From IMG/VR virus record IMGVR_UViG_3300023174_000046, positions 153,414 to 217,413 of that record: a stretch of 64,000 nt of DNA. The stretch is one strand, 5' to 3'. The translations under genes and the position numbers were made by a program. How positions within the stretch are numbered: position 1 is the stretch's first letter; each line of letters starts with the position of its first letter. Shown here piece by piece: positions 1-64,000 of this stretch. The notes beneath the pieces are model-generated. The model saw nothing but the letters and a program-made list of their open reading frames with translations. It had not been told where the DNA came from and ran no database searches.

Positions 1-471
1 CTTCCGAAAAATGTTGATTATTCAGGCAAATTTAACCTCAAAGGTGTTGATGCGTCCATGATACACTATTATAAATGTAGTGGAGAATTTAGAACACCAA
101 AAAAGAAAGCAAGCCACGACTACGCAGAAGGGGGCATGTACATACTCAGTAAGAAAGCTGTTAAATATATTGTAAGTTGTGATCAGGAAACTTTCATTAA
201 TTCACCTAAAACTTATAAAGGTGAAGATGTTGCAGTTGGTGAACTACTTAATAATGAAAAATTTACTAAATTAGATCTTACAGATAGCTTATCTGACAAA
301 CTTAATATGGATATCACAAGAAATGGTGTCTCGTATCACCCGGTGCATAAATCGTTGATGCACAAATTATATAAAGCTAAGACAACGAACGACAGAATAG
401 ATATATTAGTTGCAAATACAGCAAAGAATGACTATAATAAACGGGATATATTTATTAGAAAATATGAGTAA
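1..471 (+). CDS. Glycosyltransferase, GT31/galactosyltransferase-like (5'-truncated by window)
   Basis: Frame open from base 1; motifs YAEGGMYILSKKAV and EDVAVG resemble GT31/Fringe-like enzymes. Confidence 0.6.
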   Translation, partial: LPKNVDYSGKFNLKGVDASMIHYYKCSGEFRTPKKKASHDYAEGGMYILSKKAVKYIVSCDQETFINSPKTYKGEDVAVGELLNNEKFTKLDLTDSLSDKLNMDITRNGVSYHPVHKSLMHKLYKAKTTNDRIDILVANTAKNDYNKRDIFIRKYE

Positions 472-1114
472 TAATGTTTTAGTGCTAGCACCTCACGGTG
501 ATGACGAAGTTTTAGGCTGTGGTGGCAGCATTGCCAAGCATATTGAATTGGGTGATCAAGTTACAGTTGCTTTTATTAAAGCTGCGTACGATGAGAGATC
601 CACAGTACAGCTTCAAAACACGATAAGTGCGCAAAAAGTATTAGATTATGAGAGAATGATTATTATGAATTTAGATGAGAATACTATTCATAACAAACTT
701 GAGTTTATAAAAGAGCTTGAAGTAATCGTGAATACGGTAAAACCTGATACAATTTATTCAACTTTTTATGGCGATTTGCATCAAGATCATCGCGCATTAT
801 TTGAAGCGCTCAATACAGCAGCGCGTGTATGGGCAGACCATCTTGTTAAAAAAATTCTACTTTGTGAGACAATATCTTCAACTGATCAAGGTATTATTCG
901 TAATATTCATCCGTTTGTACCCAATTATTATGTAACATTAAGTGAACACCATATAGACAAAAAGATGAATGCATTATCATGCTATGAAAGGGAAATTAAA
1001 AAAGAATGTCACCCAAGATCAATAGAGCATGTTTTGAATGTAGCAAAATCTCGAGGTCGTGAGATAAGAAACTCTTATGCAGAAGCATTTATGCTTATGA
1101 GATTTATAGATTAA
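464..1114 (+). CDS. PIG-L/LmbE family N-acetylhexosamine deacetylase
   Basis: APHGDDEVLGCGG and DLHQDH motifs; likely start ATG 464. Confidence 0.9.
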   Translation: MSNNVLVLAPHGDDEVLGCGGSIAKHIELGDQVTVAFIKAAYDERSTVQLQNTISAQKVLDYERMIIMNLDENTIHNKLEFIKELEVIVNTVKPDTIYSTFYGDLHQDHRALFEALNTAARVWADHLVKKILLCETISSTDQGIIRNIHPFVPNYYVTLSEHHIDKKMNALSCYEREIKKECHPRSIEHVLNVAKSRGREIRNSYAEAFMLMRFID

Positions 1115-1115
1115 C

Positions 1116-1895
1116 ATGAATACTTGCAGACATAATAATAAAAATTATAATCTCAACGTAGCTAGTTATACAGAAGAAGAAAATTTTTTAAAAGAATTTA
1201 TAGCTAAAGGTTACGTTTTCTTAGAGAATGTTGTTAACCTCAATTACAACTATAAAGAGAGATCTGAATATTCTAGAATAAAGCAAATGGATGTTATTGA
1301 TAATTTCTTTCCTGATAACCCCGAATATTTTCAAATTTATAATAGTTTTAAAAAATCAAAAATATTTGATATACTTTCCAATAATTTAACAAGCTTAAGA
1401 CTGTATAATTTTATGTGTTTTCGTCTATACAAAGGGAACGAATGCTCATCATTGCACCGTGATGATGATTTTGCTATAACGTATACCCTCAAAACACCAT
1501 TTGTAATTTGCTGGATGCCTTTGACAGACGTCTCTCTTGCGGCTGGTCCTCTTGCAATTGCAGAAAGAACCAAGACTGTGTATACACAGCATGATATCAA
1601 AGAGGGTGAAAAATATATTCAAAAATATTTAAAAAGTAACAACGTTATGGAGAATATTGATGGTATACGCAATGCCATGCTAGAGGAAGAAGATTATAAA
1701 ATTTCTGTACATAGAGATTTCGATACATTAATCTCACGTGATCTCAAAAAAGGTGATGTTGTTGTAATGAATCACGATATTGTTCATGGATCATTAGATA
1801 ATAATAATTTGATTCGGTCTTCTATTGATTTGAGATTGTTTTATAACTGTGACACAAATAATAATCTGCTCAAAAGAGTATCTCTAGATACATGA
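1116..1895 (+). CDS. PhyH-like 2OG-Fe(II) dioxygenase
   Basis: HRD...WMPLTDV...GPL...GDVVVM..DIVHGS..N...RSSIDLR. Confidence 0.8.
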   Translation: MNTCRHNNKNYNLNVASYTEEENFLKEFIAKGYVFLENVVNLNYNYKERSEYSRIKQMDVIDNFFPDNPEYFQIYNSFKKSKIFDILSNNLTSLRLYNFMCFRLYKGNECSSLHRDDDFAITYTLKTPFVICWMPLTDVSLAAGPLAIAERTKTVYTQHDIKEGEKYIQKYLKSNNVMENIDGIRNAMLEEEDYKISVHRDFDTLISRDLKKGDVVVMNHDIVHGSLDNNNLIRSSIDLRLFYNCDTNNNLLKRVSLDT

Positions 1896-3310
1896 ATAAA
1901 AGCATAGTTATTTTGGGTGGCGGTACTGCTGGTTGGATGAGCGCGCTTTTCTTTAAGAAAGCATACCCCCAATCAAAAGTTACTGTAGTTGAGTCCGAAG
2001 AGATAGGTATTATAGGCGTGGGCGAAAGCACCACACCGTATTTTATAGAAATGTTAGATTTTCTTGATATAAATGTTTTAGATATTTTAAAAGCAAGTGA
2101 TATCGCTTTTAAAACAGGTGTAAAATTTGATGGATGGGGTAAAAGTATTTTCTACCACCCTTTTAATCTGAACGATGAACACTATAATCATGATACTGCT
2201 CTTATTCAATACTATTTGAAAAATAAAGATACAAATGTGTTTAAAACATTAAACCCGTTAGTAACAATTACTGAACAAGGTAAGATTCAAAAAATTAAAA
2301 AAAACCTTCCACATAACGATTTTGCGGTTCATATTGATGCTTGCAAAACAAGCATTGCTTTAAAAAGTATTGCTCTCTCACGAGGCATTCAGCTTGTACA
2401 GGGTGTAGTTGGTAGTGTAGAGGTAAAAGATAATAACGTTGCTTCTTTAATCTTAAATAGTGGGCATAGAGTTTGTGGTGATTTCTTTGTAGATTGTTCA
2501 GGATTTAATAGGGTTCTTGCAAATAAGTTCAATATTAAATTTTTAAAATTTAACGATTTATTGACAAATACAGCTATACCTTGCCCTATTAAGAAGACTT
2601 TTTTTGAACCATATACAACCGCAAAAACCTTGAATTATGGCTGGACATGGAAGATACCTACACACTCTAGAACAGGTACCGGTTATGTTTTTTCAAGAGA
2701 TTACACTGATATAGATAGTGCAAAAAAAGAATTTTATACATATTTGAAAACTGTTACAGATGAAGAAATTAACCTAAATAAAATTATCTTTTTTGAAACT
2801 GGGACTCTTGAAAAAATTCATTTTAATAATGTATTAGCTGTTGGGTTAGCGTCACATTTTCTTGAACCACTAGAAGGCACATCTCTCGCTATATCTGCGA
2901 TTATATTATTTGAGTTTATCAAACAAAAAGAAGGCTTTAATAGTAAAATACTACAAAAAATTTTACAGATAAAAGACTTTATTGTATTACATTATTTAAC
3001 TAAAAAAACACAGAGTAATTTTTGGTTGGACGCAAGCAAAAAAGCAAAAGAAAATAATTTAATTCAAAAACTCCTGTCTAGCAAAACATTAAATTTTGAT
3101 TTATTTAAAGACAATGATTATTATTTTAGCTTTTTAAATCATCTCAACTTTTTACAGAATCTCGATGCGGTTGATACCAACACAAGTGTATCAACAGAAC
3201 GCTATAAGACTGATTTTAGCTATATTAAGCTTTTAAAGTCTAAGGCATGGCATTACAGTCATGTTAAAAACGCTGTAGATTATAAAACATATTACGAGCA
3301 GTTTCTATGA
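1892..3310 (+). CDS. Tryptophan halogenase (PrnA)-like flavin-dependent enzyme
   Basis: GGGTAGW, IGVGESTTP, DCSGF, GWTWKIP, FLEPLEGT. Confidence 0.88.
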   Translation: MNKSIVILGGGTAGWMSALFFKKAYPQSKVTVVESEEIGIIGVGESTTPYFIEMLDFLDINVLDILKASDIAFKTGVKFDGWGKSIFYHPFNLNDEHYNHDTALIQYYLKNKDTNVFKTLNPLVTITEQGKIQKIKKNLPHNDFAVHIDACKTSIALKSIALSRGIQLVQGVVGSVEVKDNNVASLILNSGHRVCGDFFVDCSGFNRVLANKFNIKFLKFNDLLTNTAIPCPIKKTFFEPYTTAKTLNYGWTWKIPTHSRTGTGYVFSRDYTDIDSAKKEFYTYLKTVTDEEINLNKIIFFETGTLEKIHFNNVLAVGLASHFLEPLEGTSLAISAIILFEFIKQKEGFNSKILQKILQIKDFIVLHYLTKKTQSNFWLDASKKAKENNLIQKLLSSKTLNFDLFKDNDYYFSFLNHLNFLQNLDAVDTNTSVSTERYKTDFSYIKLLKSKAWHYSHVKNAVDYKTYYEQFL

Positions 3311-3984
3311 AGATATTAGAAGAAATAGACCGCAAATATAGTTTTGATAAACTTAAAAAAGTTATTGACGAGTTTGGTCTCTGCCCTAACTGGCGAGCAA
3401 TTTTGGATAACAATAAGTCTATTAATTTAGAGTATAAAGTATTACTTTTTTACAAAAAAATCTTTCTTAAATATAAAATTGATAAAACTAAAAATATTTT
3501 AGATGTAGGGTCAGGGCTCTGCCACAATTACATGATCAGCAATATAATTGGAGCAAAATGTACCTGTCTTGAAAAAATACCATGCTCCACAGGCACAGAT
3601 GAAAGCAATCTGTACGCATTATTTCATAAAATTTTAAATATAGAGTCAACACTTTATTATAACATTAATTCACCCAACGTTTCTCTCCCAGGAAAATTTG
3701 ATTATATACTATTACTCAACCAGACTTTCGATGAAAAACAAAACGCTAATGGTGATATAACTGTGTGGAGCATTGAGGATTGGGAAACGTTTATTAAAAA
3801 CCTGAACATCAACTTAAACCCTGGTGGCAAGATACTTATCAATTGGACGTTGCAACAGTTAAATGATGTGCATGAAAATGACCCGCTTTATACTAGCAAA
3901 AATGGAAAGATTGTTAAGTATCAGCACAATAAAAACTTTAAATTTTTTAAAAAACACCCAGAATTTAATGTGAGGTTTATATAA
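3307..3984 (+). CDS. Class I SAM-dependent methyltransferase
   Basis: ILDVGSG motif I and LNPGGKILI. Confidence 0.7.
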   Translation: MKILEEIDRKYSFDKLKKVIDEFGLCPNWRAILDNNKSINLEYKVLLFYKKIFLKYKIDKTKNILDVGSGLCHNYMISNIIGAKCTCLEKIPCSTGTDESNLYALFHKILNIESTLYYNINSPNVSLPGKFDYILLLNQTFDEKQNANGDITVWSIEDWETFIKNLNINLNPGGKILINWTLQQLNDVHENDPLYTSKNGKIVKYQHNKNFKFFKKHPEFNVRFI

Positions 3985-3987
3985 TAC

Positions 3988-4221
3988 ATGGATATTGAAT
4001 TGTTTGGATGGTTTTCTACATTCTTTCTTTGGGGTGCTGCTCTACCCAAGCAAAGGCATGTATTGCATCTCTGTACAGCCATAGCAGCTTTGTCTCGTGC
4101 GGTCTATATTATAACCTTGTACCTGGGGCCTACAGGTAATCTCGCTAGGCCATTGATAATAAATTGGATAGCGCTATTTGTTATTCACCTATATCAGTAC
4201 TTTGTATATAAAAATAAATAA
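3988..4221 (+). CDS. Small membrane protein
   Basis: Three hydrophobic segments, co-oriented in cluster. Confidence 0.55.
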   Translation: MDIELFGWFSTFFLWGAALPKQRHVLHLCTAIAALSRAVYIITLYLGPTGNLARPLIINWIALFVIHLYQYFVYKNK

Positions 4222-4224
4222 TAA

Positions 4225-4413
4225 ATGGTAAGTTTGAGTGCAATTAACGATTTTTTTGATCTGTCTAAACCATGCCCCTCAGAAATAAAAAGATGTCGAC
4301 AACTTAGAAACGATTACCGACTTGAACTTCGAAATATGAAGCAATGCACAAGCTGTGCAACACGAGTAGTAAAAAACGTTTATATTAATAAAATAAATCA
4401 ATGCTCGAATTAA
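4225..4413 (+). CDS. Small Cys-rich protein (paralog of next ORF)
   Basis: FFD-x3-PCPS-x4-C...CxxC; TAAATA late motif at 4215. Confidence 0.65.
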   Translation: MVSLSAINDFFDLSKPCPSEIKRCRQLRNDYRLELRNMKQCTSCATRVVKNVYINKINQCSN

Positions 4414-4604
4414 CTAAAATAGAAAGGTTTTTTGATATGAATCAGCCTTGCCCGTCAGATATACCTGATTGTGAACAACATAGAAAAGACTATTTAAATA
4501 AATTAGAAGAATTGAAAAAACAAAACGGTTGCAGTCCTTGCAAGATGCGAGGGATCAGAAACCATTATCTTCAAATTATTACAGGAGCGTATGGAGCTAA
4601 GTAA
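4401..4604 (+). CDS. Small Cys-rich protein (paralog of previous ORF)
   Basis: FFDMNQPCPSDIPDC...CSPC. Confidence 0.65.
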   Translation: MLELTKIERFFDMNQPCPSDIPDCEQHRKDYLNKLEELKKQNGCSPCKMRGIRNHYLQIITGAYGAK

Positions 4605-4920
4605 TTTTATAATAGGGTTTTTATCGACAAGTAGTTTACTGCTACTTTGGTTTTATTCTTCTTTAAAGATTACTTTAGCAGAAATCTTTTTTAATGAGAA
4701 AATTACAAATAATGATCAATTTGAAGACTTAATTATGATTCGTCTAAAAAATGAAAAACTATCACATTTATCAAGTTGTTATATTTGCATGAGTTTTTGG
4801 ACATCATTTCTTGTAGGATGTCTTTTAACGTTTTTGGGTAGCCCCAACTATACCCCTGTCATTACATTCTTGACTTACCCCTGCTTGTGTTATATAATGA
4901 AGAAATATGTCTTTGATTGA
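4591..4920 (+). CDS. Membrane protein with CxxC-xx-FW motif (DUF1360-like)
   Basis: Hydrophobic helices and SCYICMSFW. Confidence 0.5.
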   Translation: MELSNFIIGFLSTSSLLLLWFYSSLKITLAEIFFNEKITNNDQFEDLIMIRLKNEKLSHLSSCYICMSFWTSFLVGCLLTFLGSPNYTPVITFLTYPCLCYIMKKYVFD

Positions 4921-5683
4921 TAGCAAAGTGTGTATCCTGGGGGATGGGTTCGTTGGCCAATCTCTAAAGAAAGCACTACAAAAATGTCATGATGTGGTTC
5001 TTCTTGGACCTCAAGAAGTGCCTGTACAGAAGGCTTTTGATGTCTGTTTTATTTGTGTGCCTACAAATAACACAAACAGTGTTACTGATTTATCAAATAT
5101 AGAAGACGCTTTTCACAAGATAAAGAGCAATCTATATATTATTAAGTCTACTGTGCCAGTTGGTACTTGTAAAGAATTGACTGATCGCTTTAAAGTAGAT
5201 ATAGTTTATTGTCCAGAATTTTTAAGTGAATCAACATACCACAATCCAACTAATTGTGCAGGCAATTTACTTGAATGGCCTTTTTTCGTTCTCGGTGGAA
5301 ACAACGGGCCTGTTGATAATGCATATAATTTTTTATTAGAAATTTTTGGTCCCTGCAAGTCTTACTCTTTTGCTACTTTTGAAACTGCAGAGCTTTTTAA
5401 GTACACAATAAATTTATTCTGGACGTTTAAATTATCTTTTTTTAATAGCATATTTGATGTCTGTGCTGATTTTAATGTAGATTACAAAAAATTAAGAGAA
5501 TTGGTACTTTTAGATAAACGTATACACCCGCTTCATACCGCTATTTTTAAAAATAAGAGAGGTTTTAGGGGAAAATGCTTGCCCAAAGATCTTGAATCCT
5601 TTGTATCACAAATAAAAAACAAACAAAGCAAAGATTTATTTGCTATGATTCAGCAATATAATAACCTTTTTATTAAAAAATAA
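4907..5683 (+). CDS. UDP-glucose/GDP-mannose dehydrogenase family protein (lacks C-terminal domain)
   Basis: GDGFVG, ICVPT, KSTVPVG, CPEFL, GFRGKCLPKD. Confidence 0.85.
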   Translation: MSLIDSKVCILGDGFVGQSLKKALQKCHDVVLLGPQEVPVQKAFDVCFICVPTNNTNSVTDLSNIEDAFHKIKSNLYIIKSTVPVGTCKELTDRFKVDIVYCPEFLSESTYHNPTNCAGNLLEWPFFVLGGNNGPVDNAYNFLLEIFGPCKSYSFATFETAELFKYTINLFWTFKLSFFNSIFDVCADFNVDYKKLRELVLLDKRIHPLHTAIFKNKRGFRGKCLPKDLESFVSQIKNKQSKDLFAMIQQYNNLFIKK

Positions 5684-5719
5684 TATTGCATTTCTATCTT
5701 TCCAATTTAATATAACATT

Positions 5720-5920
5720 ATGTTTAAGTACAAAGCGGTGATCAAGGATAACTATTTAACTAAAACAAGAAATAAGTATGTACATGCAGCCAACAGCCTT
5801 GATGCACATAAATTTGCGCTTTATACAGTTAACCTTGCAAAAGAAGACATCATCAAAATTCTAGATGAAGATGGTGGCACGGTTTATTCTGTTGCAAAAG
5901 GTTTCATACATAAGCATTAA
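5720..5920 (+). CDS. Hypothetical protein
   Basis: ORF with plausible composition following a promoter-like AT tract. Confidence 0.55.
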   Translation: MFKYKAVIKDNYLTKTRNKYVHAANSLDAHKFALYTVNLAKEDIIKILDEDGGTVYSVAKGFIHKH

Positions 5921-5923
5921 TAT

Positions 5924-6124
5924 ATGAGCGATGTTGAAATAAATCTTGCTGATCTCAAAGCTGTGGTTGATATCATTAATTTGATGGCATCCCGAGGAGC
6001 CATTAGAGGTCAAGAGCTGGCAGTAATTGGTGGTGTCTATAATAAATATTCATACGTCATTGAAAAAATCAAAGAAAAGCAAGACAGTCCTAGGCCTGGA
6101 GTTGAATCAGATTCAGCGAATTGA
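5924..6124 (+). CDS. Small hypothetical protein of a type seen in T4-like phages
   Basis: DL..II....SRGAI.G.EL..IG.VYNK pattern. Confidence 0.6.
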   Translation: MSDVEINLADLKAVVDIINLMASRGAIRGQELAVIGGVYNKYSYVIEKIKEKQDSPRPGVESDSAN

Positions 6125-6270
6125 TGATAAAAGCGTTGAAGTCAATTTCTCTATTACCCATGATGTTGAAGAGCTTTTTAAAAACGTATACAAGCTCCAT
6201 AAACTTACTGATAAGCAGTTTTGCAAAAAGATCGGTTCTATAATTGTTGAATATGTTGAAGAAAAATTGA

Positions 6271-6483
6271 ATGAAAAGTATAGAGATAGAAGTTAAAGAT
6301 TCTTACAACGACAAACAAAATCTTATTGTCAAAATTGACGGTAAAGAGGTTGGTATCTTATACATTGACGAAGATCAGAAGTTTGATTTACTTAAGATTC
6401 TACGCAGAGGCAAAGATGAAGACACTGAATTAATTGAGCCTCAAGAGCTGGACGACCTTGATGAAGACGGTGAAGAGTATTAA
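6271..6483 (+). CDS. Hypothetical acidic protein
   Basis: ORF track; packs against neighbours. Confidence 0.55.
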   Translation: MKSIEIEVKDSYNDKQNLIVKIDGKEVGILYIDEDQKFDLLKILRRGKDEDTELIEPQELDDLDEDGEEY

Positions 6484-6490
6484 ATAATAA

Positions 6491-7303
6491 GTGTTTAAGT
6501 ATATAGTAGGTTTTTCATCGTTTCTCATAGCATCTATTGCCGCATATTTTTCAATAAAAGGCATATCTTTACTGTTCGCAGGTAGTTTTTGGCCTGTTGT
6601 TTTGATGGCCGGTTCTCTTGAAATTGGCAAGCTTGTTGCAACCAGTAGCTTATATCGGTATTACCATGAATTGAATGGTTTTATTAAAACATACCTATTT
6701 ACTGCTATAGCTGTTTTAATGATTATTACTAGCTTGGGCATATTTGGGTTTTTATCCGATGCATTTTATAGAAGTAAAATCAAGTCAGAAACCATGTCAG
6801 CTAAAGTTACTTTTGCTGAAGAAAAGAAAATTACATTGCAGCAGAAATTTGACTACAATAAAGAAAGAGTCAAAACATTATCAAATATTAGAACATCGCA
6901 AGAGGAGAGACTCTCTTCAACAACCAAACAAAATACAAGTACGCAAAAAAGCGGTCTTTTTGGCACAGACCAATCAATAGATGCAAATGCTCTTAAGAGT
7001 AAAACTAAAATTCTCGAAAACGTAAGTGAAGAAATAAAAACTGCAAACTTACAGATTGATGAGCTTAATAAAGAAAACGGTGGCATAATGAATGAGCTAG
7101 AATCACTCAATTCGCAACTATTAGCGCTTAAACAGAATGAAAGCAAGGAATCAGATATTGGCACTTTCAAGTTTATTGCAAAATCATTTAATCTTGAGTT
7201 GGATGTAGCTGTAAAATACTTCATCATATCACTAGTGTTTGTATTTGACCCATTAGCAGTAATCTTGTTGATAGTTTTTAACTCTCTAATAAAAAAAAAG
7301 TAA
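6491..7303 (+). CDS. Membrane protein (3 N-terminal TM, coiled coil, C-terminal TM); ends at a slippery A-AAA-AAG
   Basis: Hydrophobic N-terminus, SLEIGKLVA, FVFDPLAV; late TAAATA at 6481; GTG start. Confidence 0.8.
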   Translation: MFKYIVGFSSFLIASIAAYFSIKGISLLFAGSFWPVVLMAGSLEIGKLVATSSLYRYYHELNGFIKTYLFTAIAVLMIITSLGIFGFLSDAFYRSKIKSETMSAKVTFAEEKKITLQQKFDYNKERVKTLSNIRTSQEERLSSTTKQNTSTQKSGLFGTDQSIDANALKSKTKILENVSEEIKTANLQIDELNKENGGIMNELESLNSQLLALKQNESKESDIGTFKFIAKSFNLELDVAVKYFIISLVFVFDPLAVILLIVFNSLIKKK

Positions 7304-7716
7304 TATTTGACGAAGAAATAATTGTACTGGTGCCTTCACCAACACCGACTGTCACTCCGACGCCCACAGTAACGCCAACTTTAACTGTAACTGCTACGCC
7401 TGCTCCCACTATGACTTCAACCCCTACGGCCACATATACTCCACCACCCACACAAACGCCAACCGCTACCAGTTTTTCTACACCCCTTCAAGTAGATGAA
7501 ATGAAAACTACATCAAATAGCAGACTAGAAGGCACCATATATTGGAGTAAAATGAAATGGGATCTGCCTACATTGACGCCTACACCACAGGCACAAGAAA
7601 GTGAAAAAATAGAACAAAAAGAAATAAATAGTGAAAATTTTATTCGTATAACCGACAACACCCCATCAGTATTTGATAGTAAAAACAAGCTGTCATATTT
7701 TAAAAAGATTGATTAA
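7300..7716 (+). CDS. Pro/Thr-rich ORF, probable -1 frameshift extension of the upstream membrane protein
   Basis: -1 frame is open from the A9 run (7291-7299) to 7716; PTPTVTPTP repeats; no convincing own start. Confidence 0.6.
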   Translation, partial: VIFDEEIIVLVPSPTPTVTPTPTVTPTLTVTATPAPTMTSTPTATYTPPPTQTPTATSFSTPLQVDEMKTTSNSRLEGTIYWSKMKWDLPTLTPTPQAQESEKIEQKEINSENFIRITDNTPSVFDSKNKLSYFKKID

Positions 7717-7724
7717 ATATTATT

Positions 7725-7955
7725 ATGATTGGAAGCGATGCATTTACAAATGGCATTGCCATTTGCGAAGAGTTTTCTCGCCATACATATGGCGACAAAG
7801 AGAATCAATCTATGCTTGTCAATGTTTCACATGATTGGGTTGATAGCTTAATAAACAGAATGTCAAGAATTGGTTTCAAATTAATTACAAAGATAGAGAT
7901 GGACATGACAACCACGGTCGTCTTTAGTTTGGTCAAGCTTAAAAAATCTGCTTGA
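7725..7955 (+). CDS. Hypothetical protein (late)
   Basis: TAAATA at 7714, 5 nt before ATG. Confidence 0.6.
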   Translation: MIGSDAFTNGIAICEEFSRHTYGDKENQSMLVNVSHDWVDSLINRMSRIGFKLITKIEMDMTTTVVFSLVKLKKSA

Positions 7956-7984
7956 ATTATAGAATCTTATATTATCATTAGTAG

Positions 7985-8683
7985 GTGATAGAATTTAATA
8001 AAGCACTTCATGCCTATACAAATGTCCATACAGGCGCAAATTACTTCTCTGTAACAACTGTAATTAATTCTTTTAAAGAGCCTTTTGATGTTGATAAATT
8101 TTCCAAGCTTGTAGCTGCAAAAGAAGGTGTAACACAAGATGAGATCAAGAAGAGATGGAATACTGTAAAAACAACTGCGTGTGACTTTGGCACTGATTCA
8201 CATTCAAAGATTGAAGAGCATATAAAATCTGGTGGTGAAAAATTTAAGGATGATGAAATGGTTATTAAGTTTCTGGAGATATCGGATCTGAATATTGATA
8301 AAGTTAAGAGTGAAACACTTGTACATAATAACGAATACAGAATTGCTGGTACAGCAGATTTTATTGTTGATCAGGGCAAAACGTTTGATGTGTATGATCT
8401 CAAGACCAATAAGAATTTCAGACAATCCTCAAAATATAACAAAACTTTACTGGCGCCTCTGACTCATTTTAGTGATTGTGAATACAATGCATACTCACTT
8501 CAAATTTCTACCTATGCTTATCTCTACAGTACCATGACAGGCAAGAACGTTAATAGCTTACGTTTATTTTGGTATGATAAACAGAAAAACGTGTTTTCTC
8601 GTTACGATACACCTTATCTGTATACTGACGTGAAAAACATGTTAGAAGCATTTAAAGCCAAAGGTTTTACATTAAAGAAATAA
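7985..8683 (+). CDS. PD-(D/E)XK exonuclease
   Basis: SVTT, GT..H..IE, IAGTADF, YDLKT, YSLQISTYAY. Confidence 0.85.
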   Translation: MIEFNKALHAYTNVHTGANYFSVTTVINSFKEPFDVDKFSKLVAAKEGVTQDEIKKRWNTVKTTACDFGTDSHSKIEEHIKSGGEKFKDDEMVIKFLEISDLNIDKVKSETLVHNNEYRIAGTADFIVDQGKTFDVYDLKTNKNFRQSSKYNKTLLAPLTHFSDCEYNAYSLQISTYAYLYSTMTGKNVNSLRLFWYDKQKNVFSRYDTPYLYTDVKNMLEAFKAKGFTLKK

Positions 8684-8691
8684 ATATTAAT

Positions 8692-8874
8692 ATGCCAAGC
8701 AGTAAACCAACACCCAAACCTACACACAAGGTTATTGATTCAAGTAACAACAATAAAGAATTGGCTAAAAAAGCCATATATAACGGTGATATGAGTCATA
8801 TCATTCATTACTGCAAGCTCCGTGGTATTAAACTAGAAGATTACCTAGGAACATCTGAAGTAGATGATAAGTAA
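8692..8874 (+). CDS. Small hypothetical protein (late)
   Basis: TAAATA at 8681. Confidence 0.5.
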   Translation: MPSSKPTPKPTHKVIDSSNNNKELAKKAIYNGDMSHIIHYCKLRGIKLEDYLGTSEVDDK

Positions 8875-8887
8875 TTTAACTTAATTT

Positions 8888-10663
8888 ATGGCAACAGAAG
8901 GCTCAGGTGGATTCGGAAGACAACTATATAAGTTTATTAGCAATAAACTGCCTTATACTTCTTATAATATTCTCGATAAATTTGATGAGTTGAACCCAAA
9001 GTTTAAATTGTTCCACGATCAAGGAACATCCAGGCAGGAAGCTTTGCAAAGACAGAGCATTTCTTCTTCTACAAGTTACGGTGATGATCAAGTTGCGAAT
9101 GTGATGCGCGAATCGCAATTCTATCAATACATGTACGCAAACGTACAAACTGATAAACCTAAGCGCATGATGGATTACAGAATCATGGCAGCATTTTCAG
9201 AAGTTGCAGATGCATTGGATGAGATTTGTGATGAGTGTGTTAATAAGAATGATAAAGGTGAAATTGTTAAACTTACTTTTAATGTTTCAGAAGATTTTGA
9301 AGCAACAGTAAAGGAAAGTCTTTCACGTGAATTTGACCGCTACATCAATTACTTTAACCTTGAAGCTAATGGTTGGGAATATTTTAGAAGAATGCTTGTT
9401 GAAGCTGAGTTATATTTTGAGCATGTTATTCATAAAAGATTTCCACAAGAAGGTGTTCTGGGTGTTGTATCTGTTCCAAGTGAATTAATTGATCCTATCT
9501 TTTCTAATGTACAGAACATGCTTGTAAAGGGCTTCTTGCTTAGAAAGCCAATCATGGATCCACAAAATCCTCTTAAGATTAAAGACTACAAGATGATCCC
9601 GATGGACAAGAATCAGATAACATATATCAATTCTGGTATATGGAACGAAAATAAGACGCTCCGTCTTCCATTCATTGAGAATGCTCGTCGTGCTTATCGT
9701 CAGTTATCTTTGATTGAAGATTCAATCGTAATTTATAGATTAGTTAGAGCACCAGAACGTTTGATCTTTAATGTGGATGTGGGTAACATGTCGCCACCAA
9801 AAGCTGAGGCTTATCTGCGCAAGCTCATGAGCAATTATTGGTCCAAGAGAACATTTGATATTGACCAGAGTGCAACTGTGCAGAAGTTTAACCCACAATC
9901 AATGTTGGATAGCTTCTGGTTTGCCAAGCGTGCTGGCAGCGATGGTACCAATGTTACCTCGTTACCTGGTGGTCAGAATCTCGGTGAGTTGACTGACTTG
10001 ATGTACTTTGTTAAGAAACTCTATAAAGCTCTTAAAGTACCAACTACAAGATTGAATCCAGAAGATCAATACCAAGGTGGTGAAAATATTCTTCGTGAAG
10101 AGTTAAAGTTTGCAAAATTTGTTGTACGGTTGCAACAGAGATTTGCTTTAGGTTTGAAGAACGGTTTTATTACACATCTAAAGCTTAAAGAGTTGTGGGA
10201 CAAGCATAAACTCAAAGAACATCACCTCGATCTCACTTTTAACCCACCATCTAACTTTTATGAACTCAGAGAACAACAGAAACTCGAACTCAAAGCTAAG
10301 ACATTTAATGATTTCTCTCAAAACGATAGTGTCTCAAAGACTTACGCACAAAAGCGTTATCTTGGATGGACTGAGAAAGAAATTATGGCTAACCGTGAAT
10401 TCTTACGTAAAGATAAAGAATTCTCATGGGAACTTGCACAAATTGAAGCAGCAGGTCCAGCATGGCAAAAAGCTATTGCAGCAGGTGGCGAGCCAGCGGC
10501 TGCAGAAGGTGGTGCTGAAGCCGGTGGTGGTGCGCCTCCCGCGTTTGGACCAGGTACTGCAGCTGTCAGTGGCGGGGCAGAAGCAGGCGCGGCTCCTGAG
10601 GCTCCAGCAGCTGGTGCAGAAGCAGGTGCGGCCGCAGCAACTCCTGAAGCACCTGCAGCATAA
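8888..10663 (+). CDS. gp20: Portal vertex protein, T4 gp20-like
   Basis: EDSIVIYRLVRAPERLIFNVDVGNM, LPGGQNLGE, KLYKALKVP, REELKFAKFV. Confidence 0.96.
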   Translation: MATEGSGGFGRQLYKFISNKLPYTSYNILDKFDELNPKFKLFHDQGTSRQEALQRQSISSSTSYGDDQVANVMRESQFYQYMYANVQTDKPKRMMDYRIMAAFSEVADALDEICDECVNKNDKGEIVKLTFNVSEDFEATVKESLSREFDRYINYFNLEANGWEYFRRMLVEAELYFEHVIHKRFPQEGVLGVVSVPSELIDPIFSNVQNMLVKGFLLRKPIMDPQNPLKIKDYKMIPMDKNQITYINSGIWNENKTLRLPFIENARRAYRQLSLIEDSIVIYRLVRAPERLIFNVDVGNMSPPKAEAYLRKLMSNYWSKRTFDIDQSATVQKFNPQSMLDSFWFAKRAGSDGTNVTSLPGGQNLGELTDLMYFVKKLYKALKVPTTRLNPEDQYQGGENILREELKFAKFVVRLQQRFALGLKNGFITHLKLKELWDKHKLKEHHLDLTFNPPSNFYELREQQKLELKAKTFNDFSQNDSVSKTYAQKRYLGWTEKEIMANREFLRKDKEFSWELAQIEAAGPAWQKAIAAGGEPAAAEGGAEAGGGAPPAFGPGTAAVSGGAEAGAAPEAPAAGAEAGAAAATPEAPAA

Positions 10664-10671
10664 ATAATTAG

Positions 10672-11748
10672 ATGGAATGCACAGCAGTCACGCCAGTAAC
10701 AGCGTTCGTTAGTACCAATCTTAATAGTAAAATCACTAATTATAATAGATTAGGTGAACGAATTTCACGTGCGCTTGGCGCCCCATTAATCAATCTTGAA
10801 GTACATCAAGATCAACTGTATGAGAACATATCTATTTCTGCAGAAATGTTTACTAAATTTGCTGGTTATACAGAAGAGCTTCTTGTATTTGATTCTGATT
10901 TGTATGTTGATAATGTTGGGTTGAGATTAGATCAATTATATTCTATAACACCATTCTTTAACCGTGTAAATGTTAACGCTAGTGTGGTGTTTATTGCAAA
11001 CACTGCTGTACCGAGCAGTGTATTTTCTGCTTCTTCATCTTTGAGTGCCACTTATGCAAGCGGGTTGTTTACAAATCAAATTCTCAATCAAACATTATAT
11101 GGTGCTATTACTGCGTATAATCTTGCTTTAAGTTCTTACTTTACACCATCTCAACCAAGCACAACACAATACGTTAATAGTTTTGATTATGACATAATGG
11201 ACTACCGCAAGGTAATAGATATTACAGATTTCGAAGAAGGATCAACAACCGGTGTCAATACATTGTTCACTATTGAACAAACTTTAGCTCAACAAACTTA
11301 TTTTAGTTATGCAATGGGCAATTATGGTTTTGATCTTATCAGTTGGGTTGTTCTTAAGAACTGGTTAGATACCCGTGAAAAAGTTTTAGCACAAAGAAGA
11401 TATATTCAATTTGACGATCGTACACAAATGATGACCATGTTCCCACCTCCTCGCACACCTGGAAGTGGTCATCGTTTCTATGGTGTAATTTCTTGCTACG
11501 TGGAAAGACCTCTGCGTGATATTATTAAGGAACCTTGGGTCTATCAATACGCTCTCGCATTGACCAAGATTAACATTGGTCAAGTCCGTGGCAAATATAA
11601 TAACATGAATTTACTTGGTGGTGGTGTGTTGAATTACAACGACATGCTACAGCAAGGTTTAGCCGAAAAGAAAGAATTGGAAGAAAGGCTTTATACAGGT
11701 GCGCCTGGGCTTGGAGATGTTGCTCCACCACAATTCTTCTTGGGCTAA
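10672..11748 (+). CDS. gp13: Neck protein, T4 gp13-like
   Basis: RALGAPLINLEV N-terminus; WVYQYALALTK..IG..RGKY....L.GG.LN C-terminus. Confidence 0.85.
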   Translation: MECTAVTPVTAFVSTNLNSKITNYNRLGERISRALGAPLINLEVHQDQLYENISISAEMFTKFAGYTEELLVFDSDLYVDNVGLRLDQLYSITPFFNRVNVNASVVFIANTAVPSSVFSASSSLSATYASGLFTNQILNQTLYGAITAYNLALSSYFTPSQPSTTQYVNSFDYDIMDYRKVIDITDFEEGSTTGVNTLFTIEQTLAQQTYFSYAMGNYGFDLISWVVLKNWLDTREKVLAQRRYIQFDDRTQMMTMFPPPRTPGSGHRFYGVISCYVERPLRDIIKEPWVYQYALALTKINIGQVRGKYNNMNLLGGGVLNYNDMLQQGLAEKKELEERLYTGAPGLGDVAPPQFFLG

Positions 11749-11749
11749 C

Positions 11750-12202
11750 ATGTTCGTTAAAAACGACAGATACAATCAAGGCATTTACAAGCCGATCAAT
11801 CCACAAAAATACAGAGGCAAAGGATATGCCATATATCGCTCTGGATACGAATTAAAATTCTTCAAATGGTGTGATATGAATTCCAGAGTGCTTGAGTGGG
11901 GTAGCGAGAATTTTGTAATACCATATCTCAATCCTCTGGATAGTAAGTATCATCGATATTTTGTTGATAACTATGTAAAGATCAAATTAGATAACAATAT
12001 AATAGAAAAGTATCTAATAGAGATAAAGCCTTTTAAACAAACGCTTAAACCTGTTAAAGGTAATAAGAAAAATACAACGTTTATCTATGAAGCTAAAACA
12101 TATGTTCAGAACCGTGCTAAATGGGATGCTGCAAAAGCCTTCTGTGATCAAAAGGGTTTTAAGTTTTTAATCATTACAGAGAACGAGCTAAACATTAAAT
12201 AA
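11750..12202 (+). CDS. gp4: Head completion nuclease, T4 gp4-like
   Basis: YKPINPQKYRG, YRSGYE, W.SE..IPY, HRYFVD, EIKP, KWDAA, ITE. Confidence 0.92.
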   Translation: MFVKNDRYNQGIYKPINPQKYRGKGYAIYRSGYELKFFKWCDMNSRVLEWGSENFVIPYLNPLDSKYHRYFVDNYVKIKLDNNIIEKYLIEIKPFKQTLKPVKGNKKNTTFIYEAKTYVQNRAKWDAAKAFCDQKGFKFLIITENELNIK

Positions 12203-12206
12203 TTTA

Positions 12207-12914
12207 GTGAAAGATCGGGCATTTAGCTTTGAAATCAAAGACTTAATGATTCAATTTGTCGCTGCATTCGACAATGTAATTATTAAGAGGTATAATTCTA
12301 TACGTGAAGAGCAAGATCAGATTCAGGTAAGATATGTTTACAGTCCAAAGCAACGTGTTCTATTTGATATTGTAAATAGATCTCAAAATTTAACACTACC
12401 TGTTATTGCTGTATCTATTAATAGTGTGTCACGCGATAACGAAAGAGTCTTCAATAAGATAGCTGGCTTTTATACTAACAAGACACAAACTGAATCAAAC
12501 CGAGGTGCAACATCTGCATACATGCGCACACCGGTGCCTGTTAACATATCTGTTAATATGTCTATTCTTGCAAAATATCAAAGTGATATGGATCAAATTA
12601 TTTCTAATTTTGTACCTTATAATGACCCGTACATCATTATAAGTTGGAAGATACCTGAAGCAGCCGGTCTCTCTATTCCTCAAGAAATAAGAAGCGAAGT
12701 ATTATGGGATGGTAATTTGAACATGACATACCCAACAGACATTAACGCATCTGACAAGTATCGTATTTCTGCAGATACTTCATTCACAATTAAAGGTTGG
12801 TTGTTCAAGGATCTATCTAAAAATGCTGTATCAAATATATTCTTTATTGATAATAATTTTAATTTAGATACTAGCTTTAGTTCACTCACATCATTCGATG
12901 CAGATACCAGATAA
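12207..12914 (+). CDS. gp15: Tail sheath stabiliser/terminator, T4 gp15-like
   Basis: F...FDN..I.R, LPVIAV....SRD..R, PVPVNI, DQIISNF.P, FTIKGWLF. Confidence 0.8.
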   Translation: MKDRAFSFEIKDLMIQFVAAFDNVIIKRYNSIREEQDQIQVRYVYSPKQRVLFDIVNRSQNLTLPVIAVSINSVSRDNERVFNKIAGFYTNKTQTESNRGATSAYMRTPVPVNISVNMSILAKYQSDMDQIISNFVPYNDPYIIISWKIPEAAGLSIPQEIRSEVLWDGNLNMTYPTDINASDKYRISADTSFTIKGWLFKDLSKNAVSNIFFIDNNFNLDTSFSSLTSFDADTR

Positions 12915-12919
12915 AGAAA

Positions 12920-14533
12920 ATGATCCTCGAGGCTATAGATGGCAGTATATTAATTGCGCTTGATGATGCAATCTTACTAGATGTAGGAAGTACACCGCCC
13001 GCTCCAGACACAAATTATACAGAACTCCCACAAGGTGAACCTCTTACACTTTCACTTCAAAGTTACAACTTGTTAAGAACCAACGGTGTGTATTTGTGTG
13101 GAGCTGATTATTCATCAGTAACTGATTATTTGAGTACAGGGTTTTTCGATGGTTACGTAAATGTTGAAGATTTTAAAAACACAAAAAGTTTATCTGGGTA
13201 TTTTCCTTCGTTCTCTGCATATAAAATTTCAACAAATGCATACAGAGTAGCAAATAATAATATTATTGATGTAAAGTTACCGCCAGTAGCAATTTCATAC
13301 GATACAGATGCATCGTTTAATATTATTGTAAAAAATACAGGTGGGTATAGTAAGAGCAGGTTATATTACCCAGCTAGCATCGAACCTTCACCAACGCCCA
13401 CACTAACTGTCACACCAACTGTCACACCAACTGTCACACCTACAGTAACGCCATCTGCAACACTCCCACCCCCTTTACCAAAGAAATTGCTTAGCACAGG
13501 AAACAATTTATATGGTCAATTGGGATTGGGCAACAGTGGTGCTAGTACAAGCAGAAACACTCTCACTCCATTGACTGGCAATTGGTTACAGGTCACATGT
13601 GGGTATTGGCACACCATGGCGCTGTCTGCTGGTGCTACAAAATGGTTTAGCGCAGGAAGCAATTTCAGTGGTCAATTAGGATTAGGATTGGAATTTGGTA
13701 ACACCAGAAGCACATTCACTCCATTGACTGGCAATTGGAGTCAGATGGCATGTGGTCACAGCTACACCATGGCACTGTCTGCTGGTACTACTCGGTTGTT
13801 TGGCACAGGACTCAATTCCTTTGGTGGTTTTGGATTGGGTGATACAGTTCGGAGAAACACCTTCACTGCACTGACTGGCAACTGGTCCCAGATGGCATGT
13901 GGTGTGGGTCACACCATAGCATTAAGTGCAGATACAGACAGGTGGTTTATCACAGGAGACAATTTCAGCGGTCAATTAGGCTTAGGTGACAGTGGCAGCG
14001 CTACTGATAGACTCACTTTTATAGCATTGACTGGCAATTGGTCACAAGTCAGATGTGGTGGGTATCACACCATGGCACTGTCTGCTGGTACTACTCGGTT
14101 GTTTGGCACAGGAAACAATAGCAGCGGTCAATTGGGATTGAGCGACACAACTAATAGAAACACTTTCACTGCATTGACTGGCAATTGGTCACAAGTCATA
14201 TGTGGAAGCGAACTTACCATAGCATTAAGTGCAGATACAGACAGGTGGTTTATCACCGGGCGGAATGACAATGGTCAATTGGGATTGGGTGATACAGTTC
14301 AGAGAAACACCTTCACTGCATTGACTGGCAATTGGTCACAGTTTGCATGTGGTAGGTTTCACACCATGGCACTGTCTGCTGGTACCGATGCATGGTTTGG
14401 CACAGGAAACAATAGCAGCGGTCAATTGGGATTGGGTGATACAGTTCAGAGAAACACCTTCACTGCATTGACTGGCAATTGGTTACAATTCATATGTGGA
14501 AGCGAACACACCATGGCATTGAGCGCTACATAA
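12920..14533 (+). CDS. RCC1-repeat beta-propeller protein, probably virion-associated
   Basis: Seven GxNxxGQLGLG...W.Q..CG..HT.ALSA repeats after a PT-rich linker. Confidence 0.85.
   Translation: MILEAIDGSILIALDDAILLDVGSTPPAPDTNYTELPQGEPLTLSLQSYNLLRTNGVYLCGADYSSVTDYLSTGFFDGYVNVEDFKNTKSLSGYFPSFSAYKISTNAYRVANNNIIDVKLPPVAISYDTDASFNIIVKNTGGYSKSRLYYPASIEPSPTPTLTVTPTVTPTVTPTVTPSATLPPPLPKKLLSTGNNLYGQLGLGNSGASTSRNTLTPLTGNWLQVTCGYWHTMALSAGATKWFSAGSNFSGQLGLGLEFGNTRSTFTPLTGNWSQMACGHSYTMALSAGTTRLFGTGLNSFGGFGLGDTVRRNTFTALTGNWSQMACGVGHTIALSADTDRWFITGDNFSGQLGLGDSGSATDRLTFIALTGNWSQVRCGGYHTMALSAGTTRLFGTGNNSSGQLGLSDTTNRNTFTALTGNWSQVICGSELTIALSADTDRWFITGRNDNGQLGLGDTVQRNTFTALTGNWSQFACGRFHTMALSAGTDAWFGTGNNSSGQLGLGDTVQRNTFTALTGNWLQFICGSEHTMALSAT
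13490..14530 (+). repeat. Seven ~150-nt tandem RCC1-coding repeats
   Basis: Recurrent TGACTGGCAA(T/C)TGG and CACCATGGCACTGTCTGCTGGT blocks. Confidence 0.85.
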
Positions 14534-14606
14534 TAATTGTATAGTTTCTTAAATGGTCTTTAATTTTAGACAAGTTATTCGTAAGGAATTTTAATAAATA
14601 TATACA

Positions 14607-17600
14607 ATGCCAACGTATAAGAAATTTACAGATTTTAGTCTTGTAACTGCACCTGCAGACGCAGATTTCATAGTGGGCTACAAGGCAGATGCATCTGCGG
14701 AGCAACGCACCACAGTGAATGATTTGCTCAGTACAAGTCTTGCCTCCAAAGGTGTATTTTTACAGGGTGACCTAAGTGTTGCAATTGGTGGTGATGGTAA
14801 CACGGTCAATTCACAATGCATGGCCATTGGTGACGCAAATGTTGCTCAGGGGCTCAATTCTTTGGCTCAGGGTTATTCCAATGTTACAGCTTTACTGTAC
14901 AGCACTGCTATGGGCTATAACAACAAAGCAACAGGTGATGTGGCATTTGCACAAGGTGATTCCAATCAGGCCACAGGTGAAGCCAGCTTTGCACAAGGCA
15001 CTCTCAACATTGCAGAAGGTACAGACAGTCAAGCACAAGGCTTCCGCAACATTGCTTCAGGTCCTTATTCACATGCACAAGGCTACAACAATTGCACTGG
15101 AGGCTATGTGACCGGTAACATTTCATATGGTGCTGCACATGCACAAGGTGGTTACAATGTGGTGGCCATTCCACTTGCACATGCACAAGGTTTTGCAAAC
15201 AAAATTGGTTATTATGAATATGCAGATTGGTATGCAACCAACCCACCTCGCCTGGGATTTGGTTACAGTGACCGAACTTTATCCGGTTTGAATGTGTATG
15301 GTTTGAACAATCCTGCATTGAGTTCTTCTGTGCGATTGTTTTTCATTGGTGACAATGGTATCAATACATATTCTGCCTGTGTTTCCTGCACACAGGCCAA
15401 TTACTATGATCCATTTAGTCAAACAACTGGATTTACAATTTTCTTAAAAAATGATGCATCTGCTGTATTGCCTGCAGACGACTACTATAGTCCTTCAATC
15501 ATATGTGTGCCTATCACAGCATATGATGGATCCACCAGTTTCAGTAACTTTGGTGTTGCAGCTTATGCACAAGGCCTTCAAAATGTTGTAGCTGGTAATT
15601 ACGCATATGCGCAAGGAATTAGCAATACAGCTCAAGGATATGCCAGCCATGCAGCAGGTTATGCCAGTAGCACAGGACCAAATGCAGTATATGCTTTTGC
15701 ACATGGTTACAATTGCATAGCTTATGGTCGTTATAGCCATGCCATAGGCATAAAAGCATATGCACAGCATGATAACAGTTATGTGTGGAATTCTGATCCA
15801 AATCCTACAGGAAATTATTTTACTTCATCTCTGAGTGCACAATACAGTGTGAATGCACCCGGTGGCATTGTGCTCAGTGGAGGCAACACATCAGTGCAAG
15901 GGTTGGTAGTTAAGAATGGAAATAATATAGTTGCAGAACTTACTGATGGGACCAAAAACTGGATCTATGGTGGTTTAAGCGCCAGCACATTGTTTGGTTA
16001 TGGCAACAGTGCAGGCTTTTTCTATAGAGGCATAGGTCTTGCCACTGGCAATGTAGCTGTTAGTATCAATGGTGTTGCAAATTATGCTAATAGTGGGATC
16101 ACAGATATTAATGGGGCATATAATTTTGTTTATAGTGATCTAGGCAGAGTTTCTGGTATTTCAAATGTGTTGGGTATGGAGAGTGGATCTGTGGAAGGAG
16201 CCCTCAACACAGTTGGTTCACCTTTTACCATATCAAGAATAGTTTCAGCTTCAAATACCATATTTGTTCATTCTACTTTCATAAACAACAATACCAATAG
16301 TTTTTATTTTAGACCTAATCAAGTCATACAGATAGATGGCATAGTGGGCAATACTTATAATAACTCAGCTGCCAGCAGAGTAAACACCCGCTTCACAGTT
16401 GTATCATCTGACACAACAGCCAGATCAATTACTGTTGTTGAATCTGTAACAGCAATGCAAGATTACCGAGACAATCAGCCATTTACCGATCAAAGATATG
16501 TTGTGGCAGTACAAGGCCGTAATACAAGCAATACTTTAAATGTAGCGGGTGCTCATGCTGAGGGTATGGGTAATACGGTTTTTAGTCGAGCAGGGCATGT
16601 TGAGGGAGAAGCTAATGTAGTTACCGGTTCAGATGGACATGCAGAAAATTTTGGTAATTTTGCTGCCACTGGTGCACATGCAGAAGGTAATGAGAACCGG
16701 GCCGGTTTTGGTGTTCTGTATTTTGATTCCTATAATGCCAGTACAAAGACTTTTCAGTTGTTTACAAACTTTCTCAGCGCACATAACACCATTGATCTTC
16801 CTCTCACACCAAACTCTACTCTGTATTTTATTAATGTAGCTGCTGGCGCTTCAAACAAAAGAAAATTTACTAGATTTTTGGTGCTTTCATCAGATCCAGC
16901 GCTCAACACAGTAACAGCTTTATCAGCTGTGTATCCTGATGACATACCTAGTTCAGGAGTTTCTACATTGACCCGTGCAAAACAATTGCTTCAATCACTC
17001 AATAGTTATACACATGCAGAAGGATCATTCAATAATGCAAAAGGTCCATCAAGCCATGCAGAAGGTGCATTTACTATAGCTCAAGGATCTTATTCACATG
17101 CTGCAGGTGTCAATGCAACTGCCAAGCAAGATTATACATATGCATGGAGTAGCAATGATGGTGCTGGTCCTCAAAGCAATCGTAAGAACACAGAAACAAC
17201 TCGCACTGGCCAATACATGGTGTCAGCACATGGCGGCATATTCTTCCCTGGCAAAGTGGGCATTGGCACTGATAGCATAGAAAATGCATTAACTGTAGCT
17301 GGTACCATATCTGCTACTACCATAACAGCAGATAGCATTTCATACAATGGTGCAGGGTTCAATACATTACCCACATACAAAACTTACCAAGTCAATTTAG
17401 CTGCTAAAAATTCTGCATGGCCTGTCATTTCAGCTGCACAGCTAGCTGAAACTGGTTACTATGATAGTGGTGCTGCATATGCCATGCCTGGCGGTCTTGT
17501 CATCAAAGGTCATTCACCTGCTTACAACACCAGCATTCAAAACTTACCTGGTTATGGCACATACGGCATGTGGCTTCAAGGTGTAGATCAAATGGATCCA

Positions 17601-19304
17601 GGTACCACTTTTGTGAGTGATGGGCGTGCTGCAGTAACTCATGCCATGACATTCCGAGCAGGTATCAATAACTTTACCGGGGGATCAGATCATAATCACG
17701 TGCAATGGCAAGGCGCCCCTTCCAATCCTACCCAAGCATGGCAAATGACCAATGGTGGATCAACAAGTGTTTATGGTTATGGTGCCAATACATATTCACA
17801 AAGATTTCTTGTACATACACTGCCACAATATCAAATCAGTACCACCATTGCAGCTGTTAGCGGTTTCCTTGACACTCAATCAGCTACCCTTGGTGCAGAT
17901 TCAGATACACTGTCAGGAGTTAAACTTATTCTTGATACTACTGCTGGAGTAGGCAATTATGGGTTAATTAATGTGGGAGAGGTGGTTGGGTTTGTAGTTA
18001 ATCCGGGATTGGTAGGCTTGGTTGCTGCAGCTTACGAAACACAATGCACATTAATTTCATCCAATAACACTGGTACATTATCGACATTTCAATTTAATTT
18101 CTTTATTGGTAACGGTGACAACTGGAGCTCTGCAAACAGAGGTATTCAACCAGTTAATTTAAAATCTAGAGCTGAAGGAGGCAATCCAGGCGTAAATCAA
18201 GTTACAAGTCAAATTGGTACCCCCAGCACACAGTACATAGGTCTCACCGGCAGTTACAGAGGCATGAACAAGCATTGCTTAGCCCGCTTCACTACAGGTG
18301 ATATTTTAACTGGCTTCAAGCCAGGCTCTCCTCTCACATTGTGGGTACCTAAGAGCATGCCATCATCTTCTCCAATTGGCTCTGGTTTCATCACATCTGA
18401 TAAAATTTCAACCTTTGCACAAGGCACATTCCCCACTGGTGTGCGCACAGGTTATTTTGATGCTTATGTAGTGAATGTGAGTGGTGGAGACATGGAATTT
18501 GCTTTGTGTAACTTGATGGATTCATATGGATTTGAAAACAGGTCTTGGCCCATATCTGCTGCTGGAAATGCGGGGTGGTTGTTGTACGGTGGCACACAAG
18601 ACACAGTGCATAGACCCACATTTGGTACTGCTGGTTTTTATTTTGAAAGAGAACCTTGGTACTTTTCTGGCCCGGATTATAACTACCTAAGCGGTGGCAT
18701 GGTCAAGTGTGTTGGCTTAGGTAACTCAGAGGTGTATGGTGATTACTCTTATGGCTTGGGTTACCGTGGTGCTGTGTTAGGTAAGAAGTCCGGTACATTT
18801 GCAGGTGATTACAATGCAGTATTTGGTGATAATTCAGTAGCCATCGGTGGCAGTAATTTAATCTCTACAAGTGGCAATCAGGTAGTCATTGGCACGTATA
18901 ACAACCCCAACACCAATTCATTGTTTGTAGTTGGCAGCGGCGCATCAGATAAAAATAGAAAGAATGTATTTGAAGTAAAAGGAAATGGAGACACTACACA
19001 GTCTGGATTTAATATTAGAAGTTTCTCTCTTATTGCTGCTGCTGGTAGCAATCAAGCAACTGCTACAGAAATAACAACAGAAATTGTTACTGTTACCGGA
19101 GGTACCGGTGGTGTTAGATTGCCTGTTACAAATGGAGGTCATTACATAACATTAAATAATAGAAACATAGCTTTCTCACTTTACCCTCCCGTAGGTGGTA
19201 TAATCATAGATCAGAGTATTGGTGTTAATCAACCATATGTTAGCCAGTGGTTCGGTAGCTTGATTATGTATTCGATTAGCGCTAATACCTGGGCACTTTA
19301 CTAA
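14607..19304 (+). CDS. Long tail fibre/adhesin with YadA-head-like repeats
   Basis: SHAQG/SHAEG repeats, GKVGIGT motif, LFVVGSG...RKNVFEV; late TAAATA at 14595. Confidence 0.8.
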   Translation: MPTYKKFTDFSLVTAPADADFIVGYKADASAEQRTTVNDLLSTSLASKGVFLQGDLSVAIGGDGNTVNSQCMAIGDANVAQGLNSLAQGYSNVTALLYSTAMGYNNKATGDVAFAQGDSNQATGEASFAQGTLNIAEGTDSQAQGFRNIASGPYSHAQGYNNCTGGYVTGNISYGAAHAQGGYNVVAIPLAHAQGFANKIGYYEYADWYATNPPRLGFGYSDRTLSGLNVYGLNNPALSSSVRLFFIGDNGINTYSACVSCTQANYYDPFSQTTGFTIFLKNDASAVLPADDYYSPSIICVPITAYDGSTSFSNFGVAAYAQGLQNVVAGNYAYAQGISNTAQGYASHAAGYASSTGPNAVYAFAHGYNCIAYGRYSHAIGIKAYAQHDNSYVWNSDPNPTGNYFTSSLSAQYSVNAPGGIVLSGGNTSVQGLVVKNGNNIVAELTDGTKNWIYGGLSASTLFGYGNSAGFFYRGIGLATGNVAVSINGVANYANSGITDINGAYNFVYSDLGRVSGISNVLGMESGSVEGALNTVGSPFTISRIVSASNTIFVHSTFINNNTNSFYFRPNQVIQIDGIVGNTYNNSAASRVNTRFTVVSSDTTARSITVVESVTAMQDYRDNQPFTDQRYVVAVQGRNTSNTLNVAGAHAEGMGNTVFSRAGHVEGEANVVTGSDGHAENFGNFAATGAHAEGNENRAGFGVLYFDSYNASTKTFQLFTNFLSAHNTIDLPLTPNSTLYFINVAAGASNKRKFTRFLVLSSDPALNTVTALSAVYPDDIPSSGVSTLTRAKQLLQSLNSYTHAEGSFNNAKGPSSHAEGAFTIAQGSYSHAAGVNATAKQDYTYAWSSNDGAGPQSNRKNTETTRTGQYMVSAHGGIFFPGKVGIGTDSIENALTVAGTISATTITADSISYNGAGFNTLPTYKTYQVNLAAKNSAWPVISAAQLAETGYYDSGAAYAMPGGLVIKGHSPAYNTSIQNLPGYGTYGMWLQGVDQMDPGTTFVSDGRAAVTHAMTFRAGINNFTGGSDHNHVQWQGAPSNPTQAWQMTNGGSTSVYGYGANTYSQRFLVHTLPQYQISTTIAAVSGFLDTQSATLGADSDTLSGVKLILDTTAGVGNYGLINVGEVVGFVVNPGLVGLVAAAYETQCTLISSNNTGTLSTFQFNFFIGNGDNWSSANRGIQPVNLKSRAEGGNPGVNQVTSQIGTPSTQYIGLTGSYRGMNKHCLARFTTGDILTGFKPGSPLTLWVPKSMPSSSPIGSGFITSDKISTFAQGTFPTGVRTGYFDAYVVNVSGGDMEFALCNLMDSYGFENRSWPISAAGNAGWLLYGGTQDTVHRPTFGTAGFYFEREPWYFSGPDYNYLSGGMVKCVGLGNSEVYGDYSYGLGYRGAVLGKKSGTFAGDYNAVFGDNSVAIGGSNLISTSGNQVVIGTYNNPNTNSLFVVGSGASDKNRKNVFEVKGNGDTTQSGFNIRSFSLIAAAGSNQATATEITTEIVTVTGGTGGVRLPVTNGGHYITLNNRNIAFSLYPPVGGIIIDQSIGVNQPYVSQWFGSLIMYSISANTWALY

Positions 19305-19347
19305 ACAAAAGCTTGACTACATTGAACGTTCCTTTATAATGGGAACA

Positions 19348-19848
19348 ATGAAATCAAAAGTACTTACTTGTATTGTGTCTGGTATTGAGAAGCGGGTGTC
19401 TGGCAGTACCATGAACAAACAATCATTAAAGTTTGGCAATGAAGAACAGTTTGAAAGTCATTTTGTTTGTCGAGAAGCCAAGCAACTACTCAAGAAACGC
19501 ATTCAACCTGATCAAGTACAAGCACAATTGCTTCCCAAAGGCAAAAGACCATTCAGTATTGATCTAGTAGCATTGGCTCGTCTCAAGCTTCTCAAGAAAC
19601 CCAAGTCAGAAAAAAGCAAAGCCAGTACTAATATTGTTTTTGAGCCAACAGGGCCCAGAGAATTTGATAGCTTTCGCGCTTATGTGGAAGAAATGACTGG
19701 TGGCAAGAATCGCTGTCAAGTGGTGCAAGGCGGCACATGCATTCGACCAGACATTTATTATGATAATGAATTCAGTAAGCAGGGCAATTGTTACACCTGC
19801 ACATACAAAGAGTTTTGTTTGTGTGCCAATAAAAAAGTGTTGATGTAA
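19348..19848 (+). CDS. Hypothetical protein, LxCIVxG family with Cys-rich C-terminus
   Basis: TTGACT-16-TATAAT then ATG 19348; paralog of 48017..48319. Confidence 0.7.
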   Translation: MKSKVLTCIVSGIEKRVSGSTMNKQSLKFGNEEQFESHFVCREAKQLLKKRIQPDQVQAQLLPKGKRPFSIDLVALARLKLLKKPKSEKSKASTNIVFEPTGPREFDSFRAYVEEMTGGKNRCQVVQGGTCIRPDIYYDNEFSKQGNCYTCTYKEFCLCANKKVLM

Positions 19849-19874
19849 AGCACTTTTACCGGTATAATACTTGT

Positions 19875-20162
19875 ATGCTAAAAAAGAAAGACGCATACGC
19901 AACAACAAGTAAACTTTGCCGGGTTCTGTCTGCCAGAGAAAGGGGGGAGCGGTTTCCAGTTATTGAGTTAAATTTTCTAGCAGATAAAACTGTTAGCACT
20001 GGCCACAAGGTGTATGTCAATTTAGATTGTGCTAAACGTCTGTTAAGCAATTTACAGAATAACATTGATGTGATTGAATCTACTTATGATGCAGCTAATT
20101 ATTATGAGAGACGCAATTATGAAACTGCCAACGGAACTCGAAGAGATTCAGAACACAATTGA
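19875..20162 (+). CDS. Hypothetical protein
   Basis: TATAAT 6 nt before ATG. Confidence 0.6.
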   Translation: MLKKKDAYATTSKLCRVLSARERGERFPVIELNFLADKTVSTGHKVYVNLDCAKRLLSNLQNNIDVIESTYDAANYYERRNYETANGTRRDSEHN

Positions 20163-20424
20163 GACGCACAACAAAGACGTCTTCATTGATACACACAGTT
20201 TATCTAATTTAGGCATATACCCTATATTGGGTGAAAATAGTTTCGTAGGGTTTGTTTACATCTACGAAAATAAAATTAAAGAGTTTGGCATACTCAACAA
20301 CAATATAGTTGAATATGCACTAACAGAAGGTTTTAAAATAAACGATATTTACAAATCTTTTGATCGAAAATTGTTTTCATTTTACAGCAAAGAAGAGTTT
20401 TTACAAAAGCTTTTGCACAGTTAA
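20119..20424 (+). CDS. Hypothetical protein
   Basis: Likely start MKLPTEL. Confidence 0.55.
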   Translation: MKLPTELEEIQNTIETHNKDVFIDTHSLSNLGIYPILGENSFVGFVYIYENKIKEFGILNNNIVEYALTEGFKINDIYKSFDRKLFSFYSKEEFLQKLLHS

Positions 20425-20427
20425 TAT

Positions 20428-20733
20428 ATGTTTAAAAAAGAATTAAATATTGATATGGAGTTGCCAGAGAAACTTAAAGATCAAGAGGCTTTGGTCAAGT
20501 GGTATGTCAAAGGAATTAACCGTAAAATTTTTACAGCTAAATTCATTGATCCGGTTTCTGCATCAGAAGCTGCCACAAGAATTTTAGAGACTGAAATGAG
20601 AGCCAACGATAAGATTACACTGGCGAAAAAGATTGATGTATATGGCACTCACAAAAACTCAAAAGTGCATACTTTTGACCCAGATATTATTGCCGCAAAT
20701 GCAGGCTACTATTCTCTTAAAAAAAATAATTGA
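20428..20733 (+). CDS. Hypothetical protein
   Basis: ORF track. Confidence 0.6.
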   Translation: MFKKELNIDMELPEKLKDQEALVKWYVKGINRKIFTAKFIDPVSASEAATRILETEMRANDKITLAKKIDVYGTHKNSKVHTFDPDIIAANAGYYSLKKNN

Positions 20734-20763
20734 TTATTATTTTGAATATATTATAATAGGGGT

Positions 20764-21003
20764 ATGTTAAGCAATAAACGTAAACATACAAGGAAAGGAG
20801 GTAGCAAAGTGATCGACTATAATAACCGTAATCTTCGCGCGAAGACGTTCTACGCAAAGTTCACCCGGAACCGCAATGGTTCTTTTGAACTTGCTCGCGT
20901 TAACGTTCTTGACGTTAAGAATCAGTACGCACAGCGTATTCGTCGCGCCGACAAGCGTGACTTTACCCGTGCCCTACGCAACAACAACATCGTTGTAGCC
21001 TAA
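20764..21003 (+). CDS. Basic Arg/Asn-rich early protein; alternative SD-led GTG start at 20809
   Basis: Promoter 20730-20757; AAAGGAGG before in-frame GTG; distinct codon usage. Confidence 0.7.
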   Translation: MLSNKRKHTRKGGSKVIDYNNRNLRAKTFYAKFTRNRNGSFELARVNVLDVKNQYAQRIRRADKRDFTRALRNNNIVVA

Positions 21004-21053
21004 GTGCTGGTTCAAGTTGCCCGTGCTACCTTGGAACGTACACGATTTTCGCC

Positions 21054-21090
21054 GATCCCCGTATATGGCAACTATACGGGGATCTTTTTT
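21054..21090 (+). terminator. Intrinsic terminator
   Basis: GATCCCCGTATA-7-TATACGGGGATC + T6. Confidence 0.9.
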
Positions 21091-21104
21091 GTATAAATAA
21101 CAAC

Positions 21105-21386
21105 ATGGACAAGTTCGAAGATCTTCCAGACTCTGAAGAAACATATCCAGAAGATGAAGAATACATATACTCTGCAAACACCATAAAAGAGATATTAGAA
21201 AAGTTTCGAAACAAATATAATGAACGGTTGGATCCTAATTTTAATCCTGATCTATGGCTGGAAGATTTTACTATATACGATTATGTTATAGAAGTGCAAA
21301 AGCGTAACATGAACAAGTTTGATAAACTTACTGATCAAGGTTACAAGCTAGACTACATGACTGGTGAGTTTAAACTATCTGCTTGA
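21105..21386 (+). CDS. Hypothetical acidic protein (late)
   Basis: TATAAATA at 21092. Confidence 0.65.
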   Translation: MDKFEDLPDSEETYPEDEEYIYSANTIKEILEKFRNKYNERLDPNFNPDLWLEDFTIYDYVIEVQKRNMNKFDKLTDQGYKLDYMTGEFKLSA

Positions 21387-21416
21387 AAGTTTTGAGATTT
21401 CCTTCATAATTCTTGC

Positions 21417-21659
21417 ATGATTAGAAAAGACCCACCATTCCCCATTAAAGAACGTAAAGTTGTGCAAATTTATTCAGATCCTGAAAAAAATAAAAATCGA
21501 TTTGGCCGAATGGTATATCTGCATAAAACTGGTGCTGTGGTCGACGTTATGACCAAGGAACAGTTCAATAATTTTAAGTCTTATGAACCCGGTAGAATGG
21601 GCATAAGTTCAATCAAAACAAGAAGTAAATCTAGCTCCGGCCAAGCGGGAACTATTTAG
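21417..21659 (+). CDS. Hypothetical protein (early)
   Basis: TTGAAA-16-CATAAT-6-ATG. Confidence 0.6.
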   Translation: MIRKDPPFPIKERKVVQIYSDPEKNKNRFGRMVYLHKTGAVVDVMTKEQFNNFKSYEPGRMGISSIKTRSKSSSGQAGTI

Positions 21660-21843
21660 ACTTCTTACGACCTTTTTTCTTTTTCTTTGGAACTACTTCT
21701 TCTTCAAAGGATTCAACATCATAATATTCATTCTTTGCAAATGAATCTTTTACAATATAGCCAATTTGTTCGAAGTAGACAACAAATGCTGAGCCAAGCT
21801 CAGTCACAAGGTCTTTGGTTGCATACAATATAGATGATAGCAT
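21652..21843 (-). CDS. Small protein with Lys-rich tail (late)
   Basis: TAAATA 5 nt upstream on minus strand. Confidence 0.55.
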   Translation of the reverse strand: MLSSILYATKDLVTELGSAFVVYFEQIGYIVKDSFAKNEYYDVESFEEEVVPKKKKKGRKKSK

Positions 21844-21899
21844 AATTATATTTATGAAGAAAAGCTGTTATATCTCAAGAAAACACATATAATATTCAT

Positions 21900-22067
21900 A
21901 TGAGCAAGAGTACAAACAATGCCGGGAAAGGCGACAAAGCGCGTAATTGCTTTAGTAGGCAGTTCAAAGACAATTTTGATATTATTGCCGGTTGGGCATC
22001 CAAAGAGAACAAAGAGATACGAAACTACACATCAAAAAAAGGTAAAAAGATCTACAAATATCCATGA
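21900..22067 (+). CDS. Small protein MSKSTNNAGKGDKAR... (below ORF-track cutoff)
   Basis: 55-aa ORF read by hand; TATAAT-6-ATG; AGKGD motif common in phage small proteins. Confidence 0.55.
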   Translation: MSKSTNNAGKGDKARNCFSRQFKDNFDIIAGWASKENKEIRNYTSKKGKKIYKYP

Positions 22068-22429
22068 GTTGGGACCGCAAGCGAATGAACAAAGGTAAAC
22101 CGTATACCTTTCATGTGTTTGTTTTCTTCTCTCCTAAGCAATTTGCTAGTAAGAAGAAATACGAAGATAAAGATTTTCTATTTAAAATTAAAGTTTGTAC
22201 TAATTCAAACCGAGCTTATTCAGGTCCTTTCATTGATGAAGTTGTGGGTGAGTATGAACTAACCAATAAAGAGCTCAAGAAAATGCTTGAGATAGTGAAT
22301 GAAACACCAGACTTGATCATGTGTGGTGAAGAGTATACCATTTATGATGATTACAACGGGCTGTGGAAGCACTACGGCCGAGAAGAAGAGACGCCTTTAG
22401 CTCATATTGTTGCGGAAGAGCTTATTTAA
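22064..22429 (+). CDS. Hypothetical protein
   Basis: ATGA overlap with upstream ORF. Confidence 0.6.
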   Translation: MSWDRKRMNKGKPYTFHVFVFFSPKQFASKKKYEDKDFLFKIKVCTNSNRAYSGPFIDEVVGEYELTNKELKKMLEIVNETPDLIMCGEEYTIYDDYNGLWKHYGREEETPLAHIVAEELI

Positions 22430-22430
22430 C

Positions 22431-22522
22431 GCGCGGGTGGTGAAACGGCGAAACACATCTGGCTTAAGATCAGATACGGATTAATGATCACACTGTGGGT
22501 TCAAATCCCACCCCGCGTACCA
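22431..22522 (+). tRNA. tRNA-Leu(UAA)
   Basis: GCGCGGG/CCCGCGT acceptor, TCTGG-CTTAAGA-TCAGA anticodon arm, long variable arm, TTCAAAT T-loop, ACCA. Confidence 0.93.
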
Positions 22523-22959
22523 TTTAAAAGCTGCAAAGCTCTAGAATAATTAGCGCCCCTAGGACTTAATTTAACCGCTATTAACGCCTGTCTAATATTA
22601 GAAGTATTTTTAAGTGCTTTCAAAAGCCTATCATTTGATACTTTTTTCTTTCCACTGTTTTTATTTTTTCCTTTGTATGTTTTGGTTTGACTGTGACAGT
22701 TGGGGCATAAAAATCTTAGATTATCTAAAGTATTATTAAACGTATCACCATCAATGTGATCTAAATCTAGATTTATTGGTTTACCTCTCCATTCGGTCAT
22801 ATTGCAATGATTGCATTTATACTTTCTGCCTGATGTTAATAAAATTTTCTTTAAAGCATGATTAGATAAAAAAGGCTGATTTGCTTGCTTAGCCCTTTGT
22901 AGAGCTTTAGCCCTTTTGGCTTCTATAGATTTTTGCCTTTGCTCATTATTCCAACTCAT
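22501..22959 (-). CDS. HNH homing endonuclease
   Basis: CNHC...LDHIDGD..NN...NLRFLCPNCHSQT; 3' end overlaps tRNA-Leu antisense. Confidence 0.9.
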   Translation of the reverse strand: MSWNNEQRQKSIEAKRAKALQRAKQANQPFLSNHALKKILLTSGRKYKCNHCNMTEWRGKPINLDLDHIDGDTFNNTLDNLRFLCPNCHSQTKTYKGKNKNSGKKKVSNDRLLKALKNTSNIRQALIAVKLSPRGANYSRALQLLNGTRGGI

Positions 22960-23048
22960 ACCAATATTTATGAGACATATATTATAAATTTTGTGTGTTG
23001 CACTATTTTAATTTTCATGCATAATAAGCATGAACAATAAGGAGATAT

Positions 23049-23345
23049 ATGGATAACATAGATGCATTGTGTGATCAAATAGAATTGTACAACAAGAACT
23101 ATGAATGGATTATCAGAGAATCAGAACGTATTCTTGTGGAGATGAACAAACTTGATAAAATGGAAACATTTCAAGCAGACAAGTATGAAGCGCTTTCACG
23201 AAAACATCTGGAGCTACAACAACGTTATAGTAGAGATAAAGATAATTACAATCAAATGATTAAAGCGGTGCGATCCTATTTCAATGAAAATCATGGCATT
23301 GATATAATAGGGTTGCTGGAAGGTGATATTGATGAGGTTAAATAA
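23049..23345 (+). CDS. Hypothetical coiled-coil protein
   Basis: AAGGAG SD before ATG. Confidence 0.65.
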   Translation: MDNIDALCDQIELYNKNYEWIIRESERILVEMNKLDKMETFQADKYEALSRKHLELQQRYSRDKDNYNQMIKAVRSYFNENHGIDIIGLLEGDIDEVK

Positions 23346-23613
23346 TAGCATGATTGATCATATTACCAAGCATAGCTTGCTCTGGAGTTTAGATATCAGT
23401 ATCAGAGAACTCAAAGCATCATACGATAAATACACAACATTTGGAAGATGCACAATATTTCCATTGGAGTTTCTTTTTGCGGGGTGTTGTGTATTGGTGG
23501 GTACTGTAGCTATTCTTGCATCCATAGTTTTAGATAAGCTTCTTTTGATTCATATCTCCAGAGCTTTAAGATTTGTTACGAAAGGGTTGCATGGATTATT
23601 CTTTAAATACTAA
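23332..23613 (+). CDS. Hypothetical membrane protein
   Basis: Hydrophobic stretch; start uncertain. Confidence 0.45.
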   Translation: MRLNNSMIDHITKHSLLWSLDISIRELKASYDKYTTFGRCTIFPLEFLFAGCCVLVGTVAILASIVLDKLLLIHISRALRFVTKGLHGLFFKY

Positions 23614-23773
23614 ACAACAAGAAATAATGTCCAAGCTCCGAACTATAGCTGGCAGTGACAGAGAACTAGATCTTTGGTTGTCAACTCCAAACAAAGAGTT
23701 TCGCGGCAAAGCTCCAATTGATATGCTTCGTCAAGAAGAATACCAATACTTTGCCAAGGTGGTAGCAAAATGA
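23591..23773 (+). CDS. Xre/MbcA/ParS antitoxin C-terminal-like domain protein
   Basis: WLSTPNKEFRGKAPIDML matches the WL..PN..L.G..P..LL pattern. Confidence 0.65.
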   Translation: MDYSLNTKQQEIMSKLRTIAGSDRELDLWLSTPNKEFRGKAPIDMLRQEEYQYFAKVVAK

Positions 23774-24021
23774 AACATCAACACTTTATTCCTTGTAGCT
23801 GTGAAACAGAAGGTCTTTATATTACAAAATATGAAGATGAACCAGAGACATATGTAGCCATCTTCAAGCATGGGTACAATCCTAAATGCAAATCATTGTG
23901 GAACAAAGTTCGTTACATCTGGCAAATTATTAAAACAGGTCAGCCTTTTGGAGATGATATTGTGCTAAGCAAATCAGATGCTTTGAGACTTTCCAGTTTG
24001 CTCAATTCTTTGTACAAATGA
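23770..24021 (+). CDS. Hypothetical protein
   Basis: ATGA overlaps on both sides. Confidence 0.6.
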   Translation: MKHQHFIPCSCETEGLYITKYEDEPETYVAIFKHGYNPKCKSLWNKVRYIWQIIKTGQPFGDDIVLSKSDALRLSSLLNSLYK

Positions 24022-24308
24022 ACACATGGCATATTCGGTTGAGCGATCAGATGGCATACATGAAAGCTTCTGGTGACTGTGTAGTAAATGCTGCAACTGA
24101 AGTGTATGAGAAAATGTGCAATAGCAACGAAAACTTTAAAGTGTCTCTGGTGGGTGAAGCATATGAAGATGGTTATACACCTGAAGATCCAGATCATACT
24201 TTTTTCTTTTTAAATGCTTTGGTAGTGGCCAATGCAGGTGATCATGCCATGGCCAAAGCCTTGAAACAATTGGAAAAGAAGATAATTAAACAAAATGGTC
24301 ATTCTTAA
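24018..24308 (+). CDS. Hypothetical protein
   Basis: ORF track. Confidence 0.6.
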   Translation: MNTWHIRLSDQMAYMKASGDCVVNAATEVYEKMCNSNENFKVSLVGEAYEDGYTPEDPDHTFFFLNALVVANAGDHAMAKALKQLEKKIIKQNGHS

Positions 24309-24494
24309 CAAAGACAAGTTGTTAATTCGATTAACACATCCTAAACTTTTGCTTCACCGCAAAAGCGATTTAGGGGACGTTGAATGTGGACCGTATCTTA
24401 CAGATACAGAAACTGGAATTTACTTCAGTCATTATGATTATGGGTGTGTTTTTAAACTGCAGCTTCTTGGTTTTGGCATAGATATTTGGTGGTT

Positions 24495-24785
24495 ATGAAA
24501 ATTCCAACTACATTTAAATTAGCAGGTCAAACATGGAATGTGGTGTTTGATAAAGATCTCTTGGCCAATGAAGATGAGTATGGTAGTTGTCATGAAGTCA
24601 CAAATACCATTAGATTGCAGGCAGAAGGTGTTGTGCCTAGATCCAGAGTAGAAGCCACATTCTTGCATGAACTTCTGCATGCAATATTTCATGAATTAGG
24701 ACAAAGCTCTTTAACCAGTGATGAAAAGTTAGTTGACAGTGTTTCTGCGCTGCTACACCAAGCGCTAGCTGAATGTGAAGAGTAA
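24495..24785 (+). CDS. Small HExxH metallopeptidase-like protein
   Basis: ATFLHELLHA. Confidence 0.7.
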   Translation: MKIPTTFKLAGQTWNVVFDKDLLANEDEYGSCHEVTNTIRLQAEGVVPRSRVEATFLHELLHAIFHELGQSSLTSDEKLVDSVSALLHQALAECEE

Positions 24786-25047
24786 ATATTTTTTCTTAAT
24801 TGTAATTCTTTTAACTGCAAACATAAGAGCAGAAGAAGAAGAGCAAGACCTGGTTAAAGACACTGCACTTGGTGCTGTAGCAGGGGCTGCAATTGGGTAT
24901 GTGTGTGGTGGGTGGTTATGCTCCATTCCTAGTGCAGCAGGTCAAGCATTCCTTGTATATGACTCAGAGTCCAATACAACACCACGTGATGTGTACAAAC
25001 ACCCTACTATTGATTTGGATGAATTTAACAAGAGATATAGCAAATAA
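24775..25047 (+). CDS. Secreted glycine-zipper protein
   Basis: Signal peptide; LGAVAGAAIG. Confidence 0.55.
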   Translation: MKSKYFFLIVILLTANIRAEEEEQDLVKDTALGAVAGAAIGYVCGGWLCSIPSAAGQAFLVYDSESNTTPRDVYKHPTIDLDEFNKRYSK

Positions 25048-25059
25048 TAGATACAAGTT

Positions 25060-25803
25060 TTATACGTATTCTAACAACCTCAACCTAAGCCAATTTTGCA
25101 GACCGCCCCAAGGAGCATAGGGGTCAGGAGTATTATTAAAGGTTAACACAGGCATCCCTGTGGGTACTTGAGTCTGGGATACCCATGCTACATCTGTCGG
25201 ATAATAAGATAGATCGCCTTCCTCAGAGCGAAACAAAAAACCATTGCCAACATATTCATTATAGATATACCAAAAGTCATCATCCCATCTTATAATGTAT
25301 GACCAACGATCATAATCTTCCGAACTATATCCATTAGTTTTTACATAAAAAGGTCTCTGGAAATTAGTACCAAATTCTTCCCCGTTAGGATCTTGCCACC
25401 AATTTCCAAACCCCCTGTAACCTAGAATATAACTTCCATTTATATCAATACCCTCTACACCAGAATTTCCAAGTCCAGAAACAACAATATTAGATTTGTT
25501 AAAAGATACAAGAGCAAACACAGGAGTGCCATCAAGTTCACCATCTTGAAGTGCCCAGCTTGTTACATTCCATGGCCAGTCTATATTTTGCTGATTTGAA
25601 ACCAGATTAAAATCATTATTAAGAGCTTTAAAAATCCAATTGTTGTTCTCATAATAAATGGTAAAAGCATCATCTAGAGAATTCCAAAAAGGCTTCCCTT
25701 CATTAAAACCTGCATAGCCATAAAATGTATTGGCACTTGGATTGCTTAGACCAGAGATACTGAAGTTATAATCCGGGTAATTCTGAAAAACACCTTCAGC
25801 CAT
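25060..25803 (-). CDS. Late protein with two tandem aromatic-rich domains, possibly virion-associated
   Basis: Repeated xSGL.N...PF...W...YP/WP..V.W...G.PV units; TAAATA upstream. Confidence 0.6.
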   Translation of the reverse strand: MAEGVFQNYPDYNFSISGLSNPSANTFYGYAGFNEGKPFWNSLDDAFTIYYENNNWIFKALNNDFNLVSNQQNIDWPWNVTSWALQDGELDGTPVFALVSFNKSNIVVSGLGNSGVEGIDINGSYILGYRGFGNWWQDPNGEEFGTNFQRPFYVKTNGYSSEDYDRWSYIIRWDDDFWYIYNEYVGNGFLFRSEEGDLSYYPTDVAWVSQTQVPTGMPVLTFNNTPDPYAPWGGLQNWLRLRLLEYV

Positions 25804-26042
25804 ATAATATATTTATTAATAAACTGCATTGTATTCTAGGATTAGAAGGCCTAATAACATCCATTAGCAGCTTGCTTTAATAATAATATCTGTTATAAGT
25901 ATAGGTATAAGAACAAATTAAAAAATATGAAAAATATTTCTAATGTTTTCCAGTCTCACCTGTCTAATATGGTATATGAAAGGTAACACTTTAACTTTCC
26001 ATGATAAGAAAAGTCTCGCTGCAATAGGCGATACAATAGGAC

Positions 26043-26068
26043 AAGCCGCATTTAGTGCGGCTTTTTTT
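26043..26068 (+). terminator. Terminator-like hairpin inside the small ORF upstream of the PEP-CTERM cassette
   Basis: AAGCCGCA-TTTAG-TGCGGCTT + T run. Confidence 0.55.
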
Positions 26069-26151
26069 ATGGCCTATGGTGTTTTCTGGTTAATACTTTT
26101 ACCTTTTGAATTGTTTTTGAAACTAGATGATTTTTTTAAAAAAATAAATTT

Positions 26152-28584
26152 ATGAAAACAACAAACATAATAAAGAAGGCATTGAGCTTAATTGCCGCTG
26201 CTTTCATGACAACCGCAGCCAACAATGCCCAAGCAGTAGTGTTTCTATGGAACAACACTGGATCCAACTGGACATCCCCCACCAGCTGGACCAATGGCAT
26301 TCAACCTTCTGCAACCAGCTCCAGCACCACCACAGATGAAATACAGTTTGGTAATTATGGAGCCAACAATAACACTGTCATCTTGACATCCACCAGAGCT
26401 GCAAAAAATATCACATTCTTAGCCAATGCAAATCCATATTTGATCAACAGTTTCAATGGTGCTCAAACACTGTCATCTAGTGCAGGCATTACCAACAATT
26501 CTACTGCTACCCAAACATTCAACATATTGGTAGAGAATGCTAACAACAGTAACACCTGGTTTCAAACTGCAGGAGGAGCATTAGTATTCAATAATGTAGC
26601 TTCACTCACCACTGCATCTTCTAGCACATCCAGACTATTAACTCTGGCAGGAGATGGTGCATTCACATTCAACAATGAATTGAGGCAAGGTGGTTCAGCT
26701 ACAGCTGGCAGAGTCCTGTACACAGGCAATGGCACAGTCACATTCAATGGCACCAACACTCTGGGTGGAGGGTTTGAAATCAAAGGAGGAGGCACTGTGA
26801 ATGTGAATGGAGGCACTGGAGTCGGTCAAGGGTTGGTAACAATGGGAGCGGCAACTGGCACAACCAATACACCCAAATTGGTAATCAACACCACCAATGG
26901 CTTGTCTGTGGCCAACAGCTTCAAGGGTTCCAGCAGCTTAGCTACCATGGCCACATTGGATTTGCTAGCAGGCAATGATGCAAATGCAGTCACGACTTTT
27001 GTTGTGAATCAATATCAAGGCAACAACATGAGCTTCACCAACCATGGTGCAGGCAAAACACTGCTACAATTCACCAATGCTGCCAACATACTCACACTAT
27101 CCACAGACACCAGTGGTGGCAGGAGATTGATTAATAACAGCGCCAATTTAACTATACAGTTTGATGGCACCATGGACATTGGATCCACAACTGCAGATGT
27201 TAGTACTTTAGGTGGAGCAGGTGATCTTCTCTTCAAAGGATCTCTGTTCAACAACACAGCGTCAGTGCTCAGAGGATTGAACAAAACAGGCACTGGAACA
27301 GTCACTTTGCAAGCAGTCAATGCTTACAATGGAGACACTACCATTCAAGACGGTACACTGTTGGTGGACACTGCAGGTTCCATTGCTTCCAGTGCTGCTG
27401 TAGTATCAGGGGGTACTTTAAGAGTCAAAGGTACAGCTGGCAGTGCAGCACTTAATAGTGGAACCTTGCTAGTAGAAGGCACAGCTGGTGTAATAACACA
27501 AGGTGGGGGTACTTTTGATCTGAGAGGCACAGCTGGTGCCTTTACTATCTCCTCAGGAACTGCCACAGTGTATAGTGGTGGGTTTCTTGGCAACTCAACT
27601 CTCACTGGAGGCAGCTTGCTTAACAGTGGTACAGTAGGTGAAACAACCATTGCCACTGGCAGTACATTTGATGTGAAGACGGGCGGTACATCTTCCAAAG
27701 CTACTGTGAATGGTGGTACTTTGTTGGTATCAGGATCAGTGGCACAGACTGTTGTTAATTCTGGCACAGCCACAGTAAATTCTGGTGGTAATTCTGGCAT
27801 TACAACTGTGAATGGCAGTGCATTGAATGTGTATGGAAGAACTGGTGTATCCACAGTTAATACAGGTGGCACACTCAATGTAAAGACAGGTGGCAGTCTG
27901 TTGGGCACTAGCACTGTAGGTGGTGGCACATTGCTAGTGGATGGAACTGCTGGTACAGTAACAGTCAACTCTGGAACTGCTACAGTTAATACTGGAGGCA
28001 CAATTAACAGCACCACTGTGAATGGCGGTCTATTATCTGTGAATGGATCTGCAGGAGATGCATTGGTTAATACAGGAGGTACTTTGGGTGGTTCTGGTAG
28101 CGTGCAAGGCCTGACACTCAATGGTGGTATTGTGGCCCCAGGCAACAGCCCGGGTCTGCTCACTGCCTATGAGTTGAATGGAAGCAATGGAACATTCCAA
28201 TTCCAGTTGGGTGCACCTACTACCAGAGGGGTAACATATGATGCTATCAATGTGACAAGCTTGTTAACATTGGGTGCCAATACAGCATGGACATTTGAAA
28301 CCTTAGACAATTATGCATATGCTGATGGCAACACATATGACTTGTTTGATTGGGGTACAGCTGACATGAGCACATTTGATAGTGCAGTGCTGTTGGCTGC
28401 TCTGCCTGATCTTAACACTGCTAGTACAGATCTGAAATGGAATGTGAGCAACTTTACCATGGACGGTACAATTGGTGTTATTCCTGAACCTTCTACAGGT
28501 TCACTCATGGTGTTTGGTATTGCTAGCTTGATAACACTCAAAGCTATAAGGAGAAGAAAATGCCAACACCAAATACATTCCTAA
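26152..28584 (+). CDS. PEP-CTERM surface protein with autotransporter-associated beta-strand repeats
   Basis: Signal peptide; GLNKTGTGTVTL..N.Y.GDT.I..GTL; VAPGNSPG; C-terminal IPEPST-TM-RRRK. Confidence 0.92.
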   Translation: MKTTNIIKKALSLIAAAFMTTAANNAQAVVFLWNNTGSNWTSPTSWTNGIQPSATSSSTTTDEIQFGNYGANNNTVILTSTRAAKNITFLANANPYLINSFNGAQTLSSSAGITNNSTATQTFNILVENANNSNTWFQTAGGALVFNNVASLTTASSSTSRLLTLAGDGAFTFNNELRQGGSATAGRVLYTGNGTVTFNGTNTLGGGFEIKGGGTVNVNGGTGVGQGLVTMGAATGTTNTPKLVINTTNGLSVANSFKGSSSLATMATLDLLAGNDANAVTTFVVNQYQGNNMSFTNHGAGKTLLQFTNAANILTLSTDTSGGRRLINNSANLTIQFDGTMDIGSTTADVSTLGGAGDLLFKGSLFNNTASVLRGLNKTGTGTVTLQAVNAYNGDTTIQDGTLLVDTAGSIASSAAVVSGGTLRVKGTAGSAALNSGTLLVEGTAGVITQGGGTFDLRGTAGAFTISSGTATVYSGGFLGNSTLTGGSLLNSGTVGETTIATGSTFDVKTGGTSSKATVNGGTLLVSGSVAQTVVNSGTATVNSGGNSGITTVNGSALNVYGRTGVSTVNTGGTLNVKTGGSLLGTSTVGGGTLLVDGTAGTVTVNSGTATVNTGGTINSTTVNGGLLSVNGSAGDALVNTGGTLGGSGSVQGLTLNGGIVAPGNSPGLLTAYELNGSNGTFQFQLGAPTTRGVTYDAINVTSLLTLGANTAWTFETLDNYAYADGNTYDLFDWGTADMSTFDSAVLLAALPDLNTASTDLKWNVSNFTMDGTIGVIPEPSTGSLMVFGIASLITLKAIRRRKCQHQIHS

Positions 28585-29228
28585 GACATTTAAGACTATT
28601 AAGACGTACATATTTTGGCTTTACATTAGTTGAAATGGCAGTGGTCATAGTTATAATGGCATTTGTAATGAGTCTTTCATTCCCTTCATATGCAGCTGTT
28701 AAACGCAAGTCATCTCAAGCTGCTTGTGCATCCAACATGAAACAAGTGGGTACAAGCATTGTGTTGTTTGCCACAGAAAATGATGGATGGCTTCCACCAG
28801 GTCCTTCTGGTCAAACAATTAATTCGTTTATTAGCGATTCTAGGTTTGGTAGTGATACATCAAATGTTGTAGATACATCCAATCTTGAATATTATCTTAC
28901 TAATTATATATCAACCAAATCTTTGGGTAAAAAAAAGAGAAAAGGCAATCCTGTGTTTTCATGCCCAGCTCATGATGAAAAGCGACCTTTGATTTGGAAG
29001 AGAGGATCTTGTTTTGGTGGAGCAGGAGGGCAATATGGTACGCAAAATTCAGAAAAATTAATTGCAGTAGATACAAATGATTATTTTTTAGTTGACTTTA
29101 CAAAAGCTTTCACCAATCATTCTGGTGCATCTTTAGATCGAACAATGAAAAATCCGCATGGCGCAACCAGAAATCTGCTAAGAACAGATGGCAGTGTGAC
29201 TACAGAACTGGATAACAAGGCTAGGTAA
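28560..29228 (+). CDS. Prepilin-type N-terminal cleavage/methylation protein with H-X9-DG C-terminus (DUF1559-like)
   Basis: GFTLVEMAVVIVI...CASNMKQVG; H-GATRNLLRT-DG. Confidence 0.9.
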   Translation: MPTPNTFLRHLRLLRRTYFGFTLVEMAVVIVIMAFVMSLSFPSYAAVKRKSSQAACASNMKQVGTSIVLFATENDGWLPPGPSGQTINSFISDSRFGSDTSNVVDTSNLEYYLTNYISTKSLGKKKRKGNPVFSCPAHDEKRPLIWKRGSCFGGAGGQYGTQNSEKLIAVDTNDYFLVDFTKAFTNHSGASLDRTMKNPHGATRNLLRTDGSVTTELDNKAR

Positions 29229-29692
29229 TGGAGTATGTGTCTGTATCACAAGCTATTAAGGCTGCTGCAGATCTTAATACGCCTTCCACAGAGTATCTTA
29301 ATAATTTCTTGCCTGCTTATAGAAAGTACCATAAGAGGCAAAATTTCAGAAGAGCAGTTTGCAAAATTGGTTCGGGTATTGCAGTCTTTATAGTTGCATG
29401 TCTCTGCTATTCATCTATAAATAATGATAGCAAGCTGGACATTGATACAGCTTCAGGAGGTGAAATGGCACAACACAATACACATGGCAAGCACGTGGTG
29501 TTTGAAGGTGATGTAAAAGAAGTTACTAATTTTATCAAAGAGCATGTCAAAGAAAAAACACAAACGTTAAATTTAAGAGATCATTTTCAAGCTGATGTAT
29601 GGGGTGTGTATGTTGAGGGAGAACAGACATTTAGATATTATTACCAATGCTTAGGGCATGGCAGATATTCTGTCTTTATTATCAATGAATAA
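29228..29692 (+). CDS. Single-pass membrane protein, possibly anti-sigma-like
   Basis: PS.EY..NFL..Y...RQ cytoplasmic segment, TM helix, DIDTASGGE. Confidence 0.5.
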   Translation: MEYVSVSQAIKAAADLNTPSTEYLNNFLPAYRKYHKRQNFRRAVCKIGSGIAVFIVACLCYSSINNDSKLDIDTASGGEMAQHNTHGKHVVFEGDVKEVTNFIKEHVKEKTQTLNLRDHFQADVWGVYVEGEQTFRYYYQCLGHGRYSVFIINE

Positions 29693-30023
29693 TGCGCAAC
29701 GCATAGAAAATTTTGTTCCTTATATAGTTGGGTTGTGCCTGGCAGGTAGTATTTTTTACACTGTGTACAGCCCACATGCATCCATGGTGAAGCAACACAT
29801 GGACACATATGGCATGGATTTTGAATATGTAACTCCTGAAGGTTCTTGTTTTACGCAAAATATTGAACCCATTGGTCATGAGAGCCATAAATATGTTTTA
29901 AGCCTGAGCAAACCTGCTAAACCTACAAATGCAGAAGAGCCTTTGTATGTGATGGTTGGATACACCATGAAACAAGTGAGAGTTAGATACAGATCTAATG
30001 CATTAACATCTAATAATCTATAA
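29685..30023 (+). CDS. Membrane-anchored hypothetical protein
   Basis: N-terminal TM helix. Confidence 0.55.
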   Translation: MNNAQRIENFVPYIVGLCLAGSIFYTVYSPHASMVKQHMDTYGMDFEYVTPEGSCFTQNIEPIGHESHKYVLSLSKPAKPTNAEEPLYVMVGYTMKQVRVRYRSNALTSNNL

Positions 30024-30227
30024 TATGCCATTTAATTTTTTAGACAAAGACAAGTGCAAAAGAAGCTACTATTATCAGGTGACTGATATTTGGCATAGAT
30101 TGAGTAGTGATCACCCCATAAAGCAGATTTTGACATCTGTAATATTCATTGGCACCATAGGCTTAATAATTCATTTTATTTTTAAACTCTTTTCTAATGA
30201 TTATTAGTTTCAACTGTCTAATACTAT

Positions 30228-31169
30228 ATGAAAACATTAATTTGCTTAGCCTTAATAGCAGTAGCAAGCCATAGTGCATGTGCTACCTCTGTATCTTTCT
30301 TAAAGAATAGTGTATATAAAATTGACAATACCAACAAAGTCACAGCTACTTTAAATGATAAAGTAGAATCCAACACACAAGTGGGCACAGGTGCACAGAG
30401 CATGTGTGAATTGTCATTAGATGATAAGTCCATAACACGCATTGGAGCCAATGCTGTCTTCACATTTGTAGAACAAGAGCGTTTGGTTAAATGCGACAAA
30501 GGAACATTTCTGGTTTCCAAAGATCCTGCAACAGAAACTATGACAGTTACCACAGGCAGTGTTACTGCTGCAGTTAATGGCAGCACTGTGATGTTTGATG
30601 TGACAGGTGATGCAACACATGTTGCTGTTGCTGAAACAACTACTGGAGTTGTGGTGACAGATAAGAATGGCAAATCTATAACATTGCAATCTGGTGAAGG
30701 CATCTCTGCAACACCTAATGGCATGGCATCTGCAGCTCCTAAATCTGTGGACGTTAAAGATCTAGCATCATCATCGCCTCTGTTTACTGAAGCGGGGTTG
30801 GCTCCTCTGGCCAATGATGCATTGATCAAGGGTGTTGCAAGCGCTCAAGAATCTGCAAAAGCTGCAGGCATGTCTTTTACAAGTGAAATTAATGATGTGG
30901 TAGCTGGTAGAATTGATAGTGCTACTGCTTTGGCCAGAGCCAGTGGCATGGATGCGCCAGGTGCTGATGTGCCTGACATTGATACTGCTGCAGGGGGTGA
31001 AGCTGTAGGTAGTAATGCACCTGCAGGCAGTGGAGCAGGAGCCATCTCTGGTTCACAGCAGTTTAATCCTTTATTGAATCCCAATCTTGTGCCCCCTGTA
31101 ACTTCTTCTCCCTTGCCTTCATTAGCTACGCCAATAGGAAGTGATATTACCCCTTATCCTGGTAGATAA
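30228..31169 (+). CDS. Secreted FecR-domain protein
   Basis: Signal peptide; TGAQSMCELSLDDKSITRIGAN; TGSVTAAVNGS. Confidence 0.8.
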   Translation: MKTLICLALIAVASHSACATSVSFLKNSVYKIDNTNKVTATLNDKVESNTQVGTGAQSMCELSLDDKSITRIGANAVFTFVEQERLVKCDKGTFLVSKDPATETMTVTTGSVTAAVNGSTVMFDVTGDATHVAVAETTTGVVVTDKNGKSITLQSGEGISATPNGMASAAPKSVDVKDLASSSPLFTEAGLAPLANDALIKGVASAQESAKAAGMSFTSEINDVVAGRIDSATALARASGMDAPGADVPDIDTAAGGEAVGSNAPAGSGAGAISGSQQFNPLLNPNLVPPVTSSPLPSLATPIGSDITPYPGR

Positions 31170-31220
31170 GAGCAGACTAATTTAGTTGACTACTTCGTAT
31201 TTTCCTGCATAATATAAGAA

Positions 31221-32117
31221 ATGAAGTTATCTTTGTGCTGTCAGAGTAATGTGCTTAATGACAAAGGCATTAAATTTCGCACCATGACTGTGACACAATT
31301 CAAGAAGAAGCCTCTCAATGAATCTTTAAATGTGTTGTGTCATAGAATTGTAGAGAACTTTCAAACACTCAAAGCTACAGTAGAATTATGCAAAAGCATG
31401 AACCTGGCTGGCATGCGCATTGGCAGCGACTTGATACCTGTTATCAATCACCCAGATCTTAATTTAGACTTTTACAAATTACCCATGCAAGATGAAATGA
31501 TGCATGCTATTGGTGAAGCTAAACAAGCCATGAAATGTTCTGGCTTACGCTTTTCTGCTCATCCTTCTGAGTTTATTAGCTTAACATCCGATAACCCTAA
31601 AGTTGTTGCCAATAGCATTCGCGATCTGATTGCTCATGCATTAGTGTTTGAATTGCTTGCATTGCCTGAATCATATGAAGCACCATTGAACATTCATATT
31701 CGCAAAGATGGTGATCCTGAAACGATCTATGCCAATGTGGTGCGTAGTTTGAAGCAATGTCCTGTCAATGTGACCAAGCGATTGGTTTTTGAGAATAATG
31801 ACAACAAGAAAGGTGTGTGGAGCATCAGCAATTTGGTAAAATATTTTCATGCTCGTGATGGCATACCCATCACTTTTGATAATTTGCATCACAAAATGTT
31901 GCCTGGAGATCTATCAGAGTCTGAAGCATTTCACTTGGCACATGGCACATGGCCTGTGATGCCCATATTTCATTATTCAGAAGGCATAGGTGACACACGC
32001 AAGCATGCAGATTACGCACAATATGCTCCTCCAGATTATGGCAAACCTGTGGTATGGGAAGTGGAGCTCAAAGCTAAGGATAGAGCTATTAACAAGATCA
32101 TGGGCATGATTTCATGA
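31221..32117 (+). CDS. uvsE: UV-damage endonuclease
   Basis: R.GSD..P, RFSAHPSEF..L.S, NIH, ENND, FDNLHH, HYSE, HADY, ELKAKD. Confidence 0.92.
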   Translation: MKLSLCCQSNVLNDKGIKFRTMTVTQFKKKPLNESLNVLCHRIVENFQTLKATVELCKSMNLAGMRIGSDLIPVINHPDLNLDFYKLPMQDEMMHAIGEAKQAMKCSGLRFSAHPSEFISLTSDNPKVVANSIRDLIAHALVFELLALPESYEAPLNIHIRKDGDPETIYANVVRSLKQCPVNVTKRLVFENNDNKKGVWSISNLVKYFHARDGIPITFDNLHHKMLPGDLSESEAFHLAHGTWPVMPIFHYSEGIGDTRKHADYAQYAPPDYGKPVVWEVELKAKDRAINKIMGMIS

Positions 32118-32866
32118 ACATTCTCATCATTGATGCTACCAATTTGTTGTACCGCATTTATCATGTGTTGCGTGTCACTGGAGGGCAGGACATGGTGCCT
32201 GCATACATGCGCAGCATCAACAAGTATGTGCGTGATTTTGCACCTGATGCAACATATGCAGTGTCAGATAAGCGCTTGATCAAAGGGCAGAAGAATTACA
32301 GACGTCAACAAGCTGATTACAAGCAAAACAGAGACTGTAGCATGTGGGAAACTGTGCATGCTGCTGAAGATGAATTGGAGCAGGTCATGCAAACACAAGG
32401 CATTCACATGATGTATCCAGGCATACTGGAAGCAGATGATGTAATTGCATTCTTGTGCAAACATTTGACTGGGCGCAAGACCATAGTATCCACAGACAAT
32501 GACATGGTGCAATTGATTGATGAACATACACAATTGTATTCACCCATCAAGAAGGTGATCATTGATGTGCACAATTGCGAACAGCATTTGCCAGTGCATG
32601 TGAACAAGTATCTGCTATACAAGAGCATACTAGGTGATGCATCAGATTGCATCAAAGGGTTATCAGGTTATGGCAAAGTGAAAGCCAAGAGATTAACAGA
32701 AAATTATGATGCGGAGTTTGCAAAATTATCTGTTGAACTGCAACAGCAACAGCTCAATAACATGAGGCTCATGAACTTGAATCAAGGTCTTATAGAACAT
32801 CCAGAAGAACGCAATTGTTACATGCAGCAATTGCAACAATTAACAACCCAGAGTGCTTGCAATTGA
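32114..32866 (+). CDS. 5'-3' exonuclease / T4 RNase H-like
   Basis: IIDATNL, YKQNR, EADDVIA, STDNDMVQL, GDASDCIKG. Confidence 0.9.
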   Translation: MNILIIDATNLLYRIYHVLRVTGGQDMVPAYMRSINKYVRDFAPDATYAVSDKRLIKGQKNYRRQQADYKQNRDCSMWETVHAAEDELEQVMQTQGIHMMYPGILEADDVIAFLCKHLTGRKTIVSTDNDMVQLIDEHTQLYSPIKKVIIDVHNCEQHLPVHVNKYLLYKSILGDASDCIKGLSGYGKVKAKRLTENYDAEFAKLSVELQQQQLNNMRLMNLNQGLIEHPEERNCYMQQLQQLTTQSACN

Positions 32867-32870
32867 GTTT

Positions 32871-33713
32871 CTATAGAAACTCACCATTATGATTGTATTT
32901 AAAAGTATTCTCCATATTACCTCTAAACAAATCTACAAACGCGCCACAATTTCCTGTATGGTTTACAACATACTTGCATTCAGCTACTAATCTTAATACT
33001 GCATCAAATATTTGTGCTTTAGCAATAGGGTCGTCATTGGTTTCTTCATGTATTATAAGCCAAGTAACTTTACTGGTATCTGTAACAACTGCTTCATCAA
33101 AGTAAAAACATTTCTCACCAAACTCTTGTTTAAAAAAGTCTCGAACTTGCAGCTGATCTGTTTGAATTAAAACCCTACACTCCGGGTGAATATTGGTAAG
33201 TTTTTTGGTTTGCTCCAAGACATATTCTTTAGAAGGGAGACGACATTCAGTGTGTTTATCTGTGCCCCTATAAAATACAGATATGGTTCTTTCAAAATTA
33301 ATATTATACTTAGAAATTAATTGCTGTTTAATTGTATTAATTTGATCGGAAGGTGAGAAAAAACAATTTAAAATTTTTGTATAATCTTCAAAATTATATA
33401 ATTTTATTGTATCCAAGTTATATGTATTTGCACCATTAAATGAGTCGGGTAAGAATAAATTTTTATTAACAGGTAGCTCGTTAATATTATAATTTGTTTT
33501 ATAAAATAGAGGGTAAATGTCAAGATTCTTGTCTCTTTTAAAATACCAAAAACCTTGCGCATAATTTATTTTATCTGGTATTATACCACTGTTAAGACAC
33601 ATAATAAGAGATAAAAATGTTTGGTAGGAATTAGAATAAAATCCGCTGTTCCATCTATTATAAATAATTTTTTGGCCGTTTTCTTCTTCTAGAGTGCAAT
33701 TGCAAAGCTGCAT
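32871..33713 (-). CDS. NodZ/O-fucosyltransferase-like glycosyltransferase (late)
   Basis: SGFYSN, VFYRGTDK, LIQTD, C.YVV...GN; TAAATA 5 nt upstream. Confidence 0.65.
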   Translation of the reverse strand: MQLCNCTLEEENGQKIIYNRWNSGFYSNSYQTFLSLIMCLNSGIIPDKINYAQGFWYFKRDKNLDIYPLFYKTNYNINELPVNKNLFLPDSFNGANTYNLDTIKLYNFEDYTKILNCFFSPSDQINTIKQQLISKYNINFERTISVFYRGTDKHTECRLPSKEYVLEQTKKLTNIHPECRVLIQTDQLQVRDFFKQEFGEKCFYFDEAVVTDTSKVTWLIIHEETNDDPIAKAQIFDAVLRLVAECKYVVNHTGNCGAFVDLFRGNMENTFKYNHNGEFL

Positions 33714-33786
33714 TTAATTATTTATTCGGAAGTATATTTATTTGGAAGTATATTGCAATCATATCAAAATCCTATAATATATTCAT

Positions 33787-34467
33787 ATGGGCATGTTTGA
33801 CACAGTTATTACAGAAGGATTAAAGCTCAAGGCTCCCAAGGAGATTGCTAACTTTCTCAGGATTAATAATGCAGAGTTTCCTGCTGAATTTCAAACTAAA
33901 GATCTAGATAATGTTTTGGGTACTTATAAGATAAATGCAAAAGGTGATATCTTTAGAGAAGAAAGAAAGCCTACAGGTAAAAAAATATCTTATGAATTGC
34001 CTTTTTTAAGCTGGAAAGATAATAGATCATGGTTAGAGAGAGTATACTGGAAGATCAAGTATAAAGAAAATAAAAAAGAGAAAATTAAGTTAATTGACGA
34101 AACAAAGCCAGTATTTGTAAGAGTAAAATTAACAAATACTTTCACAATGTTAGCTGTAGAACAGATTAGTGGTAGGAATTTAGTTTTAGATTACGAGGTT
34201 AAAGCAATAGATGGCAAGGTTAAATCAACAAAACTCTTGGAATGGTCTTTAGAGTCTGAAAAAGATGCACAAAAGCGTCATCTGGATGATAAAGAGTTTA
34301 CATTACAAACAGATAGAGCCATGGCTAAGCATAGAGAATTAAGATCCAAATGGTATTATCCTGTATTAAAAGAAACTTATAATCCTTTTATATTCTTTTC
34401 TCGCATAACGGTTCAAGCTGCTTGCAACACTATAGTGCGCTGGAGCTACAGCTGGACGGGTATATAA
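33787..34467 (+). CDS. Hypothetical protein (MGMFD...FQTKDL type)
   Basis: Motif common in phages; early promoter. Confidence 0.65.
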   Translation: MGMFDTVITEGLKLKAPKEIANFLRINNAEFPAEFQTKDLDNVLGTYKINAKGDIFREERKPTGKKISYELPFLSWKDNRSWLERVYWKIKYKENKKEKIKLIDETKPVFVRVKLTNTFTMLAVEQISGRNLVLDYEVKAIDGKVKSTKLLEWSLESEKDAQKRHLDDKEFTLQTDRAMAKHRELRSKWYYPVLKETYNPFIFFSRITVQAACNTIVRWSYSWTGI

Positions 34468-34474
34468 TAAGAAT

Positions 34475-34630
34475 ATGACATATACGCTCAAAGTGGAGCA
34501 AAACGAAATTACAGGTGAATATTTTATTATATTGCCAGAAAAACTTTTAAAAAGAATGAAGTGGAAGACTGGTGATAATATTAAATGGACCTGCAATAAG
34601 AATGGATCTGTCACTCTTAAAAAAGTATGA
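34475..34630 (+). CDS. AbrB/MazE-like small DNA-binding protein (below ORF-track cutoff)
   Basis: Hand translation MTYTLKVEQNEITGEYFIILPEKLLKRMKWKTGDNIKW...GSVTLKKV. Confidence 0.65.
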   Translation: MTYTLKVEQNEITGEYFIILPEKLLKRMKWKTGDNIKWTCNKNGSVTLKKV

Positions 34631-35187
34631 AAAGTAAGCAAGAAGTAGAATTACAGGTGAAAAGAATAATGGGCAAGTGGTATGATGAGCCTGTGTTCTC
34701 AAAAAACAAATACATAGAAGCTGCATATCTCTTTTTTTGGAAATGGTATTATAAACTTACTTCCGGTCTTTACTATAATTGCAAGTATGCTGCACAGCGT
34801 TTGTTTAAAGGGTATGATGATTTGGATACATGGAATGCTGCTTGGTATATTGCCAGAAAAGCTATACCTGTTCTTAAAGCAATGAGAGATAGATTTCACG
34901 GTACCAGTATTAAATGGCACAGAGAAGATAGATTTGGTAATATAGAACAATTAACTGTAGATGAAGTGTATGCTGGATCAACAGAACCAGGTTATGAAGG
35001 CCCCAATGCATTCACTGAAGATGAATGGAGAGCCATTCTTGATGATATCATATTTGCATTTCAATGGCAGATAGATCTGGATATATATCATGATACCAGA
35101 GACCAACAAGCGTTTACAGTCGGTGAAAAAAGGCAGAAGAGAGGTTTGCAGTTGTTTAGTATCTATTATAGAAATCTTTGGGATTGA
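34627..35187 (+). CDS. Hypothetical phage protein
   Basis: W..ILDDIIFAF...GLQLFSIYYRNLWD. Confidence 0.65.
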   Translation: MKSKQEVELQVKRIMGKWYDEPVFSKNKYIEAAYLFFWKWYYKLTSGLYYNCKYAAQRLFKGYDDLDTWNAAWYIARKAIPVLKAMRDRFHGTSIKWHREDRFGNIEQLTVDEVYAGSTEPGYEGPNAFTEDEWRAILDDIIFAFQWQIDLDIYHDTRDQQAFTVGEKRQKRGLQLFSIYYRNLWD

Positions 35188-35217
35188 TTTTATTCTAAAT
35201 ACAGTTATAATGTATGT

Positions 35218-35469
35218 ATGATTATTCAATTTGGTAAAGGTGATGAAAGCCCGTACGGTAAATGGGCCGATGATCCAAGAGTTTTTATTGTTAAGCCTCA
35301 CTTTAAAATTGTTTTTGATAACGGGTTAGGATTCTATTTACTGAATTCGTTTAGATTCAATTTGTTTCCAAAATTTTACGGTACATTCCATAAGACGTTT
35401 TGGGAGTTTGGTTTTCGTTTTGCAGGGTTTAATTTTGAAGTGATGTGGAACAAAGCTTTCACAAAATGA
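35218..35469 (+). CDS. Hypothetical protein (early)
   Basis: TTGATT-16-TATAAT-6-ATG. Confidence 0.55.
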   Translation: MIIQFGKGDESPYGKWADDPRVFIVKPHFKIVFDNGLGFYLLNSFRFNLFPKFYGTFHKTFWEFGFRFAGFNFEVMWNKAFTK

Positions 35470-35787
35470 ATGTTATTGAATATCAGTTGCAACCAGTTAA
35501 ACCAAAATACTATTCAAGGCGTAAGCGTCAGCGTATGCTTGATGAGACAACATGGCGAGAGAACGTTCTTAAGAATCAATGGATTTTTAGAGATTATCAC
35601 AGCTATTATATCGTTATAACAGAATATAAGAAGAAAGAGTTCACAGTTACTTGTTCAGGTGCGCGGGTCGAAAATATTTTTAACACATTAGATGAAGCCA
35701 AACAAGGAGCTTTTGAGTTTTGTAATAAATTATTACAATGAGTATTGCATCTGTTCTAGTTTGTATAGGTGTATTATGTTATATTCT

Positions 35788-36072
35788 TTACTTGGTAGAA
35801 CGCTTCCGTCTCAAGTAATCGTGTCCTCGACGAATTAAATCTTCTTTTTGTTTGCGCTGTCTGCGTTCTAGAGCAGTTACAAGAGCAGCAAGAGAAATGG
35901 GAAATAGAAATCTTATAAGAAATTGCATGTGATCTTCGAATGTGAGAAGATCAAAATATTTTGTATAAAGTTCATGTACTCCTTGCAATGTTACAAATAT
36001 TGCAGGCCCAAATAACATCCAAAATGCTAGATTGTTTCTATTACTAAAATGGCTCTTAATTCTTCCTAGCAT
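35788..36072 (-). CDS. Two-TM membrane protein with basic tail (holin-like topology)
   Basis: Two hydrophobic helices, Arg/Lys C-terminus, TAAGTA upstream. Confidence 0.45.
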   Translation of the reverse strand: MLGRIKSHFSNRNNLAFWMLFGPAIFVTLQGVHELYTKYFDLLTFEDHMQFLIRFLFPISLAALVTALERRQRKQKEDLIRRGHDYLRRKRSTK

Positions 36073-36107
36073 ATAATTACTTAGGAGCCTGGAGCGGTTT
36101 GAATCAA

Positions 36108-37073
36108 CTATAGTATATTTTTATACCATTCTATGGTTTGCTTGAGACCATCTTCAAAGTTAATCTTTGGTTCCCATTTCAGCTCGTTTCGTATCTTGGA
36201 GCTATCAATTGCATATATAAAGTCGTGGCCCTTGCGATCTTCAACAAATTCTATTAAACTGTCTTTGCGTTCAACAATCTCTAAAACCTTTTTTACTAAG
36301 TCTATATTTTTCATAATATCATAGGTTCCTATGTTATAAACTTCACCGCTCTTGCCTTGCTGCAATACAGTTAAAATAGCTCTGCAATGATCTTCTGCAT
36401 GAATCCATTCACGCATGTTGTCACCTTTGCCATAAACAGGTATGGCATGATTGTTAATAGCATTCAATATTGTTTTGGGTAATAGCTTTTCTTTGTGTTG
36501 ATATGGCCCATAGTTATTACTACAACGCGTGACACATACTTCCAGTTTAAACGTCTTGTGATAACTCAATGCAACAAGATCAGCAGAAGCTTTTGATGCT
36601 GAATAAACAGAGCTAGGATTAAGATTTGTTAATTCTGAGAAAAGCGGTTCATCCAAGTTATGCAGTTGACCATATACTTCATCAGTACTAACTTGAATGA
36701 ATTTCTCTACATCATATTTTCTTGAACACTCCAAAAGGTTAAAAGTGCCCACAACATTAGATGATATGAAAGGAGCAGGACCTGTTATGCTGTTATCCAC
36801 ATGTGACTCTGCAGCAATGTTTACTACTAGTTGTGGTTTGATTGCAGCAAAAATAGCATCCATCTTTTGAAAGTTAGATATGTCTTTCTTTATAAACTTT
36901 ATTCTTCTTCGATATTGTTTGTGCTCTTCTAAAAACTTTTTTATGTGTTGTTTCTGAGAAGCATAAGTCTCTGAATCCAGGTTAATAATCTTATAGTCTG
37001 TATTCTCTAATAAATGAATAAGAAAATGCGTGCCTATGAAGCCGTAGCCTCCTGTGACTAATATTTTGGCCAT
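36108..37073 (-). CDS. rmlB: dTDP-glucose 4,6-dehydratase
   Basis: GGYGFIG, AAESHVDNSI, STDEVYG, YSASKAS, NNYGPYQ. Confidence 0.93.
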   Translation of the reverse strand: MAKILVTGGYGFIGTHFLIHLLENTDYKIINLDSETYASQKQHIKKFLEEHKQYRRRIKFIKKDISNFQKMDAIFAAIKPQLVVNIAAESHVDNSITGPAPFISSNVVGTFNLLECSRKYDVEKFIQVSTDEVYGQLHNLDEPLFSELTNLNPSSVYSASKASADLVALSYHKTFKLEVCVTRCSNNYGPYQHKEKLLPKTILNAINNHAIPVYGKGDNMREWIHAEDHCRAILTVLQQGKSGEVYNIGTYDIMKNIDLVKKVLEIVERKDSLIEFVEDRKGHDFIYAIDSSKIRNELKWEPKINFEDGLKQTIEWYKNIL

Positions 37074-37173
37074 AATTTAATAATAGATTATTTTATTTGA
37101 AATCAAGTTAACCAACACGTCTATTGTATTATTTACTTGAGTATTTTTGAAAAACATGTATTATGTTATGTAT

Positions 37174-37268
37174 GCCTCCGTCGTCTAGCGGTCAAGACAC
37201 ACGGCTTATACCCGTGCTCGGCACCAGATTAGTGCATAACGTTGGTTCGAATCCAACCGGAGGTACCA
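37174..37268 (+). tRNA. tRNA-Ile(UAU) with a 24-nt variable region
   Basis: GCCTCCG/CGGAGGT acceptor, CACGG-CTTATAC-CCGTG, GTTGG-TTCGAAT-CCAAC, ACCA. Confidence 0.85.
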
Positions 37269-37273
37269 TTTTT

Positions 37274-37349
37274 GGGCGTATAGCTCAGCGGTTAGAGCAG
37301 GGCACTCATAATGCCTTGGTCCTAGGTTCAAATCCTAGTACGCCCACCA
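37274..37349 (+). tRNA. tRNA-Ile2(CAU), lysidine type (Met less likely)
   Basis: GGGCA-CTCATAA-TGCCT-TGGTC resembles ileX-type tRNAs; CCA encoded. Confidence 0.82.
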
Positions 37350-37351
37350 TT

Positions 37352-37425
37352 GCATCTGTAGCTCAGTTGGACAGAGCAACGGATTTCTAATCCGTGGGTC
37401 ACAGGTTCGATCCCTGTCAGATGCA
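37352..37425 (+). tRNA. tRNA-Arg(UCU), CCA not encoded
   Basis: GCATCTG/CAGATGC acceptor, ACGGA-TTTCTAA-TCCGT. Confidence 0.92.
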
Positions 37426-37427
37426 AG

Positions 37428-37649
37428 TTATTTAAATTTTTCTAGTACTAACTGCTTGAGATTGTATGCTGTGGAGTCGGCAATAACATCATATTCATTG
37501 GAATGCTTTTCAATAAATTCCAACAATTTTATAGCATCTTCTTTTGAAAAGCAAACACCTTCCAAATTAGCACCAATCTGATCATTTATTGATTTAGTTA
37601 AACGCTTGCTTTTGCGGTAAGATTCAAAGATCAGATCGTTATCTTGCAT
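37428..37649 (-). CDS. Putative internal head protein (LIFE leader)
   Basis: MQDNDLIFESY; late TAAATA. Confidence 0.6.
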   Translation of the reverse strand: MQDNDLIFESYRKSKRLTKSINDQIGANLEGVCFSKEDAIKLLEFIEKHSNEYDVIADSTAYNLKQLVLEKFK

Positions 37650-37850
37650 TATATTAATATTTAATAAGATTAACTCTTGAATTCTTGATATAAGAGCTTA
37701 ACTTTATTATATGAACGAAAAATTGAGCTACAGACAGATACTAGTAGCTGTTTTAACATATCTGAAAGAAACCGACCCAGGCACTAATTTTCTTGATTTA
37801 GACAAAGAAGAGCAAGATCAAGTAATAGAAGATGCTTTGGAGTACATGGA

Positions 37851-38063
37851 ATGAAGCAAGAAGATATTCTAGACAAAAAAGTTCTATTTCAAAACGTTCC
37901 TGTGAATCGCTTTGCTGTGCATGAAGGCAAGGTAAAAGAGTTTTCACCCACTGGCAAATGCGTTAAAATTGATCATGAATGGTTCTTGCTCAACAACATT
38001 AGATTTTTGGAGGTATTCACTGAAGATGAAAGACCATCTCTTCGCTTTGTTTGCAAAACTTGA
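37851..38063 (+). CDS. Hypothetical protein
   Basis: ORF track. Confidence 0.55.
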   Translation: MKQEDILDKKVLFQNVPVNRFAVHEGKVKEFSPTGKCVKIDHEWFLLNNIRFLEVFTEDERPSLRFVCKT

Positions 38064-38218
38064 TAACCACACCTGGGAGATGTTCCTATTTTGGTCTGGA
38101 TTTATGATTACAGGCATTATAATCAAATAATGACACATAAAAAATATGAATGGTTCATTGTGTTTCTGGGGGTTATCGCAAACATTGTGCTCATTCTAAA
38201 CGCCATACACCATTGGTA

Positions 38219-38479
38219 ATGAACCAAGACAAACTCATAGAAAAGCTCTTGAGAAAGATTCAAGAGACAGACAACACAAGAGCATCTGTTTGGCTTATAA
38301 ACCATTACATGGAAGAGGCCATTAGCATATGCACTAGCGATTTAGCAGATTCTGCTATATACGCAGATGGCGTGGCGGCCATTGAAGAAGTATTAGAGCA
38401 GAAGGATTATAAAGATGCCCTGGTAATTGCAGAAGATACAGCACAAGAGATGTTGTATGACATGGGTTTTGATAGTTAA
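38219..38479 (+). CDS. Hypothetical acidic protein
   Basis: Likely start MNQDK. Confidence 0.55.
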   Translation: MNQDKLIEKLLRKIQETDNTRASVWLINHYMEEAISICTSDLADSAIYADGVAAIEEVLEQKDYKDALVIAEDTAQEMLYDMGFDS

Positions 38480-38527
38480 CTTGCACTTGACATAATCTAA
38501 ATTTTCAATTATTATTAAATAATTGAT

Positions 38528-39415
38528 ATGGCGTTTGATAAAGACTTTAAACTGCTTCAAGAAGAATACAGCAACATGTATTCAAATGCTGAAAACGCAG
38601 AAGGTTTAGCTTCTACTGTTGGCATTCTTCCATGGAAAGAAGTGCCTGAAGAAGAAAAGAACAAAGCATATGAGCTAATAAAGGCTCATAATGATGCTGT
38701 GGTTAACCCCAAAGATGGTCCAGAAAATTATTACTTCATTGATGTAACTGGCAAGCATCAAGTTTATTATACATTTTGGAGATTCAGAATATTGCCAGCT
38801 GCAATACGCAATTGGATCAAGAATCCCATTTACTTTGGCAATTTATCCACAGACATTGTTGCATCTGTTCAAAAGGCTTTGTCAAAGAATATTGTAAAGA
38901 ATGTGCGGGTAGAATTGTATGGTGATGAAACTAGAGAACACTTGATAGGCAGAAGCAAGTCTACCCCTAAATTTACTTTTGGCAAATACAGAGGCAAATC
39001 GTTCCCTGATGTGTATCTAGAAGATCCAGGTTACTTTGCTTTCTTAGCCAAGAACGCTGATCCCAAGTATGCATCTACAGATAATGCTCAAGCCATTCAA
39101 GCTTTTGCGCAAATGTATTTTGATGATGTCACTAAAAAGAACCAGGAAACTTCTACTGCACAATTTGTGGGCAAACCAGGTGATCGCTTTGAAGGTGAAT
39201 TAGAACTTTATAATTTAAAAGAGGTTCCTGGTACCAGAGAGCAAGATGGTTATAATGTGTACAAATTGAAAGATGCTCAAGGCAATAAATATATTACATA
39301 TGCGTTTCCTGCTTCAGAAGTAGGTACTAAGATGAAAGTTAGAGCCAAGATTCAAGCACATAAAGAAATTTTAGGTGTCAAATTTAACAAGATTGGATAT
39401 GTAAAACCTGTATGA
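38528..39415 (+). CDS. Late protein with FGKYRG (DUF3820-like) motif and C-terminal OB-like domain
   Basis: FTFGKYRGKSF.DV...DPGYF; TAAATA at 38516. Confidence 0.65.
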   Translation: MAFDKDFKLLQEEYSNMYSNAENAEGLASTVGILPWKEVPEEEKNKAYELIKAHNDAVVNPKDGPENYYFIDVTGKHQVYYTFWRFRILPAAIRNWIKNPIYFGNLSTDIVASVQKALSKNIVKNVRVELYGDETREHLIGRSKSTPKFTFGKYRGKSFPDVYLEDPGYFAFLAKNADPKYASTDNAQAIQAFAQMYFDDVTKKNQETSTAQFVGKPGDRFEGELELYNLKEVPGTREQDGYNVYKLKDAQGNKYITYAFPASEVGTKMKVRAKIQAHKEILGVKFNKIGYVKPV

Positions 39416-39999
39416 AAAAGTTCAAAGAATTTTTTACAGAAGATTTTGATGATAATTCTGATGATTTAGATAGCAAATTAATAACAATGCATAAGCAGAT
39501 GCAAAAAAGAAGACAAATGTCCGGCAAGTCTTTACAGTCTGTAGATGCTGCTCCCTTAATGGCACCAGGATACTTTAAAGATTTTAATTTAAGTACAATT
39601 GCTAAGGGGCTGAGAAGATATTATAGAAGTATTATAGTTGATTATTATTCTAAAATTTTTAAAACTTTTAAAGATAAAATTGAACCTATATCCCAACAAG
39701 GAAAATGGGAGATGGACCCAGTTAAACAAGCTGAAAGCTTTAGAAGCTTAAGGTCTGCAGGCGGTCCAAAGTTTACCTTGTGTGGTTTTAATTTTGATAA
39801 AAGATATGGCTTTACTGATGAAGATAGACAAATGAATAATATCCTGGTCAATAGAATGTATGAAAAGATACATGACACCTTGCCCAAACTACTGGGCAAC
39901 AAAGCAAAAGCTATTGATATAAAGATTGACAACGACCCTTGGTATACAGGGCTTACATGTATAACAATAAATATATATTTGAACTATGAAAACGTTTAA
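39412..39999 (+). CDS. Putative internal head protein with T4-type capsid-targeting sequence
   Basis: MKKFKEFFTE resembles T4 CTS MKTYQEFIAE. Confidence 0.65.
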   Translation: MKKFKEFFTEDFDDNSDDLDSKLITMHKQMQKRRQMSGKSLQSVDAAPLMAPGYFKDFNLSTIAKGLRRYYRSIIVDYYSKIFKTFKDKIEPISQQGKWEMDPVKQAESFRSLRSAGGPKFTLCGFNFDKRYGFTDEDRQMNNILVNRMYEKIHDTLPKLLGNKAKAIDIKIDNDPWYTGLTCITINIYLNYENV

Positions 40000-40252
40000 A
40001 GAATTTTATTTAGAAGAAAAAGCTGGTGCAAGATGCACCAAGGTAACAGGTCAGCAATCATCTACACGGAAAGATAAGAAGTATATGCGCTGTGCACGTG
40101 TAAATGGTAAATTAAAAAGAGTGCATTACGGTGATCCTAATTTACGTATTAAGAAATCTAACCCCAAGAAAAGAAAGTCTTTCAGAGCTCGTCACAAGTG
40201 TTCTTCTGCCAAACCAGGAACAGCTAAGTATTTCAGCTGCAAAAATTGGTGA
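39986..40252 (+). CDS. Basic putative internal head protein (CTS leader)
   Basis: MKTFKEFYLEE; VHYGDPN...RKSFRARHKC...YFSC. Confidence 0.7.
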   Translation: MKTFKEFYLEEKAGARCTKVTGQQSSTRKDKKYMRCARVNGKLKRVHYGDPNLRIKKSNPKKRKSFRARHKCSSAKPGTAKYFSCKNW

Positions 40253-40614
40253 AAACGTTTAAAGAGTTTTTTATCGAATCAAAGCAAAAGCATTCTAAAC
40301 AAGAGGCGGGTTACGTGGCGCATACTGTTAAAGGTCAAAGATGTGATCAATGTACTATGTGGAGAGCTCCTAATAAATGCTCTGCAGTAGCAGGAGATAT
40401 CAAACCTGAAGCATGGTGCAAGTGGTGGAAGCAAAGCCACAGAAAAGATTTAAAAGAGAAGAGCATACATGATCCTGTAAGGCCTGGTATATTAAAGCGT
40501 CAGACCAAAGGCAAAATGACCTGCTCCAAAGCAAGAAGATTAAGGGCTAAGCAAAAGAATAAAGGTAACAATACAGCTAAAGCAGCTCAACGCTACTTAA
40601 ATTATCACTGTTAA
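40249..40614 (+). CDS. CTS-leader protein with HiPIP-like 4-Cys domain plus a basic module
   Basis: GTG start (M)KTFKEFFIE; CDQC...KC..V.G.I.PEAWC. Confidence 0.7.
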   Translation: MKTFKEFFIESKQKHSKQEAGYVAHTVKGQRCDQCTMWRAPNKCSAVAGDIKPEAWCKWWKQSHRKDLKEKSIHDPVRPGILKRQTKGKMTCSKARRLRAKQKNKGNNTAKAAQRYLNYHC

Positions 40615-41543
40615 GCCCACTGTGCTGTAAACGGCGTTGTGTAGTTTGTAAATGTGTTTGTAGCTGTCTTGTAAAGCTCAAAGCTATTAACTTGTATATA
40701 AGCCTGGTAACCATCATCCACATTGATGAATGTGCCATTAACCACAAACACATCTGCTGTGAGTGCTGGTGAGAACAGTGTCATACCAGCAGTTAGATTA
40801 GCTCTTGCTTGTGTGCTTGTAGCAGCACGAATAGATTCTGTTGCAAGCTTCATTCTTGTACCAATACCAGAAGTTGTTTGAAGCGAAGTTACATAATTAG
40901 CTGTTAAAGCTTTTCTTGTTGTTGTATCATCCCATAGAATTTTATTCAAGACATATTGCTGATAGTTGTTACCTGTACCGTAACCGGCGCCACCGGTACC
41001 AAAAGGAAATACATCACCACTTAATGGTGCAGTACTAGAAAGAGCATTGCTTGCTGTACCATAAACAGCAGGATTTACTAATCTATTCACAGCAACACCA
41101 ACAGCACCGCAAGTGTTTGAAAGTTCATTGCCTTGACCTCTTCTGAGCATGTAACCCAAATAGCCGCTCAAAGAGCATACACCAATATGAGGAGCAGAAA
41201 ATAACATTAATGCACCATTGGTAGCATATTGTATGTGTGAAGCCCATGCAAAGAGTGCAATTCTCCCAGTATGCGGGTAACCACCAATGCCACCTGCAAA
41301 AAATGGTCCTTGAAAATCATTCAAAGTAGCAGGCATTTGACCAATATTGTTATTGTAATAAGCTGGTGCATTTGCATCATCTGAACAAATTGAATCGGCT
41401 AATAAAACATTGTTGGCGCTATACCCACATAATGTTTGAATAAACGTTTTGCAATATCTGCCAAAATCTTCCACAAGAATGGCTCCAGGGTAGGCAGAAG
41501 CTGCTGTTACTATTGAGGTGTATGTTGATTGTGATATTGGCAT
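40611..41543 (-). CDS. LCIB-family (theta-type) carbonic anhydrase-like protein, copy 2
   Basis: ICSDD, GPFFAGGIGGYPHTG, APHIG, RRGQ, TCGA. Confidence 0.8.
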   Translation of the reverse strand: MPISQSTYTSIVTAASAYPGAILVEDFGRYCKTFIQTLCGYSANNVLLADSICSDDANAPAYYNNNIGQMPATLNDFQGPFFAGGIGGYPHTGRIALFAWASHIQYATNGALMLFSAPHIGVCSLSGYLGYMLRRGQGNELSNTCGAVGVAVNRLVNPAVYGTASNALSSTAPLSGDVFPFGTGGAGYGTGNNYQQYVLNKILWDDTTTRKALTANYVTSLQTTSGIGTRMKLATESIRAATSTQARANLTAGMTLFSPALTADVFVVNGTFINVDDGYQAYIQVNSFELYKTATNTFTNYTTPFTAQWA

Positions 41544-41551
41544 AAAAAATA

Positions 41552-42652
41552 TTAGTTGAGTTGTAATCCTGATTTAAATTGTGTAGTAAAGTCTTCGAAG
41601 GTATCTGTGGTCTTGTTGTATCTTAAGAAGTTTGTTACATCTGCATAAGCTTTAAATCCATCATCCACGTTAATAAATGTACCAGTGCTCAAGAACACAT
41701 CAACATTTCTGCCAGGGAACGCTGTTCTATAAGCAAGCTTGAATGTGCTGTTATTGTCAGGTTTAGCAATAATATTGAAAGCAGAGTTGCGAATTGCTTC
41801 TGTGGCCAATATCATTTGCTGCCCGAAGTCTGATGTTGCACAAATGGCTGTGCGTGCTGTTACATCATCATAAATTGCCTTGACAAGAGTATAGAATTGA
41901 AAATCCGATGCATTTGTTAACAATACATCAAGTGGATCAGGGCTAGGCCATTGAGGAGCAGGGCCGCTTACACCATTGTTTCTGATCCAATCAACAGCAG
42001 CTGCTGCAGCACCACAAGTTGCAGAAAGATTACCATAATTTTGACCGCGGCGTCTCATGTAACCTACTTGACCATCGCGAGTGATGCCAATGTGAGGGGC
42101 TATGTACAAGAATAGAGCACCTCCACTTGTGACGTGTGATGCATAAGCAAGGAGCCCTGTGGTACCAGTGTGTGGGTAACCATCTAAGCCGCCACCCATG
42201 AATGGTCCAAGGAAAGTTTGCAATGATTGAGGCATTTGACCGAGATTATTAATATTATTAAACACTGGTCCGTTCACATCATCAGAGCAAATAGATGATG
42301 AAAAGAGAACATTGCTTGGAGTGTAAGCAGCACTTACCGATTGAATATAAGTTTGTACGCGAAGACCAAAGTTTTCAGCTGTTGCAGCAGTTGGGTATGT
42401 CTTTCTTACCACATCACCATAATCAAGTTGTTGCGAAACTGGACCAGAATCAGATGTTAAACTGGAACCATGCATTAAGTTGTTATTCTCTAGTTCTGCA
42501 CGAGCTGCTTGTACTCTTTCTTCTATGATTTGTTGTTCAAATAAGAATTTCTTTTGAAAATCGGCTGATTGTGGCCTGCTAGGCACAACTACGGGGTTGC
42601 GAGGGCGACCATCATATTGCTTTAACCCATCTACATATTGCCTAGGAATCAT
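41552..42652 (-). CDS. LCIB-family (theta-type) carbonic anhydrase-like protein, copy 1, with N-terminal extension
   Basis: ICSDD, GPFMGGGLDGYPHTG, APHIG, RRGQ, TCGA; start MIPRQ 5 nt after TATAAATA. Confidence 0.82.
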   Translation of the reverse strand: MIPRQYVDGLKQYDGRPRNPVVVPSRPQSADFQKKFLFEQQIIEERVQAARAELENNNLMHGSSLTSDSGPVSQQLDYGDVVRKTYPTAATAENFGLRVQTYIQSVSAAYTPSNVLFSSSICSDDVNGPVFNNINNLGQMPQSLQTFLGPFMGGGLDGYPHTGTTGLLAYASHVTSGGALFLYIAPHIGITRDGQVGYMRRRGQNYGNLSATCGAAAAAVDWIRNNGVSGPAPQWPSPDPLDVLLTNASDFQFYTLVKAIYDDVTARTAICATSDFGQQMILATEAIRNSAFNIIAKPDNNSTFKLAYRTAFPGRNVDVFLSTGTFINVDDGFKAYADVTNFLRYNKTTDTFEDFTTQFKSGLQLN

Positions 42653-42657
42653 GTAAT

Positions 42658-42679
42658 TATTTATATTTAACAATAAATA
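42658..42679. promoter_or_regulatory. Back-to-back T4-type late promoters
   Basis: TATAAATA on minus (42658-42665) and TAAATA on plus (42674-42679), each 5-6 nt from an ATG. Confidence 0.75.
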
Positions 42680-42685
42680 ATATCA

Positions 42686-43435
42686 ATGAATAATAAAGAA
42701 AATCGTCTTATATTTGAAGCTTTTGCAACAAAGCTAATTAAAGAGGATATGCCTTATCCTACATTTGCCAAGCTTGCCAAGCATGCTTCGCCTAAATCGT
42801 CCAAGGAAAAAGATGAAAATGAATACAAAGATCAAATGCCTGATAGCAAAGAAGAATATTCAGCTCATGATTATGCCAAAGAAATGGAAGCCAAGCCCGG
42901 TGAACAAGAAGAACAACCACAAACACATGCGGACATGTCTCATGATCAAAAAGAAGCTGCAATGCTTCTCAAGAAGTTTGGTTACACTTTCTTTGACATG
43001 GACATGCACGGTCGTGATTACGTTGCTTATTTTGTGAACGAAAAGCTCCCTCACAATCATGCAAAGCATGGCATCAAAGTGAAGCATGATGGCATCATAG
43101 TTGGTCCTGCAGATTCCCCTTTCATTGGCAAGAAAGTAAAAGAATTAATTCCTTCAGAAGATGCAGAAGAGCAAGCAGAAGCAGTAGCAGTTTCTGGCCA
43201 ATACAAATACATCTATTTTCTAGATGCTGAAGAATGTTATTCCATTAACCCTTATCAAATTGTGCCGTTCAAGAAAGCAGTAAGAGAGACAAGCAATTGG
43301 ACCAAAGCGCGTGTAATGGTTGGTGAAGATATTGTTCAAATTCTTGGCAAGAGTGTTAAAGATCAAAGAGCTTGGTACATTGTAGGTGCAGAAGCTCCCA
43401 ACGATCATGTATTTGAAGTTTTGTTAGGTAGCTAA
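42686..43435 (+). CDS. Putative internal head protein (LIFE leader)
   Basis: MNNKENRLIFEAF; acidic EDAEEQAE linker. Confidence 0.65.
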   Translation: MNNKENRLIFEAFATKLIKEDMPYPTFAKLAKHASPKSSKEKDENEYKDQMPDSKEEYSAHDYAKEMEAKPGEQEEQPQTHADMSHDQKEAAMLLKKFGYTFFDMDMHGRDYVAYFVNEKLPHNHAKHGIKVKHDGIIVGPADSPFIGKKVKELIPSEDAEEQAEAVAVSGQYKYIYFLDAEECYSINPYQIVPFKKAVRETSNWTKARVMVGEDIVQILGKSVKDQRAWYIVGAEAPNDHVFEVLLGS

Positions 43436-43436
43436 T

Positions 43437-43985
43437 ATGGATAGAGAATCAAAGCTTATTTTCGAAGCATATGCATTGAAAGGTTTAGCTGCAGGTAAAA
43501 CACTTGCTGATATAGCCAAGAAGCATGGTGTTAGTATAGAAGTGATGCAAACAGCTCTGCAGAGAGGCATGAAAGTTGAACACGAGCACACAGGTAATGA
43601 AGCTGCTGCAAAAAAGATTGCAATGGATCATTTGTTTGAAGATCCAGAATATTATGCAAAACTTGCCAAGATAGAGGGTGAAGAGAGTGAGCAAAATGAA
43701 GAGCGCAGATTGGATCCTAAATGCTGGAAAGGCTATCATAAATCTGGTACCAAGCTCAAAGATGGTGTGCGTGTCAACAATTGTGTTAAATCACAAAATA
43801 ATGAAGAAAAGCTTGTAGGTGGTCAGAAGAAACTGGATGCCAATCATGATGGTAAGATCTCTGGCGCAGATTTTAAAATTCTCAAGAAGCATAAAGGTGA
43901 AGAACAAGAAGAAATGCAATGCCCATATGCAGCAAAAGGCTGTAAATGTAGTGAATGTGAAGAATGTGCTGCCAATCAGGCTTAA
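43437..43985 (+). CDS. Modular putative internal protein (LIFE leader; DUF5661-like, CWKGY, EF-hand-like and Cys modules)
   Basis: EHEHT...IAMDHL.EDP.YY.KL; CWKGY...NCV; LDANHDGKISGADF. Confidence 0.7.
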   Translation: MDRESKLIFEAYALKGLAAGKTLADIAKKHGVSIEVMQTALQRGMKVEHEHTGNEAAAKKIAMDHLFEDPEYYAKLAKIEGEESEQNEERRLDPKCWKGYHKSGTKLKDGVRVNNCVKSQNNEEKLVGGQKKLDANHDGKISGADFKILKKHKGEEQEEMQCPYAAKGCKCSECEECAANQA

Positions 43986-44027
43986 TTAGCTTGATTATTT
44001 TTTAAAATCATTTAATATCATTCGTTA

Positions 44028-44234
44028 ATGAAATATATATTATGTTTGTTGACACTAGCCATGGCTGGGTGCTCCACAGCACATGTATATAATCCAAAAC
44101 AACTATCAGAAGATTCTGTTAACTGGGAATATGATAGAGCAAGATCTTTTAATACCAACAACAATCAACTGGATTCACCAGACGGTTCTGTGCAAAAAGG
44201 TAACGGTATAAAGTTCTTCAAAGCAACATATTGA
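44028..44234 (+). CDS. Small lipoprotein
   Basis: Lipobox LAMAGC. Confidence 0.65.
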   Translation: MKYILCLLTLAMAGCSTAHVYNPKQLSEDSVNWEYDRARSFNTNNNQLDSPDGSVQKGNGIKFFKATY

Positions 44235-44337
44235 TGCCTCTGTTTGACTGATTCACTTGTAATTAAAAAATAATTTTAGTCGACTATATATCAAGAAAAA
44301 CATTGATATTTTCAGTAATATCATGTATACTATAATA

Positions 44338-44958
44338 ATGAGTGAAGATTTAGTCATGCCAGCACCAACTGTTACCATCATAAATGGTTCATTAGGAGGA
44401 AGAACTGGCAACACTAACAATCTCCTGCAAAAAGTTAAGAAGATTATTCTTAAGAAAAACAGTGATACAAATATTAAAGTTGTTCATTTATCACCATCTT
44501 TTGATTGGCTAAAGGTTAAGAGGTGCATTAAAGCTAGTAATATTCTCATTTTCTGTACTGGAACATATTGGGACTCTTGGGGTTCACCCATGCAGCAATT
44601 GTTCGAGAAAATGACACAAATTGAAGGTAAAAAGCATTTGTTAGGCAAACCTGCAGGCGCTATTGTTACAATGCATTCAGTTGGCGGTAAAGAAGTATGC
44701 TCCAGAATTCTTGGCAATCTTGTAGGGCTGGGTTGCATAATACCTCCCTTCACAGGCTTTGCATATGCATACTCAGATCATATTGCGCATCGCTCCAGAG
44801 TATCAGGCAAGAAGCTGTTGGATGATGTGTGGCATATTGACGATCTGGAAGCTTTTGTGCACAACCTATTTGAAGCGCATAAAGGTACAAAGGATTACAT
44901 GGTCTGGGATTACCTGGATACGCAAGCAATGGACCCCAGTTATGTTTGGCTTAAGTAA
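44338..44958 (+). CDS. NADPH-dependent FMN reductase / flavodoxin family
   Basis: INGS....GNT, TGTYW.S, LLGKPAGAIVT. Confidence 0.75.
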   Translation: MSEDLVMPAPTVTIINGSLGGRTGNTNNLLQKVKKIILKKNSDTNIKVVHLSPSFDWLKVKRCIKASNILIFCTGTYWDSWGSPMQQLFEKMTQIEGKKHLLGKPAGAIVTMHSVGGKEVCSRILGNLVGLGCIIPPFTGFAYAYSDHIAHRSRVSGKKLLDDVWHIDDLEAFVHNLFEAHKGTKDYMVWDYLDTQAMDPSYVWLK

Positions 44959-45768
44959 TTTATGTGGGCAGAAAAATTTTCGAGTATATTGTAGTTGTAA
45001 TAATTTATTTTTTAATTGCACTTGTTAAGTGTTACCATTATTATTGGTGGATAAGATACGAAAGCAAAGGAATATTAACAAGAAAGATTAAAAAATATGT
45101 GGGATCCAATTAGTTTGTTTTATATGATGTGGGCACTTAACACAGGTCTTCCTGATGCAAGACTTAATGTTACAGAGGTGATTCAAGCGCGTGAAAATAA
45201 AATTGTAATTGAACACATCGTAGAATCAGTTTCTTTGAGAGAAGGAATCTAATATAGCTTGAATAGAAAATAAAAGAGTATATAATAAAAACATGACAAT
45301 AACAAACAATAATGTAGCTCTTGATATGGTTTTGACGTCTATTGTTAATAACAGATCTATTTTAAATAGCATAACTTCTGATATTAATGAGAGATTCAAA
45401 GTAAAGTTGAACGAACAAGATTTGGAAAATTATTTGAGTGTAATTGAAATGAGGAAAAAATAAATGAACTTTTTATATGAAATGTACACAACAAAGAATG
45501 GCAGTAATGTTTTTCTTGGTTATAAAAAAGTAGCAGCAGATTGCAAAGAAGATGCTTTACTGTGTGCCCAAGAAGCTGTTGATCCAGATGTGAGGTTGTA
45601 CCCTGTTTATATCAATGAGGCTGATCCGTACGCTCGGTAAATGGTTTAATGCTGTAGTTAAAATTGTAGTTAATGATTGTTCAGTTGGGTTGGCACTAAT
45701 AATTATTGGCTTCATTTTAGGCTGGTGTTCCCAAAGCATTTGGATTATACTCTGTAAGATAATACATT

Positions 45769-46080
45769 ATGTTCGAGTTTCTTAAAAACTTCTTTGCAGG
45801 ATCAAAATATAAGATATATGTTACAGGGCCAAATACTTTAGCAGAACTATTAACACAGTTTGATCAGCCACCCAAAGAGAAAACTAAAGAAGATATCATT
45901 CGTGACTATACCATAAAAGAAACCATGGCTTCATTGGAATTATCATATCTAAAAGAAGATCCTTCAATTTTCTTTACAGGCAATCAAAAATGGTTTGATG
46001 GTGAAGGTAATAAGTATTTTGACTTTGTGCCTTGTGCATTAAGACCGGAAGTTTTGTATTGCTCATATGGCAAAAATTAA
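45769..46080 (+). CDS. Hypothetical protein
   Basis: ORF track. Confidence 0.55.
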   Translation: MFEFLKNFFAGSKYKIYVTGPNTLAELLTQFDQPPKEKTKEDIIRDYTIKETMASLELSYLKEDPSIFFTGNQKWFDGEGNKYFDFVPCALRPEVLYCSYGKN

Positions 46081-46360
46081 GAAAATAAGTTGCAGACCCA
46101 CCATGTGGCTGGTAAGAGTTTCAGTAAAAGATCCAAGCTGTTCATTCTCCATAAATCCTGAGATTAGTTACATGAGACTGGTTAAAGCATTCAATGCTAA
46201 TGCTGCTGTTAAAGCTGCAGCAACATATTGTAACAAGAAAATGAAAGACTATCCAGGGACACGTTTTACATATTCAACATCAGAGATTGAAGCTTACTAT
46301 TATCCCATACATCAATTCAAGGAGGAAGCACGTGAAGTTTGCTACAAGACAAAGATATAG
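46067..46360 (+). CDS. Hypothetical protein
   Basis: ORF track. Confidence 0.55.
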   Translation: MAKIKKISCRPTMWLVRVSVKDPSCSFSINPEISYMRLVKAFNANAAVKAAATYCNKKMKDYPGTRFTYSTSEIEAYYYPIHQFKEEAREVCYKTKI

Positions 46361-46574
46361 TTATAATGTGAAAGGTATTGAGACGGATGTGGACTATGTG
46401 ACAATGTCAGACATAGAATCAAAACATGGTTCAAGATTTGCTGAGCAATTTAAAAAGTTTGCGTTGAACCTCAAGAAATTGCATATAAAGGAAAAAGAAA
46501 TAGAAGCATATTACTATGCTGATTACCAGCACATCGCGAGACGCACCGAACTATTTCTTAATCCAGTTAGCTAA

Positions 46575-46856
46575 TTATCGGAAGTTTCCGAGCTCTCTAT
46601 CGAGAGTGTATTCAGCAGGCTTTTGAACTAATGTATCCCAAGAGTTCTCTGCCTCTCCTGCCATAGCTGTGAAGGGAGAGGTTACTGCATAGGCTGTGAA
46701 GCCTAGCGTTGTGCCTACAAATGTAAATGGTCGCACCAAAGCAACATCAACTGCTTGCAAGCAAACAGGTGCATCTTCATTTGTAGAATCAACGTCTGCA
46801 AATGCTGCGGTAGCAAGAGCTACACTAACAGCAATACCGACTAGTGTTTTGTTCAT
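46575..46856 (-). CDS. Exported host-type small membrane protein (late)
   Basis: Signal peptide; D..LVRP.....T..G.....SPF...G...LV..PA.YT..R.LG; TAAATA upstream. Confidence 0.6.
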   Translation of the reverse strand: MNKTLVGIAVSVALATAAFADVDSTNEDAPVCLQAVDVALVRPFTFVGTTLGFTAYAVTSPFTAMAGEAENSWDTLVQKPAEYTLDRELGNFR

Positions 46857-46884
46857 GGGATTATTTATTGTGTGACAACTTAAA

Positions 46885-47166
46885 TCAACTTTCAAGTTTC
46901 ATTGAGAGTGTTGTATCTTGTTTATAGACAAAGGTTTGGTCGATTGCAATAACCTCTTTCATCATCTCAGAATAATAGCCAAGTTCGCCTGTATCCAAGC
47001 AAATAGTATCATAAGTGCATTGTGAATTTTTGGGCACTTTAACCTTCATGTATACAGCGGATTTAACATTGTTAGGATCAGAGATTGTAAAAACATCTGA
47101 TGATTTTAAATCTCTGAAGGGTACACGGTTATCTCTCTTTTCTGGCTTGATGAATTCAAATTTCAT
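46885..47166 (-). CDS. Hypothetical protein
   Basis: ORF track. Confidence 0.55.
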   Translation of the reverse strand: MKFEFIKPEKRDNRVPFRDLKSSDVFTISDPNNVKSAVYMKVKVPKNSQCTYDTICLDTGELGYYSEMMKEVIAIDQTFVYKQDTTLSMKLES

Positions 47167-47242
47167 ATTACTATTTTAATATAATCTTTAAGAATGCTAC
47201 TTTTTTATTGAACTATTATAAACGGTGAGTTATAATCGTTGC

Positions 47243-47926
47243 ATGGCCGAGAGAATAACAAACAAATGGACCAAGGATCTCAAAGGAGCCTTTGGAGATA
47301 CACAACAAATTAAAAAAGCTATCAAAGGCGAGCAAATGTGGGAGCGTTATGCTCGAGGCAAATATGCCAGTGTAATTAACCATAGCGCTGATAGGAGCAA
47401 ACAAACTGCAGGTGTTGATTTTACTATCACTGGCAGGTCTTTGCCTAACCCTGTTACTGTAGATGTAAAGGCCAATATGAAATGGGGGTTCTTCTATGTG
47501 GAGAATAATCCTACAGGCTGGTTGAGAAACTCCAACAAAATAACAGATTGGATTGCACACATAGATATACACAGGGGTTATGTGTGTGAGTATAGCAGAG
47601 TAGATATGATTGCTTATCTTGATGAGAAAGGTTATAAGCAGGATCTTGTTAGATTATCTAACTACAAAACAGGTATTCAGAGTTTTATTAGAAAATATTG
47701 GCTCAAAAAAAGTTACACAAGCAAATCAAAATCTCGACCCAAATTTTCTGAACAATATGCGCATACAAATGCTGCAAAGTATTATACATATAGTACGCGT
47801 CAATATTATAGAAGAGACGAAAAACCTTGGGATACAGACAAATATCCTATGGAAGAGTATAATGATGTTACAGATACATTTTATTATCCTTATGGGGAAG
47901 TCAGAGGATTTAGCGATTCGGACTAA
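47243..47926 (+). CDS. PD-(D/E)XK nuclease-like protein
   Basis: KGE...GVDF...VDVK; TTGAAC-17-TATAAT-6-ATG. Confidence 0.6.
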   Translation: MAERITNKWTKDLKGAFGDTQQIKKAIKGEQMWERYARGKYASVINHSADRSKQTAGVDFTITGRSLPNPVTVDVKANMKWGFFYVENNPTGWLRNSNKITDWIAHIDIHRGYVCEYSRVDMIAYLDEKGYKQDLVRLSNYKTGIQSFIRKYWLKKSYTSKSKSRPKFSEQYAHTNAAKYYTYSTRQYYRRDEKPWDTDKYPMEEYNDVTDTFYYPYGEVRGFSDSD

Positions 47927-48016
47927 TCGTATCTTCATAACTTGTTCTGAATCATTAAAGAAAAAAATCTAAAAAATATAGTTGAACAGATCCGGAAAGC
48001 ACATATAATTGGACTT

Positions 48017-48319
48017 ATGAAAAATAGCAACACTAACACGAACCAACAGAAGCAGAAAACCCCAACCCTTGCCTGTATTGTTACAGGTAAGAGCCGCTTG
48101 ACCAACCAGGAATACCTGGAAAACAAGGCCACGGCTGCAGGCGCAACGGTCGAAGAGATCGTTAGCCATTACGTTACCCGTGAGGTTCTTAAGAACCTTC
48201 GCAAGGGTGACTTGCAGGGCTTGTCGCAGGAGGTTGCCACCCGCATTCTCCGCCTCAATGGCAAGCAGAAGGGTGCTTCGAAGGCTCGTAAATCTTCTGA
48301 GACGGCGGTTGCCGTTTAA
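48017..48319 (+). CDS. Early protein, LxCIVxG family
   Basis: Own promoter and terminator; GC-richer codons. Confidence 0.7.
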   Translation: MKNSNTNTNQQKQKTPTLACIVTGKSRLTNQEYLENKATAAGATVEEIVSHYVTREVLKNLRKGDLQGLSQEVATRILRLNGKQKGASKARKSSETAVAV

Positions 48320-48350
48320 ATCAGAGTAACGCCCGAGGTGTTACACAGGG

Positions 48351-48385
48351 GGAGGGAGGTTCTTTGAGCCTCCCTCCTTTCTTTT
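48351..48385 (+). terminator. Intrinsic terminator
   Basis: GGAGGGAGGTTC-TTT-GAGCCTCCCTCC + TTTCTTTT. Confidence 0.85.
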
Positions 48386-48420
48386 GTATTGATATATTGA
48401 AGTTTATTATATAATAAAAA

Positions 48421-48497
48421 TATTGTAAGAACAAACTTACAAAGCGGAACCGTGACGCGAAAGGAAGCATTGAGTGAAATCAATGCTTCCTTTTTTT
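48421..48497 (+). ncRNA. Candidate ~75-nt small RNA
   Basis: TATAAT at 48410, 7-bp hairpin TTGTAAG/CTTACAA, 13-bp terminator, no ORF. Confidence 0.5.
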
Positions 48498-48694
48498 ATT
48501 TTTTCATCTTGAATCATACCGCGGAGAATATATACTAATGGTATGATGAATAAAAAAGAGAAAAAAATTAAAATATCCGATGAAGAAATTGAATTGCTTG
48601 AAACTGGCTCAACAAATATCGATTGGTTAAATTTTTATAAAGAAATATTTAAATAAAGCTTGCTTAATGAATTGGTTTATTATATATTAGGAGC

Positions 48695-48797
48695 ATGAGA
48701 TTTCGGAGGCCGACAGTTAGGTTAAGCCGGTTCACCTCAAAGTAACCGGTTCATCATCGTAGTTCTCGGGTCTACGTTAAAAAACCGAGATTTTTTT
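48695..48797 (+). promoter_or_regulatory. Leader peptide + hairpin + H-type pseudoknot + U7 (attenuator/riboswitch-like)
   Basis: MRFRRPTVRLSRFTSK; CGTAG/CTACG and TCTCGG/CCGAGA stems. Confidence 0.5.
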
Positions 48798-49010
48798 ATG
48801 AAAACAGTATTAATTTACGATATTGAATATGCAGAACATGATAAGCGCAAAAAGCTTCCTACTGAACTCATTGCCGATCTTGACAGTTACAAATGTCAAG
48901 TTGGTTATGGTAATTTGAATTACCGTACCCATCAAGCAGTTCATGAAGCCACAGGTGTATACGCAAAGCACTGTAAAATTGAGTTGTTAGATGGATGTAA
49001 ACAAGCTTAA
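48798..49010 (+). CDS. Hypothetical protein
   Basis: ORF track. Confidence 0.6.
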   Translation: MKTVLIYDIEYAEHDKRKKLPTELIADLDSYKCQVGYGNLNYRTHQAVHEATGVYAKHCKIELLDGCKQA

Positions 49011-49209
49011 ACATCTTCAAGAATTACTTGAACAACTCAAAGAAGAGTTGGAATCAATCCACCGAAACGATAAGTTAAGAGGCGGAACAACAGGTCATCG
49101 ATCTGGTTCTCGCTTAACAACTACTAGACAAATGTTATTGATTGTTAATCATTTAGCTCAAGAAGCTTTTTGGTCTTGATTTAGTCATAAATTCATTTAC
49201 AATTGTAGT

Positions 49210-49524
49210 ATGATGAATGAAAAACCAACGTGGTTCTACACGAACGCCCCCACAAAAAAAGCGGCGCTCAAATTAATGAAGTCAGAACATAAAGTCAAAC
49301 TGGCTCGTCGACTGTGTAATGTTGATGAGTTTGTAAAGAGAATGAAAGGCTCCAAGGGTACTTGGCTGCATTCTCAACTCGATAAACAATGTCTTAATGT
49401 TTTGATTGGAGAGTTCTTAACTCAAGACCCGAGAGAATACTGGAACAAGTATGGACGGGTTGATGAAGACAAGCTTAATTTCGTTATGAAAAAAGCTACA
49501 AAAAAGAACTTGACAGCATTATAA
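49210..49524 (+). CDS. Hypothetical protein (early)
   Basis: TTGATT-16-TACAAT-6-ATG. Confidence 0.6.
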   Translation: MMNEKPTWFYTNAPTKKAALKLMKSEHKVKLARRLCNVDEFVKRMKGSKGTWLHSQLDKQCLNVLIGEFLTQDPREYWNKYGRVDEDKLNFVMKKATKKNLTAL

Positions 49525-49545
49525 ATTCACATATAATATAAGGAG

Positions 49546-50454
49546 ATGAAAATGGATCTTAAAATTAACTCAACGTCGTTCGTCGACATCAATCAAGTAA
49601 ACATTCCGGATGCGTTCTACAGGAGAATGACCTCTGGTATTGAACAGCTCGATAACCTGTTTGGCAGTGGCCTGCTTCCTGGCAGTACTATTACTATTGC
49701 GGCTCGAGCAGGTCTAGGCAAAACTACTCTAATGCTACAATTGCTTCAAGGTCTTGTTAATACAGGTCATGAAGTAGGTTATTGTTCTAATGAAGAATCA
49801 ATTGAGCAATTGGCCATGACTTGTAAGCGTCTCAACGTTAATAACATTCGTGCTTGTAATGAATCTAATGTTGATGTTATTAGCTCTTACATGGATAAGT
49901 TTGATGTGCTTGTTGTGGATTCCTTTCAAGGACTCAGCAAGGGCAATCTATCCGGTCGAGCTCTAGAGAAGTATTGTATTGAGAAGCTCATCAAGAAAGC
50001 TAAAAGCTCTGAATGTGTTCTCATTCTAATCTGTCACAATACTAAGGCAGGTCAGATCAAGGGCAGTTCATTGATCATTCATGCAGTTGATGTGAATATC
50101 GCTATTGAACCTGTTAAAGATGCAGAGATCAATGCACGTCGCATTGTGTTCAATAAAAATCGCTTTGGTCCTTCGAACGATCTGGAATGTTATATTGAGC
50201 AGAATGGTTATGACTTTCAGTCGGAGGTTGCTCTATTGGGCGAAGAAGGTGTCAAGCCGTCCAAGAAGAAAGCCAAGAACCAGCAACGTGAGCAGATCTT
50301 AACCATGGAAGATATCTCCATCAAGGGTGTTTGTAAGTTGTTAGGTATTGATGCAACGAGAGCTGGCTTTCTCCTTCGAGAGCTTCAACTTGAAGGTGTC
50401 ATTGTGAAGGAAGGTCGCGGTGCAGATGCGCGATGGGTTAAAGAGGTGGCTTGA
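49546..50454 (+). CDS. RadA/Sms-like RecA-family ATPase with C-terminal HTH-like region
   Basis: SGIEQLDNLFG.G, ARAGLGKTT, VVDSFQ, H.TKAGQIKG, KNRFG. Confidence 0.85.
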   Translation: MKMDLKINSTSFVDINQVNIPDAFYRRMTSGIEQLDNLFGSGLLPGSTITIAARAGLGKTTLMLQLLQGLVNTGHEVGYCSNEESIEQLAMTCKRLNVNNIRACNESNVDVISSYMDKFDVLVVDSFQGLSKGNLSGRALEKYCIEKLIKKAKSSECVLILICHNTKAGQIKGSSLIIHAVDVNIAIEPVKDAEINARRIVFNKNRFGPSNDLECYIEQNGYDFQSEVALLGEEGVKPSKKKAKNQQREQILTMEDISIKGVCKLLGIDATRAGFLLRELQLEGVIVKEGRGADARWVKEVA

Positions 50455-50945
50455 AGGTAGGATTCAATTGCAGCTCGTTTGACCTCTTGCATGCAGGGCA
50501 TGTCACAATGCTTCGTATGGAAAAAGAACTCTGTGATTATCTCAAAGTAGCTTTGCAGGTTGACCCAACAATTGATAGGCCGGGTATTAAAAACAAACCT
50601 GTGCAGAGTGTTTACGAGAGATACATACAGCTTCAAGCATGCAAGTATGTTGATGAAATTCTCGTTTATAGTACAGAATTTGATTTGTTACAATTGTTGA
50701 TGACACAAACAGTGCATGTACGTTTCTTGAGTGAAGAATACGAGAACAGAGACTTTACAGGTAAACAATACTGCATTGATAATGGAATAGAATTGCATTA
50801 CCATAAGCGTCGTCATGTGTATTCTTCCAGTGAATTGCGCGAAAGAACGGCAAATTTAGAAAGCGCCAAGAAAGAATCTACTGTAGAGGTTCCACCTCAA
50901 TATTCTCCCAAGCTAATAAAAATGCCTAGCAACGTAATCAGCTAA
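50451..50945 (+). CDS. Glycerol-3-phosphate cytidylyltransferase-like (TagD-like)
   Basis: SFDLLHAGH, YVDEI, YSSSELR. Confidence 0.88.
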   Translation: MKVGFNCSSFDLLHAGHVTMLRMEKELCDYLKVALQVDPTIDRPGIKNKPVQSVYERYIQLQACKYVDEILVYSTEFDLLQLLMTQTVHVRFLSEEYENRDFTGKQYCIDNGIELHYHKRRHVYSSSELRERTANLESAKKESTVEVPPQYSPKLIKMPSNVIS

Positions 50946-51328
50946 TGAGCCGCTCTGATCACATCATAGAAAACCGAGCATCTGCTAGCTACATTGCTGA
51001 ATATGGTGCACCCAAGCTTGAGCTAGAGAATGTGCATCAATTCAAGAATGATACTCAAAACAATCTCAACAATAAAATTAAAGCTCGGTTGGGTGATTTG
51101 CAGAAAGAATATAAAGAGCTGGAAGATTTATATCATTACAATGTATTTGTTGATCAATTTGAGCATAACTTTATTCCAGTAACAGGTCATGTATATTTTC
51201 TGTATGACTATAACAACCATAAGTTCCTGAGTCTCATAGAGCCAGAGAATTTCTTATTGTGCAAAGAAGGATTTGTAGGTAGATGTCGCTACAATGGTTT
51301 AGGCTTCTTTGAAAAAATAGTTGACTAG
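50945..51328 (+). CDS. DUF2452-like protein
   Basis: F.PV.G..Y.LY.....FLSLI.P. Confidence 0.6.
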   Translation: MSRSDHIIENRASASYIAEYGAPKLELENVHQFKNDTQNNLNNKIKARLGDLQKEYKELEDLYHYNVFVDQFEHNFIPVTGHVYFLYDYNNHKFLSLIEPENFLLCKEGFVGRCRYNGLGFFEKIVD

Positions 51329-51354
51329 ATTCTAGATTCAGATATAATATTGGT

Positions 51355-51621
51355 ATGATGAAAAAACAAACGAACAAAGAATACAGCCTGTTGGTGTTTA
51401 TGAAAGCTCAGCACAAATATACCGATTCCGAGGTTCATCTTGAAACATTGTGCAAAGAGAAGTATAATGGGCGAGGTGTTGGAGGGGGTACTAACTTGAG
51501 CAATGGCAAGCGAGATCAGCAATTTGTTTTCGAGAGTAAAACAGATGCAAAAGCTTTTCTTAGACATCCTTTTACTAAAGCAGTTATTCTTAAAGATTAT
51601 GATCTTGTGGAGATTGATTAA
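51355..51621 (+). CDS. Hypothetical protein (early)
   Basis: TTGACT-16-TATAAT-6-ATG. Confidence 0.6.
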   Translation: MMKKQTNKEYSLLVFMKAQHKYTDSEVHLETLCKEKYNGRGVGGGTNLSNGKRDQQFVFESKTDAKAFLRHPFTKAVILKDYDLVEID

Positions 51622-51622
51622 T

Positions 51623-52000
51623 ATGAACCTCAAAACAGTACAACTTCCAGAGCAAATGCCATTTGTTGGCCAGCATGTAACGGAATTTCATTACACTGAT
51701 CGTGATGCCTGGGAAGTGATTGAAGTGATTAGTCCTCGCAAGATCAAGATTCGTGAACTAGATTCAGAATGCACCCGCAAGCCCAAAGAATTCTACCCAG
51801 GTGGCTTCTGTGGGCATTTTGCAGACAATCATTCTCAAGAGTACAAGCTAACTAGCAACTCTGCTAACAGAGTGAAGACTCTTAGTTGGCGCTCCAAAGC
51901 TAAACGCTGGGCTGAAGTGGGTCAGAGAACCCAATATAGTTTGTTTGGATTGCACAAAAAAGGCGAACAAGCCACAAAGTTCTACGATTACAATTTTTAA
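51623..52000 (+). CDS. Hypothetical phage protein
   Basis: P.VG..VT...YTDR...YDYNF pattern. Confidence 0.6.
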   Translation: MNLKTVQLPEQMPFVGQHVTEFHYTDRDAWEVIEVISPRKIKIRELDSECTRKPKEFYPGGFCGHFADNHSQEYKLTSNSANRVKTLSWRSKAKRWAEVGQRTQYSLFGLHKKGEQATKFYDYNF

Positions 52001-52035
52001 GTTGACTCATTTCAAATTTCAGCCATAATATGTGT

Positions 52036-52317
52036 ATGATGAAAACAATGACAGCAACACAATATCAGAAACAGTTTGAAATGGATTGGAAGGAGTGGCA
52101 GGGAGTGATGAAGAACCTTTCTCCTCTAACTCAGATGCAGGTTCGCTCTGGTGCATCCTATAAGTTGAGCAGAGAGATGGAAGGCACAGGGTGTGGCATT
52201 GGCTCTTCAGATATTAATCATGAGATGTTTGGCATCTGGAAGGGCAATGCAAAAGATACAGATGCATATGTTCAGGAGTGTGTGGAGCTTTATGAGGAGC
52301 GCATCAATGCATCTTAA
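52036..52317 (+). CDS. Hypothetical protein (early)
   Basis: TTGACT-16-CATAAT-6-ATG. Confidence 0.6.
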   Translation: MMKTMTATQYQKQFEMDWKEWQGVMKNLSPLTQMQVRSGASYKLSREMEGTGCGIGSSDINHEMFGIWKGNAKDTDAYVQECVELYEERINAS

Positions 52318-52663
52318 GTTCAAAGATTTTACAGGCTCTGATTCTACTGACAAAGTGAATCTCCTCAAACAATCAATCTCCTTTGAGCGGTGTGCATATA
52401 TTGTTTCCAATGCATTTCTCAATGGATTGATCAAGTCAGGATTAACCCCCACACAGGCCATGAATGTTTATACTTCCAAAGCCTTTCGTCACAAGCTTGA
52501 TTGGGACCTGGAAGATGCTTTGGAGCGGGTAGCATTTAAGGCTGGTAAGAATGTTGGAGAAGGCTTCTATGCGCAACAAGAGCCTGAACATTGGATAAAT
52601 GGTAAGTTGCGTAAAGAAATTAAGAAAGAATTAGATAAAAGAATGGAGCCAGAGTTTGCATGA
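52307..52663 (+). CDS. Hypothetical protein
   Basis: Likely start MHLKF. Confidence 0.55.
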   Translation: MHLKFKDFTGSDSTDKVNLLKQSISFERCAYIVSNAFLNGLIKSGLTPTQAMNVYTSKAFRHKLDWDLEDALERVAFKAGKNVGEGFYAQQEPEHWINGKLRKEIKKELDKRMEPEFA

Positions 52664-52917
52664 GAACAGCACTGCATGATCAATTGCTGGATGCTATGGT
52701 CAAACATCCTTCAGATTATACCCCATGGGGCAAGGTGGAAAGATGGGCAGATGATAATAAACATTATCCGGATTGTTCTGCGGGATGCAAATATTTTAAC
52801 GCATTAGAAGGTAAGCTTGGATATGATTGGGGTGTCTGTATCAATGAAAAAAGTCACAGGTTTGGCATGTTAACCTTTGAACATCAAGCAGGAGTAGATT
52901 GTTTTGATAAAGCTTGA
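52660..52917 (+). CDS. Cys-rich protein, DUF3027-like
   Basis: C..GC.YF..L.G.LG.DWGVC.N. Confidence 0.55.
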   Translation: MRTALHDQLLDAMVKHPSDYTPWGKVERWADDNKHYPDCSAGCKYFNALEGKLGYDWGVCINEKSHRFGMLTFEHQAGVDCFDKA

Positions 52918-53107
52918 ACTGAATCTGTGTTCCTGCATAATAATAAAACTATGAACAAGCACGACTTTGCATATAACCTGAGACGCATCATTGAATTGGC
53001 TGAGCGTAGCACACAGACCATTGGTCATGAAGGTGATGACTGTCATATCATTAAAGTAATTGCAGAAGATATGTTGAACCATATCAATAAAGAGCTATAA
53101 TAACAAT

Positions 53108-53356
53108 ATGAAAAGAACTAAGAAAAAACTAGAAACAAAAATGGGAACAATAGCCCTGGGTCCATTTAAAAAGGTAACCTACTATCAGGCTGATATGACA
53201 GGGCCAGAAAATTATCTAGAGATGATTGCTCAAGTTGGAAGAAACGTTATCACTCAAGCTGAATATGTGAATATTGGCATGAATCACATACTTACACATA
53301 TGATTGGCAATAAGTTCGAGCTGGATGTGCCCAGAAGCTTCAAAGCGAAAAAATGA
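53108..53356 (+). CDS. Hypothetical protein (early)
   Basis: TTGAAC-16-TATAAT-6-ATG. Confidence 0.6.
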   Translation: MKRTKKKLETKMGTIALGPFKKVTYYQADMTGPENYLEMIAQVGRNVITQAEYVNIGMNHILTHMIGNKFELDVPRSFKAKK

Positions 53357-54021
53357 ATAAGTTTAAATTCGAATGGCAATTCATGGATGGTAAATCTTCT
53401 GATAGGGTTGGCAGTGTGGAAATATGCAGACCAACATTGACAATGCAATTTGAAGCTACTACTATTGATGAGGTTTTGAGGCAAGTAGGCTATTTTCTCA
53501 AGGGATGTTCTTATGAATTTGAAGGACAGGTGGGCATTGTAGATGAATAAAGCACAAGCTCAACAAGCTCTCATGCGCATAGTACTGGAGCCTGGTATTG
53601 CTGATCAATATACAGAAGAAGAAATAGAAAGGTTAGAAGAGTTAGCAGCAAGAAAATAATTTATGAGTAAACCTAAAGGCATTCTCATAGATCCTCCTTC
53701 AGGTTGGCAGTTTGGATTTCCTGATTATTATATTGCAGAAGAGCATGGCACCATGGAAGACTTCCTACGTCTCAAAAAATATCCAGAGAAAGATATTGAA
53801 TTTGCAATGCAATACATGCGGATTATAGGTGAAGAAGAATGAGTGTAAGTCTTATTGTATTGGTGGGGTTGATATACCTATATGTGGCTGTGGATCAATT
53901 CCTTAAAGGCAATCCAGGCATGAGCATTTGTTATTTGAGTTACGCTGTAGCTCAAGTTGGATGGTACTGGATTGCAGTAAAATAGTGTTGACCTATTTTT
54001 AATTTCAGCCATAATAGTAGT

Positions 54022-54555
54022 ATGATGAATGAAACGATAGAACAAATTGATTGGAATGCATTGTATTCTGTAGGTAAAGATAGCAAAGAGTTTACCTTTG
54101 ATATGTTTGATCCTTTGCTTCTAGCAGAAAATCCTGTTAGTCAGAATTGGACAGCTACTGTTACTTTCCGAGGACGTTATGGTGATAGAGCTAATGCAAA
54201 GAAGAATATCATCTTTCGTGGTGGTGTTCCTGCTCCTCATGAACTGGAAGCTAGTCATTCCTGGTACATGGTACAACCTGAACATAGCGTTAAAGGTCAA
54301 GATAAAGAGAATGATAAACTGTGGCGCAAGTATAATAAGTTAGAGCTCAAGCTTGATGAAGTGTTCCTCGCAGGATTTTTCAACGTGGCTTCTTTTGAGA
54401 TTCAGAGCTTCCTCATTGAAGCAGGATGGTACTCTCGCAAGTTTAGCATGCGTGCAGGATGCAGCATGTGCCCATGCTCTCCAGGATATAATCTTAAAAG
54501 TGCAAATGGATTCATTAAGAATACCGCTATTAATGTGGTCTTTAAAAAGAAATGA
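54022..54555 (+). CDS. Hypothetical protein with AGCSMCPCSPG motif
   Basis: Early promoter 53988-54015. Confidence 0.65.
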   Translation: MMNETIEQIDWNALYSVGKDSKEFTFDMFDPLLLAENPVSQNWTATVTFRGRYGDRANAKKNIIFRGGVPAPHELEASHSWYMVQPEHSVKGQDKENDKLWRKYNKLELKLDEVFLAGFFNVASFEIQSFLIEAGWYSRKFSMRAGCSMCPCSPGYNLKSANGFIKNTAINVVFKKK

Positions 54556-54735
54556 TCCTCAAAGTGATGGAACAATATGATGGGCGTTTGCCTGTCTTCA
54601 GTGTAGTGAAAGAAGTTACTGCATGTGATAATTGCGGGTTCCAGAAAGATGAGATAATCAAATCTTTTGATACATATGAAGAAGCAGATGCTTATTGCAG
54701 TAGCTTAATTGCAGAAGGCAAAGCCAAAGGATAAC

Positions 54736-55200
54736 ATGTCAGCATACATTTATAAGTTAATCAAACCAACAAAGAGCATCTGGATGAAGATTCAGGTTGA
54801 TGGTGATACTACAGTTGTTAGCAACGTTTACCATATGAAATTCTGGTACAAGCCTTATGCCGGCATGGAAGATGATAAGAAGCTTCAGAAGAAGCTCAGC
54901 AGAGAAGAAGCTAAAACAAAAGAGCTCTTCAAAGATGTTGATGTGGAATATGCAATTACTACTTATGAGGGTGATATTAGCAAGCCCTTCATCCATGGCG
55001 ATTTCTTTGGGTGCTGGCAAGTAGTGGCATGGAAGAAGCTCAAGAATATTGAAGGTGATATTACTAATTATCCTGCAGGTACCAATCGCATTCTGTTCAA
55101 TGATGAAAGCTTCAGCAATGTGTGGTGCAAGGCTGTGCTGGCTGACAAAGAAGATATTTATGATCATTTAACTAGCCCTGGAATGAAGGTACTAGCATGA
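54736..55200 (+). CDS. Hypothetical protein
   Basis: Likely start MSAYIY. Confidence 0.55.
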   Translation: MSAYIYKLIKPTKSIWMKIQVDGDTTVVSNVYHMKFWYKPYAGMEDDKKLQKKLSREEAKTKELFKDVDVEYAITTYEGDISKPFIHGDFFGCWQVVAWKKLKNIEGDITNYPAGTNRILFNDESFSNVWCKAVLADKEDIYDHLTSPGMKVLA

Positions 55201-55505
55201 AAAATATGAACACAATGAAACACCTAGCACAACGAATCGTTAACTTCTATGTTAATAGAGCGCTCTTTGCAAAAGAAGATGCATTGAAAGAGTTCGTTCA
55301 AGTATGCAATCAATCAGAGGGAGTGAAAGGCTACAAGCTACTGGATGAACATGCCAAGTTTATTGCACGCTTCTATGATTGGTATGTGGGTGTAGCAGAT
55401 AGGCCTCTCTCTGACATGATGAAGCTCATGGATGATTTCTTTGAGCAAGAATGCGGTGAAGCAGGATACACTTGGGAAGATCATATTGAATACGCCAAGC
55501 GCTAA
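55197..55505 (+). CDS. Hypothetical protein
   Basis: ATGA overlap. Confidence 0.55.
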   Translation: MKNMNTMKHLAQRIVNFYVNRALFAKEDALKEFVQVCNQSEGVKGYKLLDEHAKFIARFYDWYVGVADRPLSDMMKLMDDFFEQECGEAGYTWEDHIEYAKR

Positions 55506-55831
55506 AGACGCCAAGCATGAAGCGTTCATTACAAACTATCACGTGAAGTGTCAAGATGTTCTCAACAGAATGGGACCTGAAGCTCGCAAGATGATTCAAT
55601 GCAACAAAGACTTGAATGACATGTATGATATCTTTCTTGATTTTATTCTGGATACTCGTATAATGGTAGAATGAAAAAGCACATCCCCGATCCATATTGG
55701 CATAAAGTTATTAGCTTTGCAAAGAGTGGTCTGCGCATATTGGCCGGCACTGCACTCATTTTCTTCTGGATGCCCATTGCTGGCATCTTGTTCATTGCAG
55801 CAGAGTTGCTGGGTATCTTGGAGGAGATGGT

Positions 55832-56146
55832 ATGAGCATGCTAGCAATGCAAATGAGTGAACACATCAAATCAAACATTCTATCTTCTACAGCTTCACTC
55901 TGGCATGCCATGGGCATTGAAGTAACACAAGATAAAATCTGGAATGATCTGGCCCGCAGTGGCAATGGTGGCATTGAAGCCACATTCTATGTTACTGGAT
56001 TGGATAATGTGGTGCGAAAAGAATTTAATGCGCATGTGGAAACGCTCAAATCAAGCAATCCATGCATTCAAGAATTCAAAGTCAAGTTCAAGAGACCAGA
56101 GAAAGAAGTTCGTTTCTTTATTAAGATTGCAAATGAAACACATTAA
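55832..56146 (+). CDS. Hypothetical protein
   Basis: ATGA overlap. Confidence 0.55.
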   Translation: MSMLAMQMSEHIKSNILSSTASLWHAMGIEVTQDKIWNDLARSGNGGIEATFYVTGLDNVVRKEFNAHVETLKSSNPCIQEFKVKFKRPEKEVRFFIKIANETH

Positions 56147-56444
56147 GAACTTTGTATTTGACTTTGTTGGTTTCTTTATCATAGTGCTTGGCTCCTTTTT
56201 TATGCTTGTAGCAGAGATTGTGACTGTAGCAAAGCAAACATTAGAGAACATATTCTATGATGTCATTTGGCCTGCAATGGTAGAAGCATTCACTGATGTG
56301 TGTCTCATATGCATGATTGTATCACAAGGTGTTTGTGAGGCATTATCCAATTGCTTCCTTGGTGTGTCCAAATTCTCGCTTTGGATTGCACAATATTTTC
56401 ACAACAAATCTGAGTCTCTTATCACTGTTACTTGGCGCGATTAA
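56133..56444 (+). CDS. Hydrophobic hypothetical protein
   Basis: Likely start MKHIK. Confidence 0.5.
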   Translation: MKHIKNFVFDFVGFFIIVLGSFFMLVAEIVTVAKQTLENIFYDVIWPAMVEAFTDVCLICMIVSQGVCEALSNCFLGVSKFSLWIAQYFHNKSESLITVTWRD

Positions 56445-56634
56445 CTAAATAATTGCATGACATATGCGCGCTTAAGAGACATCATTGGTATGATGAATGG
56501 TGCACAATTGAATGCACCTGTTAAAGTGGTTGTGGCTGGCAAAGAGATTTTCATTGACAGAGTGGATGCAGAAGATAACAATGCAAATGCTCCTTATCTC
56601 AATTCAAACAAAGACGTTTAATTTTTGAACAAGG

Positions 56635-57705
56635 TCACAAGGACCATTTTTCAGTCAAATAAGAATTAACTGCAATCAATTCTGCATCAGTCAGAATTCT
56701 TTCATAAGCAAAAAATTCTCCAATGACACCATTGAAGTAGGCAATTTCAGAAACAAATCTGCGTCCAATGGCAACTTTGGCAGCATTGGTAGTAGATGAA
56801 TTGCCTTTGGTTTGAAAATCAGGATCTGATCCTGCAGCAGCACCATTGAACAATATGTCCACTTCGCCTGCTGCATAGTTAATTTTGGCTGTTATGATGC
56901 CAGGAGCAGTGTTATTCTTGAATGTGGCAGTGCTGATATCAGCAGGTGCTCCTTTGTCGTTCAAATCAGAATCAAGTCTCCTGCCTCCAGCTGCAAAATA
57001 CCATCCTTCATCATCAGCAGGGGCACCTGGTATCACAGATGGATTGCTCATGAATTTGATTCTGGAACCATTGCCTCCTCCTGGGCTAGGTCTGGTGGTG
57101 GTGAAAATAGCTTCAGGAAGTACAATGCCTGTGTTAGGATTGCCAAACTGTGCCACACAAACCAATGTGATGCCCGCCACATTGTTGGCAAAAGTGAGGG
57201 AGTTCGCATTACCGTTCAAATGATTGCCACTGTTGGAATCAAATTTTAGGTAATTCATGCCTTGGTAGGATGACAGAGCTGGACGAATGAGGCTGTTGGA
57301 TTGTTCAAAGTGTCTGTTGTTTGTGCTCAAGTCCAGCCATGTGGCCACTGGTGTGTTGAGAGCACAAGGGTTGCCAGATGCATCCAACACACTGACTCTG
57401 CGACTTGAATCAAGCCATATGCCTGGATTTGCAGCAGGGGGCACAAGTGGGTTGCTTCCAGCGCTGCCTGGATCTGCTCCAATGCCCATGGCCGCATCTC
57501 TGGATGCACCATGGTGTTCCAATTGTTTGCGAGCTTCTTGTATGATGCGCATTTGTTGCTGTTGATCAAAAGCCATGCTATCATTAATCATTCGCTTCTG
57601 TTGTTGATTGGGAAGCGCCGGACGCCAAGTGTTGGTATCTGGAGGATAAACTACATTTCTCCCCGGATCAGTGAGCGCATTTAAATAGTCATCAAACCAG
57701 TCCAT
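56635..57705 (-). CDS. Late protein: MDWFDDYL leader module + LamG/ConA-like domain
   Basis: WLDSS...VATWLDLS...F.G.IGE...Y.R.LT..E...V..YL..KW. Confidence 0.75.
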   Translation of the reverse strand: MDWFDDYLNALTDPGRNVVYPPDTNTWRPALPNQQQKRMINDSMAFDQQQQMRIIQEARKQLEHHGASRDAAMGIGADPGSAGSNPLVPPAANPGIWLDSSRRVSVLDASGNPCALNTPVATWLDLSTNNRHFEQSNSLIRPALSSYQGMNYLKFDSNSGNHLNGNANSLTFANNVAGITLVCVAQFGNPNTGIVLPEAIFTTTRPSPGGGNGSRIKFMSNPSVIPGAPADDEGWYFAAGGRRLDSDLNDKGAPADISTATFKNNTAPGIITAKINYAAGEVDILFNGAAAGSDPDFQTKGNSSTTNAAKVAIGRRFVSEIAYFNGVIGEFFAYERILTDAELIAVNSYLTEKWSL

Positions 57706-57713
57706 AACAGTAT

Positions 57714-60086
57714 TTATCCTGGTAAATTCTTAACAACAGTTATATTAGTACCACCTGCTATGCTTTGACCTGCACCAGCAGTCCAGGTGGCATCGCTGGC
57801 TCGAGCATATATTGTACGGCCATTGAGAGTACTTAATGAACCTGCTTCATACACAGTCAATGGAGCAAAGGAACTGATGGTGAGCAAGCTTGTGCAGTTG
57901 TATAAAAACAATCCTCCAATAGATGCAATGCCATTGGGTATGAGTATATTGGTTAAAGACGGGTTTTGTGCAAATGCATAACTGCAAAGGATTGCAGTGC
58001 TAGTGTTTGCTATGTTCACAGCAGTTAATGAGTTTAAATTGAATGCAAATCGACCAACTATGGACACGCTGCCGGGTATGCTCACAGACTTTAACGCATT
58101 GCTTGCAAATGCACCATCACCAATGTATGTTACATTGCTGGGTATATTCACTGCAGACAAATTGTTGCCTTGAAATGCATTGGTACCTATGCTTGTCATA
58201 TTGTTAGGTATAGTTACAGCAGACAATTGATTGTATAAGAATGCACCTATACCTATGCTTGTCATATTGTTAGGTATGTCTACAGCAGACAATTTGTTTT
58301 GTGCAAATGCATAGTCAGGTACAAAATTTATACCAGTCCCCAGTGTAAGGATGGATATATTGTTGCTTTGAAATGCACCTCCACCCATGCTGGTGACAGT
58401 GTCAGGTATGCTCACAGCAGACAATTTGTTGCCGTAGAATGCAAATAAATTAATATTTGTCACGCTGTTGGGTATGGTCACAGCAGACAAATTGTTTAGG
58501 CTAAATGCATAATTTCCTATGGTTGCAACGCTACTGCCCAATGTCAAGAAGGATATGGTGTTGCTTTGAAATGCATAATTGCCAATGGCTGTCACACTGT
58601 TGGGTATGTTCACAGCAGATAATTTCTGGTTATTGAATGTACTTGAGCCAATATATTGCACACTGTTGCCCAGTGTCAAGGAGGATATGTTGTTGCTTTG
58701 AAATGCAGTAGAATCAATATATGTAACTGAGTCTGGTATGTTAACTACAGTTAATTTGTTGTTACCAAATGCATACTCTCCTATGTATGTGACACCATTG
58801 GGTATGGTTGCAGCAGACAAATTGTTGTTGGCAAATGATTGATATGCAATGTTGGTCACACCATTGGGTATGACAATGTCATTCAATCGATTGTCCTTGA
58901 ATGCCTGGTATGATGTGAAGGACAGACCAGTTGGCAGTGTTACAGCAGACAATGCATTGGCAGCAAAAGACAAAGATGCACCAGCTGCACCTTGCTTGGG
59001 CAAACTAACTGCACTCAACTTGTTGTTGGTGCAATACAAGTTTGATATATTCCTACTGCTAGCCACATCCAGGTATGTTAATGCATTGTAATTGCAATTC
59101 ATTTCTTTTAATGCAGAAAGGCTTGACACATCCAGAGATGACAGACTGTTGTAATTCACATAAAGATATTGTATGTTGTTGCATCCTGAAAAATATATGG
59201 AAGAAAGAAGCAATCCTCCTGTTCCAGAGCTGTAATAGCCTTCATAATTATTAACAAAAACACTGATTAGCTTAGGAAGATTGGTGAAAGTAAAAGATGT
59301 GAATTGATTATTTTGCATATAAATAACTTCTAAATCCGTGCATCCAAAAAGATTCACAGATGATAGCCGATTGGATGCAATATTAACAGAGTTTATTTTG
59401 TTGTTGTTGGAAAGATTCAGTGTGGTAAGTTTACCGCCGGGCGCCTGTAAAGATGTTAAGTTCGGAACATTAGTCAGATTGATGGCGGTTAAATTATTGT
59501 TGATACAGTAGAGAGAATGAAGACTGCTGAGACCAGATGCTTGAACAGAAGATAGAACATATTGAAAACCGGCATCATGTTGATAGCTACAATCCAGTAA
59601 CTCTAGTGCAGGCATCTGAGCAGACAGATTGTTCAAAGATGTAAACCAATTAGAATTGCAGTTCAACTGCTTCAGCTTGTGCAAGCCAATGACAGGCAAA
59701 CTTGTAAGTTTATTGCTATTGCAATCTAGTATTTCAACATTTTGCAAATCAAACCCCGTGGTAGGGTCAATTGAATCCCACCCACCCAGCATAGTGGCTA
59801 TTTGCAAATGCTTTACCACTGGTGACAGTATCAGGTCTTCCTGTTCTATGTTATTGTATGACACGTTTAGTTTTGTTGCCAAGGGAAACTGTGTGGCATC
59901 AAAATAATCAAACAAATTGCTGCTCACATCCAGAGTCACAATATTATTTTTACCTGTGATTGCTTGCATCCAGCTGTTCAGCTGACATTCAGCCATGGTC
60001 AAATCCAACTGAGAACAACGGGATGCATCCACACCCTGCATGGGTATTCCTGCAACGTATAACCGGTTAATTTTACCTGTTTTCAT
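57714..60086 (-). CDS. Leucine-rich repeat protein (internalin-type LRR + BspA/LRR_5)
   Basis: L.C..N.L..L repeats then IP.SVT.IG..AF..N.L repeats; in frame with the upstream ORF across one TGA. Confidence 0.88.
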   Translation of the reverse strand: MKTGKINRLYVAGIPMQGVDASRCSQLDLTMAECQLNSWMQAITGKNNIVTLDVSSNLFDYFDATQFPLATKLNVSYNNIEQEDLILSPVVKHLQIATMLGGWDSIDPTTGFDLQNVEILDCNSNKLTSLPVIGLHKLKQLNCNSNWFTSLNNLSAQMPALELLDCSYQHDAGFQYVLSSVQASGLSSLHSLYCINNNLTAINLTNVPNLTSLQAPGGKLTTLNLSNNNKINSVNIASNRLSSVNLFGCTDLEVIYMQNNQFTSFTFTNLPKLISVFVNNYEGYYSSGTGGLLLSSIYFSGCNNIQYLYVNYNSLSSLDVSSLSALKEMNCNYNALTYLDVASSRNISNLYCTNNKLSAVSLPKQGAAGASLSFAANALSAVTLPTGLSFTSYQAFKDNRLNDIVIPNGVTNIAYQSFANNNLSAATIPNGVTYIGEYAFGNNKLTVVNIPDSVTYIDSTAFQSNNISSLTLGNSVQYIGSSTFNNQKLSAVNIPNSVTAIGNYAFQSNTISFLTLGSSVATIGNYAFSLNNLSAVTIPNSVTNINLFAFYGNKLSAVSIPDTVTSMGGGAFQSNNISILTLGTGINFVPDYAFAQNKLSAVDIPNNMTSIGIGAFLYNQLSAVTIPNNMTSIGTNAFQGNNLSAVNIPSNVTYIGDGAFASNALKSVSIPGSVSIVGRFAFNLNSLTAVNIANTSTAILCSYAFAQNPSLTNILIPNGIASIGGLFLYNCTSLLTISSFAPLTVYEAGSLSTLNGRTIYARASDATWTAGAGQSIAGGTNITVVKNLPG

Positions 60087-60089
60087 GTG

Positions 60090-60596
60090 TCAAATGCCTC
60101 CATTCACATCACAGGATGTCACTTGCACCAAGCGCGGTGCAGCATATGGATCATCTGGTGCAATGTAGTGTTCAAAATATAACTCATCACCAGGGACACC
60201 TGAGCCAATGACTTCAGATGTGCCATCCCAATATTGCACAAATGCATACCCCGTGGATGTGTATACATATGCATATACATATTGACCTGGATCAACATTG
60301 TAATACAAAGACACAGTCTCTGCCACAATAGGTGCGGCAGGACTGCCTGGATCTGCTCCAATGCCTTCTGCCACATCTGCATGCGACATGTGACCATGTG
60401 TGTGTTCCTCCAGCTCATGTCTGGCCTCTTGAATCATCTTCATTTGTTGCTGTTGATCAAAAGCCATGCTATCATTGATCATTCTTTTCTGTTGTTGATT
60501 GGGACGAGCAGGGCGCCAAGTATATGTGTCTGGGGGGTAGTTAACTGTTCTGCCGGGATCGGTGAGCGCATTTAAATAATCATCAAACCAGTCCAT
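60090..60596 (-). CDS. MDWFDDYL leader module + N-terminal part of the LRR protein
   Basis: N-terminus duplicates 56635..57705; late TAAATA. Confidence 0.7.
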   Translation of the reverse strand: MDWFDDYLNALTDPGRTVNYPPDTYTWRPARPNQQQKRMINDSMAFDQQQQMKMIQEARHELEEHTHGHMSHADVAEGIGADPGSPAAPIVAETVSLYYNVDPGQYVYAYVYTSTGYAFVQYWDGTSEVIGSGVPGDELYFEHYIAPDDPYAAPRLVQVTSCDVNGGI

Positions 60597-60834
60597 ATCT
60601 AATTATTTATGAATAAATAAAATAAAAATAGGCTGGAGCTTGAGTGAATAATCACATATAATAACAACATGCCCAAGAAGAAAGTAACATTAAGAACGGT
60701 GAGAGAGCTGGGTAAAAGGATTGCAAAGAACAAGCCTTTTGTAGGTGAATGCATTGACCGAACTTCTGGTAAAATCATTAATTTGGACGGTCGGCTTGTG
60801 AGAAAATTAGGAAAGAAATCTAAATAATATTGAT

Positions 60835-61347
60835 ATGGTTAATGATAGTCACTTGATATTTGAAAATTATGTGGATGGCATCTCCAAAAGAAAAGGTGAG
60901 CTGGCCGGAAACATCATGGACATTGTGAGATACGGTATTCCTTCCAAAGAAGAGTTTATTAAGATCAGACAAGAACTGCATGACAAAACAAAAGAAATTT
61001 TAGACAGAGGTACTCCTGCAACAGAAGAAGAGAAACACCGAGGCAGGCAGTTGATAGGCATGATAAGATCCTACAGAGCTCAACATCCCAATGATCCTCC
61101 TGTGGCTAAAAACCTGCATCATGCAGAAGAGAGTGCAGAAAATACACAGCCTGCAGATGTATCCAATGAAATCAGAATCAAATTGGGACAAGCCTATAAT
61201 ATAGTCAAAGGTTTAATTGAGCTGCTGGACAAGACACCCTCAGAACAAACACCATACAATGAGATGGCCATAACCCATCTGGCCAATCTGGAGGAAGATT
61301 TAAAAGAATTATCCATGATGCTTCAAGACAGAATGCTGGGTAAATAA
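60835..61347 (+). CDS. Putative internal head protein (LIFE leader)
   Basis: MVNDSHLIFENY; EESAEN linker; TAAATA 60821. Confidence 0.65.
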   Translation: MVNDSHLIFENYVDGISKRKGELAGNIMDIVRYGIPSKEEFIKIRQELHDKTKEILDRGTPATEEEKHRGRQLIGMIRSYRAQHPNDPPVAKNLHHAEESAENTQPADVSNEIRIKLGQAYNIVKGLIELLDKTPSEQTPYNEMAITHLANLEEDLKELSMMLQDRMLGK

Positions 61348-61352
61348 TTGAT

Positions 61353-62225
61353 ATGAGAAAAGATGATCATTTGATATTTGAATCTTTTATTAATAAGAAA
61401 GGTGATGCTGGCGTTGGTCGGCCGGCTTCAGAAGAAGAAATTAACGTTAGTAAAGCTGATCTGAACAAGGATAAACAATTGAGTGATTATGAATTGGCCC
61501 GGGCTAAAGCCATGGACAAAGCCATGCACAAAGATGAACAAGCAGAGAGCAAGTCTACAGGCCGAGGTGCAGTGAATGACATAGTGGTTTCAGAGTTGCA
61601 TAAGATACATACAGCATTGAATCAGATGTCTAGCATGATTGATTTAAATCCTAGTGCAGAGGTGGATCAATTGTTATCTAAGATAAGGGATGTGGCTGAT
61701 ATGCTAATTGCAGAAAGGCCTGCAGAGAATGAAGAGAGTGCGGATGAAAGAAAAGAGCGGGTACAAAGAGGATGGGATATAAACAAGAAGAGATGGGCTA
61801 AATGGAAGATGGAGAATCCAGAGGCTGCTGCTAAACATGCTGCAAAGAAAGCTACTGGTAAAGAAGAGAGTGCAGAGAATGAACCACATGGTTATCCTCA
61901 GGGAATGACAGCTATTCAGAACTTGTTGTTAAATGAATTGAAGAAGTATGGCTTTGAATTAACAAGAATTAGTCATACAGATAAAGAGAGAGACAAGTAC
62001 CCAACGGTATTCATGCATAATAAGAGTGGACCGATGCATAGGGTAGTAGAGATTAGCGGTATGGGTGAGATCAATGGTGAGCCTTATAAGAAGTATCTGG
62101 CTGATTTAAAAGAGAAAATCAAACGTTTATCTGGTATAAGACCTGAAAATCCAGAAGATCCTTATTATGATACATGGCAGAGCATTGCTCAAGATCATGC
62201 TGGTGAAGAAGAAGAAGATTGCTAG
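61353..62225 (+). CDS. Modular putative internal head protein (LIFE leader)
   Basis: MRKDDHLIFESF; EQAE, ENEESADE, EESAENE linkers; ADLNKDKQLSDYE. Confidence 0.65.
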   Translation: MRKDDHLIFESFINKKGDAGVGRPASEEEINVSKADLNKDKQLSDYELARAKAMDKAMHKDEQAESKSTGRGAVNDIVVSELHKIHTALNQMSSMIDLNPSAEVDQLLSKIRDVADMLIAERPAENEESADERKERVQRGWDINKKRWAKWKMENPEAAAKHAAKKATGKEESAENEPHGYPQGMTAIQNLLLNELKKYGFELTRISHTDKERDKYPTVFMHNKSGPMHRVVEISGMGEINGEPYKKYLADLKEKIKRLSGIRPENPEDPYYDTWQSIAQDHAGEEEEDC

Positions 62226-62412
62226 ACAGTATAAAAAGCAGTTGTTTTGCCAAAAAGCACACGTAAAATTACAAAAAGCATAGTGTATTCTGCAAAACTA
62301 TGATGCTTTATCTGAAGAGATATAGTAGATCATAACAAGAAACATGCCGGAAATACAGAAATACCGATAAAAAGAAGTTGACTATTACGGAGACTCAGCC
62401 ATAATAATAGGC

Positions 62413-62745
62413 ATGATCACTTATACAGGCTACAAACAATACCCACAACCTACTGATAACGATAACGCACACCCTTTACTACCCAATGCACCTATAGGCC
62501 TACCCCTAGAAACCATCATGTCGCTATCAGAAGATACCAGACAGCTGTATGATCTGATATACGATTACTGTACCTATGCTAGTGACCCCCAATACCAGAC
62601 ACTCCACAAGTTCCGTAACCGGATAGCTCGCATAGAGAATACCGTTGAACGGGATATACTCATTGCTTACTTTAATAACGATCCTGCTATTAAATGGAAT
62701 GGCATGACAGAGGCACCTTACGAATACTATGCTAAGCCTTACTAA
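62413..62745 (+). CDS. Hypothetical early protein (C-rich coding strand)
   Basis: TTGACT-16-CATAAT-7-ATG. Confidence 0.6.
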   Translation: MITYTGYKQYPQPTDNDNAHPLLPNAPIGLPLETIMSLSEDTRQLYDLIYDYCTYASDPQYQTLHKFRNRIARIENTVERDILIAYFNNDPAIKWNGMTEAPYEYYAKPY

Positions 62746-62817
62746 ACGTGAGACGACTATTATCCCCGTTTGGTTATTATCCTTGACTCGTATTATACGT
62801 ACACATATAATATACAC

Positions 62818-63102
62818 ATGAGCCCGGCAGCAGACATTGAGTGGATTCAGCAAGAAGTACTCAATCAAGTGGATGTTGTTGTGGAGCAGTTTACTGTATA
62901 CGATCCACACAAACTACTAGACCTTAGCAAGGTGATTGTTAGTTCCATTATAGATAAGATTGATGTGGCCCATGTACTTGGCATGTACTATCATATAGCA
63001 GCAACTAAGGATACTGTGTCTGCACCTGAAGACCGTCTACAGTGTGTGTATGATCATTTTAATGAATGGGTGGAATTAGAACTGGCCAAACGGTATGCTT
63101 AA
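62818..63102 (+). CDS. Hypothetical early protein
   Basis: TTGACT...TATAAT-6-ATG 62818. Confidence 0.55.
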   Translation: MSPAADIEWIQQEVLNQVDVVVEQFTVYDPHKLLDLSKVIVSSIIDKIDVAHVLGMYYHIAATKDTVSAPEDRLQCVYDHFNEWVELELAKRYA

Positions 63103-63343
63103 TGTGGCTATTGATGTGTTGTGTGCTGGCATCATACCCTTCTTCTTTGTTTGCTTTGGCATCATTTGGTTTGTATTTAAGATTATAGATATTTTTAAGA
63201 AGAAGTAAAGCTTCTGTAACTCCTTCATTTTGGAGGTTTGCTAAATGGTTGATCTCCCCTACCATACTGTAACTACTTGATACTACAATTGTATTTGTAG
63301 TTTGTTGATTCACAACAATCCAACCACCCTTCATACTCAACAC

Positions 63344-63357
63344 CTTTACGCGTAAAG
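63344..63357. other. Perfect 14-bp palindrome CTTTACGCGTAAAG near the C/G skew switch
   Basis: Read directly. Confidence 0.7.
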
Positions 63358-63503
63358 TAGCGGTCCAGAGCCCCCCTCTCCTCTCTTAATTTTCAAGATG
63401 GTTCCGCTTTCCCTAACTTATCCATATAGTATAAAGGAATTGCAGATTTGGTCAATATGTATTTTGTTGTTGTGTTGAAGCAAACTTCCCATATAATATA
63501 AGA

Positions 63504-63674
63504 ATGAAAATTAATAAAAATGAATTGAAGGTGGGTTACATATTTGAAGGTGGTGAGGGTAGTGATGAAATTGTAGTGCATATTGATAAAGATGATGGGA
63601 TGGTTTATTGTAGGCATTTAGAGGAAGATGGTAACAGATATAAAATTGAAAGGGATGGTAGTATTAAAGTTTGA
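63504..63674 (+). CDS. 56-aa protein with C-depleted coding strand (below ORF-track cutoff)
   Basis: MKINKNELKVGYIFEGGEGSDEIVVHIDKDDGMVYCRHLEEDGNRYKIERDGSIKV; 4 C in 171 nt. Confidence 0.6.
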   Translation: MKINKNELKVGYIFEGGEGSDEIVVHIDKDDGMVYCRHLEEDGNRYKIERDGSIKV

Positions 63675-63676
63675 GG

Positions 63677-63705
63677 TTGACAAAATATTAAATTACAGAT
63701 ATAAT
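63677..63705 (+). promoter_or_regulatory. Perfect sigma70 consensus promoter
   Basis: TTGACA-N17-TATAAT, ATG 6 nt later. Confidence 0.9.
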
Positions 63706-63711
63706 ATAAAA

Positions 63712-64000
63712 ATGAAAATTAATAATAGAGAATTGAATAAGAAAGTTAGGGAATTGTTTGTTAAGAAATTGAATATGGAAGGTTATGATGGTAGTGTTAA
63801 AGTTAAATGTAATTGTGAGAGGTATAATAATGAATTGTGTAATGGTTATAAGATTGTGTGGAAGAGTTATGGATGGTTTGGATATGAAAAGGTTTGGAGA
63901 TATATTGTAGAAGAAATTAATAAAATTGATAGTGGTTGGGTATTGTTAGAAAGTGCAAGTTGGAGGGGAGATGGTAATGTGTGGGGAATGAGTAAAGAAT
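63712..64000 (+). CDS. Early protein with nearly C-free coding strand (3'-truncated)
   Basis: MKINNRELNKKVRELFVKK...; one C in 289 nt. Confidence 0.7.
   Translation, partial: MKINNRELNKKVRELFVKKLNMEGYDGSVKVKCNCERYNNELCNGYKIVWKSYGWFGYEKVWRYIVEEINKIDSGWVLLESASWRGDGNVWGMSKE

What the first reader, a model, noticed from the sequence alone, without database searches (positions are those of the whole stretch)
48660..48800. Arg-codon leader peptide plus preQ1-I-like pseudoknot and U7 directly before an ATG
Seen: the promoter at 48660 leads into MRFRRPTVRLSRFTSK (5 Arg: AGA, CGG, AGG, AGG, CGG), whose stop lies in a CCGGTT/AACCGG hairpin. Next come CGTAG-TTCTCGGGT-CTACG-TTAAAAAA-CCGAGA-T7-ATG. Established: preQ1-I aptamers are a 5-bp P1, a loop starting UUC and an A-rich tail closing a pseudoknot, with a loop-terminal C pairing the ligand. 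Here that base is U. Inference: a variant riboswitch, a pseudoknot terminator, or an attenuator sensing Arg tRNAs (the phage encodes tRNA-Arg UCU).
Basis: partly seen in the sequence, partly recalled or inferred. Interest (0 to 1): 0.6.

Follow-up and report, generated by a model that had tools for sequence, protein, structure and literature searches.

The report
Conserved phage RNA with pseudoknot terminator
The flagged stretch is a real, conserved, about 100-base structured RNA of freshwater T4-like phages that ends in a small pseudoknot plus a run of U. It is not a preQ1 riboswitch, and the "arginine leader peptide" is what remains after a neighbouring gene was lost.

Summary
Relatives change the interpretation. 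The same about 100-nt element (79-80% identical) occurs once per genome in related lake phages. There it lies between the stop codon of an 83-aa gene and a U6-8 run.

This phage lacks that gene. Its promoter and start codon are therefore fused to the element, which creates the 16-codon "Arg leader". That ORF has no start codon and no conserved frame in any relative.

Rfam's preQ1 model scores 13.5 bits against a threshold of 39, and the two relatives searched give no hit. The ligand-pairing C is U in all variants.

Two parts of the observation hold:
- Hairpin H2 and stem P1 each show a compensatory change.
- The pairing between the P1 loop and the strand just before the U run (P2) was lengthened by paired changes in two lineages.

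The element evolves 2-4 times slower than synonymous sites and survived loss of its gene.

Best reading: a conserved structured RNA whose pseudoknot plus U tract acts as a weak intrinsic terminator. It now also serves as the 5' leader of the 70-aa gene. A role as a small RNA is possible. Function is untested, because no RNA data were available.

The parts
48543..48656 (+). 37-aa small ORF upstream, homologous to a 45-aa ORF in relatives. It starts 6 nt after its own -10 hexamer.
   Evidence: the C-terminal part is conserved in L011:1074-1211
48660..48688 (+). Sigma-70-like promoter (-35 at 48660-48665 with 3 of 6 matches, 17-bp spacer, -10 at 48683-48688 with 5 of 6). It occupies the same position after the small ORF as a much better promoter (11 of 12) in relatives.
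48695..48745 (+). 16-codon relic ORF. It is the start codon of the lost 83-aa gene fused to that gene's 3' untranslated region. The ATG lies 6 nt after the -10 hexamer (leaderless geometry).
48702..48723 (+). Conserved 5' block and hairpin H1. In relatives H1 is 7 bp with a bulge. Here it is truncated to 4 pairs (48708-48711 with 48720-48723).
48726..48750 (+). Hairpin H2: 7-bp stem (48726-48732 with 48744-48750) and an invariant 10-13-nt loop. One pair is G-C here and A-U in all relatives. One U-A pair is U.G in some relatives and in one strain.
48758..48776 (+). Stem P1 (48758-48762 with 48772-48776) with a 9-nt loop. The fourth pair is A-U in 5 sequences and G-C in 8.
48764..48790 (+). Pseudoknot stem P2: the P1 loop (48764-48769) pairs with 48785-48790. 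It is 6 bp here, 5 bp in clade C and 4 bp in clades A and D. Loop 3 (48777-48784) is A-rich, and the 2-nt GU junction (48770-48771) is invariant.
48791..48797 (+). U7 tract. It marks the 3' boundary of homology in all lineages and is the presumed release site of a weak intrinsic terminator.
48798..49010 (+). 70-aa gene of unknown function with no promoter of its own. It must be transcribed through the element. Strain differences fall mostly on third codon positions.

Best explanation
Window 48698-48797 is a discrete, conserved structured RNA module of a small group of T4-like lake phages. It has three hairpins in a row (H1, H2, P1). The loop of the last hairpin pairs with the strand immediately 5' of a U6-8 tract, giving an H-type pseudoknot (P1/P2) with an A-rich third loop.

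In relatives the module is the whole 3' untranslated region of a leaderless early 83-aa gene. The P2 stem plus the U tract most likely act as a weak (leaky) intrinsic terminator that closes that transcription unit.

This phage lost the 83-aa ORF. Promoter, start codon and module are now adjacent, which created a 16-codon relic ORF by accident. The promoter therefore makes an RNA of about 100 nt. Read-through transcripts carry the module as the 5' leader of the 70-aa gene.

The whole module is under purifying selection and outlived its gene. The RNA therefore probably does more than terminate, for example as a stable or regulatory small RNA.

Shown: homology, flanks, covariation, constraint, and failure of the preQ1 and leader-peptide tests.
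Inferred: termination, leaderless transcription start, and any function in trans.
For: Homologous element:
- It follows the 83-aa gene in relatives.
- It is single-copy per genome; the covariance model scores the window at 77 bits, E about 1e-17.
- The 83-aa gene is absent from this CheckV-complete genome.

Boundaries:
- Homology begins at the stop codon and ends at the U run.
- There are three unrelated downstream contexts.

Structure:
- P1 shows A-U to G-C, and H2 shows G-C to A-U plus U.G.
- 84.6% of cells are paired, against 24-36% when the partners are slid.
- P2 is contiguous for 4, 5 and 6 bp in three lineages, through paired changes at alignment columns 75/101 and 76/100.
- The rival 5'-3' closing helix stays at 3 contiguous pairs in every relative.
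- G.U pairs place the structure on the + strand.

Constraint:
- The element is 82-89% identical where third codon positions of the adjacent gene are 57-59% identical.
- Against this window it is 79% identical, versus 61% at third positions of the 70-aa gene.
- Two related strains show 0-1 change in the element against 8-11 in the 213-nt gene next door.

Terminator:
- The P2 hairpin abuts U7 and folds at -8.5 kcal/mol.
- The best hairpin before this U run ranks about 24th of 547 T runs in the genome.

Leaderless geometry:
- 28 of 122 strong promoter matches have an ATG 6-8 nt after the -10 hexamer.
Against: - No RNA data: the only RNA run laid did not cover the element. Transcript start, end and termination are therefore unmeasured.
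- As a terminator the stem is weak. The loop is 15 nt. P2 folds at only -3.2 kcal/mol in the commonest clade, against -22 to -28 for the two canonical terminators 300-450 nt upstream.
- Only three independent states of P1/P2 exist, so the covariation rests on few events.
- The invariant CGG/CCG core of P2 could equally pair with a CGG at the 5' end of the element.
- The window promoter has a poor -35 hexamer.
- A published preprint reports that structures just upstream of terminators suppress termination. P1 could therefore weaken termination rather than help it.
Confidence: 0.55

Rival explanations
1. The module is chiefly a trans-acting small RNA. In relatives it would be derived from the 3' UTR. 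Here it would be made from its own promoter. The pseudoknot and U tract would only form its 3' end. Invariant single-stranded parts (the H2 loop, which resembles the 16S anti-Shine-Dalgarno tail, and the linker before P1) would pair with targets.
For: - The whole module is constrained, including loops and linkers.
- It was kept after loss of the ORF, together with a promoter.
- Promoter plus terminator bracket about 100 nt.
Against: - No complementarity to the phage genome longer than 12 nt.
- The host is unknown.
- No RNA evidence.
- The genome barely uses Shine-Dalgarno sites, so an anti-SD-like seed has no obvious phage target.
Confidence: 0.25
2. A ligand-sensing riboswitch whose pseudoknot aptamer is itself the terminator stem. 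It would have a preQ1-I-like fold, with U in place of the ligand-pairing C, and might sense a 7-deazapurine or another purine.
For: - Same fold class as preQ1-I: 5-bp P1, short P2, A-rich 8-nt third loop, invariant GU junction.
- The phage encodes a QueC-like enzyme next to an amidotransferase.
Against: - The Rfam PreQ1 score is 13.5 bits against 39, and two relatives searched give no hit.
- The UUC start of loop 1 is not conserved.
- The junction loop is 2 nt, against 4-6 nt in known aptamers.
- The element lies 117 kb from the QueC gene and next to unrelated small genes that differ between lineages.
- No alternative structure that could switch was found.
Confidence: 0.07
3. A translation-coupled attenuator in which ribosomes stalling at rare Arg codons of the 16-codon ORF alter the downstream terminator.
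For: - The ORF starts at a leaderless-type position.
- Four of its five Arg codons are rare: CGG is 4% and AGG 8% of Arg codons.
- The phage carries tRNA-Arg(UCU).
Against: - The ORF exists only in this lineage.
- In 12 distinct related sequences the same sequence follows a stop codon, has no start codon, and reads in shifted frames as unrelated peptides.
- No conserved antiterminator pairing was found.
Confidence: 0.03
4. A leftover 3' UTR with no present function in this phage, carried along after the ORF deletion.
For: - H1 is truncated here and the promoter's -35 hexamer is degraded.
- The arrangement looks like a product of recombination.
Against: - P2 is strengthened here by four co-ordinated changes.
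- Two related strains keep the element nearly unchanged while the neighbouring gene varies.
- The element is more conserved than the neighbouring small ORF.
Confidence: 0.1

Closest known systems
Intrinsic (Rho-independent) terminators, including leaky terminators between early genes of T4-type phages
   Same: A G+C-containing stem directly followed by a U6-8 tract, at the end of a gene cassette and on the coding strand.
   Different: - The 5' strand of the stem lies inside the loop of an upstream hairpin, so the terminator stem is one half of an H-type pseudoknot.
- The loop is 15 nt and the stem only 4-6 bp.
- A further 60 nt upstream is also conserved.
preQ1-I riboswitch aptamer (Rfam RF00522)
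   Same: A small H-type pseudoknot with a 5-bp P1, a short P2 and an A-rich tail that can lie in the P1 minor groove. The window copy also has UUC after P1.
   Different: - The score is far below the Rfam threshold.
- The ligand-pairing C is U in every variant.
- The junction loop is 2 nt.
- The P2 sequence is unrelated to the family consensus.
- UUC is not conserved in relatives.
- There is no queuosine gene context.
- The U tract follows P2 directly instead of a separate expression platform.
3' UTR-derived and terminator-bearing bacterial small RNAs
   Same: A conserved structured RNA of about 100 nt that shares its terminator with an upstream mRNA. Here it can also be made from its own promoter.
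   Different: No target, no chaperone and no RNA evidence. The host is unknown.
'Tug-of-war' arrangement, in which a structure immediately upstream of a terminator suppresses termination (Bushhouse et al., bioRxiv 2026)
   Same: A folded element (P1) abuts the terminator stem, so the two could compete sterically at the RNA exit channel.
   Different: Here the two are interlocked as a pseudoknot rather than placed side by side. No ligand is known.
Leader-peptide attenuators (trp, his, pheA type)
   Same: In this phage only: a promoter, a short ORF rich in one amino acid, hairpins, a U tract and then a gene.
   Different: The ORF is not conserved, and there are no alternative antiterminator and terminator pairings. 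It arose by loss of an 83-aa gene.

Membership tests
preQ1-I riboswitch (RF00522) | Covariance-model score at or above the curated gathering score (39 bits) | tested here: not met
   13.5 bits at 48753-48793, with E = 8.6 in 801 nt and 1.3 in 121 nt. Loci L030 and L033, which carry the element of clades C and D, gave no PreQ1 hit at E up to 10.
preQ1-I riboswitch (RF00522) | Cytosine at the 3' end of the junction loop that pairs with the ligand | tested here: not met
   The position is U (48771) here and in all 12 related sequences. The junction is an invariant 2-nt GU.
preQ1-I riboswitch (RF00522) | Conserved loop-1 and P2/tail sequence of the family consensus | tested here: not met
   The model alignment matches only P1, UUC and the A run. 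Relatives have U-only or UUUG loop starts, and P2 is built on CGG/CCG.
preQ1-I riboswitch (RF00522) | Location upstream of queuosine synthesis or transport genes | tested here: not met
   The downstream genes are three unrelated proteins of unknown function in three lineages. The phage's QueC-like gene lies 117 kb away and has no Rfam hit nearby.
preQ1-I riboswitch (RF00522) | Binding of preQ1 or preQ0 | not testable with these tools
   Needs in-line probing or calorimetry.
Intrinsic terminator | Stable stem immediately followed by a U-rich tract | tested here: met
   A 6-bp stem (-8.5 kcal/mol) abuts U7. In relatives a 4-5 bp stem is followed after 1-2 nt by U6-8. The best hairpin before this U run ranks about 24th of 547 T runs.
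Intrinsic terminator | Short hairpin loop (about 3-8 nt) | tested here: not met
   The loop is 15 nt and contains the 3' arm of P1. The consensus scan did not call it.
Intrinsic terminator | Transcripts end at the U tract | not testable with these tools
   All runs laid were contigs, and the RNA run did not cover the element.
H-type RNA pseudoknot | Both stems maintained by compensatory change | tested here: inconclusive
   P1 has one clear double change (5 against 8 sequences). P2 has an invariant 3-bp core plus pairs gained by double changes in two lineages, but a mismatch at that position in 8 of 13 sequences. Only three independent states exist.
Leader-peptide transcription attenuator | Conserved short ORF with conserved regulatory codons | tested here: not met
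   No start codon in relatives, shifted frames and unrelated peptides.
Leader-peptide transcription attenuator | Mutually exclusive antiterminator and terminator pairings | tested here: not met
   The only alternative partner of 48785-48790 (48699-48706) would also place a stem before the U tract, and it is not conserved.

The most novel reading that the evidence does not exclude
The module could be a new class of phage regulatory RNA in which an H-type pseudoknot is itself the terminator stem. Anything that stabilises or melts the knot would then set how much transcription passes into the next gene. Such a factor could be a small ligand, for example a 7-deazapurine made by the phage's QueC-like enzyme, or a protein. 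The released 100-nt RNA could act in trans.
Probability: 0.1. Interest if true: 0.8.

Novelty: new variant of a known kind. Interest (0 to 1): 0.5.

Why it matters
If the pseudoknot really is the terminator stem, it is an unusual and very compact way to build a tunable terminator. It would be a candidate new RNA motif from uncultured T4-like phages with no Rfam match.

The case also shows how loss of an ORF can produce a convincing look-alike of a leader-peptide attenuator. This is a useful caution for sequence-only scans.

The genome-wide leaderless design seen in passing may interest phage and translation specialists more than the element itself.

Tried and rejected
- Rfam at permissive thresholds on the window region, on two relatives, on the QueC region and on the whole window gave no family except the sub-threshold PreQ1 hit and tRNAs.
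- BLAST of the locus against GenBank phages found no match.
- No second copy in the genome, so it is not a repeated cassette-boundary element.
- Pattern scans of IMG/VR and JGI metagenomes with three block patterns, and protein-anchored scans, returned only the same few relatives.
- The protein word search on the 83-aa protein gave two clusters. Members of the close cluster supplied variants C to F. The 50%-identical homologue has a different, longer 3' UTR that the covariance model does not match.
- Stop-codon read-through into the element was rejected: some clades have double stops and in-frame stops.
- A RegB cleavage site at the conserved GGAGG was not pursued, because no RegB gene was found. 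The control genomes were also blank, so that search is uninformative.
- A MotA-type middle promoter was rejected: no MotA gene, and the box pattern is not enriched.
- Target search by complementarity gave only chance-length matches.
- Pfam, PHROGs and the Atlas gave nothing for the 70-aa, 83-aa and 45-aa proteins.
- Sequencing runs: the one RNA run held only an unrelated 36-nt match, so there is no expression evidence.
Identities were recomputed from references and the structural alignment was taken from the covariance model.

Full report
**Observation**

The sequence is exactly as described:
- Promoter-like hexamers lie at 48660-48665 and 48683-48688.
- An ATG at 48695 opens a 16-codon ORF with five Arg codons.
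- Its stop codon (48743-48745) overlaps the 3' arm of a hairpin.
- A 5-bp stem P1 follows (48758-48762 with 48772-48776).
- An 8-nt A-rich linker comes next.
- A strand at 48785-48790 is complementary to the P1 loop (48764-48769).
- U7 (48791-48797) is followed by the ATG of a 70-aa ORF at 48798.

Such a pseudoknot directly before a T run occurs once among 547 T runs in this genome. Shuffled upstream sequence gives 0.1 per genome.

**Context**

The window is the last 64 kb of a 217-kb IMG/VR virus record rated complete. The record is a T4-like phage: it has a Gp23 capsid hit, gp32, and RecA-like (UvsX-type) and DnaB-like proteins. It comes from lake water. Contigs from other samples and studies carry the same arrangement, so it is not an assembly artefact (record 8).

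**Relatives**

The 70-aa gene has homologues at 77% identity in four IMG/VR contigs. There it overlaps the stop codon of a different upstream ORF and has no leader.

A whole-record search found the flagged element elsewhere in those phages, at 78% identity to window 48698-48799. In them, a homologue of the window's 37-aa ORF is followed by a strong promoter, and six bases later by the ATG of an 83-aa gene. The element fills the space from that gene's stop codon to a U6-8 run.

Members of the 83-aa protein's cluster gave more contigs. With those, there are 13 distinct element sequences including the window. They fall into three states of the P1/P2 region:
- the window;
- clades A, B and D;
- clades C, E and F.

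Homology starts at the stop codon and ends at the U run in every case. Three unrelated downstream contexts follow. In clades A, B and D the next gene has a late-promoter-like octamer about 6 nt before its ATG.

The 83-aa gene is absent from the window's genome. The simplest history is loss of that ORF, which left promoter, ATG and 3' UTR adjacent. The "leader peptide" is that junction. Relatives have no start codon there, and indels give unrelated peptides in the equivalent frame.

**Structure**

A covariance model built from relatives alone finds the window copy at 77 bits, and finds one copy per genome. On the model-fitted alignment:
- The fourth pair of P1 is A-U in 5 sequences and G-C in 8.
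- H2 has one G-C to A-U exchange and a U-A to U.G change. One strain variant repeats that U.G change (48745 A>G).
- 84.6% of cells pair, against 24-36% when the 3' partners are slid.

P2 has an invariant three-pair core. Around that core it is contiguous for 4 bp in clades A and D, 5 bp in clade C and 6 bp in the window. The extra pairs arose by changes on both strands, at alignment columns 76/100 in clade C and 75/101 in the window.

The core's 3' strand could instead pair with a CGG at the element's 5' end, closing a four-way junction. RNAalifold, which cannot predict pseudoknots, chooses that option. However, that helix stays at three contiguous pairs in all relatives. I therefore favour the pseudoknot at about two to one.

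The several G.U pairs would be C.A mismatches on the other strand, so the structure belongs to the + strand transcript. H1 is 7 bp with a bulge in relatives and is truncated to 4 bp here.

**Constraint**

The table compares element identity with third-codon-position identity in a neighbouring gene.

| Comparison | Element identity | Third-position identity | Gene used |
|---|---|---|---|
| Clade A vs C | 82% | 59% | adjacent 83-aa gene |
| Clade A vs D | 89% | 57% | adjacent 83-aa gene |
| Window vs clade A | 79% | 61% | 70-aa gene |

Two strains about 95-98% identical to the window have 0 and 1 change in the 103-nt element. In the 213-nt gene next door they have 8 and 11 changes, mostly at third positions. 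Loops and linkers are conserved as well as stems. That is more than a terminator needs.

**Terminator reading**

Evidence that fits a terminator:
- P2 abuts the U tract.
- As a simple hairpin P2 folds at -8.5 kcal/mol here, -6.7 in clade C and -3.2 in clade A. P1 folds at -3.8 to -5.7.
- The best hairpin before this U run ranks about 24th of 547 T runs.

Evidence that it is weak:
- The two canonical terminators at 48348-48380 and 48459-48494 fold at -22 to -28 kcal/mol.
- The 70-aa and 62-aa genes have no promoter before 49176. Some transcription must therefore read through, which fits a leaky site.

A 2026 preprint reports that structures directly upstream of terminators reduce termination. 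P1 could therefore tune termination rather than strengthen it. None of this has been measured.

**preQ1**

The Rfam model aligns only P1, UUC and the A run, for 13.5 bits against a gathering score of 39. Loci L030 and L033, which carry the element of clades C and D, give no PreQ1 hit. The position of the ligand-pairing C is U in all 13 sequences. The junction loop is two bases. UUC is not conserved.

The phage does encode a QueC-like protein next to an amidotransferase. That gene lies 117 kb away with no RNA-family hit nearby, and no TGT-family enzyme was found. Membership in preQ1-I is rejected. A ligand-responsive knot is not excluded but has no positive support.

**Translation signals**

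Only 6.6% of ORF starts have an SD-like tetramer upstream, against 4% background. In contrast, 28 of 122 strong promoter matches place an ATG 6-8 nt after the -10 hexamer, 18 of them at exactly 6 nt.

The AGGAG before 48695 and the GAG in P2 are therefore unlikely to matter. The ATG at 48695 would be the 5' end of a leaderless transcript. The relic ORF may thus be translated, but nothing suggests that this regulates anything.

**Verdict**

This is a real, conserved, previously undescribed structured RNA module. The best explanation is a 3' UTR ending in a pseudoknotted, weak intrinsic terminator that gene loss turned into a stand-alone unit and a 5' leader. A small-RNA role is a serious possibility (0.25). 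A riboswitch is unlikely (0.07). The Arg attenuator is contradicted (0.03).

**Limits**

- There are only three independent sequence states.
- There is no RNA evidence.
- The host is unknown.

Noticed in passing
whole genome G000; in the window e.g. 47236/47243, 48009/48017, 48536/48543, 48688/48695, 49203/49210: Leaderless design: 28 of 122 strong sigma-70-like promoter matches have the ATG of an ORF of 35 or more codons 6-8 nt after the -10 hexamer (18 at exactly 6 nt). Only 6.6% of ORF starts have an SD-like tetramer upstream, against 4% background. This is unusual for a T4-like phage and hints at a host that does not rely on Shine-Dalgarno sites.
   Followed up: partly
G000:C1:84503-86180 (L049:8504-10181): A QueC-like protein (185 bits) lies directly upstream of a glutamine-amidotransferase-domain protein. 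The pair sits between RecA-like (UvsX-type), glycosyltransferase, DnaB-like helicase and gp32 genes. This suggests possible 7-deazaguanine chemistry. No TGT-family hit was found in the genome.
   Followed up: partly
window 48348-48380 and 48459-48494: Two strong canonical terminators in tandem (-28 and -22 kcal/mol) lie after the 100-aa gene, about 300-450 nt upstream of the element.
   Followed up: partly
L038:1040-1075: One related contig carries a tandem duplication of the unit made of the A run, the P2 3' strand and the U run.
   Followed up: no
L031, L056, L057 just after the U run; L011:1607-1632: In relatives the gene after the element has a T4-late-promoter-like octamer about 6 nt before its ATG. 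Late genes may therefore be leaderless too.
   Followed up: no
window 37174-37268 and 22431-22522: ARAGORN calls a 95-nt tRNA-Ile(UAU) and a 92-nt tRNA-Leu(UAA). The Ile call is unusually long for its type and may be misassigned. It adjoins tRNA-Met and tRNA-Arg(UCU).
   Followed up: no
L028:394-580 (also L029, L050): The 50%-identical homologue of the 83-aa gene has a different 170-nt 3' UTR. An 11-bp long-range stem closes a multi-branched domain right before a U7 run (z = -2.1). A promoter and a cytidylyltransferase gene follow.
   Followed up: partly
window 48798 versus L003:2995-3005: In relatives the 70-aa gene overlaps the preceding ORF's stop codon (coupled translation). Here it starts directly after the U7 run. 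Both flanks of the element are therefore recombination joints.
   Followed up: partly
window 49546-50945: A 302-aa KaiC/DnaB-like ATPase is followed by a 164-aa cytidylyltransferase-like protein that matches the PHROG family for heptose-phosphate adenylyltransferase.
   Followed up: no

What the first reader, a model, noticed from the sequence alone, without database searches (positions are those of the whole stretch)
56635..60596. Duplicated ~80-aa N-terminal module fused to different cargo domains
Seen: MDWFDDYLNALTDPGR...WRPA.PNQQQKRMINDSMAFDQQQQM...EAR..LE.H...GIGADPGS heads both the LamG-like and the LRR proteins, with DNA-level similarity (~57465-57705 vs ~60345-60596). Each copy has its own late promoter. 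The LCIB copy-1 extension (RP...QKKFLFEQQ...QAARAELE) is weakly similar. Inference: a plug-in virion anchor that displays interchangeable lectin, LRR or enzyme heads.
Basis: partly seen in the sequence, partly recalled or inferred. Interest (0 to 1): 0.6.

Follow-up and report, generated by a model that had tools for sequence, protein, structure and literature searches.

The report
Shared N-terminal docking module, swappable adhesin heads
An uncultured freshwater T4-like phage carries two late genes that begin with the same undescribed ~85-residue helical module, and relatives attach that module to dozens of different sugar- or surface-binding domains; this is most likely a new example of the familiar phage design of a conserved virion anchor with an exchangeable adhesin head.

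Summary
The duplication is real. Residues 1-81 of ORF 56635-57705(-) and 1-85 of ORF 60090-60596(-) are 74% identical (E 4e-45) and 78% identical in DNA. Many differences are synonymous, so the protein itself is under selection.

One correction: copy B heads a 168-aa ORF, not the LRR ORF. A TGA, one codon and an ATG, all in frame, separate the two. Three phage lineages and several independent assemblies keep this junction, with a GGAGG ahead of the ATG. A relative (P0037) has module, small domain and LRR in one chain. A co-fold of the small domain with the LRR N-terminus passed its controls (0.81 against 0.34). So the LRR is probably tied to module B as a second subunit.

A profile search of 1.84 billion proteins found about 70 cluster representatives with the module always at the extreme N-terminus. 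Cargos include LamG, PA14/GLEYA, CBM5/12+LRR_5, fn3-like domains, PT-linkers and many unknowns. Every context examined was phage-like. The module matches no Pfam, PHROG or PDB family.

Both genes carry the NATAAATA motif that also precedes the tail sheath, tube and fibre genes. The virion-anchor role is inferred and the docking site is unknown. The LCIB similarity is weak and unresolved.

The parts
60604..60611 (-). CATAAATA, a T4-late-promoter-like motif 7 nt upstream of the ATG of module gene B
   Evidence: Sequence. Across the genome, 45 of 85 NATAAATA sites lie 4-9 nt before the start of an ORF of at least 50 aa. These include the tail sheath, tube and fibre genes.
60342..60596 (-). Module copy B (aa 1-85, MDWFDDYL...GIGADPGS) of the 168-aa ORF
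   Evidence: HMM E 1e-48.
60093..60341 (-). Short linker plus a small all-beta domain (aa 86-168) of the 168-aa 'adaptor' protein
   Evidence: No Pfam or PHROG match. Homologous domains occur in P0052, P0111, P0022 and P0037. It is predicted to pair with LRR residues 2-28.
60090..60092 (-). In-frame TGA stop that splits the adaptor from the LRR gene
   Evidence: The same junction, AATGGAGGCATT TGA NNN ATG, occurs in L005 and L007. The same stop is present in at least 5 independent assemblies. P0037 is uninterrupted at this point.
60097..60101 (-). GGAGG Shine-Dalgarno-like element 10 nt upstream of the LRR ATG, inside the end of the adaptor gene
   Evidence: It is fully conserved, synonymous positions included, in three lineages.
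57714..60086 (-). LRR protein, 790 aa (LRR_4/LRR_8 in the N-terminal half, BspA-type LRR_5 in the C-terminal half)
   Evidence: Pfam LRR_5 E 3.9e-96 and LRR_4 E 1.4e-10; PHROG matches.
57711..57718 (-). GATAAATA late-promoter-like motif 5 nt upstream of module gene A; the LRR stop TAA (57716-57714) lies inside it
57463..57705 (-). Module copy A (aa 1-81) of the 356-aa ORF
   Evidence: HMM E 3e-51.
56635..57462 (-). Linker plus LamG-like (concanavalin-A-like lectin) cargo of the 356-aa ORF
   Evidence: Laminin_G_3 E 7.4e-6, 26.6 bits against a 27.6 cut-off. phrog_10356 'virion structural protein' E 2.1e-9. The orthologue P0001 is 94% identical.
42368..42652 (-). N-terminal extension (about 95 aa) of LCIB carbonic-anhydrase-like copy 1; a possible, unproven distant relative of the module
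   Evidence: The extension is conserved in 18 LCIB homologues. hhalign A5 against A7 gave probability 75.8% over 71 collinear columns. HMM E was 0.35 and 5. TATAAATA lies 5 nt before the ATG at 42652.

Best explanation
The ~85-residue module (short helix 3-11, a PPD..TW loop, long helix 34-66, then a flexible GIGADPGS hinge) is a docking element. It most likely attaches late-expressed adhesin or lectin 'heads' to the outside of the virion of an uncultured freshwater T4-like phage lineage. The element is conserved because it must fit a conserved phage partner. Whatever lies behind the hinge is exchanged freely between phages by recombination at a single hyperplastic slot.

The window's phage carries two cassettes in tandem. 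The first is module B with a small beta domain; a separately translated, translationally coupled 790-aa LRR protein binds this domain by strand complementation. The second is module A with a LamG-like lectin.

Shown: the duplication, selection on the protein, the strictly N-terminal position, the cargo diversity, the phage-only contexts, the shared late-gene motif and the conserved split junction. Inferred: attachment to the virion. The site (capsid face as in Hoc or pb10, or neck, baseplate or fibre) is not resolved.
For: The duplication has far more synonymous than non-synonymous change: in codons 1-60, 34 are identical, 19 differ synonymously and 7 non-synonymously.

The profile search returned 99 representatives at E<=1e-3. 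About 70 carry the whole module at residues 1-90, in proteins up to 1775 aa.

Cargos are Laminin_G_3, GLEYA/PA14, fn3, LRR_4/5/8 and CBM_5_12, plus PT-rich linkers. They fall into 26 BLAST components.

Cargo class changes 26 times on the module tree. The minimum possible is 10 and label shuffles give 33.3 +/- 1.5.

The same slot, flanked by homologues of the 170-aa and 290-aa genes, holds LamG alone (L003), CBM5/12-LRR_5 (L004), adaptor plus LRR (L007), an fn3-like cargo (L013), or both cassettes (the window).

NATAAATA sits 4-9 nt before start codons at 45 of its 85 sites. It precedes the tail sheath, tail tube, a tail-fibre protein and a head-tail adaptor as well as both module genes.

The LamG cargo matches a PHROG annotated as virion structural protein.

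The module model is helical and non-globular (pLDDT 75.5, pTM 0.35), as expected of an element that folds on a partner.

For the adaptor-LRR pair, the co-fold scored 0.81 against a best control of 0.34. That mark was reached by 51 of 78 solved complexes and 2 of 108 mismatched pairs. The runs shared at least 88% of contacts and the partner's pLDDT was at least 87. The single-chain homologue P0037 is collinear across the stop, E 1e-32.
Against: There is no direct evidence that any module protein is in a virion: no cultured relative, no proteome, no structure. tblastn found no match in 50,697 GenBank phage records.

No binding partner was tested; the single co-fold job went to the adaptor-LRR pair.

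The genes lie outside the main structural gene block, among small unknown ORFs.

NATAAATA could be a translation-initiation signal rather than a promoter, and it also precedes non-structural genes such as LCIB and, at 13 nt, the RNR small subunit.

If the LCIB extension is truly a module relative, an enzyme cargo fits a surface adhesin display less well.
Confidence: 0.55

Rival explanations
1. The module is a self-association or other non-virion docking domain. It might multimerise lectin heads for avidity, or target late proteins to a host or phage-made structure in the infected cell or lysate, without being part of the particle.
For: The module is essentially one long amphipathic helix plus a short one, with low pTM; such elements often oligomerise. 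The possibly related extension on a carbonic-anhydrase-like LCIB protein would suit an oligomerisation or targeting tag better than virion display. The genes sit outside the structural block.
Against: The helix lacks a regular heptad pattern (my reading of the sequence; not computed). The cargo set (LamG, PA14/GLEYA, CBM5/12, LRR, fn3, PT-linkers) is typical of displayed adhesins. The genes share the motif found before tail genes. A PHROG structural-protein match exists.
Confidence: 0.2
2. The module is a long capsid-targeting propeptide, analogous to the CTS of the T4 internal proteins. It would load cargo into the prohead and be cut by the gp21-type protease at the conserved I55-Q56-E57|A58 motif.
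For: E57 is invariant and I55 and Q56 nearly invariant in the close set. E57 and R59 are nearly invariant in the wide set. (L/I)-x-E is the T4 prohead protease motif (established knowledge). The genome is T4-like, with Portal_T4 and Gp23.
Against: A three-residue motif is expected by chance about 0.5 times in 88 residues (my estimate). The whole helix is conserved, not just the motif. Conserved sequence continues after the putative cut, up to GIGADPGS. Lectin, LRR, CBM and PT-linker cargos of up to 1775 aa suit an external role, not packaging inside a head.
Confidence: 0.08
3. The adaptor and LRR are made as one chain by programmed read-through of the conserved in-frame UGA, in the manner of Q-beta A1, so module B would literally head part of the LRR protein pool.
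For: TGA, one codon and ATG in frame are kept in three lineages, while the spacer codon itself varies between CAC and TGC. P0037 is a natural single-chain version. In the co-fold, the adaptor's C-terminal residues 159-162 contact LRR residues 2-11.
Against: A conserved GGAGG 10 nt before a conserved ATG is the ordinary signature of a coupled downstream gene. With only 3 nt between stop and start, and three related sequences, frame conservation carries little weight. No read-through signal was identified, and no RNA or protein data exist.
Confidence: 0.12
4. The repeat matters only at the DNA level, as a homology arm or a recent duplication or assembly artefact, and has no protein function of its own.
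For: Contigs break at the two copies in several metagenome assemblies, and a hybrid-module variant exists. A 4.5-kb contig starts right at module A. The repeat very likely does serve as the recombination substrate.
Against: 19 synonymous against 7 non-synonymous differences in 60 codons show selection on the protein. The module is conserved down to about 35-40% identity in about 70 clusters while always starting at residue 1. The two-copy arrangement recurs in independent assemblies.
Confidence: 0.03

Closest known systems
Modular phage receptor-binding proteins with a conserved N-terminal particle-binding domain and exchangeable C-terminal heads (P22/Sf6/HK620 tailspikes, K1E/K1-5 and CBA120/G7C multi-tailspike systems, T7 gp17) [from established knowledge]
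   Same: A conserved N-terminus with a horizontally swapped C-terminus. Several proteins in one genome share the anchor. Expression is late. Recombination at the conserved part creates mosaics.
   Different: Those anchors are globular domains of trimeric fibres or spikes. Here the element is an ~85-aa helical segment followed by a flexible hinge. The heads are domain types that are usually monomeric (LamG, PA14, LRR, CBM5/12, fn3). There is no sequence or family match.
T4 Hoc and T5 pb10 capsid decoration proteins [from established knowledge]
   Same: Dispensable-looking late proteins encoded outside the core structural block. A small conserved capsid-binding part carries adhesin or Ig-like domains. 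Domain content varies widely between related phages. pb10 has the same polarity, with an N-terminal anchor.
   Different: Hoc's capsid-binding domain is C-terminal. Neither family is detectably similar in sequence. Capsid binding was not tested here.
T4 fibritin (Wac) N-terminal neck-binding segment [from established knowledge]
   Same: A short N-terminal segment docks a long, otherwise independent protein to the particle.
   Different: Fibritin is a trimeric coiled coil with a foldon. There is no similarity, and no coiled-coil body here.
BspA-type LRR_5 and LRR_4/8 surface proteins (Pfam PF13306, PF12799)
   Same: The 790-aa ORF and several relatives' cargos match these families strongly.
   Different: Here the LRR is encoded by a phage and coupled to, or in relatives fused to, the phage-specific module. 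It has no signal peptide or cell-wall anchor architecture.
T4 late promoter TATAAATA / gp55 regulon [from established knowledge]
   Same: The same 7-8 nt motif lies upstream of structural genes and of both module genes.
   Different: The motif lies at a nearly fixed 4-9 nt from the start codon. That implies leaderless or near-leaderless late mRNAs, or a translational role. No transcript data exist.

Membership tests
Pfam, PHROG or PDB family for the module itself | Significant profile match of the ~85-aa module to a described family | tested here: not met
   There was no Pfam match on the module region. PHROGs gave nothing better than E 0.015. The PDB sequence profile search gave a best E of 0.86. 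BFVD Foldseek gave a best E of 1.4. The Atlas feature search gave at most 0.83.
Phage N-terminal-anchor / swappable-head adhesins (functional class) | The same N-terminal segment is joined to unrelated C-terminal domains in related phages | tested here: met
Phage N-terminal-anchor / swappable-head adhesins (functional class) | The N-terminal segment binds a virion component, so the protein is in the particle | not testable with these tools
   There is no cultured relative or proteome.
T4-type late regulon | A TATAAATA-like -10 element upstream of the gene, shared with structural genes | tested here: met
   CATAAATA and GATAAATA lie 7 and 5 nt before the two ATGs. The same motif and spacing occur before the sheath, tube, fibre and adaptor genes. 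Late timing itself was not measured.
Laminin_G_3 (PF13385) for cargo A | Score at or above Pfam's gathering cut-off | tested here: inconclusive
   26.6 bits against 27.6, E 7.4e-6, C-terminal part only. Relatives' cargos reach E 3.6e-23. The AF2 model failed with pLDDT 33.
LRR_5 / BspA-like (PF13306) for the 790-aa ORF | Score above the gathering cut-off with multiple repeats | tested here: met
   318 bits against 27.7, in 5 stretches.
Module membership of the LCIB N-terminal extension | Significant profile or profile-profile match over the module | tested here: inconclusive
   hhalign gave 75.8% probability over 71 columns. HMM E was 0.35 and 5.
Programmed stop-codon read-through gene | An in-frame stop conserved with a downstream ORF lacking its own initiation signals | tested here: not met
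   The downstream ORF has a conserved ATG and GGAGG. Low-level read-through is not excluded.

The most novel reading that the evidence does not exclude
The module is a general 'docking peptide' of a previously unrecognised freshwater T4-like lineage. It would load not only adhesins but also enzymes (the LCIB carbonic-anhydrase-like protein, through a diverged copy) onto the particle. The conserved in-frame UGA would yield both a free adaptor and a read-through adaptor-LRR fusion, giving the phage a tunable mixture of heads.
Probability: 0.1. Interest if true: 0.7.

Novelty: new member of a known kind. Interest (0 to 1): 0.45.

Why it matters
If the module is a virion anchor, it defines a compact, sequence-recognisable tag. 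That tag would mark the host-interaction proteins of a whole uncultured lineage of large freshwater phages, with about 70 protein clusters and more than 26 head types. It would give a direct handle on host-range determinants from metagenomes alone. It would also offer a natural ~85-aa display tag with proven tolerance for heads from 60 to 1700 residues.

The locus is a clean natural example of cassette gain and loss by recombination at a shared module. The split adaptor/LRR pair shows gene fission with retained assembly. None of this overturns current ideas: it extends a known design principle to a new family.

Tried and rejected
- Megablast of the locus and tblastn of the module against 50,697 GenBank phage records found no match. 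The portal is only about 35% identical to cyanomyovirus portals, so no cultured relative or proteome is available.
- The search for related loci with the single module in viral contigs returned only the window's own record. With A2 it returned 3 IMG/VR loci and one 'genome' hit.
- The 'genome' hit, in an Actinomycetota MAG, is a 4.5-kb contig 100% identical to the window. It is a binned phage contig, not a cellular gene.
- The metagenome scan with the small domain found only the window's own contig.
- The 29 long multi-stretch hits of the profile search are bacterial multi-GAF proteins. Their inter-domain helix matches only profile positions about 35-85, so I rejected them as module homologues.
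- The AF2 model of the full 356-aa protein failed (pLDDT 33, 8-sequence alignment), so it was not used.
- Foldseek of the module model against BFVD and the Atlas feature search gave nothing meaningful.
- P0035's small domain shows no direct BLASTP similarity to the window's. The link exists only through P0022 (E 1.5e-5) and directly to P0037.
- No RNA run holds the locus, so start sites and read-through could not be examined.
- Literature searches found no description of the module or of phage LCIB.
- Alternative genetic code: rejected, because the genome has very long table-11 ORFs and nothing suggests TGA recoding. In one script the single stop was read as X, only to align P0037 across it.
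Full report
**Setting.** The window is the last 64 kb of a 217,413-bp IMG/VR virus record (Ga0214921_10000052), rated 100% complete. It is a T4-like phage. It has a Portal_T4 gene (E 4e-100), a Gp23 major capsid gene, and tail sheath, tail tube and tail-fibre genes. Its portal is only about 35% identical to any GenBank phage, the nearest being cyanomyoviruses. The locus has no nucleotide or tblastn match among 50,697 phage records. The DNA occurs in lake and freshwater metagenomes from several studies.

**The observation.** ORF 56635-57705(-) is 356 aa and ORF 60090-60596(-) is 168 aa. Both begin MDWFDDYLNALTDPGR... and stay alike up to GIGADPGS. BLASTP gives 68/92 identical, E 4e-45. The DNA is 78% identical, with a 36-nt exact run. 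Nothing beyond the module is alike. A module HMM finds exactly these two copies in the whole genome.

In codons 1-60, 34 codons are identical, 19 differ only synonymously and 7 change the residue. So the copies are old or came from different phages, and the protein sequence is under purifying selection.

Copy B does not head the LRR ORF. The 168-aa ORF stops at TGA 60092-60090. One codon (CAC) and the ATG of the 790-aa LRR ORF (57714-60086) follow in the same frame.

- The stop is not an error. The identical 168-aa product is called on 7 contigs from independent samples.
- The junction AATGGAGGCATT-TGA-NNN-ATG-AAAACAGG is kept in two diverged lineages, L005 and L007. Only the spacer codon varies, between CAC and TGC.
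- GGAGG lies 10 nt before the ATG and is conserved even at synonymous positions. This is the usual picture of a translationally coupled downstream gene.
- A relative, P0037 (389 aa), has module, small domain and LRR in one uninterrupted chain. It aligns collinearly across the window's stop, which was read as X for this one alignment (E 1e-32).
- A co-fold of adaptor residues 86-168 with LRR residues 1-320 scored 0.81 against a best control of 0.34. That mark was reached by 51 of 78 solved complexes and 2 of 108 mismatched pairs. The runs agreed in at least 88% of contacts and the partner's pLDDT was at least 87.
- The predicted interface joins LRR residues 2-28 to adaptor residues 91-115 and 153-162.

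The model supports binding but does not prove it. My reading is that a once-continuous protein was split. The LRR now rides on module B as a second subunit, and low-level read-through remains possible.

**What the module is.** It matches no Pfam, PHROG or PDB-sequence family. Structure and feature searches gave nothing. With a 62-sequence alignment, AlphaFold2 gives helix 3-11, a loop with the conserved PPD..TW, helix 34-66 and a disordered hinge. Mean pLDDT is 75.5, reaching 93-95 in the long helix, and pTM is 0.35. This is not a globular domain; it looks like an element that packs on a partner.

**Catalogue of relatives.** A word search found 12 relatives. A full profile search of 1.84 billion representatives found 99 at E<=1e-3.

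- About 70 of the 99 carry the whole module, always starting at residue 1. Three begin at residue 10-19 because of upstream start calls.
- The other 29 are bacterial multi-GAF proteins. Their linker helix matches only half the profile, and I rejected them.
- Cargos include Laminin_G_3, GLEYA/PA14, fn3, LRR_4/5/8 and CBM_5_12 plus LRR_5. There are long Pro/Thr linkers and many domains with no family. Protein lengths reach 1775 aa.
- Cargos fall into 26 BLAST components. By the first 160 cargo residues they form 11 classes plus 19 singletons.
- On a tree of the module alone, cargo class changes 26 times. The minimum possible is 10 and label shuffles give 33.3 +/- 1.5. Closely related modules therefore carry unrelated heads, and the same head type sits on distant modules. 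The tree rests on 88 columns and is poorly resolved, so this is a qualitative result.

**Context.** In L003, L004, L007 and L013 the module gene occupies the same slot as in the window. On one side lie homologues of the divergently transcribed 170-aa and 290-aa genes; on the other lie homologues of window genes 52-56 kb.

The slot's content differs:
- LamG alone in L003.
- CBM5/12-LRR_5 plus a sulfotransferase in L004.
- Adaptor plus LRR in L007.
- An fn3-like cargo in L013.
- Both cassettes in the window.

Against L003, the window has about 2.9 kb extra between the two module copies. This is what recombination at the module would produce. Lake metagenome contigs break at the copies. One sample holds both an L003-like variant and a variant with a hybrid module (contig-level evidence only). 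More distant members also sit in phage-like contigs. The only 'cellular' hit is a 4.5-kb contig identical to the window that was binned into an Actinomycetota MAG.

**Regulation.** NATAAATA occurs 85 times in the genome. Of these, 61 lie within 45 nt upstream of the start of an ORF of at least 50 aa, and 45 lie at 4-9 nt. Genes preceded this way include the tail sheath, tail tube, a tail-fibre protein and a head-tail adaptor, and both module genes. That the motif is a promoter, and that expression is late, follows by analogy with T4 and was not measured. The stop codon of the LRR gene lies inside the motif of the LamG gene.

**Mechanism proposed.** The module is a docking element that holds exchangeable adhesin heads on the particle. 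Five points support this:
- selection on the protein;
- the strict N-terminal position followed by a flexible hinge or PT linker;
- heads that are all binding domains of extracellular type;
- co-regulation with tail genes;
- a PHROG structural-protein match for the LamG head.

Against it, no particle data exist, no partner was tested and the genes lie outside the structural block. T4 hoc also lies outside that block (from my own knowledge). I put this explanation at 0.55. Rivals are a non-virion oligomerisation or targeting tag (0.2), read-through fusion as the way the LRR is attached (0.12, compatible with the main view), a capsid-targeting propeptide cut at the conserved IQE|A (0.08), and a purely DNA-level repeat (0.03).

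**LCIB.** LCIB copy 1 (41552-42652, -) has an extension of about 95 aa that is conserved in 18 homologues. Profile-profile comparison with the module gives 75.8% probability over 71 collinear columns, both N-terminal. HMM searches are not significant. I leave this open. It should not be counted as an 'enzyme head'.

**Comparison and novelty.** The design of a conserved N-terminal anchor with swapped heads is well known from tailspikes, tail fibres and decoration proteins such as pb10 and Hoc. The module itself is an undescribed family. Its short helical form, its monomer-type lectin heads and the split adaptor/LRR pair are unusual details. I rate it a new member of a known kind, of moderate interest.

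**Limits.**
- The second structure job failed (pLDDT 33).
- Only one co-fold job was available.
- No RNA data hold the locus.
- The genome-collection scans use short peptide patterns, so they see only fairly close relatives.

Noticed in passing
whole genome G000; in the window e.g. 10672, 14607, 25803(-), 33713(-), 42652(-), 42686: NATAAATA sits at an almost fixed 4-9 nt before start codons (45 of its 85 occurrences). If it is the T4-type late -10 element, late mRNAs would be leaderless or nearly so, which is unusual for T4-like phages. It could instead be a translation signal.
   Followed up: partly
window 40611-41543(-) and 41552-42652(-): Two tandem LCIB/LCIC-type beta-carbonic-anhydrase-like genes sit in a phage (PF18599, E 4e-20 and 7e-31). 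Only the first has the conserved ~95-aa N-terminal extension, which at least 18 metagenomic homologues share. I found no paper describing phage LCIB.
   Followed up: partly
window 60835-61347(+) and 61353-62225(+): The two divergently transcribed acidic neighbours of the slot share an N-terminal motif of their own (M..D.HLIFE..; BLASTP E 4e-4). They are conserved next to the module gene in L003, L004, L007 and L013. They have no family match.
   Followed up: partly
L016 = RFYI01000060.1 (4.5 kb), equal to window about 53350-57890: A contig 100% identical to the window is binned in an 'Actinomycetota bacterium' MAG and starts right at module A. It is probably mis-binned phage DNA. It is at most a faint host hint, together with the leaderless-looking starts.
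   Followed up: partly
window 57711-57718: The TAA stop of the LRR gene is embedded in the GATAAATA motif of the next gene, so cassette boundaries coincide with the regulatory motif.
   Followed up: yes
window 1892-3310, 12920-14533, 14607-19304, 26152-28584, 30228-31169, 36108-37073: Other notable genes in the window: a tryptophan halogenase, an RCC1-repeat protein, a 1565-aa late protein of unknown function, a PATR-repeat protein, a FecR-domain protein and a GDP-mannose-dehydratase-like epimerase.
   Followed up: no
lake metagenome run X4, contigs over window 56498-57642 and 57623-60503: One sample holds at least two strain variants at this locus. One is an L003-like LamG-only form. The other is a high-depth form whose module at position A resembles copy B. 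Contig-level evidence only.
   Followed up: partly
G003 (IMGVR_UViG_3300027747_004779, 158 kb), L015/L020: A 158-kb relative that IMG/VR classes as 'provirus' carries one module gene (506-aa frame) 1.5 kb from its contig end. The provirus call was not examined.
   Followed up: no
profile search hits P0070, P0075, P0079, P0089: Linker helices between the GAF domains of bacterial multi-GAF proteins mimic the module's long helix well enough to reach E 1e-10 by summed repeats. This is a trap for profile searches with the module.
   Followed up: yes

What the first reader, a model, noticed from the sequence alone, without database searches (positions are those of the whole stretch)
63491..64000. 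Early genes written almost without cytosine on the coding strand
Seen: 63491-64000 has only 7 C on the + strand (63539, 63579, 63615, 63635, 63681, 63696, 63956), and 63697-63955 (259 nt) has none while G is abundant. The region holds two ORFs (MKINKNEL..., MKINNREL...). The second sits behind a perfect TTGACA-17-TATAAT promoter and has no Pro, Gln, His or Thr and a single Ala in the visible 96 codons. Logic: a strand lacking C cannot contain any G/C-bearing palindromic restriction site, and its mRNA needs almost no CTP. Inference: these may be first-expressed anti-defence genes built to escape restriction enzymes, CTP depletion or viperin-type ddhCTP chain termination, or C-containing RNase sites such as MazF ACA. 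A neutral alternative is heavy deamination of a persistently single-stranded strand at an origin or terminus.
Basis: partly seen in the sequence, partly recalled or inferred. Interest (0 to 1): 0.85.

Follow-up and report, generated by a model that had tools for sequence, protein, structure and literature searches.

The report
Cytosine-free early phage gene cassettes
A freshwater T4-like phage, and at least two unrelated phages, carry small, very strongly promoted genes whose messenger RNA has essentially no cytosine, so their proteins lack five amino acids; the feature is real, conserved and selected, but the host process it evades is not yet known.

Summary
Window 63491-64000 has 7 C in 510 nt and a 259-nt C-free run (next longest 63; shuffles at most 77). 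The window ends at the end of a 217-kb metagenomic contig of a distant T4-like myovirus. Relatives show a C-free block of 0.7-1.5 kb, made of 2-6 small genes, each with its own sigma-70-type promoter and an ATG 6-7 nt after the -10 box.

C-lessness belongs to the gene, not to its position. At least six unrelated protein families have 0-1% C wherever they sit. Homologs down to 59% identity keep 0-3 C per ~310 nt. Variable alignment columns show 56 A/G against 0 C/T. Ala+Pro+Thr+Gln+His make up 1.1% of residues against 24%. Remote homologs with normal composition exist, and two unrelated phage lineages have their own C-free blocks.

The C-free unit runs from the -10 box to the stop codon, while promoter spacers keep C. 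This points to selection on the RNA. It argues against deamination decay, restriction escape of a first-injected end, and R-loops.

The agent is unresolved. I rank Rho termination first, then C-requiring RNases and CTP limitation. No precedent was found.

The parts
63308..63387 (+). C-rich, G-poor non-coding tract just upstream of the block. It contains the longest G-free run of the window (63308-63349) and is rut-like in composition.
   Evidence: 42-nt G-free run, the longest in the window. C minus G = +24 per 80 nt, third highest in the window, about 4 sd above the mean; relatives also have C>G in the 300 nt upstream of their arrays.
63492..63497 (+). -10 box TATAAT of cassette 1. The -35 is poor (TTGTTG/GTTGTG). 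The ATG follows after 6 nt (ATAAGA), so +1 is about the A of the ATG.
   Evidence: sequence; 121 of 147 unique array promoters have the ATG 6-7 nt after the -10 box.
63504..63674 (+). ORF1, 56 aa (MKINKNEL...), acidic, with 4 C in 171 nt. It belongs to C-less family 1.
   Evidence: The family has 23 unique variants with 2.0% C.
63677..63705 (+). Perfect sigma-70-type promoter TTGACA-17-TATAAT of cassette 2. It holds two of the seven C. Its -35 box begins 2 nt after the ORF1 stop codon.
   Evidence: 12 of 12 matches; 78% of 12/12 promoters in these arrays drive C-less ORFs.
63712..64000 (+). ORF2 (MKINNREL...), the first 96 codons of a 104-aa protein of C-less family 0, cut by the contig end. 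It has 1 C in 289 nt.
   Evidence: Full length is seen in L002 5747-6061. Thirty-five metagenome loci carry homologs with 0-3 C.
63491..64000 (+). Visible part of the C-free block. In near-identical L002 it continues to about 6060 in locus coordinates, followed by genes with 5-16% C. In other relatives the block is 0.7-1.5 kb.
62783..63102 (+). Contrast, not part of the block: a gene with the same promoter-then-ATG layout (TTGACT-17-TATAAT, 6 nt, ATG at 62818) but normal C content.
   Evidence: this family (the 94-aa anchor gene) has 19.1% C, and 70% of its variable columns include C.

Best explanation
Shown:
- These are real protein-coding cassette genes in the early-type, host-polymerase-transcribed array of a T4-like phage.
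- Each has a consensus sigma-70-type promoter with the start codon 6-7 nt after the -10 box.
- Cytosine is excluded from the -10 box to the stop codon.
- The exclusion has been maintained through long divergence. It overrides protein composition, recurs in unrelated gene families and unrelated phages, and is strongest behind the best promoters.

Inferred: selection acts on the transcript. The mRNA must contain no cytidine so that it offers nothing to a cytidine-dependent host process during the first moments of infection.

My first choice for that process is Rho-dependent termination. Rho loads on C-rich, G-poor, unstructured RNA that ribosomes do not cover. A burst of transcripts from very strong promoters in a cell whose ribosomes are still busy with host mRNA is the kind of RNA that Rho aborts. 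A C-free, G-enriched transcript cannot serve as a loading site, so these first genes are completed whether or not translation keeps pace. G replaces part of the lost C and keeps G+C from collapsing.

The confidence given is for the whole chain including Rho. Selection on the RNA against C by itself I hold at about 0.8.
For: Coding is real. ORFs of 56-104 codons occur in sequence where stop codons make up about 11.6% of random triplets (composition). The chance of 104 open codons is about 3e-6 (my arithmetic). Length and frame are kept in homologs of 59-100% identity.

Selection against C:
- Family 0 has 139 variable columns: 56 A/G-only, 0 C/T-only, and 4% with any C. Family 3 has 21 against 0.
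- Flanking normal genes have 40 A/G-only against 33 C/T-only columns (35 against 26 in the second gene), and 59-70% of their variable columns include C.
- A+P+T+Q+H are 1.1% against 24.1%. Leu, Arg and Ser use only UUR, AGR and AGU.

Gene-specific, not positional: the 83-aa family has 0.0% C at offsets of 25 to 1249 nt. The L016 homolog has 0.6% C between genes with 9-11% C.

Not required by the fold: remote homologs range from 0% to 20% A+P+T+Q+H. The L066 homolog has 17% C. L063 and L065 have their own three-gene C-free blocks with other promoter types.

Transcript-unit boundaries: C is 11-16% in promoter spacers, 0.0% in the -10 box and the next 10 nt, and 0.0-0.8% over the next 150 nt. ORFs have 0.64% C against 5.1% between ORFs.

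Not motif-specific: NAC, NTC and NGC codons are equally depleted in the intermediate genes.

Expression: 78% of 12/12 promoters drive C-less ORFs against 16-23% of weaker ones. No terminators were found. Contigs from an RNA library cover only 63296-64000 of the 3.5 kb laid.

Rho-specific pointers, all weak:
- Rut sites are C>G-biased (abstract of PMC13650167).
- Rho silences foreign and prophage DNA (PMC12360218).
- Rho restricts T4 transcription to immediate-early RNA in vitro, and polarity appears when translation fails (PMC2988021).
- None of the 54 residual C follows a pyrimidine. After de-replication this is NTC 0/173 against NAC 7/298, p=0.05.
- A C-rich, G-free tract sits just upstream of the array.
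- Third-position G doubles.
Against: - Rho needs many C. Near-zero tolerance (0-3 C per gene, no C/T polymorphism) is more than Rho avoidance obviously requires.
- In some arrays (L006, L018), genes with C>G windows precede the C-free block, and C>G windows return soon after it. The array as a whole is therefore not rut-free.
- Translated ORFs are normally shielded from Rho.
- If Rho were the agent, the trait should be common in model phages, yet no cultured phage matched and no description was found.
- The pyrimidine-C signal is marginal once redundancy and the genetic code are allowed for.
- The host is unknown. Some phyla, for example cyanobacteria, lack Rho (established knowledge).
- No direct evidence of timing or of transcription start sites exists. 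The RNA-library coverage could be carried-over DNA of a multi-strain region.
Confidence: 0.3

Rival explanations
1. The mRNAs are proof against endoribonucleases. Removing every C makes them uncuttable by the many toxin and abortive-infection RNases whose sites contain C. The products, perhaps antitoxin-like or anti-defence proteins, can then be made after such nucleases are unleashed.
For: - The constraint is near zero-tolerance, gene-specific, and runs exactly from the start of the transcript to the stop codon.
- All C contexts are depleted equally, as expected if many different sites must be avoided.
- Most sequence-specific toxin RNases have C in their site, and ACA-less mRNAs are known to resist MazF (PMC5408214).
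- The start codon at +1 would also make translation independent of a Shine-Dalgarno pairing.
Against: - ACA is the commonest residual context (26 of 54 C), so E. coli-type MazF is not the agent.
- A-rich and U-rich cutters (ToxN, RNase E; established knowledge) would find these RNAs excellent substrates.
- This idea does not explain the link to promoter strength or the doubling of third-position G.
- Such nucleases would also destroy all later, C-containing phage mRNAs unless the C-free genes neutralise them, and that is untested.
Confidence: 0.18
2. The design is independent of CTP. CTP is the scarcest NTP, or is depleted or poisoned at infection. Transcripts without C can be made at full speed in starved cells or during a pool collapse caused by phage or host, and each C would be a stall or chain-termination point.
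For: - Every C counts equally and the constraint is near zero-tolerance.
- It is strongest behind the strongest promoters, where nucleotide demand is highest.
- Depletion is graded in the following genes.
Against: - The first C comes 9 nt after the ORF1 stop codon, in the next -35 box. Polymerase stalled there would bury the stop codon, so strict absence of CTP would not give released protein (inference).
- The rest of the phage needs CTP.
- The host polymerase must already tolerate the host's own ddhCTP (inference).
- No known defence depletes CTP, and none was found.
Confidence: 0.15
3. The mRNA is kept unstructured for immediate translation. Without C there are no G-C pairs, so the message stays open for 5'-end (leaderless) initiation and fast elongation, possibly in cold lakes.
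For: - Predicted folding energy is about -10 kcal/mol per 150 nt, against -28.7 +/- 8.3 for the rest of the window.
- The ATG is at +1 in 82% of cassettes.
Against: - Only the first tens of nucleotides matter for initiation, yet whole genes are C-free.
- Neighbouring genes with the same leaderless layout tolerate 6-15% C.
- The C-free blocks in L063 and L065 have ordinary leaders with Shine-Dalgarno sites.
- Raising G, which pairs with U, instead of A works against minimal structure.
Confidence: 0.1
4. Restriction avoidance at the DNA level. A strand without C cannot carry any site that holds both G and C, so the genes cannot be cut before their products act.
For: - The logic is correct for nearly all type I-III sites.
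- Early-injected regions are known to decide sensitivity to restriction (PMC12455610 and PMC10644984, abstracts).
Against: - Promoter spacers inside the block keep 11-16% C.
- The block is 0.3-0.7% of a genome of more than 200 kb with normal composition.
- It lies in mid-array in the 229.7-kb relative.
- T4-type packaging gives no fixed first end (established knowledge; portal and gp15).
- Partial, context-blind depletion in the neighbouring genes is useless against site-specific enzymes.
Confidence: 0.06
5. Avoidance of G in the template strand. If the virion DNA carries a modified guanine that host polymerase reads poorly, the first genes avoid G in the template, which appears as no C in the RNA.
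For: This gives the same strand asymmetry and the same transcript-unit boundaries. Nothing seen here contradicts it.
Against: - No modification genes were found among the 49 window ORFs scanned. This covers only 30% of the genome.
- Known 7-deazaguanine modifications do not touch the pairing face (established knowledge).
- All later genes have G in their templates.
Confidence: 0.04
6. Neutral decay. Transcription-associated or single-strand deamination of C on the non-template strand of very highly transcribed genes, or at an origin or terminus.
For: The bias starts at the promoter, and the strongest promoters have the least C.
Against: - T rises only from 28.8% to 31.9%, while third-position G rises from 14.9% to 31.2% and A falls.
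- The spacers, which are read through, keep C.
- Adjacent genes downstream of the same promoters have 6-15% C.
- The ORFs stay intact, although C-to-T changes create stop codons.
- The state is stable across 59-100% identity and arose in separate lineages.
Confidence: 0.04
7. R-loop or G-quadruplex element. Extreme GC skew makes the transcript stay hybridised to the template, for example to prime replication as at T4 origins.
For: GC skew reaches 0.98. The block follows a non-coding region, which carries direct repeats in L063.
Against: - G is dispersed: GG odds are 0.63-0.85, and there is no excess of G4 motifs over shuffles in 5 of 6 blocks.
- The block is made of conserved, interchangeable ORFs.
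- Total absence of C is not needed for R-loops.
Confidence: 0.03

Closest known systems
T4-type early-promoter cassettes in hyperplastic regions (PeSLs; PMC2839356, PMC4122927)
   Same: Arrays of small genes of unknown function, each with its own strong host-type early promoter. Genes are gained, lost and swapped cassette by cassette between close relatives. The phage is T4-like.
   Different: There is no stem-loop or terminator half. The start codon is fused to the promoter 6-7 nt after the -10 box. A subset of cassettes excludes cytosine altogether, which I could not find described for PeSLs (searches found nothing).
Rho utilisation sites and phage anti-termination (lambda N, P4 Psu; PMC12360218, PMC11718236, PMC2988021)
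   Same: Both address the same problem: getting early phage transcripts past Rho, which needs C-rich, G-poor RNA. The composition here is the exact opposite of a rut site.
   Different: The known solutions are proteins or RNA elements that modify polymerase or inhibit Rho. Here the proposed solution is the base composition of the message itself. No involvement of Rho has been demonstrated.
ACA-less mRNAs resistant to MazF (PMC5408214)
   Same: A message escapes a sequence-specific RNase because it lacks the site, achieved by synonymous and conservative recoding.
   Different: Here a whole nucleotide is avoided, not a triplet, and ACA is the commonest surviving C context. The amino-acid alphabet shrinks to about 15 letters.
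Restriction-site-poor early-injected regions (T5 first-step-transfer DNA, T7-like leading ends; PMC10644984, PMC12455610)
   Same: Sequence avoidance is concentrated in the genes expressed first.
   Different: Those regions avoid particular sites in a fixed leading end of the DNA. Here the unit is the transcript, the spacers keep C, and there is no evidence for a fixed end.
C-less and G-less cassettes used as in vitro transcription templates (laboratory tool; my own knowledge)
   Same: A template is transcribed to full length without one NTP, and polymerase halts at the first occurrence of the missing base.
   Different: Those are artificial and non-coding. These are natural, conserved, protein-coding genes.
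Virus base composition shaped by host factors (CpG avoidance and ZAP, APOBEC footprints; my own knowledge)
   Same: Nucleotide-level pressure from the host is visible in viral sequence and affects coding.
   Different: Those are genome-wide and partial. This is gene-specific and near absolute, and it is not a deamination footprint.

Membership tests
T4-type early-gene cassette array (PeSL-type hyperplastic region) | The phage belongs to the T4 superfamily (core genes present). | tested here: met
   Portal_T4 with E=4e-100. T4 gp15 tail-sheath stabiliser with E=3e-19. The portal is 35% identical to cyanomyovirus portals.
T4-type early-gene cassette array (PeSL-type hyperplastic region) | Each small ORF is preceded by a strong sigma-70-type early promoter, all on one strand. 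| tested here: met
   Eight 11-12/12 matches on the + strand in 3.5 kb of L018. TTGAC-N-TAnAAT occurs only on the + strand in all arrays.
T4-type early-gene cassette array (PeSL-type hyperplastic region) | Cassette-wise presence or absence and reordering between close relatives. | tested here: met
   The same gene families occur in different numbers and orders in L002-L021.
T4-type early-gene cassette array (PeSL-type hyperplastic region) | A stem-loop (terminator) half of the composite motif. | tested here: not met
   No terminator-like sites within the arrays. Stop codons abut or overlap the next -35 box.
Rho-insensitive transcript (anti-rut composition) | C-poor, with G in excess of C along the transcript. 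| tested here: met
   0.6% C and 30.5% G in C-less ORFs. GC skew is 0.98.
Rho-insensitive transcript (anti-rut composition) | Absence of pyrimidine-C dinucleotides, the ligand of Rho's primary site. | tested here: inconclusive
   None of the 54 residual C follows T or C. After de-replication and allowing for the genetic code this is only NTC 0/173 against NAC 7/298, p=0.05, and there is no difference in the intermediate genes.
Rho-insensitive transcript (anti-rut composition) | The host has Rho, and Rho terminates a C-containing version. | not testable with these tools
   The host was not identified. A bench test is needed.
MazF-resistant ACA-less mRNA | The ACA triplet is absent. | tested here: not met
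   ACA is the commonest residual C context (26 of 54) and is common in the intermediate genes.
Restriction-site-free first-injected region | It lies at a fixed genome end that enters first. | tested here: not met
   It is internal and in mid-array in the 229.7-kb contig. The contig break in the window coincides with a 10-50-fold rise in depth from many strains. True termini were not mapped.
Restriction-site-free first-injected region | The avoidance applies to the DNA as such, non-transcribed parts included. | tested here: not met
   Promoter spacers have 11-16% C, against 0.0-0.8% from the -10 box onwards.
Transcription- or single-strand-associated deamination skew | The lost C reappears as T. 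| tested here: not met
   T goes from 28.8% to 31.9% and G from 20.8% to 30.5%. At third positions G goes from 14.9% to 31.2%.
Early (pre-replicative) gene class | Transcribed in the first minutes of infection. | not testable with these tools
   Only indirect evidence is available: consensus host promoters and presence in RNA-library contigs.

The most novel reading that the evidence does not exclude
Several unrelated aquatic phages run a 'three-letter' immediate-early programme. A handful of genes are written without cytosine so that they can be transcribed and translated while cytidine is unavailable or under attack. Either a still-unknown, widespread host response acts on C in RNA or on the CTP pool, or the phage itself imposes a C-directed shut-off that only these genes survive. 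The shared family-0 protein would then be part of the switch that ends that phase.
Probability: 0.25. Interest if true: 0.95.

Novelty: categorically new. Interest (0 to 1): 0.85.

Why it matters
Natural protein-coding genes that exclude one of the four nucleotides, and therefore build folded proteins from about 15 amino acids, were not found in any source I could search. The constraint is maintained by selection in several phage lineages, so it points to a strong cytidine-dependent step at the very start of infection.

Two outcomes are possible. One is that a universal factor such as Rho matters more for phage takeover than is now appreciated. The other is that there is an unrecognised host defence or phage shut-off acting on C in RNA or on CTP.

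The question is directly testable by recoding, because the same protein can be written with or without C. C-free cassettes with a promoter-fused start codon are also ready-made parts for expression that is insensitive to Rho, to C-site RNases or to CTP supply. They are also natural examples of proteins built from a reduced amino-acid alphabet.

Tried and rejected
- Cultured relatives: megablast of the last 3 kb and tblastn of the family-0 protein against 50,697 phage records found nothing.
- A tblastn hit of remote homolog P0023 to cyanophage 'cytidyltransferase' genes concerns a different, C-terminal domain next to head genes. I dropped it.
- Function of the C-less proteins: there were no Pfam or PHROG matches. 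The AlphaFold model (pLDDT 75) had no PDB or BFVD match at E<0.001. Atlas scores were 0.68 or lower, below the noise level.
- Host identification: the carbonic-anhydrase gene had no close relative in genomes. The sugar dehydratase gene hit many phyla at 42-50% identity. The host remains unknown.
- Number of origins of the C-less state: the family-0 tree is too poorly resolved. Only 3 of 19 inner branches are supported, and at least 2 changes are forced.
- The 'gradient from an end' idea was rejected, because C content follows gene family rather than distance.
- The idea that the whole array is rut-free was rejected, because C>G windows recur after the block and in some arrays before it.
- A link to leaderless layout was rejected as the cause. 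Eighty-two percent of cassettes have that layout whatever their C content, and L063 and L065 have ordinary leaders.
- Rfam gave no match in 60000-64000.
- G-quadruplex or R-loop: no excess was found.
- I did not scan collections for long C-free runs, because the pattern would have been a long run of one repeated letter.
- Literature: four searches for a prior description found none.
Full report
**1. The observation**

The window as a whole has 17.3% C. Positions 63697-63955 form a 259-nt run without C. The next longest C-free run in 64 kb is 63 nt, and 200 shuffles never exceeded 77. No other 150-nt stretch has 6 C or fewer, and there is no comparable G-free stretch.

ORF1 (63504-63674, 56 aa) and ORF2 (from 63712) are as described. 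TTGACA-17-TATAAT at 63677-63705 is a perfect consensus. Of the seven C, two are in that promoter, three are forced by His, His and Ala codons, and two are synonymous.

**2. Where it comes from**

The window is the last 64 kb of a 217,413-bp lake-metagenome contig and ends where the contig ends. The phage has a T4-type portal (E=4e-100) and a T4 gp15 homolog. Its portal is only 35% identical to cyanomyovirus portals. No cultured phage matches the region.

The same DNA occurs in independent assemblies and runs. In one DNA run the summed contig depth jumps 10-50-fold over 63191-64000 because many strains share these cassettes. Several other contigs also break within about 1 kb of this gene. The contig end is therefore most simply an assembly break in a hypervariable region, not a genome terminus.

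**3. The real extent**

Near-identical L002 continues the sequence. ORF2 is 104 aa. The following small genes have 5-16% C, each with its own TTGAC-N-TATAAT promoter. About 50 related loci show the same picture. A block of 0.7-1.5 kb holds 2-6 genes with 0-1% C, inside an array of small + strand genes without terminators.

In 121 of 147 unique promoters the first ATG lies 6-7 nt after the -10 box, so the A of the ATG is about +1.

**4. A property of genes, not of place**

The 83-aa family has 0.0% C whether it starts 25 or 1249 nt into the array. In the 229.7-kb relative the family-0 homolog (70% identical, 0.6% C) sits in mid-array between genes with 9-11% C. At least six unrelated protein families are C-less.

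The neighbouring families each have their own characteristic intermediate level of 5-15% C. Because gene order is largely conserved, this looks like a gradient.

**5. It is selected**

- Family-0 homologs from 35 metagenome contigs, 59-100% identical, all have 0-3 C in about 310 nt.
- Of 139 variable nucleotide columns, 56 are A/G-only, none is C/T-only, and 4% contain any C. The 83-aa family gives 21 against 0.
- The two normal genes just upstream give 40 against 33 and 35 against 26, and 59-70% of their variable columns contain C.
- Ala+Pro+Thr+Gln+His make up 1.1% of residues against 24.1% in the phage's other proteins.
- Leu, Arg and Ser use only UUR, AGR and AGU, and NNC codons are almost absent.

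The ORFs are real. In this composition about 11.6% of random triplets are stops, so 104 open codons have a chance of about 3e-6 (arithmetic). Frame and length are conserved.

**6. The fold does not demand it, and other phages do the same**

A profile search of 1.8 billion representatives found 28 relatives. Their share of the five 'C-only' amino acids runs from 0% to 20%.

- The locus of P0017 (L066) has a homolog with 17% C among normal genes.
- The locus of P0013 (L063) has 43.5% G+C and a different promoter and leader with a Shine-Dalgarno site. It has three consecutive genes with 0, 1 and 0 C and 35-40% G, flanked by genes with 15-24% C.
- L065 has three genes with 1, 0 and 2 C behind extended -10 promoters.

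These loci share only the family-0 homolog with the T4-like phages. A second family has a C-less member in L065 (1.1% C) and a normal member in L066 (15.1% C). The tree is too weak to count origins.

**7. What the constraint applies to**

I aligned 61 unique promoter-plus-gene segments at the -10 box. C is 11-16% in the promoter spacer, 0.0% in the -10 box and the next 10 nt, and 0.0-0.8% over the next 150 nt. Upstream of the -35 box, which is the end of the previous ORF, C is 2.3%. Overall, ORFs have 0.64% C and the stretches between them 5.1%.

The C-free unit is therefore the transcript from its start to the stop codon. The surviving C are at functional promoter positions or in a few Thr, Ala and His codons.

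In the intermediate genes C is depleted equally after A, T or G, so no particular motif is being avoided. Perfect 12/12 promoters drive C-less ORFs in 78% of cases, against 16-23% for weaker ones (homologs are not independent).

**8. What this excludes**

- Deamination decay. T rises by 3 points while third-position G doubles and A falls. Spacers keep C, neighbours behind similar promoters keep C, and the ORFs stay intact.
- Restriction escape of a leading end. The unit is the transcript, the block can lie in mid-array, and T4-type phages package permuted DNA (established knowledge).
- MazF-type ACA avoidance. ACA is the commonest surviving context.
- R-loop or G-quadruplex. G is dispersed and GG is under-represented.
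- Leaderless translation as the cause. The layout is shared by C-containing cassettes, and L063 and L065 have ordinary leaders.
- Low RNA structure is a consequence of the composition (-10 against -28.7 kcal/mol per 150 nt). As a goal it explains neither whole-gene exclusion nor the G enrichment.

**9. What remains**

The remaining explanation is an RNA-level agent for which every C is a liability. I rank the candidates as follows.

*Rho first (0.30).*
- It is nearly universal and requires C-rich, G-poor RNA (abstract of PMC13650167).
- It silences foreign DNA (PMC12360218).
- It limits T4 early transcription when translation lags (PMC2988021).
- A C-rich tract containing the longest G-free run of the window lies just upstream of the array.
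- No residual C follows a pyrimidine, although this signal is marginal after de-replication.
- Against it: near zero-tolerance is more than Rho should need, the array is not rut-free overall, the host is unknown, and the trait should then be common.

*C-site endoribonucleases (0.18) and CTP limitation or chain terminators (0.15).* Both fit the near zero-tolerance better, but they lack a known agent in this setting.

Selection on the RNA against C, whatever the agent, I hold at about 0.8.

**10. Function and precedent**

The proteins match no family or fold, so 'anti-defence' is a guess. Contigs from an RNA library cover only 63296-64000 of the 3.5 kb laid. This is compatible with strong expression but is not proof. 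Four literature searches found no description of cytosine-free genes in phages. The closest known context is the T4-type early-promoter cassette (PMC2839356, PMC4122927).

Noticed in passing
window 63492-63506 and 63700-63714; L002-L062 arrays: In 121 of 147 unique array promoters the start codon lies 6-7 nt after the -10 box, so transcripts should begin at the A of the ATG (leaderless). In many cassettes those 6 nt are AGGAGG or AGGAGT, a Shine-Dalgarno sequence that would be present only in read-through RNA from the upstream promoter, followed by ATGATG.
   Followed up: partly
window 63308-63387: C-rich, G-poor non-coding tract containing the longest G-free run of the window, just upstream of the C-free block. 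Relatives also have C>G in the 300 nt before their arrays. It could be a Rho loading site that insulates the array from upstream transcription.
   Followed up: partly
window 22431-22522, 37174-37426: Four phage tRNA genes: Leu(UAA), Ile(UAU), Met(CAU) and Arg(UCU). All read codons that contain no C (UUR, AUA, AUG, AGR), the same codons on which the C-free genes depend.
   Followed up: no
window 63191-64000 (reads): Summed contig depth in DNA run X4 rises from about 20-70 to 200-1200 over the block. Many contigs of other samples end within about 1 kb after the family-0 gene. The cassettes are shared, nearly unchanged, by many co-occurring strains.
   Followed up: partly
window 40614-41543 and 41555-42673 (- strand): Two adjacent genes for LCIB/LCIC-type beta-carbonic anhydrases, unusual auxiliary genes for a phage. 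No close relative was found in 185,579 species genomes.
   Followed up: partly
window 428-7300 and 36111-37073: A sugar and secondary-metabolism set: PIG-L deacetylase, PhyH-type dioxygenase, tryptophan halogenase (1892-3307), UDP-glucose/GDP-mannose dehydrogenase, and a sugar-nucleotide dehydratase/epimerase gene (matches Pfam GDP_Man_Dehyd).
   Followed up: no
window 57717-60086 (- strand): A 790-aa protein made of BspA-type leucine-rich repeats (E=4e-96), next to a lectin-fold protein. It is probably a host-recognition fibre.
   Followed up: no
L063 4110-4190: Direct repeats (gtcgcacacac..cgtacgtaacaag, twice, plus a degenerate third) in the 330-nt non-coding region just upstream of that phage's C-free block. 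Their function is unknown.
   Followed up: no
promoter spacers, e.g. window 63696; L018 9265-9293: A C about 4-5 nt upstream of the -10 box (TTaCAGATATAAT, TTTCAAATATAAT, TTCCCATATAAT) survives even in the most C-poor lineages. The 3' half of the spacer is C-rich (16-34%) in all promoter classes, so it is probably a functional promoter element.
   Followed up: partly
window 63785-63910 and equivalents (L012 2778-2903, L005 10092-10220): Alternative-frame ORFs of 40-50 codons recur inside the C-free genes. ORF lists pick them up, but they are probably not genes.
   Followed up: no
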